Part shown: positions 1 through 64,000 of the stretch, one piece after another | How positions within the stretch are numbered: the stretch's first letter is position 1 | Layout of the letters: each line of letters opens with the position of its first letter | Source: Octopus sinensis | Lineage: Eukaryota | DNA: 64,000 bases | Reading direction: 5' to 3' | NCBI RefSeq assembly: GCF_006345805.1 | Contig: NC_043013.1 | Coordinates: 24,676,001-24,740,000 of the forward strand | The notes under the pieces: model-generated | Told to the model about the DNA's origin: nothing | Databases searched by the model: none | What the model saw: only the letters and a program-made list of their open reading frames with translations | Program-made: the position numbers and the translations under genes

Positions 1-211
1 AAGTACGTGCAAGACAAAAACTTTTAAGAGGGAAAGTGGCATTGGGGGAAGCGATGATGAAAAGGTTATAATGAGACAGATACAGGTGTCTTGTTGTAGA
101 GGAAGTACAAGGTTACCTGGCCAGAGAGCAAAAGATCTGGAATGAAGACAGAAACCAGCATGCTACCGCAAAGAAAATACACAGTTGTCCAACCTGAGGG
201 AAGTACAAGAT

Positions 212-255
<44 letters not shown>

Positions 256-537
256 AGACCACAGGATGGAGATGGTGGCAAAATGCTGGGCATACTCACA
301 AGGAACAGGGATCAGAGTATAAATGAGATGGTTGAGTAAAGGAATGGAGAGATATAGATAATAGTAAGTGCCAGGGTATACCCCCGAGGTTCAAATGCCA
401 TAACATAAGCTACAGGATATTGCAAAGAGAGTGTAATTAAAGAGTGTGAGTAAGTGGCGAAAGACCTATAGATTTGGAGGGGCTACTGGGTAGCAATGAT
501 ACAGAGGAAAAGGGGTGTTATGACAGGAGTGGAGAGT

Positions 538-640
538 GAGAGCTAGGCAAGGGATGAGAGCTAGGCAAGGGGTGAGGGTTAGGCAAGGGGGGAGAGCTAG
601 GCAAAGGGGGAGAGCTAGGCAAGGGAGGAGAGCTAGGCAT
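538..640 (+). repeat. 18-bp minisatellite GAGAGCTAGGCAAGGGNN, ~5.7 copies
   Basis: Directly visible tandem units. Confidence 0.9.
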
Positions 641-982
641 AGTGAACGAAGGAGGAAATGCGAGAAAGAAAAGAGATGTAGATTGGCTTGTTGGGGAAGG
701 GCGATGGACAAGTTTTCTTGTTACATGTGGGTGGAACACTCAGGTTGGGGGCTAGCGGAAGACAATAATAGAGTGAGACAGTTATTCAATTTTATTCCAG
801 CTGTATTCCATACAGCTGGAATAAAATTGAATATTGTTTAAATATCGAAAACTTATTTTCGTTTTTGTGTTTGGTTTCCAAGATTCACGTTGTGAATAGA
901 TGTGTTAAAACAGGTTTTATTGTATATTGGCAAGATCATTATATCAATAATAAACACACACACACACTTGTTCTATTTTACT

Positions 983-1246
983 CCTTTTATTTTTATTAGT
1001 CAACTAGTTAACCATTTAACCAATTAACTAATCAATTGATTGATTAATCATTCAGTCAATGAGTCATTTAACTAGGTTCATCAAGTAGCACAGGAGTCGA
1101 GAGGATGTGTCATTGATAAGGTTGCAAATGACAATGGAAGGATTCTGATGAACATAGTCAACTGATTTATTGACCAAACAATTAATCAAACAATTGATTA
1201 GTTAACTGGTTAAATCATTAACTAGTTTACAAAAAATAATAAAAGA
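983..1246. repeat. ~100-bp imperfect inverted repeat (foldback)
   Basis: Arms 983-1083 and 1146-1246 are reverse complements. Confidence 0.8.
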
Positions 1247-1599
1247 ATTGAAATAAAACCAGTGCATGTGCTTATTAGTGGCATAAATGACCCTCCCAAA
1301 ATACAACAAATTTGAAAACTCGTTTTGGAAAATATATTAAGTTACATCCAAAAGGAAAGAAAATAATGCACATATACACCCATACATGTATGTATATGAG
1401 TGTATGAGAGAAATAGAGAGAAGGAGAACAGTGTGTGTGTGTATGTGTGTGCGAGCGTGTGTGTGTGTGTGTGTGTGTAAGGTAAGATGAAAGAGCAAAT
1501 CTTCAACATGTAGTAAAACATTGTTAATCCTTTGACTGAAGATAAACAAAATCAATGTAATTCTTTTAATATGAATTGAATTAATAAATCATGATGAAC

Positions 1600-2016
1600 A
1601 TCAATGGAATTTGTATCTTTGTGGTACCAGTGCCGGTGGCACATAAGAAAACCATCCGAACGTGGCCGTAGCCAGTATGGCATCGACTGGCCTCCGTGCT
1701 GTGGGCACGTAACAAACACCATCCGATCGTGGCCGTTCGCCAGCCTCGTCTGGCACCTGTGTCGGTGGCACATAAAAAACACCATCCGAGCGTGGCCGTC
1801 TGCCAGCCTCGTCTGGCACCTGTGTCGCTGGCACATAAAATCACCCACTACACTCTCGGAGTGGTTGGCGTTAGGAAGGGCATCCAGCTGTAGAAACACT
1901 GCCAGATCCGACTGGCCTGATGCAGCCTTCGGGCTCCCCAGACCCCAGTTGAACTGTTCAACCCATGCTAGCATGGAAAGCGGACGTTAAATGATGATGA
2001 TTATGATGATGATGAT
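1600..2016 (+). mobile_element. 5'-truncated RTE 3' UTR repeat with ~63-bp internal tandem modules
   Basis: Four gtgccggtggcac-type modules, then gtggttggcgttaggaagggcatcc...catggaaagcggacgttaaa(gat)n. Confidence 0.8.
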
Positions 2017-2782
2017 TGAACGGTAATTTAGCAGAGTTTACATAAACTAAAATATTAAGTTAGAGTTCAGTTTGGAAGCTTATTAATCACAGGCAAACAA
2101 TCCCTTTAACTATGACACAACTCAAACAGTTAACAGTATGTAATGATGCCTGTGACAAGATTCTTTACATTAAAATATTTGCCTCATGCTATAACAGTTA
2201 TATCAATTTCTACAACTTATCAGGGATTGGCCAATAATAAATTTCTTACATCTAAAGGATGGAGTTGTTTAGATAATTCTTAAAATATTCGTCTATAAAA
2301 GAGCTACAATACCTCACCTGCATTAAGCATGAGTGAAGTTCGAAATAAAGTCAACTGATCAAGTGAACGACAAATAAAGTTACTGGAGCCGACATGCACA
2401 TGATGTTCTAGGTTTTAATTTCAGAAGGTAGAAGTATAAAATTAAAATTAGAAATTAAACAAAATAGTCAAGAGATTAGCTTTCAAGGGAAATAACTCAG
2501 AATATCATCTAAAGAGTTACTAACCTTTAACTCACATTAAAATCCCCGGGGAAGAAATTTCCTCTTTATAAAGTAGATGCATGCAATGGCACACTTGTGT
2601 ACAATGTATGTTCTTTTGAAGCGAGTCGCATTATAGAAGGTTAATTAGAAAATTTGAGTGATTTTAGCACCTTGCCCTGGTACATATTTATCCTTTATTA
2701 GTGAAGTGCACTGCTTGTCTTGAGTTTCAAACCAATTTTAATGCTTGTTTTGTTAAGATACACTCACATACACACATGCACG

Positions 2783-2818
<36 letters not shown>

Positions 2819-3131
2819 ACACACACACACTAATATAATTTATAAAAATGATGATGTATCATAACTCATTGTGCTTTATTCTAATGTGCTATGGATCGTA
2901 AACAGTTTAAAATTATTGTTCTTGACTAAAATATTCTAAAATCTTAAGGTGAACAGCTCCAGAAACACACAAAGTATAAAAATCAATGTAGGAAGAGGTG
3001 TAAACAAACAATTGTTTCATTGTATTTATATTACATGAACAATAGCACTTAATCTTTCCAAAATGGAGATAAATAACAGTGAAATACACTTTATCCTTAT
3101 AAATACTGAAGCATAAGGCAAAATGGCAGGT

Positions 3132-3202
3132 ATCATCATCATCTCCTCCTCCTCCTCCTCCTCCTCCTTCTTCTTCTTCTTCTTCTTCTTCTTCTTCATC
3201 AT
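3132..3202 (+). repeat. (ATC)n(TCC)n(TTC)n compound trinucleotide microsatellite
   Basis: Directly visible. Confidence 0.9.
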
Positions 3203-3244
3203 TTACCATCTGTTTTTCATGTTTCTTATTTCTTTTTTTTTTTA

Positions 3245-3400
3245 TTGCTCACAAGGGGCTAAACATAGAGGGGACAAACAAGGACAGAGAAAGGGATTAA
3301 GTCGATTACATCGACCCCAGTGTGTAACTAGTACTTAATTTATCGACCTCCGATAGGATGAAAGGCAAAGTCGACCTCAGCAGAATTTGAACTCAGAGCA
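3245..3400 (-). mobile_element. SINE family B copy (tRNA-like head, cctttcatcct...gtcgataaa central domain)
   Basis: Homologous to copies at 58765-58980 and 62805-63000. Confidence 0.7.
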
Positions 3401-3404
3401 TTTA

Positions 3405-3680
3405 CACATTGTCATATGTGCACACTGACATTGCACATTCAGTGCAGCATACTAATTTCATTTCTTTCATGCTTTCACATATCCCTTGCAGTCACAGCCT
3501 GTGTTTCACTGCCATGTAGCATGGCTGTTTGCACAGAGGCATCATGCAGTCTGGATTTCACTCTGAGGGAGAAGCCTTTTCTTACCAACAAAGATAGAAG
3601 CTTTCTGAACTTTGCCCAGCCTATTCTTATTCTAGCAGCTATGCTCTCAGAGCACCTACCTCCAATGCTGACTTAGTCAC
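3405..3680 (-). mobile_element. RTE RT C-terminal fragment
   Basis: Homologous to 40540-40780 in reverse orientation. Confidence 0.7.
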
Positions 3681-3739
3681 CTAAGTAATGGAAGTTATCA
3701 ACTATTTCTCTGTATTATCCCTGGTATATGATGGCATCT

Positions 3740-4680
3740 ATTTTCTGTACATTTCTAGCATGTATTGTACCTATTTGCAAAAGTCACCTGTGGTGTCCCT
3801 CAGGGGACTGTATTGGGCCTGCTCCTCTTTATAATCCATATAAATGACCTTTCCAGCATCATAAAACACCGCAAAATGAAAATATTCGCTTATGACTCTA
3901 AGCTTCAGAAAATTATCAATGAAGAAGAAGGCCGAACTCAACTCCAGTCTAATTGACATATGATGCGTCAATGGGCAGACAAAAACAAAATGCAACTAAA
4001 CGATGGAAAATTTGAGCTGATGCATTTTGGAAAAAGGCTATGCTAAAAGACCCATACTGTCTTCCTTCAGGGGAACCTCTCCCAGCATCTAATAATATCA
4101 GAGACCTAGGAGTAATTGCTGATAGCAATCTCAGTCGGAGTCCCACATCAAAAATAAGGTCGATATAGCTTGTAGGATGAGCTTCTGGATCTTAAGAACC
4201 TTCCAGTCCAGAGAACAAGGTGTCATCATACCACTTTTCTCCTCCTTTGCACAGTCACACCTCGAATACTGCTGCCCACTGTAGTCTCCCCATACAAAAC
4301 AAAACATCTCGAAAATTGAATCATCCCAGAGGGCATTCACTAAACGAGTTAAGGGCATGACTGATCTCGATTACTGGGACTGTCTTAAAACTTTAAAACT
4401 CTACTCTCTCCTGCACCGCCACGAGGGGTACATCACTTGCACAATGTGGAGATTGTACCGCCAGCATTGCCCAAATGACCTCAACATTAGTTTCAAGATT
4501 CATCCAAGGCTAGGACCACAGGCCATACGTCCCCTACCCAATTCAGGATCACAACGCATAAATACACTGCAACAGAATTTATTTTCCTTGACAGGTATTA
4601 TTTAACATTGTCCCGAAACAGATCAAAGAGGAAAAGGATCCCATAACCTTTAAACGGAATCTGAACAAATTTTCTACATA
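3740..4680 (+). mobile_element. CR1-like LINE RT/3' fragment
   Basis: GVPQGTVLGLLLFIIHINDL, KIFAYDSKL and downstream CR1 C-terminal motifs, with frameshifts. Confidence 0.8.
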
Positions 4681-5209
4681 TCAGACAGGGCCATCTCCCT
4701 GAAAGGATTTGTGATTTGTCTGTTTTCCTACTTACTGAGACTTTGGTCTTTGCCAAATTGACTCTAAGGTCCTCTGACTCCAGACCTGGCCTCTACATCT
4801 GAAATTTCTTCTCTAGTTCTAGTAGTGATTCAGCTGGTCATCAGTATTGAGGAATTCCCAAGGACAGCCTGCCTTAAATTCCTCTGTTATAGCCTGGAGG
4901 ATCGTGATGAACAAGAGGGGACTGAAAACCTATCCTTGGTGAACTCCTACCTGTACACTGAATTCATTGCTATACTTGTTGCCAATCCTCACCTTACTGA
5001 CAGCATCCTGGTACAAGGCCTGGACAGCTCTTACCAACCACCCATCTATTACTAGCTTCCACATTGACTACCAAATAAGGGAGCTGGGTCCCTGTCAAAG
5101 GTTTTCTCCATGTCAACAGAAACCAAGTACAGAGGTTTATTCTTGGCTTAGTACTCCTCTTTTTAGTTGCCTTCCCAGGAATATATCAGCACCAGTGTTT
5201 CTCTCCAGC

Positions 5210-5515
5210 ACTAAACCAAACTGCATAGCGTCTAGACTAACTCTCTTCCTAATTAGTTGAGCCATGAACCTCTCAGTAACTTTCATCACCTTCTCCAACA
5301 GTTTGCTACCTCTCTAATTATTTCTGTTAAAGGCATCACCTTTACCTTTGTAGCTGTTGACTATGGTGCTGCTACACCAGTTGTTGGGTATGACTCCCTC
5401 GTGTACAACCTGATTAACCATACAAATGGCTAGACCATAACCCACACCACCTGATATTTTAAGCATCTCAGCAGTGATTCCTGATGGGCTGGGGGCTTTC
5501 CCTGTCTGCATACAT
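5210..5515 (-). mobile_element. RTE RT N-terminal fragment
   Basis: GKAPSPSGITAEMLK...IPNNWCSSTIVNSYKGKGDA. Confidence 0.8.
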
Positions 5516-5774
5516 TGTTAATTTTAAACAATAAGCACTTAAACACAAAAACTGAGTTAAACTCACTGCTTTGAAATTGAGAAAAACTTCACTTCATCAC
5601 AAAACTAATGAGAATCTCTTTTTCTTTTTTCTCATTCAAACAAAAAAATGTCATATGAAAATAATAGACATACAAAGCATGTGTCAGCAGCTGACACAAT
5701 TTCTTCAGGGCCAGATCCATAGTCTCACGAAACTGACAGATGCCTACTACTACTACTACTACTACTTCTACTAA

Positions 5775-8320
5775 GCAAAAACTACTATTTCTTCTATCAA
5801 TCTGTTCAAATATATAGGGACAGTTCCTAATGCACCTATAACTACAGGGATACATTTTTACCTACACTTTCCAAAACTTCTGTCATTCAATGGCTAGGTT
5901 TTAATACTATTTTCTCTATAACTCTCATATTGACTTTCTTATCATTTGGGACTGTAAAGCCATTTACCTGGTGCTTTCTATTTTCTTTGTCTACTGCTAC
6001 TAAATCAGACTTTCTAGCTTTTATTACTCTGTCAGTTTGAATGTTAAAATTCCACATCTTATATTTCTTACTTTCTAACACTAATAGGGTCATGTTCATA
6101 TCACTTAACATGATGAAATACTAGTTTTCTACATAATTCACAATGGATTATTCCCCCTGGATTGTCATGTCTTTTGTATTCTTTCTGTGCCTACATAATA
6201 CATTTACTAACGTATCTGAGTAACACTCCTCTTTTGATTTACATTACCTACATGGCCTAGTGGTTGGAGCAGTGAACTCATGGTCGAGTGATCACGGGTT
6301 CGAATTTCAGACCGGGCCGTGTGTGTGTTTATGAGCGAACTACCTAAGCTCCACACAGCTCCAGCAGAAGTTAATGGTTAATTTCTGCTAACTCTTTTGC
6401 CACAAGTTTCTCTCTCTCTCTCCTCCTGCATCCCGCCCAGGTGGGGAACCTATATGCTAATGAAATCAGGAAACTGGCCCTTATGAGCTAGGCATGGATT
6501 AAGAAGGAACGAACAAACAACATTGAGACTCTACCTAATTTTTGTCTATTTCAACTTTATCCAATTAGTCCTCAATGCTTGATTTTATGCTACCACTAAC
6601 AAACTTTTTGTCTGCCTTTTCAGCCATCCTTTCTGCAACCACAACCATGTCTCATTATTACTATTTTCTGCCACTATCTTTGGAAATCTATCATGTAAAA
6701 CCATCTCTTTCCTACCAGATAATCTTACTTCTTTTTTCTGTTTCTTAATCTCATTTGGCTTTTGGGTTTCCCTATCTCCTACTGTTACTCTAGCAGCTCT
6801 TGATAAAATTTCCTCACTATTACATACATAGGAGGATATATTTACTCTAGCTAACTCCACACAGTCTTCTACTGATATTAAACCTGTAAGACCTGCTTTT
6901 CTATGTAAATATAGTCTTGTTACTCCTGCTCTTGGATGAAATCCTCTATTCATATTGAATTCCTATCTGGTCCTTCTGTCTAGATTTGCTAATTCAGAAA
7001 AGCTGCTGAATATCTAAATAACGATAGTACCCAGGTGTTTACAACCTTCGTTAGATTCAGACCATTCAGCTACGACTTTATTAACTTCTTCACCCACCTA
7101 ATGTACTCCTCAATTTCTACATTCATTTCTACAGTTAGTACTCTGACAGTTTCTAATATTAAAAGATACTTATAACTTTCTCCTTTCAGTGATTTTAATG
7201 TCTGGCCATCTGGTAATTGAATGCCTTCACTGCTGACTACCTGTCCTTTTCTTATGAGTAATACTGTGCACTTATCTCCGCCAAATTCCATACCTATATA
7301 TTTGCAGAAGAGCTTTGCAGTTTGTATAAAAAAATCTATCTGTTTTTTTTATATTCTTACTAAAATGTTTCAGATAATCCATGTAGAGCAAATAGTTAAT
7401 TTTTCCTTTAAACTGATATCCTGCCTCCTTTGCCTTTCTTAATACTAAACTGTGGGGGAATAAAAATAAACATAACATAAATATTCAAGGGAATAATGAG
7501 TCTCCTTGGAAAATTCTTCTCTTGATATTCACTTTCCCTAAGGCTGTATCGCTTGAGTAGAGATCTGCTTTCCATTTCTTCATGCTATCGCTAATTAATT
7601 CACTTATGTTGTCTGCTGTTCTGAATATTCTCAAACATTTGCTTAACCATGAGTGTGGGATTAGGTTTAGACTTCCTTATAATCTATCCATGCTATTATT
7701 AAATTTTTCTTTCTAAATTTCACTTCTTTAGGACTGCTTTGTCTATGTGTAGTAGATCATACATTCTTCTAGTCTTCTTCCTGCAACTTTTCCATTCTTC
7801 TCAAAATAAACTCTGGCTGTCACAGTGCTCATAAATGCTTTCGGAGAGCATTACTGTGAATAGTTTCCACAGAATAGTAAGCAAGTGATTGATCTACTAT
7901 AATTACTAGCTATGTTGCCCTTGCTTTCATCTTCCACAAGGAGAACTGTTTTCTCTCTACTCTTCCTTTCAGCAATCCTGAAGTTGTTCCTGCAGCCTCC
8001 CATGTAAACTACTAAATTTCTTTAACCAGTACTCTTGAACTAAATCTGATCCCAGATCCTTCCAATTTGGCATTTGCACTAGTTAGTTTTAGATCTGACT
8101 GCTTCTCACTAACTGCTTCTTCCCTTACTTTCTGTAACCAGGCTGCATCTCCAGTATGATCAACTAGCTTTTTCCAACTGTAACTCCAGAACTTTCTAGC
8201 TTCTTTTGCATTCGGCTTCTCATCTTCAATAGTTTCTTCTACATTATTTATTTGGTGATAAAACCGCCCAGGAACTTCCTGCACACTCACCCTGTCCAGT
8301 CCTCTGTAGCACTTCACTTA
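5775..8320 (-). mobile_element. Degenerate non-LTR retrotransposon with C-terminal restriction-like endonuclease (R4/Dong-like)
   Basis: RT pieces (INYLLYMDYLK, MEFGGDKC, FHPRAGVTRLYLHRK..GLISVED), then RLE pieces (WNFNIQTDRVIKARKSDLVAVDK; IPVVIGALGTVP). Clade assignment is by motif recall. Confidence 0.8.
6245..6520 (+). mobile_element. tRNA-derived SINE nested in the RLE LINE
   Basis: A-box TGGCCTAGTGG, B-box GGTTCGAAT, non-tRNA body, AAC-rich tail. Confidence 0.7.
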
Positions 8321-8519
8321 TATTCGCCCCCTTGTACCTTATGGGTATGTCACAACACATCTTCACCACTATCTTCTCTGACTGTCTATCTGTCTGTCTG
8401 TCTGTCTCTCTCCCATTCCCAACAGAAAAACCTCTATAGCAAGGCATTTGTTTCTGTCCCTCGGTCATACTCTAAACTCTCACCAACTGGCACAAAGTTA
8501 CCTACCTGAATAGAGCTTC

Positions 8520-8712
8520 TCACTTGATTGAGGGGTACCAGGAACACTTTCTAAAGTGGTTGGCGTTATGAAGGGCATACATCCTTAGGAACCATGCCAA
8601 AACAGACAACTGAATTTGTTGCAGTCCTCTGGCACGCCAACTCCTGTCAATCCGTCAAATTCATGCTAGTATGGAAAATAGACGTTATATGGTGATGAGG
8701 ATGATGATGATG
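8520..8712 (+). mobile_element. RTE 3' UTR repeat copy
   Basis: gtggttggcgttatgaagggc...(gat)n tail running into (TACA)n. Confidence 0.7.
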
Positions 8713-8825
8713 ACATACATACATACATACATACATACATACATACATACATACATACATACAAACATACATACATACATACATACATACATACATACAT
8801 ACATACATAGACAGACAGATAGATA
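8713..8825 (+). repeat. (TACA)n/(AGAC)n/(AGAT)n compound microsatellite
   Basis: Directly visible. Confidence 0.95.
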
Positions 8826-8979
8826 GATCCATTCGTGCGTCAATAGAATTCTTAGAATACACACACACAACTGTATATGTGCGTGAGTGGGTTTGTATGA
8901 CAGGCGCTTTTAAAACTTATTTTTTGTAGTTAACGACAGCTTCTTGTATCTAATAACCATTACAGACTGCTCCCTCATA

Positions 8980-9045
8980 TAAATCCTCTCTCCGCCACAG
9001 ACCGCTCCCTGCCAGTAGTCATGTGACATAGCCAAGATGGCAGAC
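8980..9045 (+). promoter_or_regulatory. Putative SPG11 core promoter/5' UTR with M-box/CLEAR-like GTCATGTGAC and YY1-like CAAGATGGC
   Basis: GTCATGTGAC at 9018-9027; AAGATGGC overlaps the start codon; pyrimidine-rich cctctctccgcc upstream. TSS unknown. Confidence 0.45.
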
Positions 9046-9239
9046 GATGGAGAAAGCGATGCCGACTTTTTGGAATACAAACTCTGCGCTTTCCAAGATG
9101 AGTTGTCTCTGGATGGAATTAAAAACATTCTGCTATGTCCTCGCTACCACATCCTTGTCATTCTGTATGACGATGGCAATTTACATGTTGTCCGGGCATC
9201 GGAGACCCGACAACGACTGAAAGCTGTCCCCAACGTCAG
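9037..9239 (+). CDS. SPG11: Spatacsin exon 1 (MADDGESDADFLEYKL...KAVPNV-R)
   Basis: ATG in strong context (gccaagATGG) in a locally GC/CpG-richer region; donor AG|GTGAGT at 9239/9240, phase 2, matching exon 2. Assigned by frame continuity with downstream, clearly spatacsin-like exons. Confidence 0.8.
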
Positions 9240-10204
9240 GTGAGTGGACTTTAATCGTCGTAGCTATGTTGCAAGTTTTTCCTTCTTCACTTAATGTAGA
9301 TTATTCCACTTGAGAGAACATCTGAACGTCTTAATTTCACTCTTCCTAGTTCTTATTCTGGTTGCAAGAATTCCAGACATCCGAACTATTGCTCTTTCTG
9401 CCCACTGGACATCAAACATTTCTCAGGACACGACAAATGTTTCAGCAGGAACTCTGAGTTGTCTGTTTTTATTGCGATCCTATATTGAATTAATTCGCAA
9501 ATACTAAATAGCAATGCAACGATGTTTTCTTGTACAAATTTGGATACAGTAGTACCTCAGTTTACGAACGCCTCTAATCACGAATAAATCGTACTTTATA
9601 TGTATGTACACACACACACACACACACGATTTATTCGTGATCAGAGTGGTTCGAAAACCGAGGTTCTCCTGTACTCGAAATCCTAATACTAAAGCCAACA
9701 ACGAATCGTTCAGAAACATTAAATTAAGAGGCACACTACATATTCGTTCTTTAATCGCTTGCATGCTAGACATGTATCTAATATTATATGCTACATTCAT
9801 AAACAACAACAAGAGTAGTATGTAAATAAAACCTTCTTATTCCTATAAACTGTAAACTACTGTGAACCACCACCTCCCACCGAACACTGCTAACGGTAAG
9901 GGCCAAGGACTCGCCCTTCCCTATCTTAGATGCAAATTGAAATGTAATAGAAGTATATTCATATATAATTGGTGTTACAAAATGTTTGTTTTCATCCATA
10001 ACATTGTATTTACTTTTTGCAGTTTTGGTCGTAAATATTTCAACGATGATTACGGTATTTTGGTTTTAAAAGTTACGGGAAGGTATAAACGTTCCAGATA
10101 GTGATCAGTAAATATACTACCAATATAGAGAATATAAATATTTCTGTCAATATAAAGATCCTCAGCCGGGAACAAAAACAAAAATTAACCAGCCTAGGGG
10201 GGTG

Positions 10205-10637
10205 TTAACGGATCTTTTCCTTTTGAACGGCACGTGTCAACACAATTTCCAGTTAACTAAACACTTTTAAACTTCGTATACTGGTTGAATGTGTTTATAA
10301 AACAGCATTTTTTCTTGGCTTATTGAGAAAATTCTATATGTTGTAACATATTTCCACTTTAATTTCAAGCATATCGGCAATTTTAACCAATCGCTGACCT
10401 CCATTTGGGGTGAAAACATTCCGTGTTGTATGAATATGTCCCTCGTTTAAGAAACAGATTGGGTTTATTTACATTTGCGAAGAAAAAAAGATACCCTTCC
10501 CCCACCTCTAACCCTAATTCTAACCCTAAATCTAAAATAGATTGAAATGCAATAGATCAATACTAGGGTTATAATTATGAGTGACAATTTCATACGACAC
10601 CGCTACGGAAAATGGGATTTTTTTCTAGCGGTGTATC
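10205..10637. mobile_element. Unclassified DNA-transposon-like repeat with a terminal hairpin
   Basis: Starts ggatcttttccttttgaacggc; contains CTAACCCT hexamer-like repeats; ends acaccgcta...tagcggtgt. Confidence 0.4.
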
Positions 10638-11040
10638 CTAGTGATTAGGGTTTTGATCACGATCGTATGATCATGGTTTCAATCCCTGGGCCAAGCAGTG
10701 CGTTGTGTTGTTGAATGACATAGAAATGTGTGCAGAAACTAAGCTCCGAAAGCAGGCCTGTCGTCAGACTTTAGTGCGTGGGGCAGCTTCAGAATATTCT
10801 GAGTGGGCATTAATTTGTAATATGCTTAAGTGGAGTTTTGAAATAAGTGTATCACTGTAAATCTGAGGGTACACCAAGAGAGCAGTGCTGTTCAGTGCAC
10901 CCCCTTAGTGACTTGCATGCTTCGAGGGATCAGATGTCGCGTGCTTGTTATGAATTATAAAATCCTATCATTAATTCCTTTGCACAATAGTAAATAGTAG
11001 ATAAAAATATAGTTATCTTATTTTGTATTGAGTACAAAAA

Positions 11041-14000
11041 TGTGGCATAGTGTTGAATGACGTTGATAGATGGATACTGTCTTCACCTAATATGAAACAA
11101 TACATCTTAATTGTTGGACAGCTGTGATTAACGGATTAGACGTTGAGCAGATATAAAGTTTGAATAAAAGCCTCCCTTGAACTAGCTAATGACAAATTTT
11201 ATTCAAGGTCTTTCCCAAACTTTATTATAAATGGATGCTAAAGTGTTTGAGAGGACCCTACCAAGCGACCTGACTAAGGAAGATTATTGGAGGTACCCTT
11301 AGTCCTTTGCAGAGCAAGGATCTACCCCATCGTGGAAGAATTTGAAACCATCGAGGTGGCAGTAGAACACCTGGACTCAAAGTTCATAAAGAAAAGTTCA
11401 AATATAATGATGCACCATAAACTACGAACTTGAAAACAAAAGGAAAAAGTGTCTATAGAAGAATTTATGTCAGGCCTTCAGGTGCTGGTCAAGAAGTGTA
11501 AAATCCCAGCCCTAATGGCAGACCGTTCCTGAGAAATTCTAATTGGTGATGCCTTTGTAGCTGGACTTCAATTACCATCAATCAAACAAAGGCTTCTCAA
11601 GTAATCAAACGACAGCTTAGAAACACTCTGTAAGCTTGCTCAAACCATGGAAGTGGCCATTGAAGACACTCGCAACCTATTGCAAGGCTCAGCTGGTATC
11701 GATCAACCACTAAATCAGCATGCTTTTGGTGCGGTGGAGACATCCATAAAAAAAATCAATGCCAGGCGAGAAACCGCACTTGCAAAAGGTGTCAGAAGAA
11801 TTGCCACTGGGAGAAAGTCTGCCTCTCAAAAAAACCACCAAGAAACAAATGTAACTTCCCTAAAACAGCAGCTATCACAGAGCCCCAGAGTGACTCAGAC
11901 AGTGGTGGGACCTTATCATCCATCACTTTAGCAGTAACAAACAGTACAGGATGGCTGGTACCCATTGAAATTAAGTACAACAATATACAAGCCATTTTCG
12001 ACAGGACATTTATAAAAGCGAATTATCTTGAGGTCTGGGGATTACACTATGATCGTACCTGGCCAGAAAAAGTTAACTTGACCAACAACACAATACTGGA
12101 GATTAAATGCAAATTCAGTAGTAAACTACAACTGGGAAATAACACATGTAACACTAATTTCCTTGTAGCTCCAGTCATAATCAGAATCAATATATTCAGT
12201 CAACACTCAGCAGTTGCAATTGACTTCAGGACACACTCAAACCTGTGTCATTCTGCCTGTCCATGTCAAGCCTAACATGTCCTGCATATAAACTGCTTCC
12301 TGGCATTGAGACCTCTAAGCTCAGACCAATTACAACTTCAAGACGCAAAGTTTATTAAACAAAAATAGACAAGTTACTTTCAGAGGACATAATTCAGGAA
12401 AGCTGTAGTCCTTGGTGAGCTCATTGCTTTGTGACATCTAATGGAGAGGAAAGACTGGTGATCAACCACTTGAATACTATAAATATCTACACACAACTGG
12501 ATGCCTGCCCTACCCCACAGATCAATGATCTTCTAAATGAAGTAGCAGCAAACAAGGTTTTCAGCAACATCGATATGACAGCTGCATATCACCAGGTGGA
12601 ACTCCTACCCAAAGACTATAAACTGACAGCATTCGAAGCAGGGGGGAGATTGTATGAGTTTAAATGCCTCCCATTTGGTTGCACCAATGCTGCAGCAATT
12701 TTTCAGTGTCTCAGGGATGAATTCATAAAAAGAAACAATCTTCAAAAAGCCTTTTCTAATCTAGATGACATCATCATAGCTGGCAAAATCATCATGAACA
12801 TGACGATAACCTCAGGAGATTTATCCAGGCAACTGAAACATCTGGCATGACCATCAATAAGAGCAAAAGTCAATTCTTTCAGAAGCATATCAGCTTCCTT
12901 GGACATATTATTGGAAATTCAACTATAAAACCTGACCCTAAAAGGTATCAAGCTTTGCTAGATATGTCAGAACCAAGAATATTGAGAGAATTAAATCGAA
13001 TAATAGGAATTTTTGCATATTATGCAAAGTGGATACCTAAGTGTTCCGGACTCACCATTCCACTTACAAGAGCCAGAGAGAATATCAACAAAGCAGGACT
13101 GCCAAAAGAAGCAAAAACAGCAATCACATCTTTCAAGACTGCATTGGTAAATGCCACTGGAATATCACTTCCTATTGAAACAGATGCTCCTGACCTAGCC
13201 TTGGGATGTATGCTATCACAAGGAAGGCCAGTGGCCTTCTATTCAAGGTCACTTTCAAAATCAGAAAAACACCAATCCATTGTCAAGAGAGAAGCCTGTG
13301 CAATCATAGAATATTTCCACAAATGGTGCTACCTAATACATGTTTTCTCATACTGCAACATCGTCACTGATCAATGCTCAGTGGCAATGATCTTCAATAA
13401 GCAAGTGACTTCAAAAATCAAAAATGAAAAACTTATATGCTGGTGCTTGGACCTCTCAGACACAAATTACACAATCTCTTACAGACCAGGAACTCAAAAC
13501 AAAGCAGCAGACGCGCTATCAAGATGTGCAGCAACAAGAGACACTACAACACTAATAACCTTTCACAAACAACTGTGCCACCCAGGAGTGACCCATCTAC
13601 TTCACTACTGCAAAGTACAAAACTTGCTGTTCTCCCTCAATGAAATCTGCAAAATGACGTCAATTAATACAGGTATCGAGACCTTGGGAGCACCTCTCCG
13701 ACTTTGTTGGTCCCCTGCCATCAATCACACAATACCACCACTTATTGGTAGTAGTCATTGAGTACTTGAGGTACCCTTGTAAAGACATGAGTACCAAAAC
13801 AGTCATTTCCCACCTGCTCCACTTCTATTCATCGTTTGGATCATCAAGTTGTATCCAATCTGAAAGAGGAACCCAATTTCAGGACTTCTTTCACGTTAAT
13901 GGGATAATAAAAACTAGAACATCTTTCTATCGACCTCAAGGCAATGGCCAATGTGAAAGGACCAACAGTACCTTCATGAAGACCATAAATCTAGCACTTA

Positions 14001-14430
14001 GTTCCCTACAACTAGATAATGGACACTGGTTGACAGTTCTTCCCATTGCACTATCAGCCATGAGAGGAGTCCTTTGTACAACTGCCAACACGACCCCACT
14101 CCATGAATGAATGTTTAAATTTTCAAGATCGTCGATAGTGGGAACCATTCTACCTGAATCCCTCCAGAATACTAGAAGTACAATACTGCATTGTCAACAT
14201 CTCAGAAATAAAGGGTATCCACTTATAGAAAACGATAAATTGTTGGAGATGATTTGTTCCCACTTTGCATACGTACAATTTGGAAACAGACGAATAGATA
14301 CAGTGTCAACACACAATTTTGCTCCAACAGGACAATCTTCCAATCAAGGAAGCAAAGGTAATGCACAAACACAACCAGTGCCAACTACACAGAGTTTGAT
14401 ATGGAACAAGAAAATCCACAAATAATAAGT
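11041..14430 (+). mobile_element. Degenerate Ty3/Gypsy LTR retrotransposon in SPG11 intron 1
   Basis: Gag remnant (DAFVAGL; Zn-knuckle-like Cys cluster near 11760), RT (IDMTAAYHQV, LPFGCTNAAAIFQ, NLDDIII), RNase H (ETDA...VAFYSRSL), integrase (QLCHPG, RPQGNGQCERTN) in RT-RH-IN order, with stops and frameshifts. TG...CA segment with AATAAA at ~11041-11193 may be a 5' LTR; no matching 3' LTR seen. Confidence 0.9.
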
Positions 14431-15500
14431 CAACAAGGAACCGATCCCAACAGTACACCAACAGAAGCAATATATCAACAAAGGAATGGTCTCACTTGGC
14501 TTCATAGGCCTTCTCAAGTACAGCATATTTCATTAAATATAATCTGTTTTGCCCATTTTGTCTTTTTTTTTATACAGCATGTTGTTAGTGAGCCTTCGGC
14601 AAGATTCCACTGCACAGAGTATGTGCAGTTGTACATGCAACCCAGCATAATGTCCCAGGCACCTTCATTCAGGGTCCGTCAGCAAGCATGGTTCAAAACG
14701 AACTGAGTTGATTTATCTATTTGTGGCTAGTTTAAGGCACAAAGGGAAGTGATGAAGGATGTATTAAAATCCAATATGGCTATAAAGTTTATTTTTAGGA
14801 CAACCTCAACTTAACACCAGTGCCAGAGTGGAAATTGGGAGTTTAATATATTTGAAATTAGGCTTAAGTTTACCTGAATGTTCTTATATGTTTCTTTTTT
14901 TTGTTTTTTTCTATGGATAAAAGGAGATTGAATAGAATTAAACTAAGTTACATTGATGGGGGTTTTATCAATATATTTTTATGATGGTTCACTTTAAGGT
15001 TATTCAGTTTCCATATATGTATGTGTTGCTGTGAAAAACCCAGAAGATATTTCATGCTAGTGATAATAATGATATTTAGTTGAAAGTTAGGCCAGATAAT
15101 ATCCTAATATATACCTCTCTCTCATTCAGCAGCCTTTGTGTATAGGATATCATCCTACCTGACCTCCTTCATGAAAATGCTTAAAGGTTTTTCCATGCAG
15201 GTATCAACATCTCAAGGCCTGTTCTAGTCTACTGTTAAGTAATTGGCTCATATCTTCTATGCACGACTCACATCTATTTCTCCCTGGTCCATATGTTATA
15301 GCCATACTAATTTTATCCACCTAGCTCTTACTAATACAACAACAACAACAATGAGCATTTTGTTGGTTTTTAGACACAAATTCAATTTCTCTTGTCAGGA
15401 AAAGCTACTAGCAGCAAACTGGTACTTTTTATTTTGAAACTACTTAAGGTAGTAAATTATGTTTACTAATAAACATAAAATGTCACTAATTCTTTCTCTT

Positions 15501-15531
<31 letters not shown>

Positions 15532-15535
15532 ATAG

Positions 15536-15687
15536 ATCAATTCATTATGACAGCAATGAACATCATGAAACTACATTGTGTATGCACCACATAGATGGTA
15601 AATTGTCAGCTTTCTCCTTGGAGGATGATCTGAGATATCTTTTTACTTGTGAGGAATCTGTATTGGCTCTGGTGTTATGTAAAGAAG
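15536..15687 (+). CDS. SPG11: Spatacsin exon 2 (SIHYDSNEHH...LVLCKE-G)
   Basis: (CT)n polypyrimidine tract then TATAG|; donor G|GTAAGT; phases 2 to 1 fit both neighbours. Confidence 0.8.
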
Positions 15688-16034
15688 GTAAGTATTTTCA
15701 CTTATTGGCACTGACCTACTATTGTAGAATGCCTCCGAGTAGTGTGGTTTTGTGCCACTGAATACGTGCTTCCATTATGTCTTATATCAGATTATCTCGC
15801 TATATATAGCCATGACTTCCACTTCATATTCAATAGTTTATAAAAAGACACCGCTAATAATTTCACTAATGTTTGAATTTACACAATCATCAAGTTAATG
15901 AAAAGCATCTGTAAAACATTCTAGAAAGTCTCCTTCAACTTGTTTCTCATTTTACTGATTGTCATTCTAAATTATTTTGTGGCTTGGCATCTTAAATCTA
16001 CATTGACTTTTGTATGTTGTTACTTTTTAAACAG

Positions 16035-16325
16035 GTCTTGAACTATTTAAATCTACTGCACCTTATTTACTTGGTTATGCACACTCTTCAGTTATTTTAC
16101 TTACCAAGAAAAGGCCAACTAATTGCCAAGCTAGTTCTGATGTCATCACTACTACTACTACTCTTACCATAGCTTGTGTGTATTTTACCAGTGAAGCATC
16201 ACAGAAACCCTGCTGTCAGTACACTATTGTATTATCAGACCAATTTGAAGAGGATCATATTGTGCCATCTGTTCAACTTTATGAGTCAACTATATCTGTT
16301 CTAGACTGGCCACAACACACACTTT
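16035..16325 (+). CDS. SPG11: Spatacsin exon 3 (GLELFKSTAP...SVQLYESTISVLDWPQHTL-Y)
   Basis: Acceptor ttttaaacAG|; open frame includes an (ACT)5 poly-Thr; ends at T|GTATCCTTTT (U12-type donor). QLYESTISVL aligns with recalled human QLCRGILFVL. Confidence 0.75.
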
Positions 16326-16790
16326 GTATCCTTTTCAAAGTAAATATCTTTCGAGTTGTTTTAAATCTGAGGTTTATGCTATTTCATAATTGATATTTCT
16401 ATGCTATTGCTTTGTATTCAATCACTGCATTAGTCAGTATTTACTTCAAAAGTCAGTGGAAACAGTTCAGACACTAAAATACTATATTGTATACTTCCAT
16501 TTTTTTTTTTCCTAATTCAGTTACTCATTGTTTGGTATTTAAATGTTGCCACATTCAATTTGAACTTATATCCTCCTATAGAGTAATAAAACTAGCACCA
16601 GGACTAGAAAAGTTGTCATATATCTTTGACAATGCATCACTAAAGAGTTCTCTTAACCTAATTTTTTTCTTTGTTTGTTTGCCAACCCCTTTACAGTGTA
16701 TACTGCATGCATTGTTTTTTTTTGTGGCAACAACACTAGAGAGGTTGTCTTGTGGCTATGTGCAGGACTAAAGGGAATTCTCAATCTTAA

Positions 16791-17010
16791 CCCTTTCGAT
16801 ATTGTATTTCTGTAGAGATGCTCTGTGTTTCTTTCAATTACTTTAAATATAACAAATAATTCAGTGAAATAACTTAGTTATCATTAAGCTACTGTTAGGA
16901 ACATAAATTGTGACTTAAGTTTGGTGGAAGATTTTAATTCAAAACTTATGAAAACAAGACATTTGTACTCAAAGCCAGAGCCGGTTTCAGCTGGGTTGGT
17001 AATGAAAGGG
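16791..17010. mobile_element. piggyBac-like MITE
   Basis: TTAA|CCCTTTC...GAAAGGG|TTAA; reverse-complement copy at 58984-59198. Confidence 0.75.
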
Positions 17011-18081
17011 TTAATCTTTACTTACTTACCTTATCAGTCAGGAGAATGTTTCAAAGGGGAGCCTCTTATCATGGCACTGGCATAGGAGGGTGTAGTGTAG
17101 AATATATGTTCAGTATCAAGTATTGAAATGGCAGCATGTATATTATTAGAAGAATTCTTACAAAGAAGAAGAATAAATTTAGGAACTATATATTTACTAC
17201 ATAAAAACATTTTTTATTCATTGGTTGTTGATGAAATATAATCAAAATGTAGAATCTAGTTGAATGAAGTAATCTATGCAAGGAAGTTCAGAAATGTAGA
17301 AGTGGTGGTTTTCAGTCATGTGGCATAGAGAAATTGACAGGCATAGCAATGACTTGAATGGCTCAGAGTCTAGTCGACTAAGAAGCAAAGAGCAGGGTAA
17401 GTAAGCTTTATTAATGGGACGCTAGACATCCTAGAAACTTCCAAGAGAAACGCGAAGCTTCTTGAATAATTAAGAATTACCTCTCGTGAAGTAGAATCTT
17501 CTGGGAAACTTATTAAAGGGAGATTACTCTATAAAACTTCATGTAAGATAGATCATTCAACTATTTTAGCTACACTACTACAAGGGCTTGTCTTGTAAAT
17601 ATAGAAATATAGAGAGCATTCAGTATCCGAAGATGTGTACATTTACTCAAAGTAATGTGCCCAAGGAGGGGAACAGCAAAGAGAGCAATAAAAAAGAATG
17701 ATTAATATGGATGTGTGAAAGGAGTAAGAGTATGGTGGTAGAGACAGAAGGGTTGGGGTGATGATAGGGGAAGTTCGACAGGTGATAGCAGAGGTGGACA
17801 AAATGAGTAGGTGATGGGTGACCCTGGAGTGAACTGAGAGTGATGGCTGGCAATACAGGTTTGGTGAACTGAGAGTGTATTGGGTACAAAAACCAAAAAT
17901 AATCTCATTCAAACTCATCCTGTCCTTGATCAATTTTGCAATCATCCTTTCTGTAACTTACATAACCTGGTTCAACAGTTTGATGCCTCTGTAGTTTCCT
18001 TTCTCTGCTGCTACTCCTTTGCCCTTGTATTAGTTTACAATGTCATTGCGGCACCAGCCATTGTGTGTGTGTGTGTGTGTG

Positions 18082-18870
18082 TATCATCATCATCATTTAA
18101 CATCTGTTTTCCATGCTGGCATGGGTTGGAGGATTTGACAGGAGCTGGCCAGCTGAATTGCACTGCCCAGTCTCCGTGTCTATTTTGGCTGGATGCCATT
18201 CCTAATGCCAACCACTTTACAGAGTGTGGACTGGGTGCTTTGACACAGCACTGGCATGGGTGTGTTTACGTGACACTGGTATGGGTGCTTTTTACATGGC
18301 ACCAGCACCTATGAGCCCACAAGATTAGGAATGCTCAGCTCTTGAGGGGATGCAGGGATGCAATCTGTATGCAAGGGCAGCCATGCTTTTACTTAACTTG
18401 ACATATCTTTTCAAGCACAGCAAACCCCCTAGAAACTCAGTCCTTGTCATCCCCTCTGTGAGTCCCAACGTCTGTAGATCATTTCTCACCACTTTGTTCC
18501 ATATCTTCCTGAGTCTACCCTTTCTACATGTTCCCTCTACAATTAGAGATCAGCACCTCTTGATGCAACTGTCTCCGTTCATATGCATTACATGACCAAA
18601 CCAGCACAGTCTTCTCTCTTGCACACTGCATCTGATGCCCCATATACTCAGTTTTTCCTCTCAAATCACTTACATCCTCTCATACATGCACACTGACATT
18701 ACCTATCCAATGGAGCATGCTATCTTCATTTCTTTCAAGACTCTGCATATCCTCAGATTTATGTATCTAAATCATTTCTTTTGCACATGTTCAATGATAC
18801 TGCTGAAACTCATTAGGTATAACACCTTCCTGTGTTTACTTGCTTAAGTATTTGGATGACTTGTATGTAT
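18082..18870 (-). mobile_element. RTE-clade LINE 3' portion
   Basis: Same tail and 3' UTR joined to a degenerate RT C-terminus. Confidence 0.75.
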
Positions 18871-20396
18871 CCTACTTCACTAGATATTTTGAGCATTTAG
18901 CTCATTAAAATTGATGGGCCAACAGCTTTCCTTACCTTCATATCCTTAATCATTCTATCTATCATGCTGCTGCTGCCAAGATGAATTGCTTGTCTCTCAG
19001 ATGGGTCAGCATGCAGTAGACTTTCTTCTCATGCAATCTCCTCGTTCAGCAACCTCTCATTATAATGCTTGCTACTTTTCCATCAGCAGTAATGGCAGGT
19101 GTATACTTATCATTCAGATATACTTTTTCCTTTTTCTCTAACACACTGTCTTGCAATCTGAAACACCTCACACCCTCACATCACAGAACATATTCAGATC
19201 TCTTTCTTTCTGTTTCTTCCCTTCTTGATTGTAGTGAAGTTGCTGATGATCGTCTTTAAGGTAATCTGTTTAAGAGTCTCACAGAAGAGCTTATTCTGGT
19301 CGTCTGCCAACCCTAATCGTGAAGTATATACAAAAATAAATACTGTTGCTTAATTATTCTATTGCACATTCTCACTGCCTCATTTACTTTATTCATTATT
19401 CTGAAGAATTTCTATCACTGTTTCTTGCATGTGAGAAGTTTGACCCTAGATCCATTTCATCTTACCTCTTGTACGTAGCACATATTCACCTGAATTCGCT
19501 CCAGCATCTCCACAATCTCACCATTGATGATGGCAACTCTTAGGTTTGTGAACTGACAGGAAGAGGAGAATTTCAGGTAGTAATTTTCTGGTCTGCTGTT
19601 TCAGTTCTGCACCATTAAAAAAGGAGGAAGTTTGTGTAGCTTGCTGACAGTTGCAAAATTTGCACACATAGTTATATTAGTCTTCCTTTCAATTGATTTG
19701 CTATCATTAGCTCACATTCCAAAGCTTTACCAGTTATTACCATAACTGCACTTACTGCTACTACTGTGTGTACTGCTTCAGCTAGTAGATGTTATCAGTC
19801 CAAGGTATATGATGTGTATGTAAGTACTAAGTCAACAATGTCTGTCTCAAAGGAGGGCTGATGCTCTCTTAGTTACTAGGAGAGATTTCCAGTAATTGAT
19901 GGTGAAGTGGGCAGGTGAAAAAAATTGGAAGTAAAACCAACACAAACAGCTCATGTGTAAGTCAACTTACATATCTTTCAACAAAAGTCAAGATTCAAGT
20001 GGCAGATCTATGTTTGAGCAAGCCTGTGTAAAATGGAGAACTGGATGGGATGATTGATAATTAGAAAGAGAAAGGAACAAAATTTTAAGTTTACAAGTTT
20101 GTAAGCGTAAGTTGAGGTAAAGGCAAAACTTCTGCTAAAAAATAATAAACTTCAATAATATATGTACTGACACAGCAAAACAAAACACAATTTACCATTA
20201 TGTCACATGCTTCAAAGAAATCAAGTTTAACTAGTTAGTCAACTCCTGCAAGAATATGTTTTGGTACTGAAAAAAAAAATGGCTGCAGTCAAATGACTGA
20301 AACAAGTAAAAGGTAAAAAGTAGCTTGTTAAAGTTTTTTGTAGTTTTACAAAACAGGAAAAATTTTCCTTGTAGTCCTTAACTGAATTTTATCCAG

Positions 20397-20943
20397 ATCT
20401 ATATGATAGCAGTGATGGAGTATGTTACCTTCAGGTTGATCTTTGCTCTGTTGTTCATCTCTGTAGCAGTATGCCCCGGTTTTGGTGTATGTCAAATGAT
20501 GTTGCACATCTCTTCCTTATCACTGAAATAAACTCTGCCATCTGCCTCTCTTTGAAGGATTTATACACTTTATGTCCAGCAGACTGCAAATTCTTTTTTC
20601 CATCGGATAACCTTTCACAAGACAGAGAATACAAAAAGTGGATACGCATTCATAAATATGGTTATTGTTTGCCAGTGATCCAAAGAGGCCAGTTTTCTAA
20701 TGTATCGTGTCTTGGAAAAGTTGTTAAAAGAAGAGTATCTGGATTGAAAAAATGTCTTTCATCAGTAACTCTGGATGACAAAATTAAAGTAGTACAGCTT
20801 CCAGAATTCCTAGAGCAACATAGTGTCAAAGAGATTGCTTTGTCAACAACATTAGCAAAAGTGCTGTTCTCCAAGAGAGATAACATAGATCTTTCAATTC
20901 TGTGGCTCTGTGACTTTACAACAGGCAATGTCAAGTTAAAACG
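20397..20943 (+). CDS. SPG11: Spatacsin exon 4 (LYDSSDGVCYLQVDL...WLCDFTTGNVKLK-R)
   Basis: YDSSDGVCYLQVDL matches recalled human FDVVDGTYVAHVDL; SNDVAHLFLITEINSAICL matches SQDLDVAVIVSSSNSAVAL; donor CG|GTGAGT. Confidence 0.85.
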
Positions 20944-21839
20944 GTGAGTTGGGTTTTTACATTGAAAATAGAAGAAATTTCTTACCAATACATCTGATAT
21001 CTTTTGATTTTTTATTTATTTATTTTTTTTAAGAAATTAGATTTATGTTATCAAAAAATCTCATCATTGTTGTTTTCTTTCAGTGTCCATGCTGGTCATC
21101 GCTACTCAGCTAGATGGATCATGAGACCACATCTCACTTTGTCTCTCTCTATGCCCCATTTCCCTGCCTAATCTCAACCACTTTACAGAATAAATTGGGA
21201 GCATTATCATGATGCCAATACTAGAAAGGCTGTTGCATCTTTGACAAGAATAAAGGGTTCTCTCAACTCTACACTTAATAGTGTATATTGAGTGCATTTT
21301 ATTGTGACACCAACACTAGAGAAAATAGAGTTGAGATGGTGGATAGCTAGTGGTGGGTAATAGTGAGAGTGGATGATAGATATTGTCACTAAATGGCTTG
21401 TGAGGAGTATAGGGAGAATGTATGGGGTACATGCAAATTTAATTCACTCCTTTAATTTTATACCATAAGTTGTTGAGAGAACTAGAAATATAAGGATGTT
21501 CATTGAAATTACTAGCCACAAAGATAAGGTCACTGTCATTTATCTTGGAAGTGGCCTACAAAAGAGTGTCATAAAAGCAGTCCTTTTGTTCATTTGGCAG
21601 GTCTGCTTGGAATGCATAGGCAGAGATGATTGTAGCTGTGCTATTCTGCAAAACTACTCTGAGCTTAAGTATCCTATCACATATTCTGACTACTTCAATC
21701 ACCTTATGTACCCATTTCTCTGCTAGAAGTATGCCAACACCTACTCCATCACTGTTGCACTACCAGAAGAATTTATACCTATGCCTTTTGCCAGTGAAGA
21801 ACCTGGTTCAAGATCCTCTTCACTGAACTTCCTGGATGC

Positions 21840-22090
21840 AGCACACATCAACACATCTCCTTTCAAGCATCTCAACAATCTTACTTGACCTACCTTTCAA
21901 TGTTGCCTACATTGACAGTGCCAACTCTGAAGGGGAGGGAGAACTGCAGCCCTCGGCATCTGAAAAGAAGGTTGTAATGAGCATTTGCCAACGGACATGA
22001 CATGGCAGTTGTCCTCACATTCAATCCACCATCATTTGTGTTACACTTGCTACTGCTGTTGGATGTGAGTGCTACACCACCATTAGTACA
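21840..22090 (-). mobile_element. RTE 5'/endonuclease N-terminal fragment
   Basis: FRVGTVNVG motif. Confidence 0.55.
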
Positions 22091-22290
22091 GCAGTGTAAG
22101 TACAAATACCGATAAATATATAAAGGTTAACTGGGTTAGTGTTAGTACAAATACCATTTGATATATCATTATTGAGTCACTTCTTTCAGTATAGTGGTTT
22201 GTCGACCTCTGTACATAAGTGTTAATAGTTATGATATACAGAGTATATGTAGAGGAAAATTAAAATAAACACAATTACAAATTATTGGTT

Positions 22291-22423
22291 CCTATGGATG
22301 TTTCACCATTGCAGTTATTTGGAATTCAGCATTCGGTGTTCAAAGCGCATTTGAATGCCTAACTGCAATGGGTAGGCATCCGTGCTGTGATCCAAATAAC
22401 TGCAGTGGTGAAGTATATGTAGG
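22291..22423. repeat. Inverted repeat with two internal hairpins
   Basis: TTCACCATTGCAGTTATTTGGA / TCCAAATAACTGCAGTGGTGAA, 21 of 22 complementary. Confidence 0.8.
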
Positions 22424-22646
22424 ACCTTATAATTTATACTTGTGATTATCTTAATTTTCCACTAAATATATGTATATAAATGTATGTATGTGTGTATGTA
22501 TGCATATCCATGTGGGCGTGCAAGTGTGTTTGTGTTTATATATATATGTGTGTGTATGCACATGTATATTTGTGTGTATGTATTTTCTGTGCATGCTTAA
22601 GTATGTATATTTTCATAATCTTATTATATTGTCGTTTGATATTCAG

Positions 22647-22770
22647 TTTTAAAAAAGAGACTGGTCTCCTTGTACTGGGTATGGAAAAATGTCACCCACC
22701 TCTTATCCTAAAAGAAACTGGAATATTTGCAATAGTTGATGAGCTTCACCAAGAGGAATTTGTGGATAAG
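22647..22770 (+). CDS. SPG11: Spatacsin exon 5 (FKKETGLL...HQEEFVDK)
   Basis: Acceptor attcAG|, donor AAG|GTTTGT; HQEEFVDK resembles human TQEEFLNR; phases 2 to 0. Confidence 0.85.
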
Positions 22771-24060
22771 GTTTGTTGTTTATTTATTTGTATATATTGT
22801 AAACTTGGATATCAAAATGCATTTCATCCTTCTTATTATTGTCTGAGAAGTACTGTTTGTAGCTTTCTCATGCTTAATGTGATTCATACAGAATTGATGT
22901 GTTGCATGTATCACTTTTGATTAAATATCATTATACAGTGCCATAGAAGGAAGACAAGCACAATTTGATCATGCAAAAACATACTTTTTGCTTGTTCATT
23001 TTCATGTCAAGATACATTTTGCCATTGAAAATTATATCTCATTTGAAAGTTCTGAATGTGAACTATTACCTTGTATAGTTTTGATCAAAATCAAACACTT
23101 ACATAACATTCTGACTCTGACTATAAATATGGTGAAAATGTGCAAAGTCAATAAAGAAGGTGGTATGCTGATAGTTCTTGTCAAACTGATGTATTCCTGC
23201 ACTGTGAGAGACCAAACTGAACAAATCCAAGGTTTCAAATATTGAGTTTGAACAAGAATTTCAAGAAACAGACAAGCTAATTACTAAATAAACATATATT
23301 CCTGCAAAAATATACACTAAATTGAGCTACATAAGTCTTCTAGAGTGCAAAATTAACATGGAATCATTGAGAATGTTGTTTATTCTCTCTCGCTGTCCAC
23401 ATTTTACCTGGCAGATATTCTTATAAATGTAAATTTTGTTTCTCTTTAGGAAATATTGGTCAAGTTTTGTCAATAACAACTATGTTGTGTTATGAATATT
23501 ATTTTGTAGACTATTAAAGTCTGGTATGATTTTTTTGGGTGTCTTTTTTTTGATTTTGCACACAGTTGGATTATGTATGGTAATGTTTACGTATTCGTTT
23601 TGAGTGTTTTTCCTTTTTCTCCTACTAACGAGTTTGCTGTACATTATGAATGTTTTTAACGACTTTTAATTTATGCTTTTCATGCTAAAGCGAGGATTAG
23701 TTTTCACAGTTTTCTTGTTTTTTAATCTAGATCTACATGCAATGGGAATTGAGAAAGGTACCAGGTAGTTGTGGGATGTGCTAGAAACAACTGCTAGATT
23801 ACCCTTGAATCGCACACCTTTTTGTTCGAAAATATTTTCAAGACATTTTTCCCTTTTTATCAAAAATCATCTGCGCATTTGTTATGATGATTCCTGTCGT
23901 TTTTAAGTGCATAGTGCAAAAAAAGTTAGCCAAAATTGGTCCAAAGGTTAGGTTTGGTGAGGTGATGGGGGTGAAAAAATTGTTAATCTTCAAAAATATT
24001 TACATTGTGTGGGTAGGGTAAGAAAAATATGTTTAATTTAAATTTGAATTGATTTTTCAG

Positions 24061-24211
24061 GTTATGACTTATGGTGGAGCTCGTTTCACTGATGAACTGT
24101 GCCAGATGAATCATTGGGGGCGTTGCTCATTACCCCTACGGGCTCTGGAACTTGGCTTAAAATATCGACAGATTGACACTGTCACCATATTCCTGCAGAC
24201 TAGACAGAATT
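24061..24211 (+). CDS. SPG11: Spatacsin exon 6 (VMTYGGARFTDELCQMNHWGRCSLPLRALELGLKYRQIDTVTIFLQTRQN)
   Basis: Diagnostic spatacsin motif (human LCHLNGWGRCSIPIHALEAGIENRQLDTV, recalled); canonical AG and GTGAGT sites. Not in the supplied ORF track because it is short. Confidence 0.95.
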
Positions 24212-24639
24212 GTGAGTATTGATATTCCTAGGTCAGTCCTATCCAATTATGTAGGTGTTCAAGATAGGGAAATGTATGCTTGAAATTTTTATTTTAATTT
24301 AACTGAATGGTTTTTTTTTGGGGGGGGGGGGTTAGAACATGGTGCTTTTCTATTTGAAATCCAAATGTGAAAGAAATGTTATATAGAAATAAACAACTTT
24401 GTTAACTACACAAATACACATTCAGAAGGAAAAGGGAGAGACAAAAATAGACAGACTGGCAAAAAGTCAGGAAGAATGAAAACCACTTAGTGTTTCCTAC
24501 CTAAAAGATTAAATTAACACAAAGATGCTATCTTTGACCTTTGAAACTGAAAATTAACATTGCATTGTGTCTTCTTAAGGAAGGCACATTATTCTGTTTG
24601 TCAACTGTAAAGTAGTTTATTTATGGGGTCAGTGGCATC

Positions 24640-25147
24640 AAGCCGAGTGAGACTATAGTCATGACCAATGCCAGTGTCTTGTAACTAGCCTGTTAAAAGC
24701 ACCCTTCACTCATTCGGCAATATACTGTGCTTGTGAAGACCTGTCAAAGTGAAATCATAGCCGTGGCCAATGCCAGTGCCATCTGACTGGCATTCATGCT
24801 AGTGGCATGTAAAAGGCACGGTTCAAGTGTTGGGCCTCTTGTAGGCTGTGAGAAGTGACCAAGACTTTTGACAATATACCGTGCTTCCAAGCCAAGTGAG
24901 AACGTAGTTGTGGCCAATGCTGGTGTCAGGTCAATGGCACCCTTGCCGGTGGCACGTAAAAAACACTCACAATACTCTCAGAGTGGTTGGCATTAGGAAG
25001 GGCATCCAGCCATAGAATCTTTACCAAATCAGATTGGAACCTGGTGCAACAACCCCACCCCCACCCTGGCTTACCAGTCTTCAGTCAAACCATCCAACCC
25101 ATGCCAATATGGAAAGTGGACATTAAATGATGGTAATGATGATGATG
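24640..25147 (+). mobile_element. RTE 3' UTR repeat copy upstream of exon 7
   Basis: Modules, then gagtggttggcattaggaagggcatcc...tail. Confidence 0.75.
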
Positions 25148-25326
25148 AGAATACATTAGAAAAGTAAAACACTTGCCCCAGCAGTTCCCAATACACACAT
25201 TTCCAGAAGTGCCTACACCACACAATTCATACAATAACCAAAATTTAACATACATTCTGCTAGTATTTAGATTTTGTTACTAATTAAAAGGTCTTTTTTA
25301 ATGAGTGTATAATGTATATTTTTCAG

Positions 25327-25763
25327 TATTCTCACATGAGAAAAAACCTGATGGAAATGAACAGAAAAATGGTAATGTAAATAGCTGCTTGCCCAAACTA
25401 CAGGCATTAGAACCAGCTTACCAACTGTTATTGCAAAGTATTGAAGATAACATGGCTGAACAACAGTCTTTGTTCTTTGCACAACAACTACTTGGTATAA
25501 TGTTAAATCATTTATATTCTGTGCTAAATGATATCCTTGCATTCAAGAATTCTTTACTAGACAATATTGCACTTGAAGTCTTGCAAGAAACAGAGTCAAT
25601 GACCCAAACAGTTCTACAGTATATTGCTAAAGTACGCACATATATGAATGCTTTTGGTTTGAAGAAACGGAATTCTCTGACAGATGATACTAAAACAGGA
25701 ATCTGCAATTCAATAGAGAGCAGCACAGCTGAGTACAATGAATGGTCAGAAATGGATGTGACG
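25327..25763 (+). CDS. SPG11: Spatacsin exon 7 (FSHEKKPDG...EWSEMDVT)
   Basis: Within ORF 25305-25790; acceptor tttcAG|, donor ACG|GTAAGA; phases 1 to 0. Confidence 0.9.
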
Positions 25764-25842
25764 GTAAGACCTTTTACTTCAGAAATCTGATTATGAAATA
25801 TAGTTTATTCAAGAGAAACCATCCTTCTCCTCCTCATTCATC

Positions 25843-26215
25843 ATCATCATCATCATCATCATCGTTTTGAGTCCGCTTTCCATGCTAGCATGGGTTGGAC
25901 GGTTCAACTGGGGTCTGGGAAGCCAGAAGGCTGCACCAAGCCCAGTTTGATCTGGCAATGTTTCTACGGCTGGATGCCCTTCCTAATGCCAACCACTCCA
26001 TGAGTGTAGTGGGTGCTTTTTACATGCCACCTGCACAGGTGCCAGACGAGTCTGGCAAACGGCCACGATCGGATGGTGCTTTTTATGTGCCAGGCGAGGC
26101 TGGCAACGGACACGAACGGATGGTGCTTTTTACGTGCCACTGGCACGGGGGCCAGGCGAGGCTGGCAACGGACACGAACGGATGGTGCTTTTTACATCCA
26201 CTTTCTATGCTGGCT
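25843..26215 (-). mobile_element. RTE 3' UTR repeat copy downstream of exon 7
   Basis: (CAT)n, then ctttccatgctagcatgggttggacgg..., then modules. Confidence 0.8.
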
Positions 26216-27497
26216 TCAGTTGGGTTGGTTGTTATGATCCAATAAGATTTTATCAGGAGTTACTTGTCTCAACCTTGTTTTATGCATATTGCATTTTGGC
26301 TTGTGTTCTGCTACTGCATGCTTTTCCCATCACTAACGATTTTACAGAGTGTCCTGGGAGCATTTTATCATGATAGCTCAAGTGAGATTTTTATGTTCTT
26401 ATCAAGACCAAAAGTCCTCTCCATGCTATCAGTTTTTACTGGTTTGTTAAAAGTTAGCAGATTGTACTGGGTACATTTTATCATGGCACTAGGACCAGAA
26501 TGGTTCATCTATCATCTCTTATGAATGTCCACATCTCAGAGGAGTGAAGACTTTTTACTCTTGCAGCATGTATGGCAACAACGTTTTGTTAATGCCATGA
26601 TGGAGAATAAAAGAATGATGGTAGAGATAGCACGACTGGGATGAGGAGGAGAGAGAAAAAAGTAGACAATGGTAGGATTAAGTGATCTATAACAATAACA
26701 AGTGAGCTGGAAGAAAATGAATGACTTATTGTCAGTAGAGAAAGGATGATTGTAGGATATGCTTAGTTCAAATAGATCTGATGCAATCCCTTATGAATAG
26801 GTACCAAACCATCCATCATTACATGGCCAGTATGCAGTACACAGGAGATGTATGATATGGAGATGAGAGAGATAACAGATGTGGACTTAACAGCAGATAT
26901 ATTATGCCATATATATTACACCTCTTAACCGCCATCACTACCACCATTTTTAATGTTCAAGTTTACGTTTGCACAGTTGTTGAGTCTTCTGCAGTTCTGT
27001 ATATTAACAATCAACACATTCATTTATCATCTCCTTTGTGTAGTGCAACATTTTGAGATCCGTCTGCATCACTTCATTTCAATACATCAATTCTGAAATA
27101 CTCAAAATATCTATTTTCAATTTTCTTCATTATTGTATTTCATTTATGTAGGCCCTCACAGACACTGACTTATGTTCAGAAGATTGCAGTTATTTGTAGA
27201 AAGATGGAGAAAAGTATTTATTATAGAATTTGGGAAATAAAACACTGCAGGATGATGAAAGAGAACAGCTGGTACATCAAATAAGTTTGTGCAGGGGTAG
27301 TGCATAGCTTGTTCATTGAGAAAATCAGACAATGTTGTAGCAATAGGAAAATCAAAACAGATCCCTCCCTTTACTTTCAAACTGTTCATTTTTGGGCTAG
27401 TTACTGTCATCACTAAACTCTTCAATCTTAAATGCTCAATACTTTCAAGTTGTATATTCCATCAACATGTTAAATTTTTCTCTTATTTTTATTTCAG

Positions 27498-27677
27498 GAT
27501 GCCATTGAAGATAGCATTAGAAAAAATACTGTCCCTATTGTCCAATACTACCTTCTCCAACAGAACTCTCCAGAATTAGCCAGCCTTTCTGAAGTTACTC
27601 GTTTAGGTTTACTTCAAGGAATTAAATATTTGATGAATGCTAAGTTTGATGAAGCATCACTACTCATATCAAATCTT
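27498..27677 (+). CDS. SPG11: Spatacsin exon 8 (DAIEDSIRKNTVPIVQYYLL...ASLLISNL)
   Basis: 180-nt open frame between atttcAG| and |GTAAGG; phase 0 to 0. Confidence 0.9.
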
Positions 27678-27798
27678 GTAAGGTTAAAAGTTTAAAATTT
27701 TAATTTTTACTGTTTTAAGTTAAAATTTGCTTAGATATTTTTCATAAACATCTATTTGTTTTTAAAATTATTTACTGGAAATATTATTGCTTTTCCAG

Positions 27799-27992
27799 GG
27801 TTATAAACCTGTAGAAAAATATTGGGAATTTGCCCTTTACACAAATGATTGCTTGTTAAGAGACTGTATTCTTAATTATTTCACGGAAACAACTGAAGAA
27901 CAGCAGAAATTAATTACTTTCTTCCATTTATTACAACAAACTTATCCTTGTATCTCATATGAAAAGGCTAAAGAAAATATTTTACCATTAAA
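27799..27992 (+). CDS. SPG11: Spatacsin exon 9 (GYKPVEKYWEFALYTNDCLLRD...ENILPL-N)
   Basis: Acceptor ttttccAG|, donor AA|GTAAGT; follows a 121-nt intron. Confidence 0.9.
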
Positions 27993-28309
27993 GTAAGTTT
28001 TGTTTATTATTTGAAATAGTTTTTATAAATGAAATTTTTAAAGTATCAAATTTTAATGAACAGTATTTTCCAAATGGTTTTTGTCAATATATTTGTGCAT
28101 GAGCCTGCCTCTCTGTGTATGTATATATGGCTTATATTTTTGCACCTTGCTAGACATTTGGACTCAGCATTAGCCTAGACAAGCAGCATTACTGCCTTCA
28201 TTTATGTATTTGCATACATACTTTATGCTCTTGATGGAGTTACAATACTCTGCATTCATATGAGCATTCAAAGTCTTTGACAGAAATGGGGCAGTAAGCA
28301 ACTATTCAT

Positions 28310-28600
28310 TGATTGTCTACTTCATGATTTCTAGGTTTGGCTCGCTGTCTTCCATTTTTTGGTTTCCTTCTTCTGTACGTTGGATATCCATTATTGCCAA
28401 ATTGAGTGTGAGAAATAAAATTCTTTGGATTTTTCTTTTTGTGCATTTCCCTTCCTTCATGCATAATGACTGAGGGTGTTTAGCACCACAAGAGCCATGA
28501 ACCATATACCACGATGTGATAGAGTGTCCAATCAGTAGCAGGATCAGGAATTTCTGTTGATCAATTTGATTCGAGTTTATTTTTGTGCATAGCCAAAGTA
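28310..28600 (-). mobile_element. Helitron Rep-helicase linker fragment
   Basis: MVHGSCGAKHPQSLCMKEGKCTK resembles the Helitron MxHGPCG...PCM..GKC motif. Confidence 0.7.
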
Positions 28601-29099
28601 AAATATGGGCATGAGGTAATCTGCCATTCCACTGTATACATGAAACAGCAAACTTCCCTAAAGATATATGACTTTGAAAAGAGGTGTATCATCTTATTTA
28701 ATTGTAAGTGAAAAACCCATGCTATGAGACCATGTCTATGGTGTGCCTGTTGATCAAGAAAGAGTTCCTTTTTATTTCAGGCCATTTTGGGTTACATGTA
28801 AAAGTTATAAATAAATCTGGCATTTGACAGGCAGTATGCCAAAGGAGAATTGAAAGTTTCAGTTTGAATGTGAATAAAGCTAGAAGAATAGCTATATCAT
28901 ATAAAAGAGTAGCTTTACGGAATCCAGGTGACTATGCGATGCACTGAGAAGGCCACAGATGAAATGGAAGACCCATTTGTCACAGTTTCTTTTGACATTT
29001 GAATAGGCCCAAGGAGAATTGAAAGATTCAGCTTCGAATCTTAACCAGAGTGAGACTACAACTACAGATTTAGGTTTACTCATCCTGTATGTGTGAATT

Positions 29100-29550
29100 A
29101 TATAAGGGAAAAACTTGTAATAATTGAAGTAGAAAAAACATGGATTTCATATACGAACTTCTGTTTGTTCTTCAAGTTGTGCAGTCCAGCAACTTTTAGT
29201 GTTTGGCCCTGAGTTTTGTTAATGCTCATGGCAAAAGAAAGTGGGATAGGAAACTGTAAGGGCTTAAATTGGAATGGGACATTAGGTGGTATAACTGGTA
29301 TGCGAGGAATGAAGATGTTGTCACGTTTACCACAACCAGTGAGAATATTTGCCTCAATGCACTTCCTCATAGGTTTGTGCACAATTAGTGTTGTACCACT
29401 GCATAATTTTTGTTGAGACAAATTTGGCAACAGCATAATATGGAATACAGAAAAAACATAATAGCTTCCAGAATAGCCTCCCTTGAACAATTTAATTTCA
29501 CTTTTTTGGACAAACACAAACTGACAGAATCTCTCTTTTATATATATAGA
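29100..29550 (-). mobile_element. Non-autonomous Helitron fragment with PIF1-like helicase C-terminus
   Basis: IPRIPVIP..VPFQFKPLQFPIPLSFAMSINKTQGQTL; begins TCTATATATATAAAAG on the minus strand, typical of Helitron 5' ends. Confidence 0.8.
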
Positions 29551-29822
29551 AGATTCGCCTGGTCCTCGTGCCGGTGGCACATAAAAAGCACCATCCGTTC
29601 GTGGCCATTTGCCAGCTCTGTCTGGCACCTGTGCGGGTGGCACGTAAAAAGCACCCACTACACTCATGGAGAGGTTGGCGTTAGGAAGGGCATCCAGCCG
29701 TAGAAACACTGCCAGATTTGACTGGGCCTGATGAAGCCTTCTGGCTTCACAGACCCCAGTAGAACCGTCCAACCCATGCTAGCATGGAAAACGGACGCTA
29801 AACGATGATGATGATGATGATG
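29551..29822 (+). mobile_element. RTE 3' UTR repeat copy upstream of exon 10
   Basis: Well-conserved copy with (GAT)n tail. Confidence 0.8.
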
Positions 29823-29855
<33 letters not shown>

Positions 29856-29908
29856 GAGAAAGATTTTCTTAAAAATTAATATCATGACTCATTTCAATTT
29901 CCTTACAG

Positions 29909-30126
29909 TGGCTGGAAAGTTGTGGACCCGATTGCTGCTTGCATGAGTATTGCACCATCATGTGTTAATATGAAAGCATCCTGTGGAGAAGTGAGCATTA
30001 ACAAACCTGAGGAATCTTTGTCTACTATAACCTCTCCATACAGTGATGTACAACTTGATTGGCTTTTGTCTTGGTCATATGATACCAGACATTTGGTTAT
30101 TCTTGATGGCAATATGACCAGTCAAG
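29909..30126 (+). CDS. SPG11: Spatacsin exon 10 (GWKVVDPIAAC...VQLDWLLSWSYDTRHLVILDGNMTSQ)
   Basis: Acceptor ccttacAG|, donor G|GTATCA; LDWxxxW motif resembles human LDWALWWDQ; phases 2 to 1. Confidence 0.85.
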
Positions 30127-30420
30127 GTATCAACATTCTTACTCTTTTATTAATCAAAATATCATCAGTGTTTAATGACTCTTGTCCATGTGAGCATGAT
30201 TTATCCAAATCTACCACATATCTTTGTGTGTATCATCTCATTCCTCTGATAATTTTTCTATATTAAATATTTTGAAATTTAATCTGCCATCTGAAGAACT
30301 CTTTAATCTAAGTTTATTTTGTTTGCTCTCTACTTTCATTTCATAAAACCTATCCATGTTTATGGTTTAGCATGGAAAGCGGACGTTAAATGATGATGAT
30401 GATAGATGTTTTCGATCTAG

Positions 30421-30512
30421 TTTGGATTCTTTGCAATCAAATTTGAATTCTTTGCAATCAAATTTGGATTCTTTGCCATCAAATTTGAATTCTTTGCAAT
30501 CAAATTTGAATT
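30421..30512 (+). repeat. 21-bp minisatellite TTTG(G/A)ATTCTTTGCAATCAAA, ~4.5 copies
   Basis: Directly visible; G and A variants alternate. Confidence 0.9.
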
Positions 30513-31685
30513 TTTCAATTGGTGCTCAAGCCTTGAAAAAAAAGGGAGTTAAACTACATCAGCCGTAAGGGAATACATGTCTATCTTATCTAACTCGTTC
30601 AGTAGGGCCCGCCAATTGATATCTGAAAAGTTCGATGAAATAACTCATGAACACTGCGATAGCTTCTACCAAAAGATGCTCCATTACGTCGACCGGTCTG
30701 AATGAGGAGAGATAATAAACGAATGATTCTTTTTCTATTATCTCCGCTTGTTCAGACCTGTCACCGTTCATATTCAGTCTCACCTACTACCGTCCTTATC
30801 ACTCAAACTCTCTACTATCAAAATGCCTATTTATGAGGGCTTGCATCCAATCTATTCACAACTAATAGACTATACCACCACTCTTTCTTGTTCCCTCTTC
30901 TCCAGGCCACTCATTTTTTGTCATTCATCACTTTATCCACTGTTATTATAATCCATTATGCAAGCAAATATCTATCTGCCATCACTGTCTCTATCTTCAC
31001 CGTCTCCCTCTTACTCTGCTTCTTTTTTTATATTTTGACTACTTTCATCCATTCATCCAAGTTCTTCTTTTCACATTACTCTCTCTCTCTCCTATTTATG
31101 CACTTAATAATGTTGCCTTACACAAATACAGGATAGTTAGGGTTCCCATGGTGTACAAGGCAACCACACTTATACTGGTGCCACAATAAAATGCACCCAG
31201 TACACTCTAATAAAGTGGATGGCAAATGAATGGAAGCAATCTTGAACTGAGAGGACCCTTTAGTCTGGTTGAAGGCACGACAATCTCTCTACTATTAAAG
31301 ATTTGTAGGTAGTGGTATTTTGTTATGCAACCATAACATACTATAAAGTACATTAAATGTTTTTGATGTTGATGATGATGATGAATACCACATTCTACTG
31401 TGTTAACAGTGCTTTCTACATTATTTAGTTAAGCTTATTTCTACAGATATTCTATAGAACTTATTGCCAGTACTGATTTTTGCTGCAACATTTCGTATTG
31501 AGACATCCGATGTAAACAAACAAAGAGATAGAAGACAAAAATGGGTAATGAGGGTATATGCCATATTTTGGTGGGGGCTTCTTGCCCCTCCATCAACACC
31601 CATCTAACCCATTCATCGCCTCCGAAACACATTGCTTTCATAGCCACTGCATACAGCAGTGTTAAATTATTGGATATACCAATTT

Positions 31686-32225
31686 ACATCATCATCATCA
31701 TCATCATTTAACGCCCGTTTTCCATGCTAGCATGGGTTGGACGGTTTTGACTGAGGGCTGGCAACCAGATGGCTGCACCAGGCTCCAGTCTTGATCTGGC
31801 AAAGTTTCTACAGCTGGATGCCCTTCCTAACGCCAACCACTCCGAGAGTGTAGTGGGTGCATTTTGCCTGCCACCTGCATTGGGGGCCAGTCAGGCGGTA
31901 CTGGCATTGACCTCGCTCGAATCTTTTTACACATGCCACCGACACAGGTGCCAGTGAAGCGACATTGGTAACGATCACGCTCGAATGGTGCCCTTTTATG
32001 TGCAACGGGTACGGAAGCCAGTTGGCTGCTCTGGCAATGATCATGCTCAGATGGTGCTCTTGGCACCCTACTAGCACAGGTATAAGTGCCAGTAAGGCGA
32101 TGCTGGTGACGATCATACTTGAATAGCTGCTTTGTCAACGATCACACTTGTATGGTGCTCTTTGCACCCTGCTAGCACGGATGCCAGTCATCGAAGTGAT
32201 TTTGATTTTGATTTGATTTCGCTTG
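31686..32225 (-). mobile_element. RTE 3' UTR repeat copy downstream of exon 10
   Basis: (CAT)n tail, conserved body, several modules. Confidence 0.8.
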
Positions 32226-32949
32226 CATATTAAACGCATTCCTGGAGCTGGTATGTAAATATTAAAGATTTGTAGGTACATGGTATTTTGTTACGCAACC
32301 ATAATAATATACTAATATGGCAGATACACTCATTACCCATTTTTCATCTTTGATCTCATTGTTCGTTTACATTTGACGTCTCGATATGAAACGTAGCAAA
32401 AATCAGTGCTGGCTATAGAATATCTGTAGAAATGGCCTCAACAAAATCTCTCTACTGTTGGTAGCAAAATAAAATGATTAAGTGCAGGTTGTTAAATGGA
32501 TGTGGCTAGGAAAACAATCCAACTATAGAAACCTTGCCAAAATAAGAGAGTACAAGTGATCTCTTTAGGAAATCATGTCAGTATGGGAAACAGATGTAAA
32601 GATGTTGATAGTAGCAATGACTATGACAATCACATAATTAATATGATATTCAGCCATTACTATTTTGCTTAGGCTGCTGCAAATACTATACAAAGAGTAA
32701 AAGTTGACCTGTTTTAAGTGAGTAGTAGCAAAAATGATGTAGATGGCAAGTGATTAAGGTATAACCTGAAAAAGTTGATGACAAAAGGAAACCTGAATGA
32801 CCAACAATATCGTGGGTCTATATAGTTAAAGGAGATTGCATGATGGTGAATATTCAGTATGTAGCTGGAAGAATTGACGGCCAACCATGATGACTAGATG
32901 GTTGTGTCTTTCATGTATTTGGTGCTTAGATACAGGAATAGAAGAAAGC

Positions 32950-33657
32950 ATTTCAGCCTAAAATTGCCAAGAAGGCTGAGAGTGTCTTGACATCACTCAC
33001 CAAGTCCATTGTGAGCCGCTCTCCGGCTATCTATTTGCGGCTTTATATAGCTATGGTGCAACCTCACCTGGAATTTGCATCACTGGTCTGGAACCCCTAT
33101 CTTGCCCAGGATATTAATCATCTGGAAGCCGTTCAGTGACGTGCAACCAAGAGAATACCCTCCATCTGGCATTTGTCATATTCTGAACGCCTTACTTCCC
33201 TGGGCATGGATACATTGAAACTCCGACGTCTGGCAGCTGACTTGGCAGACACCCATAAAATTATTAACCATCTTACAAACAATAACTCTGAGCACCTTTT
33301 CAAACTCCATCTCTCTAACACCTGTTGACATGTTTACAAAGTCAGAAAACAGCACAGCTTCCATGACTTTCAGAAACATTTTTTCATGCTAAGAGTTGCT
33401 GAAGTATGGAACAAACTGCCGGCACCAGTTGTTTGTTGTTGGAGCACTGCATCCTTCAAAACTTCCAGGCTTCCTAAGATTCACCAACACTACACCTGAT
33501 TTTCTCCTCTCCATACACACGCAAGCATGTATCTTACTCATACACTGTTCACTTTCCAGACATTTGTACATTACTGCATATGCTTTATACGCACTCTTGA
33601 CAAGTTGTGGTGCACCTGAGCACTGTATACAATAATTTCATTATTATTATTATTATA
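32950..33657 (+). mobile_element. CR1-like LINE 3' end with (ATT)n tail
   Basis: LYIAMVQPHLEFASLVWNPYL...LEAVQ*RATK; ATT tail ends ~90 bp before exon 11. Confidence 0.8.
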
Positions 33658-33745
33658 TAAATCAGAATGATTCTGTAAAGGTACCTTCTTAATTTCATAA
33701 ATATAAATATTATTTATAAGCGTACATTATTTCTTCAATTTCTAG

Positions 33746-33965
33746 CAGCTGCTCCTGTCCAGAATGTTCCTCCCAGTGTCATGTGGGAATACTTAGTCAG
33801 CCACAACCGGATTGATGCTGCATTAAATTGGTTATTTGAACATATCAGTTCGAAAAAGGAATTAGTAACACCACCTGATGATATTTCTTATCAACAAATT
33901 TTTCATATTGTAAAGACTCATGGAACAAACTATCTCCAGGAATTGGTTCAAACTTTACTAGCAGC
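33746..33965 (+). CDS. SPG11: Spatacsin exon 11 (AAPVQNVPPSVMWEYLVSHNR...QELVQTLLA-A); alternative start 33749
   Basis: TAG/CAG tandem acceptor; MWEYLVSHN resembles human LWRYLTARHD; donor GC|GTATGT; phases 1 to 2. Confidence 0.85.
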
Positions 33966-35508
33966 GTATGTAGTTTGACTCATTAACATGCACATGGATG
34001 TAATTTATATGAAGTGTGCTAGTATTTGAAATGTTATTTCTTATACACAAATATATAGTAGATGAACATTGATAGAGACAAACTGTTTTACTGATCTAGC
34101 TAACTTGCTTTGATACAAAATATTTGAATATTTGATGTTAAACAACAACTACTACTACTACAACAAGCAGCAGTAGTAGTAGTATATGAACTGTTTAGGA
34201 TCCTGTAAATATATCATCTTTAGAAATGAAAATATATTTGCTTTGAGACATCGATTTTAGATCAGTGGTTCAATTTTTTGACATTGTGACTCACTGGAAA
34301 TCAGATTTTAAAAAATTGCTAGTACACTTTGTATGAAAAGTTAAAAAGAAAACATTGTTCTAAAGTTAAAAATTCAGTGAGATATGTAGAAGACTATTGT
34401 TCACCTCATTCTGTCAATCATATCTGTGTATAACAAAATTATCTATAACATGTTTTTAAGAAGCTCGAATATTAATTTTCTAGAGCTCTAATGATATTTT
34501 TGACCATATCATACCATTTGACGCTCTTTATGATTACAATCATGGCAACCTCGACAAAGGTAATTGTTCAACAGCAGTATTATTAATCAGTCCACTTTGG
34601 GCTAGTGCTGTTATGTAATCAAAGCTGTAGTGATTTAATTATTAACTGAATTAAATTAATTTGTATCATTTCATTGACTATGTTTTCCCATTCTTGTTTG
34701 AGTTAAAACATTCAATGAAGCCTGCCTCTGTCAACAACTGGATTGAGTGTATTAAACTCTATAAAAATTGTTTTCGTGTGTACAAAGGTCTTAGAATTAA
34801 ATGTTATTTTTAATGACTACCCTATAAAGTAATAATAACTTTTAGATTTTGTCTTTATACTAGAGTTGATTTTGTTTTCTATATGACTTTTAAAGTTCAT
34901 GGTGTGAGAAATATTAGATCTTAACATTCTTTAAGTGATGTTCTTTTACTGTGTCACCAAAACAACCAACAAATAAGACTGAATCATTGCATATTTGGAA
35001 TGTTAGGTCAGAGTCATTCTGTTGACTATCACCATGCTTTAAATTAGCTCAAGAAAACACCGAGAGAAACCACAGTCACAGAGACTAATTTGTGAATTTT
35101 TAAAATTGTCTATACTTTGTCTAGTATCAAATTGTTATTCTGAGAAGGAGCAACAATAGCCACTGTTGGTAAAGATGCTTTATTTAAATTGTTGTCAGTT
35201 AGAAAGTTAGTAATTGAGGAGATACATTGGCAGAAAGTTTAAGTGGAGTTTTCTGTGAGAGAATATGTTTAGTGCAGAATCTGAGAAGTGACCCTGCACT
35301 AAACAATGATCCACAACACTAGCCAATTCTTAAGATGTATCTCACTCTCTTTGCCCCTTTTCTGCATGCAGATGGTAAGAGAAGGCTTATCTACCAAGTT
35401 GGGAGTCTCTCATTGAAGCAGTATAAAGCATGTGTATAATTGTAATTTCTTTTTTCAGTATTACTTGCTGTTTTTATGCATAAATTGTTTCAATTTTTCT
35501 TTCCTCAG

Positions 35509-35721
35509 AAATGGAATTCTGGATCCTTCATTATTGACTCGCAATTTTGCAATGTTCCTTCATTTGTTGAACCACTTAAAAGGTGTTTTAAAACTTCCTT
35601 CTCCAATAACTGAAGTGAAAACATGTTCTATAGAATTACGCCAATTCCACCAAGATATGATTGCTTATTGTACCAAGAACAACTTTGGTTATCTGCTGTG
35701 GAAATATTGCCAGATTCATAA
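35509..35721 (+). CDS. SPG11: Spatacsin exon 12 (NGILDPSLL...FHQDMIAYCTKNNFGYLLWKYCQIH-K)
   Basis: Matches recalled human FHSQFILYCLEHSLQHLLYVYLDCYK; canonical sites. Confidence 0.92.
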
Positions 35722-36552
35722 GTATGCAGCCTGTTGTTTACTTTTACAAAATAGTTTTGCTTTTTCTTTCACCTTCCTTTCCTTCATCTACTGCAAAGTT
35801 GGAGTTTAGTTACACTGTTTCACATTTTTCTCTAAGGTTACTACATTCTGTGTAGACTTATAGAATAGCATGAATGATGAAGAAAGTGCAACAAGTTTAA
35901 AATGCCACACTGTGCACTCATACAGTGAAACATGTTCTATCTGAGAGCACACACGGTATGATCCTTTTATAATCATGGAGCATGGTACATCTGGAGCAAT
36001 GGATCTGAGAATTTAATTTCATTATACCTGATTCTCACATTGAAGATAAGTAAGTTGATAATGTATAAGACAAAGTATCTGAACTGTTTTGTATTTTGAA
36101 AGCTACACTTAGTGTCTTCAGTGAAGACAGTGACACTCAAATTTTACAATTTATCCAGTTGTAAATTTATGTTTCATTGTAAGAATAACCCACCATTGCT
36201 ATTAGCAGCAGCACTGTAAATAAATATTTACTTCCCTTGTAGCACTGAGTTGTACTCAGGACTTCCTTTATATATGCTATATGAGCACAAATTCTTTATG
36301 AGAGCTTCATAGTGGATCTATTGATAGTTAAATGTACTAAGATCAAATCCTTTTGAGATCAACTTTGATTTTCATTTCACAGAAGTCAATAAAAATAAGT
36401 AATATAGCGGAGTTGAGCACCATCAATATTGCTCACCTACAAAATCTTGCCAAAAGATATTAATAATATCTGACATTTGTAAAAGTGCCCTAAATTATTA
36501 ATGTAATTTTTTAAAAATTAGAAATGCTCATTGATATTTTCTTTTCTTCTAG

Positions 36553-36653
36553 GATTAGCCCCAAGCAATTATCCTTGCAATACTTTGAGAGTAATGAAGA
36601 CATGTGGATGAAGATGTTTAACAGCTTTTATGCTTTATCTATAAACCCTTATG
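36553..36653 (+). CDS. SPG11: Spatacsin exon 13 (ISPKQLSLQYFESNEDMWMKMFNSFYALSINPY-D)
   Basis: Acceptor cttctAG|, donor G|GTGAGT; phases 2 to 1 fit. Confidence 0.88.
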
Positions 36654-37344
36654 GTGAGTTGATAGATTTTATAACATAATAGATTCATGCAGAGCATCAG
36701 TACAAATAGATTATTGATGCACTTACAAAATTTTGAATTGTATTTATAGCTGTACCAATTGTTGATAATGTTTACATACTGTAATTCAGAAATCTATTTA
36801 GTTCATTGACATCTTATTAGTTCAGTTAATTGTTTCAATATATAATTTATGCATTGAATATTTTGGTTCTTCTGACATATAGGAAAGGTTGTGACACTTA
36901 TGTCTTTCACAAGGGCTTTAATTGATTTCTCATCACACACATGCACTCACTGCATATAAATATGGAGTAGCTTTTCTTTCAAATATGTCATGTTAGAAAC
37001 ATGATTATAACTAATAGAAAGAAAGCAAGATTTCTGTTGTGCTTAATTTGAATTGCACTCTTAGGTGGACAGGAAAATCAGTTGCAAAGGAGAGAAATAC
37101 TGAAGGACCGTATGCAGACAGTTGCAAAATTGCTTTGGGAAATGCAAGAGGTTTATGTATGTTTGCTGTAAGAAGGACCAGCTATAAATATTTTAGAGCT
37201 ATCTTCTTCCCAAATCATTAATCTCCATTTCTATACTGCACAACAAATGACATGCATATTGGTACACTATTATGCACATGTTTTAGTTTTAGTTGTATGT
37301 AGATCATCATTTAACTAATTCTAATGATTTTTCTTGTTTGGCAG

Positions 37345-37490
37345 ACACCAGCCCCATCTATGAAGCTAGCTTGTCCAATGCTGCAGTTGTTTGGAACTTG
37401 AAAGAACCATCCGTTACTGACCTCATTCGAGAAGGTCATGTTTTGGCTGCCTTAGCAACTATTCTCTATGGCAATGACCTATTAACCTCA
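37345..37490 (+). CDS. SPG11: Spatacsin exon 14 (TSPIYEASLSNAAVV...EGHVLAALATILYGNDLLTS)
   Basis: Strong match to recalled human ASLANAQIL...EGHTLLALATTMYS. Confidence 0.95.
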
Positions 37491-38479
37491 GTATGGCTTT
37501 CTTTATTATATAATTTTTTTTACCGTATCAATTATCTTAAAAATGTTTTATACAAATTTCATGGATCTTTAAGGGAAATATGTGCACTACTGCCTTCTTC
37601 AGGATTTTACACAATTAACATGATTAATAAACTTACATTCAATTTGTATATATATGTCAGTATGTGTGAGAACAGATCTGTTCTAGCAAATCTAATGTGG
37701 GCTATTCCACAATATAAATGTGAGTATAACCAGAAGGTGTGAAGGAAAGGTAACATGTAAAAGCAAAAATAGATGAAGTTGATGAGGATCTAGATAGTGT
37801 TGTTGAAGGAGAATTATAGGGTCATAGTGGCGAGAGAAGAGATAGCTTAGCTTGAAGATCCTACCACCCTGAAGATGACAACATTCCTTCAAGTTGATGC
37901 CAAATGCAGTTGGTGAACACACTGATGTGAGTGGATACCAAAAGCCAAGCAGCAGAATTTTCCACAAGTGAGACAGGGAACCAATGAGATAGATGTTGGG
38001 GACAATCTAGCTGCAGCATGCCTTGTTTGGTGCTCATCAAGCTATTGATGGAAGGGGCACATCCTGATGAAGTGGTCAGTTCAGCAATGTTGATGTTGAA
38101 GTTGAAGGAGTTGCAGCATTCCAAGATGGTTTGATGTAAAACCCTGTCTTCCCTTCAGATACCCCTCCCCTTCTCTTTCTCTTCATCTCTCCTCCCCCTC
38201 CCATTTTCTCTTTGTCTCTTTCTCTCTTTCCTTTTGTGTATGTATTTGTTCTCTTTTATCTAATTCTCCTTCAGATCTTTGCAAGCATGCAGATGCAAAT
38301 ACTCGCACAAGTACACAAACGTCTACAAATACATACACATAGCAATACATAACCATAGGTACATACACCTCACAGAACCACAATACATATATATACATAC
38401 AACACATGTACACATTCAAAAAGGTGCCCAAGGTTGTTGTTGGAAAGATGTTGGATAATCTTGTGGGAGTTTACCAAGT

Positions 38480-40400
38480 CAGTTGCCAAACGTCAGAGCT
38501 TTAATGTGTCCATGCCAGAGAAGCAGGACATTGAGGGTATGATAGATGCCTGACAGCAAGTATTCATCTGGTTGCACATTTCTGGACAGTTTCCAGGAGA
38601 TTGATATGCTGAGCAAGGTAGGGGTCCCACCCTGGTGATGCAAACTAAGTGTGGATATACCATAGTCATATACAGCTTCAAATAGATAGCTGAAGAGTGG
38701 CTGACAAAGGACTTGCTGAGTGATGCTAAGACACCTTCAGCCTTCTTGACAATCTCAAAGATGTGGTTTGTCCAACACAGATTACTGTTGACTGTAATTC
38801 CTAAGTCACATTCACTAACTGACTTCTTAAGATTGGTGTTGTTGAGGGATTATATAAAAGTTGAGATTTTCCTTTCAAAATGCATTGTGATGCACTTGTC
38901 AACAGCTAGCTTGAGTTGTCAGTTAATAATCCACTGCTGCATTGTGTCCAGGTCTGATTGCAGGAAGGGTCTATAGCAGATAAAATTTGTTCTTTTTATC
39001 TTTTTAACGTGATAACGTCTGCATATTTGAACACTGTAACATATTTCAAGTTCTATGTCATTAATATATGCAACAAACAACAGGGGTCCAAAAAAGGACT
39101 CCTGTAGTACACCAGATGTCATCTCATAGGGTGAATATTGATGTTTTAGAACCGTGATTACCTCTTTTCGACTGATAATGAAGGACTTAACTAGTTACAA
39201 AGATCAACTTTCACAACCATTGCAGTAAGTTTTGCTATGAGTCGTTTCTGTGGCACAGAATTGAAGGCTTTAGCAAAGTCAAGATAGATAACATCCACTT
39301 GTGAGCTACCATCTGTGATTCAGATGATGTACTCAAGAAACTTGATGAGTTGTCTACAACAGCTGGAGTTGGGGCTGAATCCAAATTGTGAGGGCTAAAT
39401 AAGGCTCTGAGAGCTCCAGAAGTTTCAGAGTGTTTCTCTGACACAGGATTCCATCAGTTTGGTGATGCAGCTAGTTAGACTGACTGGATGGTAGTTGGTA
39501 GGTGATGTACAATCATTTTTTGAATAGGAGAATGACACTGGTAATTTTCCACTGATCTGGAGTGACACAGTTGTTAAGGTAGAATTGGAAGAAGAATGAA
39601 AGTTGGTGTGATAGAAAGAACCTGCCATGTGTGAGAAACAGTTAAGTAACACCATCAAGATCAGGAGAGACATAGTTGTCTTGTTCTTGAGATGGCATTG
39701 CAATACTGCAGTTGTAAATTTCACAGATGTTGTAGAACTTGATGTCAGAGGTAGTGAAGATGGTACAGTTAGATTTTCAATAGTAAAAATGCCAACATAG
39801 CATTCAGCAATAAACTCTGCTCCTTCTTTGTGATCATCAGTAATTTGACTTGCATAGGGATTGCAATGAGGGCCAACTGGAGAGGTCTCTGCTTCGAATA
39901 CATATATTTCCAGAACACTTCGCTCTCAAAGTTAGTTTCTTGCTTGAGATGGTTGGACGATCTACTGCCCCTTTTATTCTCCTTTGTTCTATGTAGTCCT
40001 GTTCAACAGCATGATGTTCTTTCCTAGCAAGATGAACTGCTGCAGTCTCCCAAATTTCTCTTTAAGGATGCTTTAAGCATTTGTGTGATACTGATGCTTC
40101 ACATGCAGCCCAGATTGAACTGAGGGTGTTCTAAAGTGAAGTATTGACATCTCCAGAATCATAAAATTCAAACCAGTTTGGGCATTGAAACTCAGCACAG
40201 TAACAGTTCCAATCTGCTTTGTTCCAGTCAAAGTGAGTAGTTTGGAGGTGATGATGCTTCTTATTTCTGCCAATAAGAAACAAATTGGCAATGATCATAG
40301 CATGATTGTTGCCAATAATTAGCAAGTTCTGGATACTTCTTGTAGATCAGTGCATTTAATTTGTCCAGCTGGTCACAGTACACATCTGAATTGATGTTCC
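38480..40400 (-). mobile_element. Degenerate CR1-like LINE (endonuclease C-terminus and RT)
   Basis: FDWNKADW, NYHPVSLTSCITKLME, SGVLQESFFGPLLFVAYIND. Confidence 0.8.
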
Positions 40401-40519
40401 TATTCATGGGAAAAAAGCTCATATAAAGCAACACTTAATCTTACCAAATTGAAAGCATAACTTTTGAAAGTCTTTTTGTGATAGTTTGCTGTGCTTCACA
40501 TTGTTTTAGTTTCTGTTAC

Positions 40520-41510
40520 CTAGGGGAATTATCTGAAAGTGTGGCTGTTAGAATAAGAATATCCTGGGCAAAGTTCAGAGAGCTCCTACCTCTGCTGATG
40601 ACAAAAGGCCTCTCGCTCAGAGTAAAAGGTAGACTGTATGATGCATGTGTGCGAACAGCAATGCTACATCACAGTGAAACATGGGCCATAACTGTTGACG
40701 ACATGCGTAAGCTTACAAGGAATGAAGTCAGTATGCTCCGCTGGATGTGTAATGTCAGTGTGCATACACGACAGAGTGTAAGCACCCTGAGAGAAAAGTT
40801 GGATGTAAGAAGCATTGGATGTGGTGTGCAAGAGAGATGAATGCACTGGTATGGTCATGTGTTGCAAATGAATGAGGACAGCTGTGTGCAAAAGTGTCAT
40901 GCCCTAGCAGTAGAGGGAACCTGTAGAAGAAGTAGACCCAGGAAAACCTAGGATGAGGTGGTGAAGCACAACCTTCAAACATTGGGCCTTACTGGGGCAA
41001 TGGCTAGTGTCCGGGACCTTTGGAGATATGCTGTGCTTGAGAAGACCCAACAAGCTAAATGAGACCATAGCCCTTGGCCTATGCCAGTGGGTGTAACTAG
41101 CCCATTTATGAATACCCTCATTCATTAGACAATAAACCTTGCTTATGAAGACCTATTGTGGCAAGTGAAATCGAAATCAAAATCAAAATCACTGACATGG
41201 CCAATGACAGTACTGCCTGTTTAGCACTCATTCCAGTGGAACGTTAAAAACATATCTGAGCGTGATTGTTGCCTGGGCCATGGATTGGCTCCTGTGCTGG
41301 TGACACATGAAAAGCACCATTTGAGCGTGATCATTGCCAGCGTCACCTTACCAGCACATGTGCTGGTGGTTGGTGTAAGGATGGACATCCTGCTGTAGAA
41401 ACCATGCCAGATCAGATTAACCTGGTGCAGCCTCTTGCTCACTAGTCCTCAGTCAAACCGTCCAACACATGCCAGCATGGAAAGCGGACATTAAACAATG
41501 ATGATGATGA
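40520..41510 (+). mobile_element. RTE-clade LINE 3' portion (RT C-terminus, 3' UTR, GAT tail)
   Basis: RIRISWAKFRELLPLL..KGLSLRVKGRLYDACVRTAMLH.SETW runs directly into the abundant repeat ending catggaaagcggacattaaa(gat)n. Confidence 0.85.
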
Positions 41511-42199
41511 TCCATTTTTTTCCCCATCACCATTCTCTTCAAAAAAATGATCATTTTCTTCATACATCTGCAACTAATTGTAGATAGAAATTCACTGGGC
41601 CATGTTCTCCTCATTCAGTTGGTGTAGGACCCAAACATAACCAAATTGATGCAGATAGTTTTCTACAGTACCTCGTATCTCTGGTCTTCTTGTTGTGAAA
41701 CTTTGGCAGATTTTTTTACTTTCAACTATTTTTCATTCTCTCTATACCTGACCTTTAAGTTCTCTTTTGACCATCTGATAATGTTCCCAATTCTTTGCTT
41801 TCATCCAATTTTGTCTCTTAGCTTTTATGAATTCTACTATTTCATTCCATCACTTTGTCATCTTACAGTTGACTGGTACTTTGCTCTAACAGCAAATCTG
41901 TGGCTTGCAGTAGGTTGTCCAGCAGAAATCTCCAGCTGTCTTCTATATTAGTGGTTTCCATCCAACCTTTCTCTTTACCTTATATTTCACAAGACCTCTC
42001 TGAACTTAAGCTTATCAAACGGTTCTTTCAGTTGCTGTACTTTCCTCTTCTTGGTTGACTTGTGTCTTTGAGCTCTTTGAGCTGTTATTCTGAACTCACT
42101 AATCACTATTCCATGTGGGATGGTACATTTATCTTGGGGAAAGACATTCTAGTTACAGTCATTTGTCTACTCCATTTCCTCATGGCTTTGAAAAGTATC

Positions 42200-42950
42200 T
42201 GATTTGTGTGTTTGCCTGATTAAAAGGGGATCAAATGATTGGCTGGTTTTTTTCTGAAGTTAGTGTTACAGAAGGTTAGATCATTTGCATCACCAAAAGT
42301 TCTTAGAGCCTTGATCAATTGACATTTCATGTACTGCATCCGTAGCCTCCATTTTATGCTGCAACAGCTATCATGCTGCAACAGCCAACATGACCATTAA
42401 AGTCACCATCTGTAATAATGTGGTTGATACCATTCGTGTTTGAGATGGTCTGCAAGAGGGCCTTAGAGACTCTCCTTTTGCTCTTATGTCAGAGATAACT
42501 GTTGTTTATGACTACACAACAATCAGTTTAAGATTATTTTTACTGTTCAAGCAAGTTTTAGTGTTGTGGGCTTTTTGACAGTCTTCTGTATCTTGCCCTA
42601 TCTCTAGATCCTCCCTCACCAACTTCCTTGCTCTCAATCCTACACTTTAACTCGCTTACTTTATCTATCCCTTTCTCTAGCAACAATATACTTATTCCAC
42701 CTAGCACACTATTATTTCCTGCATGTCTAGAAAAATGTGTTGTGTTTGTTTGTAAGGAGTCTAGCTAAGGTTGCACTCCATCATGCTTTTTGTTCACAGC
42801 ACAGAGATACTTGCCTCTACTCTAGCATCTCTACAATCTCTCCAGACATAACTTTCATTGTACAAAAATTGATCGTGGCAGTCCCTTAACTATCCCATTT
42901 CTATGTGCAGTATTAGAATAGTCAGTGTTAGTCTTGTTAGAGTTTTTCAT
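42200..42950 (-). mobile_element. RTE endonuclease fragment
   Basis: SGEIVEMLE.R.VSLCC and GDFNGHVG on the minus strand. Confidence 0.65.
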
Positions 42951-43503
42951 GATTTTGGCATTGGTTTATTTGTTCATTGTCCTTCCTTTGACAAACTATC
43001 TAACATCATGGACTAGAAGCAATTCATTGAACCACCAACACTAAAGAGAGGTTGTCTGTATAGACTAAAGTAACTCTTCTACACAATATCTGCTCTTGTA
43101 GATGGGTTGCTTTCATTGCAGGTTTCGGGATTCACATCTTCATCAAGGCTTATATTCAAAATCACTGCCCTCTTAGATAAGTTTACATAACTACCCCATG
43201 CAGGTTTTTATATGGAGTTACTGTTCTCTGCAATGGGGTGCATCGATGTGACTTCTGGAGTCCACATCTTCCCCATGTAGGTTTGTGTTCAGTGTCTACA
43301 ATGCTGTTAAAAGTGTCCACAGTGCATACCACATAAAATTAGTTATGGATCCTTGAGAGAAGAAAGTAATAGAAATGTTTTGTTACTTAACAATAGTACT
43401 TTATAAATAAAAAAGTAATATAAAAATATGATATTCATGTGGGTATACGTTGAAAGGAATCTAATTCTATATACATTTTGTTCTCTATAATAACATTTTC
43501 CAG

Positions 43504-43662
43504 ATGACTGCCAGTTCCACTGTTCCTGATATATTCCAAGGAATCGACATGAATCTTCTTGAAGATAGCCTGCTTCACTACCCTCGGCTACATGATGCTT
43601 TATTTCCAACTTCAGTGAAGAAAGTTTGCCAATATGATATCACAGTTTACCAGTTAATGAAA
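43504..43662 (+). CDS. SPG11: Spatacsin exon 15 (MTASSTVPD...HYPRLHDALFP...DITVYQLMK)
   Basis: Matches recalled human PYPKLKTALFP...DITIYHLIQ; 159 nt, phase 0 to 0, donor |GTAAGT. Confidence 0.93.
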
Positions 43663-44442
43663 GTAAGTAACTGAACTAATATTTTGCAAATTTGTTAAAC
43701 CAAAGAGTTGTTGTGTTCATTCAGAATCACAGTCAAAAAGTTGGAGATTACAAGGTGAGGTTTCAATATTGACATGTTAATCGTTGAAAGTAAAAACTTG
43801 GAAAATGTAATATTGTGAAAGAAATGTGGTTCTACATAAGAATGATGGTCAAGTTATGGGTAGAAAGTTACCATGTTAATTATAGAATAAGGGGTGATTG
43901 TCATAAGTAGATTTATGTGGAAGTGACATACAATTCACAAACTGAGAGAAGAGACTACTACAGTACTGTTTGAATGGACGGAAGGACACAACAAGTTGTG
44001 CCATAGTTTTACACGTGAAGACTGACATGTTGTATCTCAAGCATCAACTCATAGATGCTGTCAGGTGTGTTTGTGTTGACAATAGAAAAGGTGGATCGTA
44101 TTCTTCTTTTATTCTGTATACATGGACAGTCTTCTAATGTTGGGTAGATTTCAATTTATTCAAAGGTCAACAACCGATAAAAATTAATTGACAGTTTTAA
44201 AAAGAACACCTACTCTATACAATAAAGGCTTGGCTGTGTGAACACTACATGACTGGTATGAGTGGTTGTTAGATATTTGAAACTCTGTTAGTTTTGTAGA
44301 CTTTGAGAGTTTTAAGTATACATAACAAGAAACTGTGCAGTGTTATGTGTTTTTTGTGATGATTGTTATTGATTGGGTACTGTTGGATGATACTAAGTTG
44401 ACAAGTCCAAGTAAACTCACTTTTGTTTTGCATCTTATTTAC

Positions 44443-45385
44443 ATCATCATCATCATCATTTCACATCCGTTTTCCATGCTAGCATGGGTTGGACAGTTCA
44501 ACCTGGGTCTGGGAAACTAGGAGGCTGCACCAGGCTCTAGTCTGATCTGGCAGTGTTTCTACAGCAGGATGCCCTTCCTAATGCCAACCACTCCATGAGT
44601 GTAGTGGGTGCTTTTTACGTGCCACCGGCACAGGTGCCAGGGGAAGCTGGCAGCTGGCCACAATCAGTTGGTGCTTTTTACGTTCCACCAGCACAGGTAT
44701 CACAACTACAATTTCCATTTGATATTTATTTTGATGTTGATGCACTTGACTCAATAGGTCTTCTCAAGCACAGCAGGTCACCCTACAATCCAAGGTAAGC
44801 ACAGCAGGTCATTCTGCAATCCAAGGTACTTTGGATGGGCTGGGGCTGCTATGCGAAACTGGTGCAGAAAACAGCCATGAACTCACATTATTTGTCGAGT
44901 CTTTGCAGTCACAGCATATCTCCAGAGATCTCGGTCTTTTGTTATTGCCTCTGTGAGGCCTAACATTCGAAGGTCATGCTTGACCACCTTATTCCATGTC
45001 TTCCTGGGTCTCTCCCCCCGGATTCCTTCAACTGTTTGGGAGTGGCACTTCTTCACACATCTCTCCTCATCCATCCATAGTACATGACCATACCAGCGCA
45101 AACGTCTCTCTTGCACACCACATTCGATGCTTCTTATGTCCAGCATTTCTCTCAGGGTGCTGACACTCTGTCATGTGTGCACACTGACATTGCACATCCA
45201 GCGGATCATGCTAGCTTCATTTCTTTCAAGCCTACGCATGTCCTCTGCAGTTACAGCCCATGTTTCACTGCCGTGAAGCATGGCAGTTTGCACACATGTG
45301 TCGTACAATGTACCTTTCACTCTGAGCGAGAGACCCTTTGTCACCAGTAGGGGTAGAAGCTTTCTAAACTTAGAGACAGTTAATG
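44443..45385 (-). mobile_element. RTE-clade LINE 3' portion
   Basis: KFRKLLPLLVTKGLSLRVKG..., ERRLRWYGHV, then the same 3' UTR and (CAT)n tail on the + strand. Confidence 0.85.
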
Positions 45386-47715
45386 TGATGAAAGACATTG
45401 AGTGATGTGTGAAATTTTTTATTAATTAAAATCAAAATACAATTCAAATTTTTTTTAAGTTTACCCACTTTTTTTTTTTTGACCAGAGTGAATCATTTAG
45501 ATTAATTTTTCATCATTAAAGGAGTCACGTTAATCCAAATTTCCTAGCTTACTACATCAAATGTGCTAGTGTACATATCAGTTTTATATTTTTGTGCCAC
45601 AGTTATCCCTCAGTATTTTTCCTACCATGCTGAAAAGTTAATATACAAAAGAAAGCAAAAAAAAAACATTGCTGTCACTTGCAAGCAAGTGTGACTTGGT
45701 AGCATATACCATACTTTTACAAGTTGTTTTAGAAACTTTTGACTTGCTCATCCTTAAGCTAGTGGAAATCTCCGGGATAGTTTAGGAGAAGTAGGGCTGT
45801 ACTAGCACCCAAGTGGTACTCTCTTCAACTAAGCAATATGGAATGAATTGTTTTCCATATAGACACAATATACTGCCTTGTCTAGGAACAAAACTCATGA
45901 CCTTATAAATGTGAAACTTTCACCCTAACAATTAGGCTACACACTTTCACACATCACTCAATGTTTATTTACAAAAAACTCTCTCTCTCTAAGATGTAGA
46001 AGTTATGTTTCCACTATCTTTTGCTTATGAAATCTAATATAACCATAACTTGCCTAGAGTTGCCATTCTTTACCGCATACCAAATTAATTTTAATAAATT
46101 AAAATTTGGTGGTGGTTATAACTTAAAAGAGGGTAACCAATTGGAGTATTCTGCAAGACTGCAATGGAGGATAATGGAAAAACCTTATAGTTTGGCTTTT
46201 GCTTCTGCTAGCAGAAATGAACTTGACTACAATAACTAACTACCAAACTCAAAGAACAAGTGACTCAGAATTACTTGTAAAAAGAGCAAAGGTTACAGAT
46301 TAATGCCACCACAAAACTGTACATTTTCAATGGAAAGCAGGTTGTGAAAGTTGTAGATGATTTCTCTTAAAGTGGCTGTGATCAGTAATGATAGAAATAT
46401 AGACTCTGATATGTGGCAAGGAAGAATCCATGTTCCTAATGTATATTTTGAAAATAATGGAGAGAACAGTTAATAATGATATTCTCCAACACCTTGAATC
46501 TCTCTCACCCCTTAATGAGTGCTAGCACAATTTCCATGAAACTACATCTACTGATGGTCTCTCTGTTGTCATCTACCAGTAGTTTCTTGCTTTTGAGGAT
46601 TTTAGTGAAAGCTGTGTTATCTTCGTCATTATCAGCAAAACTTTCAAGTAAGTCTGACTTGTGAATCTCCTGTTGAAATTTTCTACTTATGGGCTCCACC
46701 CATCTTTCGTCTTTTAATTGGTTGCTTCTCATCAGATCACACTGTTGCTGCATGTGTTGATAAAATTATTTCTATCATTCATTTTATCAACTCCAGCATG
46801 CTCCAAGATTTGGTTTTATTCCCAACTCTTATCCTTGATCACATCTTGAAAAGAGCCATCAACCAATTGTTTAAAGTCATTCACCAGCACACTCCAGACT
46901 CTGGCTCACACTCCATACTGTCTCTTTTCTCAACGTTTCCTTCCACTATTATAATGGTTTCTACTGCTCAAAGTTGGCTGGACTCTTGCCATATCCTTTC
47001 AGACATTTCCATCTTACTCATCTCTCCTCCTTTTATCATCCTTGATGTACTCAGTATCCCCTGACCCTTGTACCAATCATTAATACCCAGTCCTTCCTCC
47101 CCAGGAATTTCTTTATTAATTATACCTTTTTTGTGGGTGTTGATTTACAAAGGTTTTCTAATGAGCAAGTATATTCCAGTGCATTTGCCAAATCTGGGTA
47201 CTGAGATGAAGGTCTAGCTATAGAATGCAACAGTTCCATTGCCAGCAGTTCTGTATGGTAGTGGAACATGGGAAACAGCAGCAAAAGTAACCAAGAAGTT
47301 GGACACATTCGACCAACACAAATGAGGAAATCTTCCTGCAATGTAAATCTCAGCCTCTCAAAACATCATGATGGTATGTTGGTTTCACCTGGTGAATGGA
47401 TTTTGTTTTGGTCAACCTTTCAGTGTGTAAAGATTGCAGTGATGTAGACACTAGAAAAAGGAAAATAGAAAATAGGCTGCCTTAAGAACACCAGATTCTA
47501 GACATTGTAGAAAGACATCAAATACATAAAGACCAATTGAACAAGAGTGCAAAGAACTATGACAGATTGACCACACTGATAGAATTTCACAATATGGGAA
47601 AACTTAGATCTTAATCTCCTTACCTTTTTGAACAAAAGCCATTCAGATAATGATATATACTAATAATTTTAATGAATTAAAATTTCTTGACTTGGTACAT
47701 CAAACGGGAAGGCTC

Positions 47716-47910
47716 TCACTTTTCTGTTTTATTTACTTGTGTTAGCATTGGTTAGACCAATACATATTACAATGCATCATCATCATCATCATCATCAACA
47801 TCACTTAACATCGGTTTTCCATACTGGCATGGGTTGGATGGTTTGATTGAAAACTAGTAAGCTGGGGAGCTTCACCAGGTTTCAATCTGATTTGGCATGG
47901 TTTCTACAAC
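47716..47910 (-). mobile_element. RTE 3' UTR repeat copy
   Basis: (CAT)n, then ttccatactggcatgggttggatgg. Confidence 0.65.
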
Positions 47911-48052
47911 TGAATGTTCTCCCTTCAATAATATATATTTGTCTAATCCATGCTAGCATAGAAAAACAGTTGTGATATGAGCAGATGAACAAAGTAAGTG
48001 ATTAATTTATGTGATAGCGAGCTAATTATGTGGCTTTGTTGTTCTGTTAAAG

Positions 48053-48119
48053 GGAAACACCCCATTTGATCCTGCCTGGTTGTATGGATGGCAGAATACA
48101 AATACATCAGTGGTTGAAG
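48053..48119 (+). CDS. SPG11: Spatacsin exon 16 (GNTPFDPAWLYGWQNTNTSVVE)
   Basis: Matches recalled human PFDPSRLFGWQSANT; sites AAG| and G|GTAAAT. Confidence 0.92.
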
Positions 48120-48526
48120 GTAAATCTTTATATTATATTATCATATTTTTCATCTGATTCTCTCTCCCTCTTTCTCATGATGCTCTTTATTTTACATTTG
48201 TTTCCTCAATGTTGTCATGGTTGAGCAGGTTTGTTCCAGTACAGTGTCCCTCTCCTTGTTGTAGTTTCTCATCATTTGATACACATTGATGCTGTGTATG
48301 TCATGTTTGTTTTTCATGTTATGTTTTTTTTCTATGATGAGCTGCCCTTCCTCTGCTAGCCTTTCTATCTCATGCACTGAATGCATTTTATGACATCCCT
48401 GACACTAGAGAAGTTACGTGCCATGACTAAAACTTCCTTTATCATGTACTTGCAGTAATACTTGTTGTTAATCCGATAATTACTTTTACTGTTTCTCGGT
48501 TACCACATTCAAAGTATTATTATATA

Positions 48527-49778
48527 CAGGATGCGTAAGATATTTGAGGACAGATTTATGTTTATAAAAAAAATCCAAAAACATATATATAATAACAGAT
48601 AACTTTATTTATCAAAAAATGCCATGAGGATAAAAATAGACCTTTTCTATAATGTTATTCAATAAAGCTACCTTCAGCTTCAACAACTGCTTCTATATAA
48701 AATCTAAATCATCTAAATGCTTGAATCAAGTGGTCCTGGTTCATTTTGGAAATTACTGTGACTATGGCAGCTTTCAAAGAATCTTTGGTGTTATGGGCAT
48801 GTTCATTGACCTCTCTCTCAACAACATTCCACATGTAATAGTCAAATGGATTCAGATCTTGGGAATTAGGAGGCCAAATGTTAGGGGTTACATGATCATG
48901 AAAATTTTCAGCCATCCATTTTTGTGTTACTAGAGTCATCTGTGATAGTGCAGAGTCTTACTGAAGCACATATGCATACACTGTCTATCCAGGGCTTAAA
49001 TTTTTTTTCCAGGATCTCAATGTAGGTGGCAGAGTTAACTCTAAGGCCTTGTGGAAAGAAGTAAGGAGGCATCACATGTCCTTCATTGCTGACAACTCCT
49101 AAAACCATGACAGGTGCAGGAAATTTTGTATGCATAACACTTGGAACTTTAGAAGAATCTGCACATAACCATCTGTCATTTATTCTGTTAACTTTTTGAT
49201 CTTGGTCAAAGTTTTTCTCGCTCGAGAAAACCCAAATCAAATCTGCTGGATTTTTCAGTTTGTTTAAAAGCCTTTTAGATCTGATGTAGTGATTTTCTTT
49301 TGCTTTTTCTGATAAATTGACCTTTCCTCATCATATAAGACTTATATCTGAAATCTTCGTAGACGGCATTTCTGACTTTTCCTTGTGGCACATGAAGATC
49401 TTTTGCAACTGACCTCATGGACATTCTGGGATTGTAATCAAAGTTCTGTTGAACTTGCTGGGTAGATTCAGGTGTTCTGATAATTTCAGAGCATTTAGAA
49501 TGCTTTTTATGCTTTGATGCTGGTGATACGTTTCCATCTTCAGTCTCTAGCTCTTTACAAACTTTGTAGACAAAAGATCTGGCAATTTTTAAAAATCGAG
49601 ATATTTCTAAATCACTATGCTCAGCCTTTATAACCACAATAACAGCATGCCTCTTCATTTATTGAGTAAGCTGAGGGTCTGCCATTATTATTTTCTGAAA
49701 CAAAGATTATACAGATTTAGCAAAAAAATGCAGCAATGACCCCAAAAAGATATGTCCTCAGATATCTTACACATCCTG
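48527..49778 (-). mobile_element. Full-length Tc1/mariner-superfamily transposon, DD37D (maT-type), transposase disrupted
   Basis: ~30-bp TIRs (CAGGATG(C/T)GTAAGATAT(T/C)TGAGGAC) flanked by TA. Transposase in 3 frames: WVFSSEKNF, LQ*DSA, WPPNSQDLNPFDY; 37 residues counted between the 2nd and 3rd catalytic D. Confidence 0.92.
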
Positions 49779-49804
49779 TATACAATTTACTCCTCCTGTA
49801 TGTG

Positions 49805-50325
49805 TGTATTTTTATAAGAGAAAAATATGTAATAATTGAAGTAGAAAAAAGATAATTTCAGACATGAACTTCTGTTTGTTTATTATATGATAATAACTAG
49901 TGAGTAGTATGTGTTATTTTATTTATCAATACAGTAATGGCAAATATATAATACAATTCATTTAAAGAGATAATTCACTCATTCTTGAATGTAATGATAG
50001 TAATGGTAAATTAAGTTATTGAAGTATTCATGTTATATTAAGAGTGAATATTTTTTTATAAGCAATGTTTTTTATTTTATTTTGGAGTGCATAAAGTTGA
50101 CCTTGTGAAAAGCATGGTTGTTCAAGTTGCAATCCAGCAGTGTTTGGCCCTGACTTTTATTAATGCTCATGGCAAAAGAAACTTGGATAGGAAACTGTAA
50201 CCACTTAAATTGTAATGGGATATTATATGGTATAACTGGTATGTGAGGAATGAAAACAATCTCACCTTTACCACAACCAGTGCGAATATTTGCCTCAATG
50301 CACTTCATGATAAGTTTATGCACAA
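49805..50325 (-). mobile_element. Second Helitron helicase fragment of the same family as 29100-29550
   Basis: IPHIPVIPYNIPLQFKWLQFPIQVSFAMSINKSQGQTL; shares flank taataattgaagtagaaaaa...gaacttctgtttgtt. Confidence 0.8.
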
Positions 50326-50329
50326 GTGT

Positions 50330-50700
50330 AAAAAACTCGGGTTAAATAAAATAGGTGAGAAAGAAAAAGAAATGGTTACTTCTCCAGATAAAGGACCCAG
50401 TAGAAATATATACAAAACTATTAATCATGGCACAATTCTAGGGAGCAGGGCAAGCACAAATTTATCCCACCCTTACTTACATAAAAAATTTAAAGGTAAA
50501 AATCTCGTATGGTGCACTATCCCATTCAACTGTGGAATATCCACAAACAAATATAGTAAATTTATGGCTATTTTAGAAAAAAACTTCTCTACTTCCCATA
50601 GATATAATGGAATCTTTTCATGTAAGACAGATTCTCATACTCTACTCTCCCCAATATAAGTACCATCATAGCTAGATTAAATAGGAAGAATATTAGATTG
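50330..50700 (+). mobile_element. Penelope-like element fragment (RT to GIY-YIG linker)
   Basis: KNLVWCTIPFNCGISTN...FMAILEKNF...HRYNGIF and SYSTLPNISTIIARLNRK resemble the PLE consensus IIWFNPPF..TNIG..F..HK..KIF...SYSC.PN (recalled). Confidence 0.6.
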
Positions 50701-50719
50701 GCCAGAAATGTTGAAACTA

Positions 50720-50759
<40 letters not shown>

Positions 50760-50880
50760 GAGTAACATTAACAATAATAATTATAATAACAATAGTAACA
50801 TTAACAATAATAATAAAAATAAGAATAACAATAGCAATAATAATAATTATATTAATAATGATAGTAATAGTCCTGTCAGC
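50720..50880 (+). repeat. (AAT)n-based low-complexity tract
   Basis: Directly visible. Confidence 0.9.
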
Positions 50881-52437
50881 TATAACTTAAACCCCCAAAA
50901 TGAAAATAGTAATATTAATTATTACTAAGTAAATATAATTTTTAATCCAATATATTTTGAATTATTATACTTTTTTCTAAAAAAATCTTCTCTATTGGTG
51001 TTGACAAGCTAAATATACTTTACAATAGTATTAGTAATTAAACCATTTTATTCCTTTTCTATGGTGTTCTGCCCTTGATTATTTTATTTTATAACTAGCT
51101 TTTTTTTTATTTATTTATAAAATTATTCGAAGTCTTGTATCTCTATAAATTTCATGCTCAGCTTATATAAAGCTATGCTGATATATTCACTACATATAAA
51201 AAAAAACTGCTTAGATTAAAATTTTTTTAATATATAATTAGCATGTTCTTTAAAACTGTCCAACCCATGTCAGCAAAGAAGCTCTTCAGAAAATGGTAAA
51301 AGATAAGACAGAAAGCATTTCCTTCCTTTGACTTTGAGTGATAGATGAAAATGAACATCAGTTCCTTGCAAGCTATGTCATTCATTTCCAATGTTCCATG
51401 GAAACACATGTGGCCATATCAAAATATTATCTTGCTTGGAAACAGGTAAAAGTTAGCAACAGGAAGGGCATCCTGCCATAGAAGTGCTACCTTAATAAAT
51501 TCCATCAGACCCATTCATACACAGAAAAGTGGATATTGAAATAATAATGTTGATATAAATACATGTAACCTACTGAACTAATTAATGTACTCAGCTAATT
51601 AACAGTATTTTTTCTCACTGGTGTGGATGATCTTTATTTCCTAAAATATGCTCCAAAAACCTAGAGACCAAAAGTTACAGTTTCACAAGCCAGGAGAAGA
51701 TTATCAATGCTAAACTTTGCATGTCACTATCCTTTCACACACACAAACTTTTCAGCCCAGGTTTTCCTTTTACTAAAAGGAAAACATGCAGACTCTAAAT
51801 GAACAATAGGATTTACATATCACTAAACCTTTAACTAAACATTTTGGTAAATCAAGTGAAAGTGTTGAGGCCCTACTTTTAAGTTCTTTTTACCAGATTT
51901 TCAAATCGAAATTAGGTGTCTTTTCAGTGAGAGGATCCTTGATATCAGAAATAAAATAGTTGTGAAACATCTCTTTGAATTGACTCCATTATTATTTTTG
52001 TTTATCTTTTTGCTAACTATTTCAGTGACTATGCTCAGAAATTAATTTTTATTAAATTATTGACTTAAACTAGAATTTTCTTCAATATAAAATCTATTCA
52101 GTTTCTTTTGTTCCTTGTATATGTCTTCCTATGAACAGGAGTAAAAACTGAGAGTTGCATAAAATTCAAGATTTTGATTTTTCCTTCCTATTTCCAAATT
52201 TGTTCTTTCTAATTTTAATCAATCCAAATATTATTGTCATTTACAAATTTAATGTCCTTATGAACAAAGTTCCTCAATTCATCTAGCATGTACAAGAACA
52301 AATTGAAGTGGAAGCGAGTATTGTCTTTAATTTTCAAACTTTATACAAATTATTTCTCCTGTCTTAATTCTAGCTTCTTTTGAGACAGATTTCCTGATAC
52401 AGTTATACTTACACTTGATTTTGATTTCTTCTTGCAG

Positions 52438-52606
52438 AAAATTTGAAAGTGATGCCTCACTTCTCTTTACCTGAGCTTGTTTCTAAATATGCTCAACATG
52501 AAGACATTGACTTTACATATTATCTGCGGCAAGGAAGACCTACATTTGCTTTCTGCTCTTTCTTAACTGATGAATTCAACCATGGCACTGTTATCGCTCA
52601 ACATAG
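52438..52606 (+). CDS. SPG11: Spatacsin exon 17 (NLKVMPHFSLPELVSKYA...YYLRQGRPTFAF...AQH-R)
   Basis: Diagnostic motif (human LPHFSSPDLVNKYA...YYLHNGRPSFAF, recalled). Confidence 0.96.
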
Positions 52607-54519
52607 GTAAACACTTTGAAATGTTTTCATTTAATTTTCCATGTATCACTTGTGTAGAACTCTATCCTAGAGCTCTCTTTCATTCAGCCTAATTAGCTGC
52701 CATTAAGTAACTGGGGAATCTGTGTAATAATCTACCAATAGAATATCTAAATATTTGGTAGTTTACAAAAGAAAGTCAAGTTCTAACAAGTTTATGGACT
52801 GATGCTTTCCTAGTTTGGGATTATAGAGTTCCAGTAGATAGAAACTAAAAATTGTCAGGAAGCTTATAATAATTTGTTATGTTAGAACCATACAACAATT
52901 TATTTTCTTATAAACCAAAAATAAGCAACATGACTTCTACTAGCATCAACAACCATTTCTTCCATAAATTAACAAGGGAGCCACAACATAGTAATTCAAC
53001 CTTCTAGAAATAGTAGCTAGATTCCTTTCAAATCATACTGAACCTCCTTAGGAAAAAAACACTTTGGATAATGTAGTGTATCTTTGTAATGTTGGATAAT
53101 GTACAGTTTGGATAATGTACATTTTGCAAAGACAGGATGGTTGCAATTGAAAAATTTTTAATCTTAGGTATTCTCAACCAGAGCTGACTTGAGTCTAAAC
53201 AGCAACAGACACTTTTCCTTTATAATTTTTATTTCTTTTCTAATCTCAGGGCTTCAGTTAACTTGATATCTTTTGAAACACTGAGTGAATGCAGTTGAAC
53301 ATAGATGTATCTGTTTAGGATTTTTTAAAAATTATACACTTTTGTGAAATGTCCTCTCTCAAACTATCTCCTCCCTTCACTCATATTCATGTAATGTGTG
53401 TACATACCTTTGTGTGTGTGTGTGTGTGTGTGTGCAATATTTGCACATATACTTTTGGGGCATATGCGCTTATTTTTTAATGTATACTTAATATTCTGTA
53501 TCTTAATCATTTTAATCCTTTATTCTCTCCATGCTTGGGCATATGTTCATGTGGGAGTGCCTACATACACATGTATGCGCATACATTGTGACTCTTGTTT
53601 TGCCTGAATGTTCATATACAGCAATTTATCTAACCCTTATCCTTTGCCTCATTCTTCTCCTGTTCTTTCTTTTTATCACCTTGTTATTGTTTCCTACTAT
53701 CAACTGTTCTGCCTGGTTAACTCACCAATAATTTTTTTATATTTCTTACACTTCGGTATTTTTCACAAGCATCCATTGCACTTATTCTCTAATAAAATAT
53801 CTTACTCAAAATGTTAGACTTCATAGTTCCTTGCAGAAGACAAACTTATTAAATTCTACAAGTTTTATTAGGACTGCATTAATCTGCCAGAATAATAGAT
53901 GTGCATGGTAGAGGGGAGGGTCTGAGTCTTTTCATTTTGGTGCTTTACATTTCTGAATTTTAAAATTCTTCTTGAGGTAACTTTGCTTTTTATCTCTGAG
54001 GACAGTAAAATTAGCTCCAGAAAAATAATGAAACATTTCAGATATTTAGGGTACAGGTTTCATTCAATAGATTGAGCTAGTGAACCCTGGTACTTCCATG
54101 GCAAAACTTATTAAAGTTTTACCAACCTGACTTGTCTACACCACATGCTGATGAAGCTTTTCACTGATACTTCAGTGAGCCAGTAGTTTATCAGACATCC
54201 ATCTAATTTACTATGATCAGTTTTTCATTAGTATCTTTGTTATCGTCACATCATTTAATCATTATTACAACAGAAACAACAGTTCATTTTATAATGTGTT
54301 ACTTCTAAAGTAAAGGTTTCAGGACCACCTTCATTTTTAATACTATTTGCTGTAGAGTACAAATAAATTAGCAGCGGTACAAATTGCTCTGTGTATACAC
54401 AAAGAGTGAATATATGATTCTATCCAGTCTTTGTGATCAGAATAATCTCAAATTAATTTTGAATACTCCTTTAACTCTTTTTTTTTTAATATTTATGAAT
54501 GCTATGTTTTATTATTATT

Positions 54520-54742
54520 TGCAGTAAAGATTGTTTGCCAACATAACACGGTAGTCCTGGTTTAGGACTAATGTTGCTGTAATTTAGCCCCAGGAGACAT
54601 CATTGCCAGCTGGCTGTACAACACGATCTGTGTCCATATATCATATAGCCAGCTGGAGACGATGTCTCCTGGGACTAAATTACAGCAACGTTAGTCCTAA
54701 ACCAGGACTGCCATGTTATGTTGGCAAACAATCTATACTGCA
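54520..54742. mobile_element. Palindromic MITE with ~95-bp inverted arms
   Basis: tgcagta(a/t)agattgtttgccaacataaca...ccagctggct arms are near-perfect reverse complements around a ~30-bp spacer. Confidence 0.85.
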
Positions 54743-54824
54743 AAGTATTGTTGCTGAATATCTCTCATTGTGAGATTTAAAAATAGTAATTTTCTAATTT
54801 ATTACTTTTTATTTTCTACCTTAG

Positions 54825-55060
54825 AGTGCAATATGCTTGTCAGATTTCCACCAAACTGGCTGTTAAGTATTTCAGTCAAAGCCAAGTATCCGCATCATGT
54901 GCAGCTTTTGTAGAAATGCTTGGAGTTGATAGCATTTTGCTTCGTTTGTTGGTGAACATTGGTAATAAGATTGTTGCTTATAGAATGAACAAGCTGAAGT
55001 CTTGGGGAGGCTCTGTTCAATGGAGAAAGGATTATAACCAGCAATTTGAGCAAGAAACAG
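54825..55060 (+). CDS. SPG11: Spatacsin exon 18 (VQYACQIS...ASCAAFVEMLGVDSILLRL...FEQET)
   Basis: Matches recalled human AACVCFLELLGLDSLKLRV; donor G|GTATAT; phases 2 to 1. Confidence 0.93.
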
Positions 55061-55145
55061 GTATATATAATTTATGTATAAATGAATGACAAGTGAACAA
55101 GAGTTATCTTCACACATTCTTGCCACTTGAGATTACTAGTTCTGT

Positions 55146-55482
55146 GAAGTATAAGTATATTGAGTTCTTACAACAGTATACTGGTTGGTACCTTTGTAGT
55201 AGAGCACAATTATATATGTGTGTATTTATATGTATGTGTATATATATCATCATCATCATCATCGTATATATAAATTATATGTGTATATATGAATTAGAAA
55301 AAAACCATCTTTTAAGAAGTATAAGTATATTGAGTTCTTACAACAGTATACTGGTTGGTACCTTTGTAGTAGAGCACAATTATATATGTGTGTATTTATA
55401 TGTATGTGTATATATATCATCATCATCATCATCGTATATATAAATTATATGTGTATATATGAATTAGAAAAAAACCATCTTT
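55146..55482 (+). repeat. Apparently identical 170-bp tandem duplication
   Basis: 55146-55315 is repeated from 55316. Confidence 0.9.
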
Positions 55483-55604
55483 TATCAATTCAATAATGAA
55501 AAATTAAATTATACCATCTAGAAAATTACATATAGAAAGATTAAATATAAGATAAAACATATAACGATGATTAAATAATGTGCAAAAATAATAAATAAAA
55601 CGTA

Positions 55605-55721
55605 TATATTTGGTAGAATAACGACACGTGTTCCATGGCTATATTTAAGAAATGATTATAAAACATATATTTGGTAGAAGAATGACACGTGTTTTGTGGC
55701 TATATTTAAGAAATGATTATA
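55605..55721 (+). repeat. Diverged 61-bp tandem duplication
   Basis: tatatttggtagaa...gacacgtgtt...gctatatttaagaaatgattata occurs twice. Confidence 0.8.
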
Positions 55722-56931
55722 GTAAAAATATTAGTAGTGAAGCTTGATTTCTGTAGCTTGATGCCCTCCCTAACACCAACCACTTTACATAATGCATTGG
55801 GTGAATTCTTCATGACATCAGCATTAGAGAGGTAATCATATCCTTGACATGACTTAAAGAAGCTATCAACCCCTTGTCTTTGCTTACTTGCAAGCCACTT
55901 TGCGGCATAGAAGACAAGAATGAAAGACTGTAAGAAGCAGGTTGTGTGATAAGGGGTGACTGAGTGGTGAGAAAAGGAAAGATTCGGTATGCAGTATTCT
56001 GAGATACATACATATTCAGGACAACAGTGTGAGCAAGAGGTTGCAGTGATGACAAAGCATCATGATTTAGGAGATAGATCAAGGACTGAGATTTAGGATG
56101 TGTAGGAGAGAAGGTACAAAAATTTGGTAGCATGGTGAAAATGGGGTGATGACAGATAATAGAGGAGAAGAGGGTGAAGGTTGCTTTCTGTTGACTGACT
56201 TTGAGATGGGCTAGAGAAGTTGATCAATAAAGATGGTGAATGAAGGAATGGAAAGTAGTTGGGTCCTGTACTAGTGAATGGCACATTGAGTGTTGGTAAG
56301 AGTAGTAGGTAATCGGATAAGTGAAGTTGCATCTTGGCTGCACTGTATGGTAAACAGAAGAGATCTGACATAGAAAAATGAGATTGAGAAAAGAATTGAG
56401 AGATGAGAGAAAAAAATAGAGGTAAGAACTCATGAAGGGTGAAGACATGAAATGCATGTGAGAGTTGTATGGATGACAGAAGAGTGATAAAGGGATATGT
56501 AATAACAGAGACAGAGACAAGTAGTAGGGGAGAATGTGGAAGATAAGAGACAGAGTTATTAGATGGAAGAGAGGTGATGATAGAAACCGATGATCTGGGC
56601 TTGACTTTACACACACACATACAGACACACACTTGCCTGGTATGAATAGGTGGGTGGGTTTCCTTACATACAGCAAATTGGCTGTCAGTATGGTCGTTTG
56701 TTATTTTCTTGAGATTACACAACTTCAGATCTGTCCTCACCACTTCATCCCATAGTGTGTGTGTGTGTGTATCCTTTGTGTCTTTATATTAGACACTAAG
56801 GCTAGTTTGAATGAGATTTGACTGCTACTTCTACTATATTCAGTGACCATGTAGAGGTTTCTTTAAAGCCTTATGCATTATAGAAGGTTATATGTATTGT
56901 AAAGTAGTACATTGCAGATGTGTATGTATGT

Positions 56932-57185
56932 CATCATCATCATCGTTTAATGTCCATTTCCATGCTGGCTTGGGTTGGACGGTTTGACTAGGGTCTGGCA
57001 ATGTTTCTACAGCTGGGTGCCCTTCCTTAAGCCAACCACTCTGAGCGTGTAGTAGGTGCTTTTTACGTGCCACTAGCACAGGAGCCAGACGGGTTGAGGG
57101 GCTGGCATCAACCACATTTGGATGGTGCTTTATACTTGGCACTGGCCACGTTCAGATGGTGCTTTTTACGTGCCACCGGCACATA
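56932..57185 (-). mobile_element. RTE 3' UTR repeat copy
   Basis: (CAT)n, conserved body and modules. Confidence 0.75.
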
Positions 57186-57784
57186 GGTATGTGTGCCTAT
57201 GTGTATATATCAATATCATCAGTTAACATCTGTCTTCTGTGTTAGCATGGCTTGGACATTTTCATAGGATCCAACAAGTGAAGCTGGGTCAAGAGTAGCA
57301 AGGCTGAGAGAATATCTATCTTCGTACAGACTACATATAGTTAAAATAATTATCAAAGGCATGGCACTGTGTTCATATTCTATTTTAATTAGACTTTCTT
57401 GGCTCACTACAATATGACTTTACCGTGATATACGTGTGCATCACATCACTTACATTGTATACTTAGGTCAAAGTGTAAACCCTTTACATGTAAGTTTAAA
57501 GACATCTGTTCGTTGTCAGCTGAAACAAAAGTTAATATTCAAGCAAGTTACTCTACAGGATCCATTTGAACGAGCAAGATAATAGTCATTCATTCTGTTT
57601 TGGCATTTGCTTCTGAAAAGTTTCATGTTTTGTTTAAATAATGTAAAGCACATGTTCTCTCTCTCTCTCAAGCATTTCTTGTATCATTTATACTTAATGA
57701 GGATATTGTCTCCAGCGTAAGCTATATTTTCTGTGTCTGTTGCTGTAATTTGATACCTTTTTTCCCATTGTGTTTTGTGATTAG

Positions 57785-57893
57785 GTCAGTTGTTAATGGG
57801 CTGCCTTAAACGAAAACGGAATTCAGCCTCAGAGCTGCTCAATACTTTAGAAGATGCTACTGAGTATGACATTGAAAAGGAAGAAGTTTCACC
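57785..57893 (+). CDS. SPG11: Spatacsin exon 19 (QLLMGCLKRKRNSASELLNTLEDATEYDIEKEEVS-P)
   Basis: ELLNTLEDAT resembles human ELLVLLEEGT; canonical sites; followed by an 88-nt intron. Confidence 0.9.
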
Positions 57894-57981
57894 GTAAGTC
57901 TTATAGTAACTAGTTTACTCTCTTAAAAGTAACTATTTATTTAAGAATTTGTTTATGATATTTTGTTTCTTTATTTTTTAG

Positions 57982-58141
57982 TTTTGGTTTCGAAGCCGGT
58001 CATTTATGGACACAATCTATTCTATTGTGTTATCATCTTCATCTGCCTTACTCTACTAGATTTCTTGAGAATTGTGCCAAAACCAATAACTGGTTACCAT
58101 TCCTTTGGTTTGCACAGCTGCACCAATATCCCAAAGATCAG
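57982..58141 (+). CDS. SPG11: Spatacsin exon 20 (FGFEAGHLW...FLENCAKTNNWLPFLWFAQLHQYPKDQ)
   Basis: Matches recalled human YLRECAKANDWLQFIIHSQLHNYH; donor CAG|GTAAAC. Confidence 0.95.
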
Positions 58142-58234
58142 GTAAACATTTTTTTTTATTTTCTCGTAAATTTTTTGGCTATAATGTCAGTTTTAGGAGA
58201 AACCTACAATTTGATATCTTTCATTTATACATTA

Positions 58235-58440
58235 TCATCTTCATCGCCATCATAATCATTTAACATCCAGTTTCTACACTGGCATGAGGTGGATGGTTCA
58301 ATAGGGACCCATAAACCATAAAGCTGCAACGAGCTCCAATGTTTTTGTTTTGGCATGGTTCCTATGGCTGGATGCCCTTCTTTATGCCAACCACTTTACA
58401 GAGTATACAGGGTGTCTTTTTTATATATAATACCATCATT
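58235..58440 (-). mobile_element. RTE 3' UTR repeat copy
   Basis: ggctggatgcccttctttatgccaaccactttacagag. Confidence 0.65.
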
Positions 58441-58764
58441 AGTGAGGTTACCCAGTAAGTCATAAGACAAAACTCCTCAACTCAGGTGAAGTATAATATT
58501 GAGGGAGGTAGTTTTATGCTAGGTGTTTGGTAAGTTAAGATATGATAGTGGGACAGGAGAAGGTGCCTTGCTGGAGAGGAGAAACCTGGTTATATATCTT
58601 ATAATATGGGATTATCAGGTCTACAAATGACCTTGTATATAATTCCATGTTCTGCTAGAAATAAGTCAAATTTCTATCAGATTTCAATCTTGGATCTATT
58701 GATATACAAAAGGGTGTCATCTTCTTCTTTTTCTTCCTTCTTCTTATTATTATTATTATTAATA

Positions 58765-58980
58765 ATGCCAGCTGGCAGAGTCATTAGCATGCCAAAAGTG
58801 CTTAACAGCATTTCATCTGTCCTTACATTCTGAGTTCAAATTCTGTCGAGATCAACTTTGCTTTTCATCCTTTCATGGTTGATAAAATATGTACCAGTTG
58901 TGTACTGGGGTCGATGTAATTGACTAGTAGTCTCCCCACCAAATTTCAGGCCTTGTACCTTTAGTAGAAAGGATTATTAT
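58765..58980 (+). mobile_element. SINE family B copy
   Basis: GAGTTCAAATTC B-box-like motif, shared central domain, ATT tail. Confidence 0.7.
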
Positions 58981-58983
58981 TAA

Positions 58984-59198
58984 CCCTTTCGAAACCAACC
59001 TGGCTGAAACTACCTCTGGCTCTGTAATTTAAATGTCTTGTTTTCATAAGTTTTGGATTAAAATCTTCCACCAGTCACAATTTATGTTCCTAACACTAGC
59101 TTAATGATAACTAAGTTATTTTACTAAATTCTTTGTTATATTTAAAATCAAATGACAGAAACACACTGCATTTCAAAATAAATACGGTAATGAAAGAA
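58984..59198. mobile_element. piggyBac-like MITE, second copy in opposite orientation
   Basis: TTAA|CCCTTTCG...GAAAGAA|TTAA; interior is the reverse complement of 16791-17010. Confidence 0.7.
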
Positions 59199-60959
59199 TT
59201 AAGCTGGTAAATTCCTTAGCAGTTGATTAGTCATTAAAATAAACTTATCACATTGTTCATTTACAAAATCAAATAAATTTATGTAAAAAAAAGAAGTCAT
59301 TTACATGGTAGGTTATTGTTTGCTCAGCAAGTATGTTCTCAATACTTGTGACATGTCATTTAATTATATGATCATCATTATTATTATTATTAAAAAAAAA
59401 AACCATTGCCACCAGCAATTTTCATCTTTACATCTGTTACCCATTCTAAAATAAGTTGGATGAGTCAGATTAGAGAACTTTTCATTTGCATGCTTCATTT
59501 GTGTTGGGAATTCTGTTGGTGGATGCCCATCCTAACATCAACCACTCAACAGAGTATAATGAATGCATTTTATCATAGCATCAGCATTAGAAAGATTGTC
59601 ATGTCCTTGACAAGACCAAACAGTTCTCTTGGCTCTGTATTGTCTCTGCTCATTTGTCAACTACTTTACAGTATTTATAGGATACATATTTTATGATGGC
59701 ACTAGCATCAGTAAAGATGCCTTGTACATGGCAAGGCTAGATAACATCTATGATAGGGTTGCATGAGCAGAGGTGAGTAAAAGCATGAATGGAGAGGCAA
59801 AGTGATTAGAGTGCAAAGGTGGTGGTAGAGGAGGGAGTAAGTAAAGAATGTCAATATTAGAGGTAGTATTGAATGAGTCACAACATTGGCAAGGAATAAT
59901 GAACAAATATGAGACTAACTCTTATACATAGCCAGCTGATTGGAGTGTGTTGAGGTAGCATATGTGTGATGACAGAATAGGGATATGTCTAGTGCTATCT
60001 CTTGTTACACAAATGCATGGTACAATGAACAGGAAAGAGAATGTGTAGAGTGAGACAAGTGTGTTGGATGAATCCAGTGTCATCCCTGAGCACATGGGTA
60101 TCATGGAATAGTTCTTTGCAGAGATCCACTTGGTTACTTAATTACATGGAAAGCATCATATAATGCATAGGATAGACAGTAAGTGAAGAAAGCTTGAGTG
60201 ACAGAGATGAATGAGAGAGATCTGAGGGTATCAAAAGGAGGGGAAGAGGAGGTAGATGAAGACTTCTAGAAACATATTAAGTAAGAAATCTAACTGTTGA
60301 TACATGCATCTCCTAGCCACCATCATTGCTACTCTTTCAACATTTGTTTCACCATACTTGCACAGTGGATAGGTCTTTTTTTCATTCCGGCCTCACACAT
60401 TTCTAATCAGTATATCTTGCAAACAACTTGCACATGCAAGTGCTACAGTTAAAAGCTCCGTATATCGGAAGCTAGCAAGTGTATGGGATCATCAGGAGAG
60501 AATGCGCGCCGTTTCGGGGCCTACCTCTCGACAGCATCAATGCGCACACGGCCCCCTCCTGATATGAGGCCCCGCTTGCTAGATCAGCTGGTTATGAAGA
60601 ACTCAATATACTTCTAGCCATCGCTCATCGTCTCTTTTTAACCAAATCCAGTGGCTAGCCTTCTTTGTCATCTCCTTTTGTTTCTAGAATTTCCTGAACA
60701 TTTCCAAATCCATTCTTATTCTGGCTTCTCTGCTTTCAGAATACCTACCACTACTACTAATTAGATTAATTAGGTTAACTAGGGAGCAAAAGCTATCAAC
60801 AACTTCTGGAGACATGTCTGGTCATTTGCAAAAATTTATTTCCTGTGTCTTCTGAGTTCTTATTGCACCCATGCATATGTGCCACATATGAAGTCTAGCA
60901 TCTCTGTCATCCTTCATGTAATCCCACCTCTTTTGCATCCATCACTTATAATGTGTAAA

Positions 60960-61290
60960 AAAAAAACGCTTTGGTCTTGAATGACCATGGGATTGCACCT
61001 AGAAAGTTAACTAGCAAGTCCGGGCAAGGTTATTTTATGGATGACCAGCAGTCACCTGTGCATACCACCCTCTCTGTTCCACATCACCGATTTTATCCAA
61101 AGGAAAGGCAAGGGCTAATACAGCTTTGCACCAGTGATATTGCAACTCATTTCTACAGATGAGTGAACTGGGGCAATGGGAAATGAAGTGTCTTGCTCAA
61201 GAACACAACACACAGCCCAGTCCGGGAGTCAAACTCACTACCTTGTGATTGTGAGCCTGATGTTCTAACCAATGGGCCATGTGCCTTTAC
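60960..61290 (-). mobile_element. tRNA-derived CORE-type SINE
   Basis: On the minus strand: A-box TGGCCCATTGG, degenerate B-box GAGTTTGACTC, CORE-like domain (gtgttcttgagcaagacacttc...catctgtagaaatg). Confidence 0.75.
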
Positions 61291-61479
61291 TTGGGTACAC
61301 CATGGAATTTTTATCAACTTCTTTTCTGCATGTAAGGCTGTAACACTTTCCATAATCATTAGCAGGGTCTTTTCTATTCCATTCTTTCCTACTTACTAAG
61401 ACTTTAGTCATTACCAAGTTTACTTTGTGTCCTTTCATTTCCTGGTTTTGCTTCCATTACTGAAATTCTACAGATTTAT

Positions 61480-61800
61480 TTATAACAGGTTGTGATCATA
61501 CAGGAGTTTTTATGGGCATCTGATCTGAAATACCACTGGTATTTTCTAGGCCAATAATTACATAATATAGACATTTATTCTTAGCTATGTATTTTCCCTC
61601 TAATTGTCTCACTAAGAATATGGAACCACTTGTGCCTGTTCCTGACACAAAGCTGAACTGCATCTCATCTAAGCCACTCTTCTTCCTTAACAATTGTGAA
61701 TAACTTTTACTGTAACTTTAATAATTTGATCTAACAATTTGATGTCTCTGCAGTTGCCACCCATCTTTGCTCCTGTATACCAGTTATTGGTTATGACATC
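61480..61800 (-). mobile_element. RTE RT fragment
   Basis: EMQFSFVSGTGTSGSIFLVRQLEGKYIAKNK. Confidence 0.75.
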
Positions 61801-62804
61801 TTCCTCTATTATCTGAATGACAATCTCAGTTGCTAGCACATCTCTACTTCATCAAGATAGTTGCTGAGATGATTAAAATGTTTCTTATTCAGCTGCATTG
61901 CCTCTCTTTATATCCTTAATTTCAATTGCTACTCTATAGATATTAATTTTAATGGCTGCTCTCTCTGTTGCATCTGCTTGAAATAAACTCTTTCCTTTTT
62001 ATTTCCCATAATCAACAGCCTTTATAGAAACACTATGTCTAGATTATACCTCTAAATTATTATTTTAATCATTATTACATGTTTTCTCTATGCTTTACAA
62101 GCTTCTGTTCTCTGAATTGTGCACCACTTCCACCCATGTTTTCTTTAGTTTTACTCATGCACACATTCCTTCCATTTGGAGTGATTGATACTTCTTTATC
62201 TGTTATCCTCCATACACATCATATGTGTGTTATCAGCTCTGTCCTCTCTTACTCATTATATTTGATTCTGCTTATATCTAGTCTTTCTTAGCTCTTTTGT
62301 GTTACATCATTCAAAGCATGCCTAACATTTACACAAAGAGTACATCATTCTCATCTTGTTTCTTTCTGGCCTTCACTAGAAATAAATGAGGTGAGCATCC
62401 TCTACATTTAGTGCCCTATTCTTTATTAGCTGCAAGGAGAGAGAACCCCTTTCTCACAAGCAGAAATGATAATTCCTTTACCTCTTTATCTTTGATGCTA
62501 TTTTTTGGGAACACCATTCTCCATTCTTAATATATCACCATCTTATATATTGCTGTTTAAAAAAAAAAAAACATTTATGTTTATGTTTTATGTCATTTCT
62601 TTTTGTTGGTGTCTGAGGATCTCATGAAATTGATGGCTGCTCTGTCAATAGAGACGTTTTCCAAGACTTTTGATCTATTGTGGATGAACAAAAGTTAAAA
62701 TTATTTGGTCAGTCTTTCACACTAAACATTCCACTAGGCTTCTCCACAAATATTGCCTGAAGGAAATATGACCAAAGAAATTAGGAACCATTTTCTGTAG
62801 GAAT

Positions 62805-63000
62805 GAAAATAAAGAGAAGGGGATAAGTCGATTACATTGACCCCCAACATTCAACTGGTACTTATTTTATTGACCTCAAAAGGATGAACGACAAAGTTGG
62901 CCCTGGCAGCATTTGAACTCGGAACGTAAAGATGGAAGGAACAATGCTAAGCATTTTGTCCAGTGTGATAACATTCTGCCAATTCACTACCCTAACTGAG
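62805..63000 (-). mobile_element. SINE family B copy just upstream of the exon 21 acceptor
   Basis: gtcgattacattgacccc...aggatgaa...atttgaactcggaacgtaa shared with 3245-3400. Confidence 0.7.
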
Positions 63001-63028
63001 CTAAATATTATCATCTCATTCCTTTCAG

Positions 63029-63223
63029 CTTTTACAGTTAGTTCCATGGTTTCCTAGTCCTCATCTTCGAGATCACATATTCTACATTGTAAATAATGCT
63101 CAAAACAATCTTTTCACTGAGACTGAAGAGACAACTACCAAAACTGACTCGGATATGAAAAAACCTGCTACAAAAGCATTTCGTTATGGTTTTTATAGCA
63201 AATAGGAGTAGCTTCTGACACAG
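63029..63223 (+). CDS. SPG11: Probable spatacsin exon 21 (LLQLVPWFPSPHLRDHIFYI...); 3' end uncertain, in-frame TAGs at 63203 and 63209
   Basis: Acceptor cctttcAG| in phase 0; FPSPHLRDHI resembles human FSPVIQDHL; frame open to 63202; best donor is CAG|GTTAGT at 63223/63224. Confidence 0.6.
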
Positions 63224-64000
63224 GTTAGTCAATGCCTCTGTTTATTAACTTTATAAATGTAATCTCTATATGCCGAGTTGGGTAAATCTGTAAATTTTAA
63301 ACACCTGTATGAAATCTTGGCATTCATAGTTTGACTGTAGAGTAAGAAGTAATCTTCTGGTAAGCTAAGATTGCAACAGGATTTTAATTGAAGTCATTTG
63401 GGCACTCTGTTGCTATTTCACTTCATTTATGCTGTTAATTCCCTAAAGAAAAGCGTATGTATCATAATTCTTATAGCCTAAAAAATAGAAAAGTTTGATG
63501 GCTAATTATTTGTTGAGTGGAAATTCACATATATTTGAACTTGTTTTTCTAGTTATGTTCCTTAACTAAGCACAACATATTTTCTGCAGGACTAAACCAA
63601 CTTTAACCTATTATTTCAACTCTTCTCTAGTGCATGATTTACAATTAATATCACTAAATACATTTGATTTTACTGTTTTTATCTGATCACATTTTATGTG
63701 TTATTTTCTTTATAAAGATTTATTTGGTGTAAGCATTCTTTGTAATAAAACTGAAGAGAAATTATATCAATATTTGAAATGATACCAATATTTTAATACC
63801 CTGTGTAATGAAGATGACTATAATAGTACACTAAATGATGTGCCAGATTTGTCTCATTTTGCAAGGTCTTAAGCTTAAATCCTATTGGCATTAGTATTGT
63901 TCTTCAAACATCAGAAGATTTATCTGCAAAAAGTACCACCAATATATTAAGACCATTTCTACCATCTTGAGGGTTTATCTATAGACTAATACATTTTAAA

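Follow-up and report, generated by a model that had tools for sequence, protein, structure and literature searches.

A probable U12-type intron in the SPG11 gene of Octopus sinensis and its counterparts in other animals

An earlier note on a 64,000-nucleotide stretch of the Octopus sinensis genome (contig NC_043013.1; hereafter the window) proposed that the SPG11 (spatacsin) gene contains an ancient U12-type intron kept in a mollusc. This raises the question of whether the borders and class of that intron can be established from the locus and its relatives, and whether it corresponds to the minor intron catalogued in human and mouse SPG11.

Gene structure and splice signals

The locus is organized as follows, all features lying on the forward strand:

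9037-63202, forward strand: 5' part of the SPG11 (spatacsin) gene, 21 coding exons, ATG at 9037, 1417 aa
16035-16325, forward strand: exon 3, ending in ...WPQHTL and the first base (T) of a split Tyr codon
16326-20396, forward strand: intron 3, 4071 nt, GT-AG, phase 1, very probably U12-type
16326-16334, forward strand: U12-type 5' splice site GTATCCTTT, 9/9 against consensus
20375-20382, forward strand: branch-point sequence TCCTTAAC, 8/8 against consensus
20395-20396, forward strand: 3' splice-site AG
20397-20943, forward strand: exon 4, beginning with AT, which completes TAT (Tyr216), then LYDSSDGVCYLQVDL...

Exact spliced mapping of the 21 exons yields a translation without stops and with 0/1417 mismatches to XP_029646985.1 (Octopus sinensis), and the middle exons match human spatacsin (PDB 8yad_B) at E=2e-28, colinearly over four segments; 'spatacsin' is also the source name of identical or near-identical octopus proteins. 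By these sequence matches, which agree with the gene name proposed earlier, the host gene is an SPG11 orthologue and the organism a mollusc. A Pfam search of other long non-gene ORFs in the window (minus strand 48911-49658, 29101-29778 and others) gave no match at 1e-3.

Exon 3 ends in ...CCA CAA CAC ACA CTT T at 16325, and exon 4 opens at 20397 with AT CTA TAT GAT AGC..., so that joining them restores the Tyr codon in phase 1 and gives QHTL-Y-LYDSSDGVCYLQVDL, exactly as the earlier note had read it. Among junctions of the form GT/GC/AT...AG/AC, 16325^20397 is the sole one compatible with the deposited octopus protein; the RefSeq models of O. sinensis and O. bimaculoides and the ENA models of O. 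vulgaris all read ...QHTLYLYDSSDG... across it, and exon 4 is 98% identical to O. bimaculoides XP_052830059.1. Deposited gene models and cross-species coding conservation thus indicate, indirectly, that this junction is used in mRNA. The expectation that predictors trained on U2-type introns would mis-splice this intron did not hold, since the RefSeq and ENA octopus models already carry 16325^20397. Octopus annotation pipelines may have drawn on transcript evidence.

The U12 criteria applied were a 5' splice site of the form /RTATCCTTT (a slash marks a splice border here and below) and a branch box TTCCTTRAY that precedes the 3' splice site by a short, fixed distance of about 10-20 nt. Intron 3 begins at 16326 with GTATCCTTTTCA, its GT terminus (16326-16327) fitting the GT-AG form of minor introns. 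The candidate branch adenosines at 20380 and 20381 lie 15-16 nt before the 3' end of the intron, the second of them at 15 nt, and coding conservation in a diverged invertebrate relative (L001) reaches both borders of the intron, starting directly after the AG. Sequence read-out thereby confirmed donor, branch site and AG where the earlier note had located them. Intron 3 is alone among the window's 20 introns in carrying such signals. The other 19 share with intron 3 their GT-AG termini, repeat load and range of lengths (88-6296 nt) but differ in having GTRAGT-like donors, in matching at most 6/9 of the donor and 6/8 of the branch box, and in lacking a suitably spaced TCCTTAAC-like box. Pyrimidine content at -22..-4 is 68% in intron 3 and 58-95% in these U2-type neighbours, the gene being AT-rich; the lack of a long pyrimidine tract, pointed out in the earlier note, therefore does not set intron 3 apart from them. 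With both signals at full consensus and unique among the 20 introns, 16326-20396 is very probably intron 3 of Octopus sinensis SPG11 as a U12-type (minor-class) intron of the GT-AG subtype. It resembles U12-type GT-AG introns in general in its rigid /GTATCCTTT donor, its TCCTTAAC box 10-20 nt ahead of the 3' splice site, its position as a lone U12 intron amid many of U2 type and its non-zero phase, which fits the known phase bias; structurally it does not differ from that class, and what is newly described is the host species alone.

Orthologous introns in other species

Five other species have an intron that splits the same codon in phase 1, with signals of the type GTATCC.../TCYTTRAY in each:

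Pristis (sawfish): T/GTATCCTTT...TCCTTAAT, branch distance 16 nt
Turkey: T/GTATCCTTT...TCTTTGAC, branch distance 12 nt
Lipotes (dolphin): T/GTATCCTTG...TCTTTAAC, branch distance 13 nt, intron at GWI-Y-IFD (within the Tyr codon)
Collichthys (teleost): T/GTATCCTG...TCTTTAAC, branch distance 14 nt
L001 (diverged invertebrate relative): CTC T/GTATCTTTT ... TTCCTTAAC then AG/AT TTA TAT GAT

These orthologous introns measure 101-2430 nt. In L001, where the exon 3 orthologue lies at 2180-2489, exon 4 is 63% and exon 3 36% identical to octopus, and the branch 8-mer is conserved despite an intron that otherwise gives no blastn alignment. With a branch A just 7-8 nt before the AG and a T at +6 of the 5' splice site, L001 lies on both counts toward the weak extreme of U12 introns. 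The locus from camel (L004), whose donor reads GTGTCCTT and whose protein model is duplicated and N-terminally odd, was excluded from the evidence, as its assembly and annotation look faulty.

Positional homology with human was taken from profile-profile comparison rather than from pairwise BLASTP, in which the best match of the octopus and human N-termini is the alignment proposed earlier but reaches only E=0.10. For cephalopod against vertebrate N-termini, hhalign gives a probability of 99.5% (E=4.6e-23) and pairs octopus Tyr216 with human Tyr223 (...HTLYLYDSSDG vs ...GWIYIFDVVDG). Human spatacsin (8yad_B) reads ...LSSLGWIYIFDVVDGTYVAHVDL, with Tyr223 and containing GWIYIFD, so the human peptide quoted in the earlier note was correct. 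Searched against PDB sequences, the N-terminal 278 aa had 0 matches even at E<=10. In homologous-protein searches, the joined exon 3+4 peptide found a single short ORF-level match (P0001) and 596 aa of the middle exons found none; spatacsins of roughly 2400 aa are apparently not returned from that database, where a human fragment matched only partial models (<=768 aa). SPG11 splice variants at c.667+/c.668-, which would fix the human exon border, were sought in the literature, and none of relevance came up.

SPG11 is listed among minor-intron genes, and Olthof et al. 2019 (PMC6717393, supplementary file 3; MIDB) record one SPG11 minor intron in human and in mouse, the human one being TCT/GTATCCTTG at chr15:44657297-44659078. 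The 12-mer at this human/mouse 5' splice site is identical to that of the Lipotes intron at GWI-Y-IFD. Through this 12-mer and the GWIYIFD shared with human, the catalogued human intron can be placed, indirectly, at the Tyr223 codon, which together with the hhalign pairing of Tyr216 and Tyr223 upholds the earlier statement that a human intron interrupts the same Tyr codon in phase 1. On these comparisons, octopus intron 3 is the orthologue of the catalogued human/mouse SPG11 minor intron, alike in gene, codon (Tyr223 in human, Tyr216 in octopus), phase 1, GT-AG subtype and the 5' core T/GTATCCTT.

The two differ in length (octopus 4071 nt; human 1782 nt, mouse 1106 nt), in the branch box (full consensus TCCTTAAC in octopus; TCTTTAAC or TTTTAAC-like in mammals) and in the dispersed repeats present in the octopus intron, and removal by the minor spliceosome is backed by experiment in mouse and predicted from sequence in octopus. 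The repeats detected within it by self-blastn are:

18062-18241, no strand assigned: short dispersed repeat copy, of an element with at least 12 copies across the window
16774-17015 and 18378-18755: further repeat copies in intron 3

These dispersed repeats explain some of the difference in length between octopus intron 3 and its orthologues; the interior of the intron has turned over freely and been inflated by them. As the orthologue of the human/mouse minor intron, intron 3 points to a position, phase and class kept since at least the protostome-deuterostome ancestor. The proposal of an ancient U12 intron kept in a mollusc is upheld in that codon, phase and U12 signals agree between octopus, vertebrates and L001; the intron with its signals is present in the five other species and catalogued in human and mouse.

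Competing readings of the splice signals

Taken singly, the motifs occur in the window at the rate of chance, with two copies of GTATCCTT against 1.93 expected and three of TCCTTAAC against 2.06 expected, as would suit a reading in which they are functionally meaningless matches in AT-rich intronic DNA. The second GTATCCTT copy, at 56769, adjoins a (TG)n run within intron 18, and AT-AC-type donors (ATATCCTT) occur in the window at the chance rate, with 0 at exon borders. However, both 8-mers of intron 3 sit exactly on exon borders set independently by protein mapping, for which the joint chance estimated from the densities is about 1.5e-5 (donor) x about 2e-4 (branch, 13-nt window), or roughly 3e-9 per intron, and five other species show them again at the corresponding borders; a chance match is vanishingly improbable and effectively refuted. 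A second reading of the same stretch depends on two further sites:

16340-16345, forward strand: U2-like donor AAA/GTAAAT, 14 nt inside intron 3, phase 0, probably cryptic
20422-20434, forward strand: U2-like acceptor ATGTTACCTTCAG/G, inside exon 4, phase 0

Both sites resemble the U2 consensus, and their shared phase 0 keeps the frame when 16339/16340 is paired with 20434/20435, CILFK then replacing YLYDSSDGVCYLQ. The real intron could accordingly be imagined as U2-type, running from AAA/GTAAAT to TTACCTTCAG/G, with the U12-like motifs coincidental, but this is exceedingly improbable. The 38 nt lost under the U2-like acceptor are conserved coding sequence in L001 with synonymous changes, the lost YLYDSSDGVCYLQ being protein-conserved there (LYDIEDGTCFLQ) and aligned with the vertebrate Y[IV][FC]DxxDG; the deposited octopus proteins are reproduced by 16325^20397 alone; the GTAAAT donor is absent from L001 and used in no deposited octopus model (RefSeq, ENA); and the intron lies at the Tyr codon in the five other species. 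The in-frame pair could see some level of use. That it serves as a regulated alternative, with octopus switching between minor- and major-spliceosome removal of intron 3, is very unlikely; if true, it would create an alternative spatacsin isoform in which the conserved Y-x-x-D-x-x-D-G strand becomes CILFK, for example at low minor-spliceosome activity.

It is also conceivable that the junction is right but the U2-type spliceosome acts on it, the U12-like motifs being relics of a class-switched ancestral minor intron. GT-AG minor introns are known to change from U12 to U2 type in evolution (a route treated in PMC7367187), and intron 3 combines GT-AG termini with the 68% pyrimidine content before its AG. 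Yet both motifs are full consensus in octopus, a better fit than those of the human intron, which is classed as minor, and L001 keeps them in an intron whose remainder is too diverged to align, a retention that implies selection on U11/U12 recognition. Moreover, converted introns lose the TCCTTAAC box, and GTATCCTTT is known to pair poorly with U1. Such a switch is very unlikely.

Minor-spliceosome splicing and biological meaning

As a U12-type intron, intron 3 would be expected to follow the established course of minor-spliceosome splicing. U11 snRNA, within the U11/U12 di-snRNP, would pair with the rigid 5' splice site GTATCCTTT, and U12 snRNA would pair with TCCTTAAC, leaving one adenosine of 20380/20381 bulged. 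The 3' splice site would then be picked by the short branch-point distance (15 nt) rather than by a U2AF-bound pyrimidine tract, and T(16325) would be joined to AT(20397) to form the Tyr216 codon.

The octopus minor spliceosome would probably be what removes intron 3, and by analogy with mouse Spg11, whose minor intron is retained after U11 ablation, spatacsin output in octopus may depend on it. That octopus possesses this machinery is drawn from the literature, not from the window sequence: molluscs are relatively rich in minor introns, O. sinensis being included in a pan-eukaryotic survey (PMC10639083), and mollusc orthologues of human minor introns are mostly still minor (PMC11347168). An Rfam scan at gathering thresholds gave no match in the window, which contains neither snRNA nor protein genes of the minor spliceosome.

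Intron 3 is a real and correctly read, but ordinary, conserved feature. SPG11 is already recognised as carrying a minor intron, the junction stands in the RefSeq annotation of O. sinensis, public gene models splice it correctly, and no new question is raised; a conserved SPG11 minor intron agrees with published mollusc surveys (PMC11347168, PMC10639083). Its value lies in being a clean example of an intron whose codon, phase and class have stayed fixed since the protostome-deuterostome ancestor or earlier, with its interior wholly changed. U12 classifiers run on cephalopod genomes could use it as a positive control, and its junction could mark minor-spliceosome activity in octopus tissues.

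Gene model and splice signals of SPG11 intron 3

The identity of the gene was established at the protein level. Concatenated middle exons matched human spatacsin (PDB 8yad chain B, 2443 aa) in four colinear segments (E=2e-28), and exon 4, used as query in an exhaustive HMMER search, retrieved a 98% identical protein of 2495 aa, named at source as spatacsin isoform X2 of Octopus bimaculoides, whose 90% cluster also contains the O. vulgaris and O. sinensis spatacsins. The O. vulgaris protein was then mapped on the window, requiring GT/GC/AT...AG/AC borders and exact translation, which gave 20 introns and 21 exons with one solution each. The resulting CDS is identical to a deposited protein, so the window is O. 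sinensis (or identical sequence) and RefSeq already contains the junction 16325^20397. Models of O. bimaculoides and O. vulgaris agree with it across this junction, reading ...QHTLYLYDSSDGVCYLQVDL.... The earlier note had expected predictors to mis-splice this intron, an expectation that finds no support in the deposited models, which use this junction. A first protein search with a window-derived peptide returned P0001, a protein from a metagenome contig, as its sole match, and a further window-derived protein search returned none; a PDB search with the octopus spatacsin N-terminus and an Rfam scan of the window likewise gave no match.

Main features of the gene model and of intron 3 (a slash in sequences marks an exon-intron border)
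9037..63202: spliced SPG11 CDS, 1417 aa, 0 stops, 0 mismatches to XP_029646985.1, O. sinensis spatacsin isoform X1
16326-20396: intron 3, 4071 nt
20375-20382: branch box TCCTTAAC of intron 3
20395-20396: 3' splice-site AG, end of intron 3, followed by exon AT CTA TAT GAT AGC AGT GAT GGA...

Exon 3 ends in ...CCA CAA CAC ACA CTT T (last base 16325) and the intron starts with GTATCCTTTTCA. Read directly from the window, the splice signals described in the earlier note are all in place, and translation of both flanks confirmed its proposed joining, with ...WPQHTL linked to LYDSSDGVCYLQVDL... via a restored TAT (Tyr) codon in phase 1. Among the 20 window introns, intron 3 alone combines the U12 donor GTATCCTTT (9/9) with the branch box TCCTTAAC (8/8), the second A of which is 15 nt from the 3' end; the others have GTGAGT/GTAAGT-like donors matching the U12 donor at no more than 6/9 positions and the box at no more than 6/8. 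The reported lack of a long pyrimidine tract is not discriminating, as the pyrimidine content at -22..-4 (68%) lies inside the range of neighbouring introns (58-95%).

Compared with shuffles, neither 8-mer is enriched in the window (GTATCCTT, 2 observed vs 1.93 expected; TCCTTAAC, 3 vs 2.06), and the second GTATCCTT copy adjoins a (TG)n run in a different intron. The signal is thus positional, both motifs falling exactly at borders fixed by independent evidence; given the intron, the chance of finding both at the required places was estimated from window motif densities at ~3e-9. Pure chance as the source of the border motifs was excluded by the protein mapping, the 20-intron comparison, and recurrence across species. 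At the sequence level, and leaving aside the undiscriminating pyrimidine content, every testable property of a GT-AG U12-type intron is found in intron 3.

Orthologous introns in invertebrates and vertebrates

P0001 is located on L001, a 15-kb contig which, though found in a metagenome assembly, is animal host DNA.

Invertebrate orthologous contig
L001 (ENA ERZ21867824 contig ctg67778l), 1-15021: SPG11 exons 3-9 of a diverged octopus relative

Its protein identity to octopus is 63% in exon 4 and 36% in exon 3, and blastn against the window gave no alignment anywhere inside intron 3. The L001 exon ends in ...CAC GCA CTC T/GTATCTTTTA, and its 2430-nt intron closes with TTCCTTAACTTAAAG/AT TTA TAT GAT ATT GAG GAT GGC, sharing codon, phase, and branch box with octopus intron 3 and differing once in the donor, at +6. 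The 13 codons 3' of the AG are kept between the two, with synonymous differences, which fixes the acceptor at 20396/20397 rather than at the CAG/G further downstream. In L001 only 7-8 nt separate the branch A from the 3' splice site, an unusually short spacing for a U12 intron.

These comparisons bear on two other readings of the locus. A U2-like pair, AAA/GTAAAT at 16339/16340 with TTACCTTCAG/G at 20434/20435, exists and keeps the frame, and could in principle form the main junction; however, it would delete a conserved coding segment, L001 lacks its GTAAAT donor, and none of the deposited models splices there, so that we treat it as cryptic and regard its predominant use as extremely improbable. 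Removal of the annotated intron by the major spliceosome after a class switch is very unlikely, given that both U12 boxes stand at full consensus and are kept across lineages whose intron interiors are unalignable. U12-type splicing at 16325^20397 is the preferred reading.

Partial vertebrate spatacsins and their genomic loci were retrieved with a PDB-verified human fragment. An Arvicanthis protein lacked a gene record. In every usable vertebrate locus, the homologous codon is split after its first base and flanked by U12-type signals.

Vertebrate introns at the homologous codon (donor; branch; distance to 3' splice site; intron length)
Sawfish (Pristis): ATT T/GTATCCTTT; TCCTTAAT; 16 nt; 2120 nt
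Turkey: ATC T/GTATCCTTT; TCTTTGAC; 12 nt; 323 nt
Baiji dolphin (Lipotes): ATC T/GTATCCTTG; TCTTTAAC; 13 nt; 1741 nt
Croaker (Collichthys): ATA T/GTATCCTG; TCTTTAAC; 14 nt; 101 nt

BLASTP between octopus and human N-termini recovered the alignment of the earlier note weakly (E=0.10), and a cephalopod vs vertebrate profile-profile comparison (probability 99.5%, E=4.6e-23) paired ...DWPQHTLYLYDSSDGVCYLQVDL with ...SSL-GWIYIFDVVDGTYVAHVDL, i.e., octopus Tyr216 with human Tyr223. In Collichthys lucidus (L006, 4555-4655), the split codon is TCT (Ser), not Tyr, with the U12-type donor and the TCTTTAAC box retained. The camel locus (L004, Camelus dromedarius CM016632.2, ~5230-5250) has the orthologous donor T/GTGTCCTT, with G for A at +3; its annotated 550-aa 'spatacsin' has part of its sequence duplicated internally and is without the usual N-terminus. 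Faulty assembly or annotation, or damage to this copy, may be the cause. As the locus looked mis-assembled, it was set aside as orthologue evidence.

SPG11 is among the listed human minor-intron genes (PMC7507305), and U11 ablation raises minor-intron retention in mouse Spg11 (bioRxiv 10.1101/2022.10.04.510883). Olthof et al. 2019 (PMC6717393), in their supplement, give a single minor intron for human SPG11 (chr15:44657297-44659078, 1782 nt; 5' splice site TCT/GTATCCTTG, branch region TTTCTTTTAACT) and likewise a single one for mouse (1106 nt; 5' 12-mer as in human; ACTTCTTTAACT). This 12-mer equals that of the dolphin intron at GWI-Y-IFD, and GWIYIFD also occurs in the human protein, which together point to the catalogued human intron being the one at this codon. 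Octopus intron 3 qualifies as an orthologue of the human and mouse minor intron. A literature search for SPG11 c.667+/c.668- variants was uninformative. Mollusc orthologues of human minor introns are mostly minor too (Olthof et al. 2024, PMC11347168), and molluscs are relatively rich in minor introns, with O. sinensis included in the conservation comparison of Larue and Roy 2023 (PMC10639083).

Repeats and coding irregularities around the intron

The interior of intron 3 is unconstrained; orthologous SPG11 introns span 101-4071 nt among the species examined.

Repeats and long open reading frames
16774-17015, 18062-18241, 18378-18755: dispersed-repeat copies in intron 3
~1838-2004, 25852-26019, 29648-29815, 31694-31863, 44446-44614, 56919-56999, and elsewhere: other copies of the 18062-18241 repeat
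~11600-14700, plus strand: long ORFs in intron 1 (RVT_1, E=5.5e-14; RT-associated RNase H, E=1.1e-17)
48911-49658, 29101-29778, 50075-50341, minus strand: long intronic ORFs, by eye like DNA-transposon transposase/helicase fragments

The 18062-18241 repeat (~170 bp) is scattered through the SPG11 introns on both strands, in 12 or more copies, and translates roughly as ...LDALPNANHS.... The intron 1 ORFs represent an LTR-retrotransposon-like insertion oriented as SPG11, and Pfam searches of several other long intronic ORFs (including 48911-49658, 29101-29778 and 50075-50341) found no domain at E<=1e-3.

In exon 3 (~16150-16170), the run of ACT (Thr) codons varies among octopus models, with 5 in the window and O. 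sinensis, 6 in O. vulgaris CAI9735249.1, and 4 after Ala-Ile-Ala in O. bimaculoides. Exon 21 (63195-63226) reads AGC AAA TAG GAG TAG CTT CTG ACA CAG/GTTAGT, and its TAG at 63203-63205 ends the 1417-aa O. sinensis RefSeq model. The O. vulgaris and O. bimaculoides proteins run on past this stop as ...YSKIGVASDTG..., encoded here by the +1 frame; one A fewer in the exon 21 A-run shifts the frame. Either a homopolymer error in the assembly or a genuine frameshift seems to lie behind the stop, and the frame break is the probable reason that RefSeq has O. sinensis spatacsin as three separate models (1417, 436, and 327 aa).

Proposed minor splicing and spatacsin output

The steps envisaged for intron 3 follow the established minor-splicing model. 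U11 would pair with the donor GTATCCTTT and U12 with TCCTTAAC, where A20380 or A20381 would bulge out; distance would decide the choice of the AG, 15 nt downstream, and U4atac/U6atac-U5 would then catalyse 16325-20397 joining. Intron 3 is a further example of a well-known kind, and genome-wide surveys have already taken in O. sinensis. It is reasonable to infer that spatacsin output in octopus would depend on the minor spliceosome.

Follow-up and report, generated by a model that had tools for sequence, protein, structure and literature searches.

Results

A spatacsin gene extends across the window and beyond it

The sequence analyzed in this study (here called the window) is a stretch of 64,000 bp from Octopus sinensis that agrees with chromosome record CM016875.1 of assembly GCA_006345805.1 at every position (0 mismatches/64,000 bp); the chromosome coordinate of any base is 24,676,000 plus its window position. 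The RefSeq protein XP_029646985.1 (1417 aa) threads exactly onto the window and is reproduced completely by 21 exons with GT-AG introns (Table 1). Several lines of comparison identify the product of this gene as spatacsin, the protein whose gene is mutated in human SPG11 spastic paraplegia. A tblastn search with residues 1 to 1582 of human spatacsin, checked against PDB entry 8yad chain B, returned nine collinear, uninterrupted exon matches in the window, in which exons 6, 12, 14 to 18, 20, and 21 follow human residues 500 to 1421 in order. The human structure itself (8yad chain B, 2443 aa) was matched at residues 500 to 561 (E = 1e-12), 1245 to 1335, and 1343 to 1409 (E = 7e-7). Exon 20 (FGFEAGHLWTQSILLCYHLHLPYSTRFLENCAKTNNWLPFLWFAQLHQYPKDQ) aligned with human residues 1338 to 1395 by tblastn, with E values of approximately 1e-6 to 8e-5, and was also matched in the PDB search, and the WFPSPHLRDH segment of exon 21 aligns with YF-SPVIQDH of the human protein (residues 1394 to 1401).

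An HMMER search of a representative protein library returned 294 spatacsins, which are at or near full length across a wide range of animals; the best match was an Octopus bimaculoides protein with 92% identity. The cluster formed at 90% identity contained O. bimaculoides proteins of 2495 and 2496 aa, Octopus vulgaris proteins of 2497 and 2377 aa, and four O. sinensis fragments. The Spatacsin_C domain (PF14649), which is present in the full-length O. vulgaris and O. bimaculoides proteins, was found in XP_029647168.1, a protein encoded on the same chromosome outside the window. On the basis of the collinear homology and this C-terminal domain, the gene is the octopus orthologue of spatacsin (SPG11). 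Human and octopus spatacsins differ in the segment at human residues 1410 to 1440, which is not conserved and in which the octopus protein carries a long insertion.

In O. sinensis, the remainder of spatacsin is annotated as two fragments located downstream on the same chromosome, XP_036366245.1 ("spatacsin-like," 436 aa) and XP_029647168.1 (327 aa), and a second N-terminal isoform is recorded as XP_029646986.1 (1416 aa). The fragments are identical to O. vulgaris spatacsin at 1415/1417, 424/424, and 327/327 residues, respectively, for XP_029646985.1 and the two downstream proteins. What RefSeq records as three models is a single gene in pieces.

Table 1. Positions of the features described in the text (window numbering)
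Feature	Position	Strand	Basis or remark
RefSeq CDS of XP_029646985.1	9037-63205	+	Exact threading; stops at first TAG
Fragment of retrotransposon pol, intron 1	12419-14422	+	PF00078 and PF17917
Coding exon 3	16035-16325		Thr run
Tandem acceptor of exon 11	33743-33751		tctag/CAG/CTG
Coding exon 19	57785-57893	+	Threading; aligns to human residues ~1290-1335
Intron between exons 19 and 20	57894-57981		88 nt
Coding exon 20	57982-58141	+	Threading; phase-0 end at CAG/GTAAAC
Coding exon 21	63029-63223	+	195 nt; phase-0 acceptor to strong donor
Possible cryptic 109-nt intron within exon 21	63089-63197		GTAAAT...TTTTTATAG
AAA run with one-base deficit	63200-63202 (CM016875.1:24,739,200-24,739,202)	+	Frameshift-tolerant alignment
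Out-of-frame stop triplets, TAG GAG TAG	63203-63211	+	Conserved frame (A)TA GGA GTA G, Ile-Gly-Val
First TAG	63203-63205	+	Direct reading
Second TAG	63209-63211	+	Direct reading
Donor GTTAGT	63224-63229	+	Direct reading
Intronic ATG, MPSW start	63270-63281		ATGCCGAGTTGG/GTAAAT
Short interspersed repeat, copies	~1600-1990, 24750-25230, 25810-26370, 29600-29890, 41300-41440, 44415-44800, 57030-57240, and others	Both	Alike pseudotranslations

Exon 21 contains two stop codons before its donor

Exon 20 ends in phase 0 and thereby sets the reading frame at the start of exon 21. The acceptor of exon 21, tcctttcag/, lies at 63028/63029, and the exon starts with CTTTTACAG. From there the frame is open for 58 sense codons (LLQLVPWFPSPHLRDHIFYIVNNAQNNLFTETEETTTKTDSDMKKPATKAFRYGFYSK) and then reads AAA TAG GAG TAG CTT CTG ACA CAG/GTTAGT; the XP_029646985.1 model accordingly has the C terminus ...KTDSDMKKPATKAFRYGFYSK and ends at the first TAG. 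The initial annotation had described this open stretch, the TAG-GAG-TAG that closes it, and the 195 nt leading to the GTTAGT donor, and all of these were reproduced from the letters of the window. The deposited letters at CM016875.1:24,739,197-24,739,206 are AGCAAATAGG; the two in-frame stops are genuine letters of the O. sinensis reference genome. The pattern TAG-x-TAG-Leu-Leu occurs once among the 7,731 stop triplets in the window (both strands, all frames). Searches yielded no protein derived from a transcript, a scan of JGI metagenome contigs with the exon 21 peptide gave no match, and exact look-ups of two spurious minus-strand open reading frames overlapping exon 21, made in search of independent octopus contigs, found none on record.

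Immediately after exon 21 lies an intronic ATG (Table 1) that provides the MPSW start of XP_036366245.1. The first residues of that model, MPSWLLR, are absent from the orthologues, and they look like the product of an invented first exon that was forced by the broken frame.

Other spatacsins read the site in a different frame

Full-length orthologues are available from O. vulgaris (CAI9735249.1, 2497 aa) and O. bimaculoides (XP_014770524.1 and XP_052830059.1, 2496 and 2495 aa), whose genes span 114 kb and 109 kb, respectively, and the 21 exons of the window are collinear with the O. vulgaris protein, to which exon 21 is identical at 58/59 positions (residues 1360 to 1418). At the end of this exon, however, both species read ...FRYGFYSK-IGVASDT-G-QSSSDEDD... 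in a single frame (...YSKIGVASDTGQSSS... = ...FRYGFYSKIGVASDTGQSSSDEDD...; the flanks of the junction are KKPATKAFRYGFYSK IGVASDT G QSSSDEDDALIINSNKEE), whereas the window reads YSK-stop-E-stop-LLTQ and is one base short. When the O. vulgaris peptide ATKAFRYGFYSKIGVASDT was aligned to the locus by a method that tolerates frameshifts, a single one-base deficit was found, at the AAA run: the window has AGC AAA TAG G where the orthologous S-K-I-G requires AGC AAR ATA GG. The addition of one base in this mononucleotide run gives AGC AAA ATA GGA GTA GCT TCT GAC ACA G and restores the frame that is conserved in the relatives. The candidate restored sequences with four A's are AGCAAAATAGG and AGCAAGATAGG, and the corresponding O. 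sinensis cDNA would read ...AGCAAAATAGGAGTAGC....

The conserved frame is not peculiar to octopuses. In a MAFFT alignment of 13 spatacsins together with the human sequence, the motif R-x-x-[LF]-Y-x-[KR]-[IM]-G-[VL] was present in most of the invertebrate proteins, for example, as RSSLYAKIGLAK, RTLLYARIGVAP, and RSFLYSKIGLQK; only the vertebrate-like sequences do not have R-x-x-[LF]-Y-x-[KR], and there the whole segment is missing. Since most of the aligned invertebrates carry [KR]-[IM]-G-[VL], the Ile-Gly-Val frame is the conserved one. None of the relatives has a Trp residue at the codons homologous to the two TAGs.

The phase of the next exon requires the conserved frame

A search of positions 63225 to 64000 for a candidate next exon found none. 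In the extended locus (L001), which reaches 9.2 kb past the end of the window, the next exon was found at 65216 to 65290, equivalent to window positions 64252 to 64326 and thus 252 nt beyond the window; its protein sequence is 100% identical to that of O. vulgaris. This exon starts tttag/GG CAA AGT AGT TCT GAT GAA GAT, and a phase-1 junction is therefore needed. A phase-1 end of exon 21 (...GAC ACA G/GG CAA...) yields T-G-Q-S-S-S-D-E-D; in frame 0, the same exon would read GGC AAA GTA GTT CTG ATG AAG ATG ATG CTT TAA, in which GKVVLMKMML is cut off by a stop at codon 11. One of the explanations offered in the initial annotation, a missing base that would give SKIGVASDT and a phase-1 end, agrees with both the orthologues and this exon; the acceptor that it had proposed as partner, at 63717 and reading D-L-F, is not the one used, since the real exon lies at 64252.

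The resemblance of the exon 21 tail to a human motif is not upheld by alignment

The tail of exon 21 in frame 0, stop-E-stop-LLTQ, resembles human W1455-H-W-L-L-V-E, a correspondence that is ruled out by the orthologues, the phase of the next exon, and a multispecies alignment. In that alignment, the human sequence DLFEILL...SWHWLLVEAV...ISCLCVWII pairs with octopus EDVFRVIF...SVWKSLLSYG...LSCLCGWLI, which is encoded by exons at L001 68691 to 68840 and from 70306 onward. The octopus counterpart of the human DLF is therefore EDVF, one exon past the next exon. Based on these alignments, the likeness of TAG-GAG-TAG to human W-H-W-L-L is a coincidence.

Two further places in the gene disagree with the O. 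vulgaris protein

Apart from exon 21, the exons of the window are all intact and flanked by GT-AG introns, and the merged locus (L001, L002, and L003; 128.5 kb) also contains most of the downstream spatacsin exons, in open frames. The O. sinensis sequence disagrees with the O. vulgaris protein at two more places, the start of the RIPSLVAPIDEIF exon and the exon for residues 2112 to 2163; apart from these two local irregularities, the rest of the gene is without sign of decay.

The former place lies outside the window at approximately 85,415 to 85,445 of the merged locus (CM016875.1 approximately 24,760,450 to 24,760,480). Here, XP_036366245.1 ends ...KVPKVERIVDLHY-stop (...ERIVDLHY-stop), whereas O. 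vulgaris continues as ...KVPKVERIPSLVAPIDEIFLGVEETYP; the bases encoding IDEIFLG... (IDEIFLGVEETYP) follow in another frame, with no AG acceptor before them, and approximately 13 nt are found where 18 would be expected, adjoining a (CT)n run. At the latter place, all that can be recognized of the O. vulgaris exon for residues 2112 to 2163 (LNSPSSVCNDLIFNPIAGGESYQILQLCQDPSQLGNRLLDAVASLASDTSQD) is an exact match of 11 residues, QLCQDPSQLGN, lacking splice sites, at approximately 98,385 within merged-locus positions of approximately 98,300 to 98,460 (CM016875.1 approximately 24,773,340 to 24,773,500); the rest of the exon is missing or garbled.

Discussion

A one-base deficit and its probable origin

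One base fewer, in or beside the AAA run, knocks exon 21 out of frame, so that the conserved ATA GGA GTA GCT TCT GAC ACA G (I-G-V-A-S-D-T, phase 1) is read as TAG GAG TAG CTT CTG ACA CAG. The two stops are almost certainly by-products of this deficit and without function. The deficit in turn most likely arose from a single-base consensus error of the assembly and not from a mutation in the animal; the RefSeq predictor followed the assembled letters, producing a 1417-aa model that ends at TAG and fragments of 436 and 327 aa. Taken as a whole, that is, a frame broken by a one-base deficit that is itself an assembly consensus error, this account is in our judgment probably correct, and its last step is the one that we infer.

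The O. sinensis assembly was presumably built from PacBio continuous long reads, for which the typical residual error is a deletion in a short homopolymer. Against an assembly error, three to four A's make a short run for a mistake of this kind; with AAG as the Lys codon, the base that was lost could instead have been a G. The two further irregularities suggest that the consensus is locally poor, and three local defects in an otherwise perfectly conserved gene fit a poor consensus better than they fit biology. However, the other two defects are not simple one-base indels, and they could equally be read as real gene decay.

Alternative explanations for the stop codons

The deletion may instead be real, in which case the sequenced O. 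sinensis animal would carry a germline spatacsin frameshift, heterozygous or fixed, leading to a truncated 1417-aa protein or to nonsense-mediated decay. The deletion is present in the deposited sequence and was left uncorrected by RefSeq, and the two further irregularities at the locus could be early decay; however, 751 annotated residues downstream of the site all match O. vulgaris, the other exons that were detected have open frames, the frame is retained in both O. vulgaris and O. bimaculoides, and spatacsin is full length or nearly so in many animals (the 294 matches noted above). The identity to O. vulgaris is weak evidence of constraint because the two species split approximately 2.5 million years ago, compared with 34 million years for the other frame-keeping species, O. 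bimaculoides (PMC10700109). We regard a real deletion as unlikely, although it is the most probable of the alternatives. Slightly less probable still is the more specific case of a natural germline frameshift allele that is tolerated when heterozygous or is circumvented in part through excision of the cryptic 109-nt intron. The initial annotation had allowed for a real nonsense allele or a truncated paralogue; the allele is the unlikely case just described, and the paralogue does not fit the remaining exons, which lie at this locus and match O. vulgaris throughout. It can also be envisioned that the sequence is correct and that the stops are spliced around, either from the weak donor at 63088 (ATT/GTAAAT) or by removal of the cryptic intron. 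With 109 nt excised, the frame changes by one base, and the product, ...FYI-QIGVASDT-G, regains phase 1 and joins IGVASDT to the next exon; in addition, GTAAAC and GTAAAT donors are used elsewhere in the spatacsin gene. Such a splice would nevertheless remove 36 residues, including the conserved R-x-x-[LF]-Y-x-[KR], and the models of both orthologues, like the O. sinensis RefSeq model, retain the whole of exon 21. Use of the donor at 63088, which had been put forward earlier, is therefore unsupported, and splicing around the stops by either route is very unlikely. The shift that is needed, which is -1 and exactly at AAA-T, could come from programmed -1 ribosomal frameshifting or from slippage during transcription of the A's. 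However, AGC AAA TAG does not match the X XXY YYZ slippery heptamer, polymerase slippage takes far more than three A's, folding revealed no significant downstream structure, and the relatives encode the conserved frame directly; of all the explanations considered, we give this one the least credence.

The most striking proposal in the initial annotation was that ADAR would convert both UAGs to UIG (Trp) by A-to-I editing, giving W-E-W-L-L. In its full form, this explanation would yield W-E-W-L-L-T-Q, a restored conserved WHWLL motif, and a full-length protein. The UAG triplet is preferred by ADAR. Both stops are UAG, coleoids edit heavily, and TAG-x-TAG-L-L is rare in the window. Editable in-frame UAG stops exist in coleoid transcriptomes and have been treated as Trp by published pipelines (PMC8382921), under the harm-permitting model, G-to-A changes are permitted where editing takes place (PMC6881472), and fungi fix premature UAG stops through editing (PUK1, PMC4817773; PMC10776026). 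A weak exon-intron hairpin, in which positions 63201 to 63210 pair with 63233 to 63242, was also predicted (pairing probability of approximately 0.6, z-scores of -1.0 to -1.9); however, the z-scores of the folds (-0.5 to -1.9) are not significant, and a search of the window for sequence complementary to the site returned just the site itself, with neither inverted repeats nor folds reaching significance. The decisive objections come from the gene itself. Frame 0 does not carry through the next exon, where a stop follows 10 codons, so that conversion of both UAGs to Trp could not give a full-length protein; the orthologues have I-G-V, and not W-x-W, at the bases of TAG GAG TAG; and the octopus counterpart of human W1455-H-W1457-L-L in the alignment is V-W-K-S-L-L, which lies two exons further downstream. 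A semiglobal alignment put WEWLL on WHWLL (human residues 1455 to 1459) only if each stop was counted as Trp. The site shares two UAGs, an open frame, a conserved gene, and a heavily editing host with known amber/W recoding systems, such as the hepatitis delta antigen, fungal PUK1, and coleoid "stop-loss" (PMC4817773, PMC8382921); unlike in those systems, recoding of exon 21 would leave the next exon closed, and the relatives have no Trp. The UAG context is the one testable feature of stop-to-Trp recoding that the exon 21 site displays. A literature search found no paper that links cephalopod spatacsin with editing, and the supplements of PMC8382921 were searched for a spatacsin entry and contained none. 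The next-exon stop, the I-G-V of the relatives, and VWKSLL as the true counterpart of WHWLL refute the editing proposal, which we consider extremely improbable.

Consequences for annotation

The stops in exon 21 of the O. sinensis reference are artefactual or, at the very most, represent a frameshift allele, and no new biology is indicated. If the deletion is real, the reference animal would carry a natural frameshift allele of spatacsin. For curation, one conserved 2,497-aa gene has been split into three RefSeq models, with the first break at CM016875.1:24,739,200-24,739,202, and surveys of editing, pseudogenes, or gene loss that use the O. sinensis assembly would score the site as a premature or editable stop. 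The case also carries a warning, in that a once-in-7,731 pattern at about the right distance mimicked a human motif and was undone by the orthologues and the phase of the next exon.

Other features of the locus

Smaller features were recorded elsewhere in the gene (Table 1). The tandem NAGNAG acceptor of exon 11 explains the two RefSeq isoforms X1 and X2, which are one Ala apart (SQAAAPV versus SQAAPV). In exon 3, O. vulgaris has one Thr more than the window (ITTTTTTLTIA versus ITTTTTLTIA), and this in-frame 3-nt difference in repeat length reflects a real polymorphism or else a further difference in consensus. At 88 nt, the intron that separates exons 19 and 20 is exceptionally short, the other introns in the window ranging from approximately 120 nt to 6.3 kb. 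Scanning the window for Rfam families and tRNAs gave no matches. Intron 1 holds a fragment of retrotransposon pol, with reverse transcriptase and RNase H domains spread over several frames, that appears to be a decayed LTR-type element, and the introns contain many copies of a short interspersed repeat, on both strands, with alike pseudotranslations (...HASMGWTV..., ...GHPAVETLPDQ..., and ...CFLRATGTGAR...).
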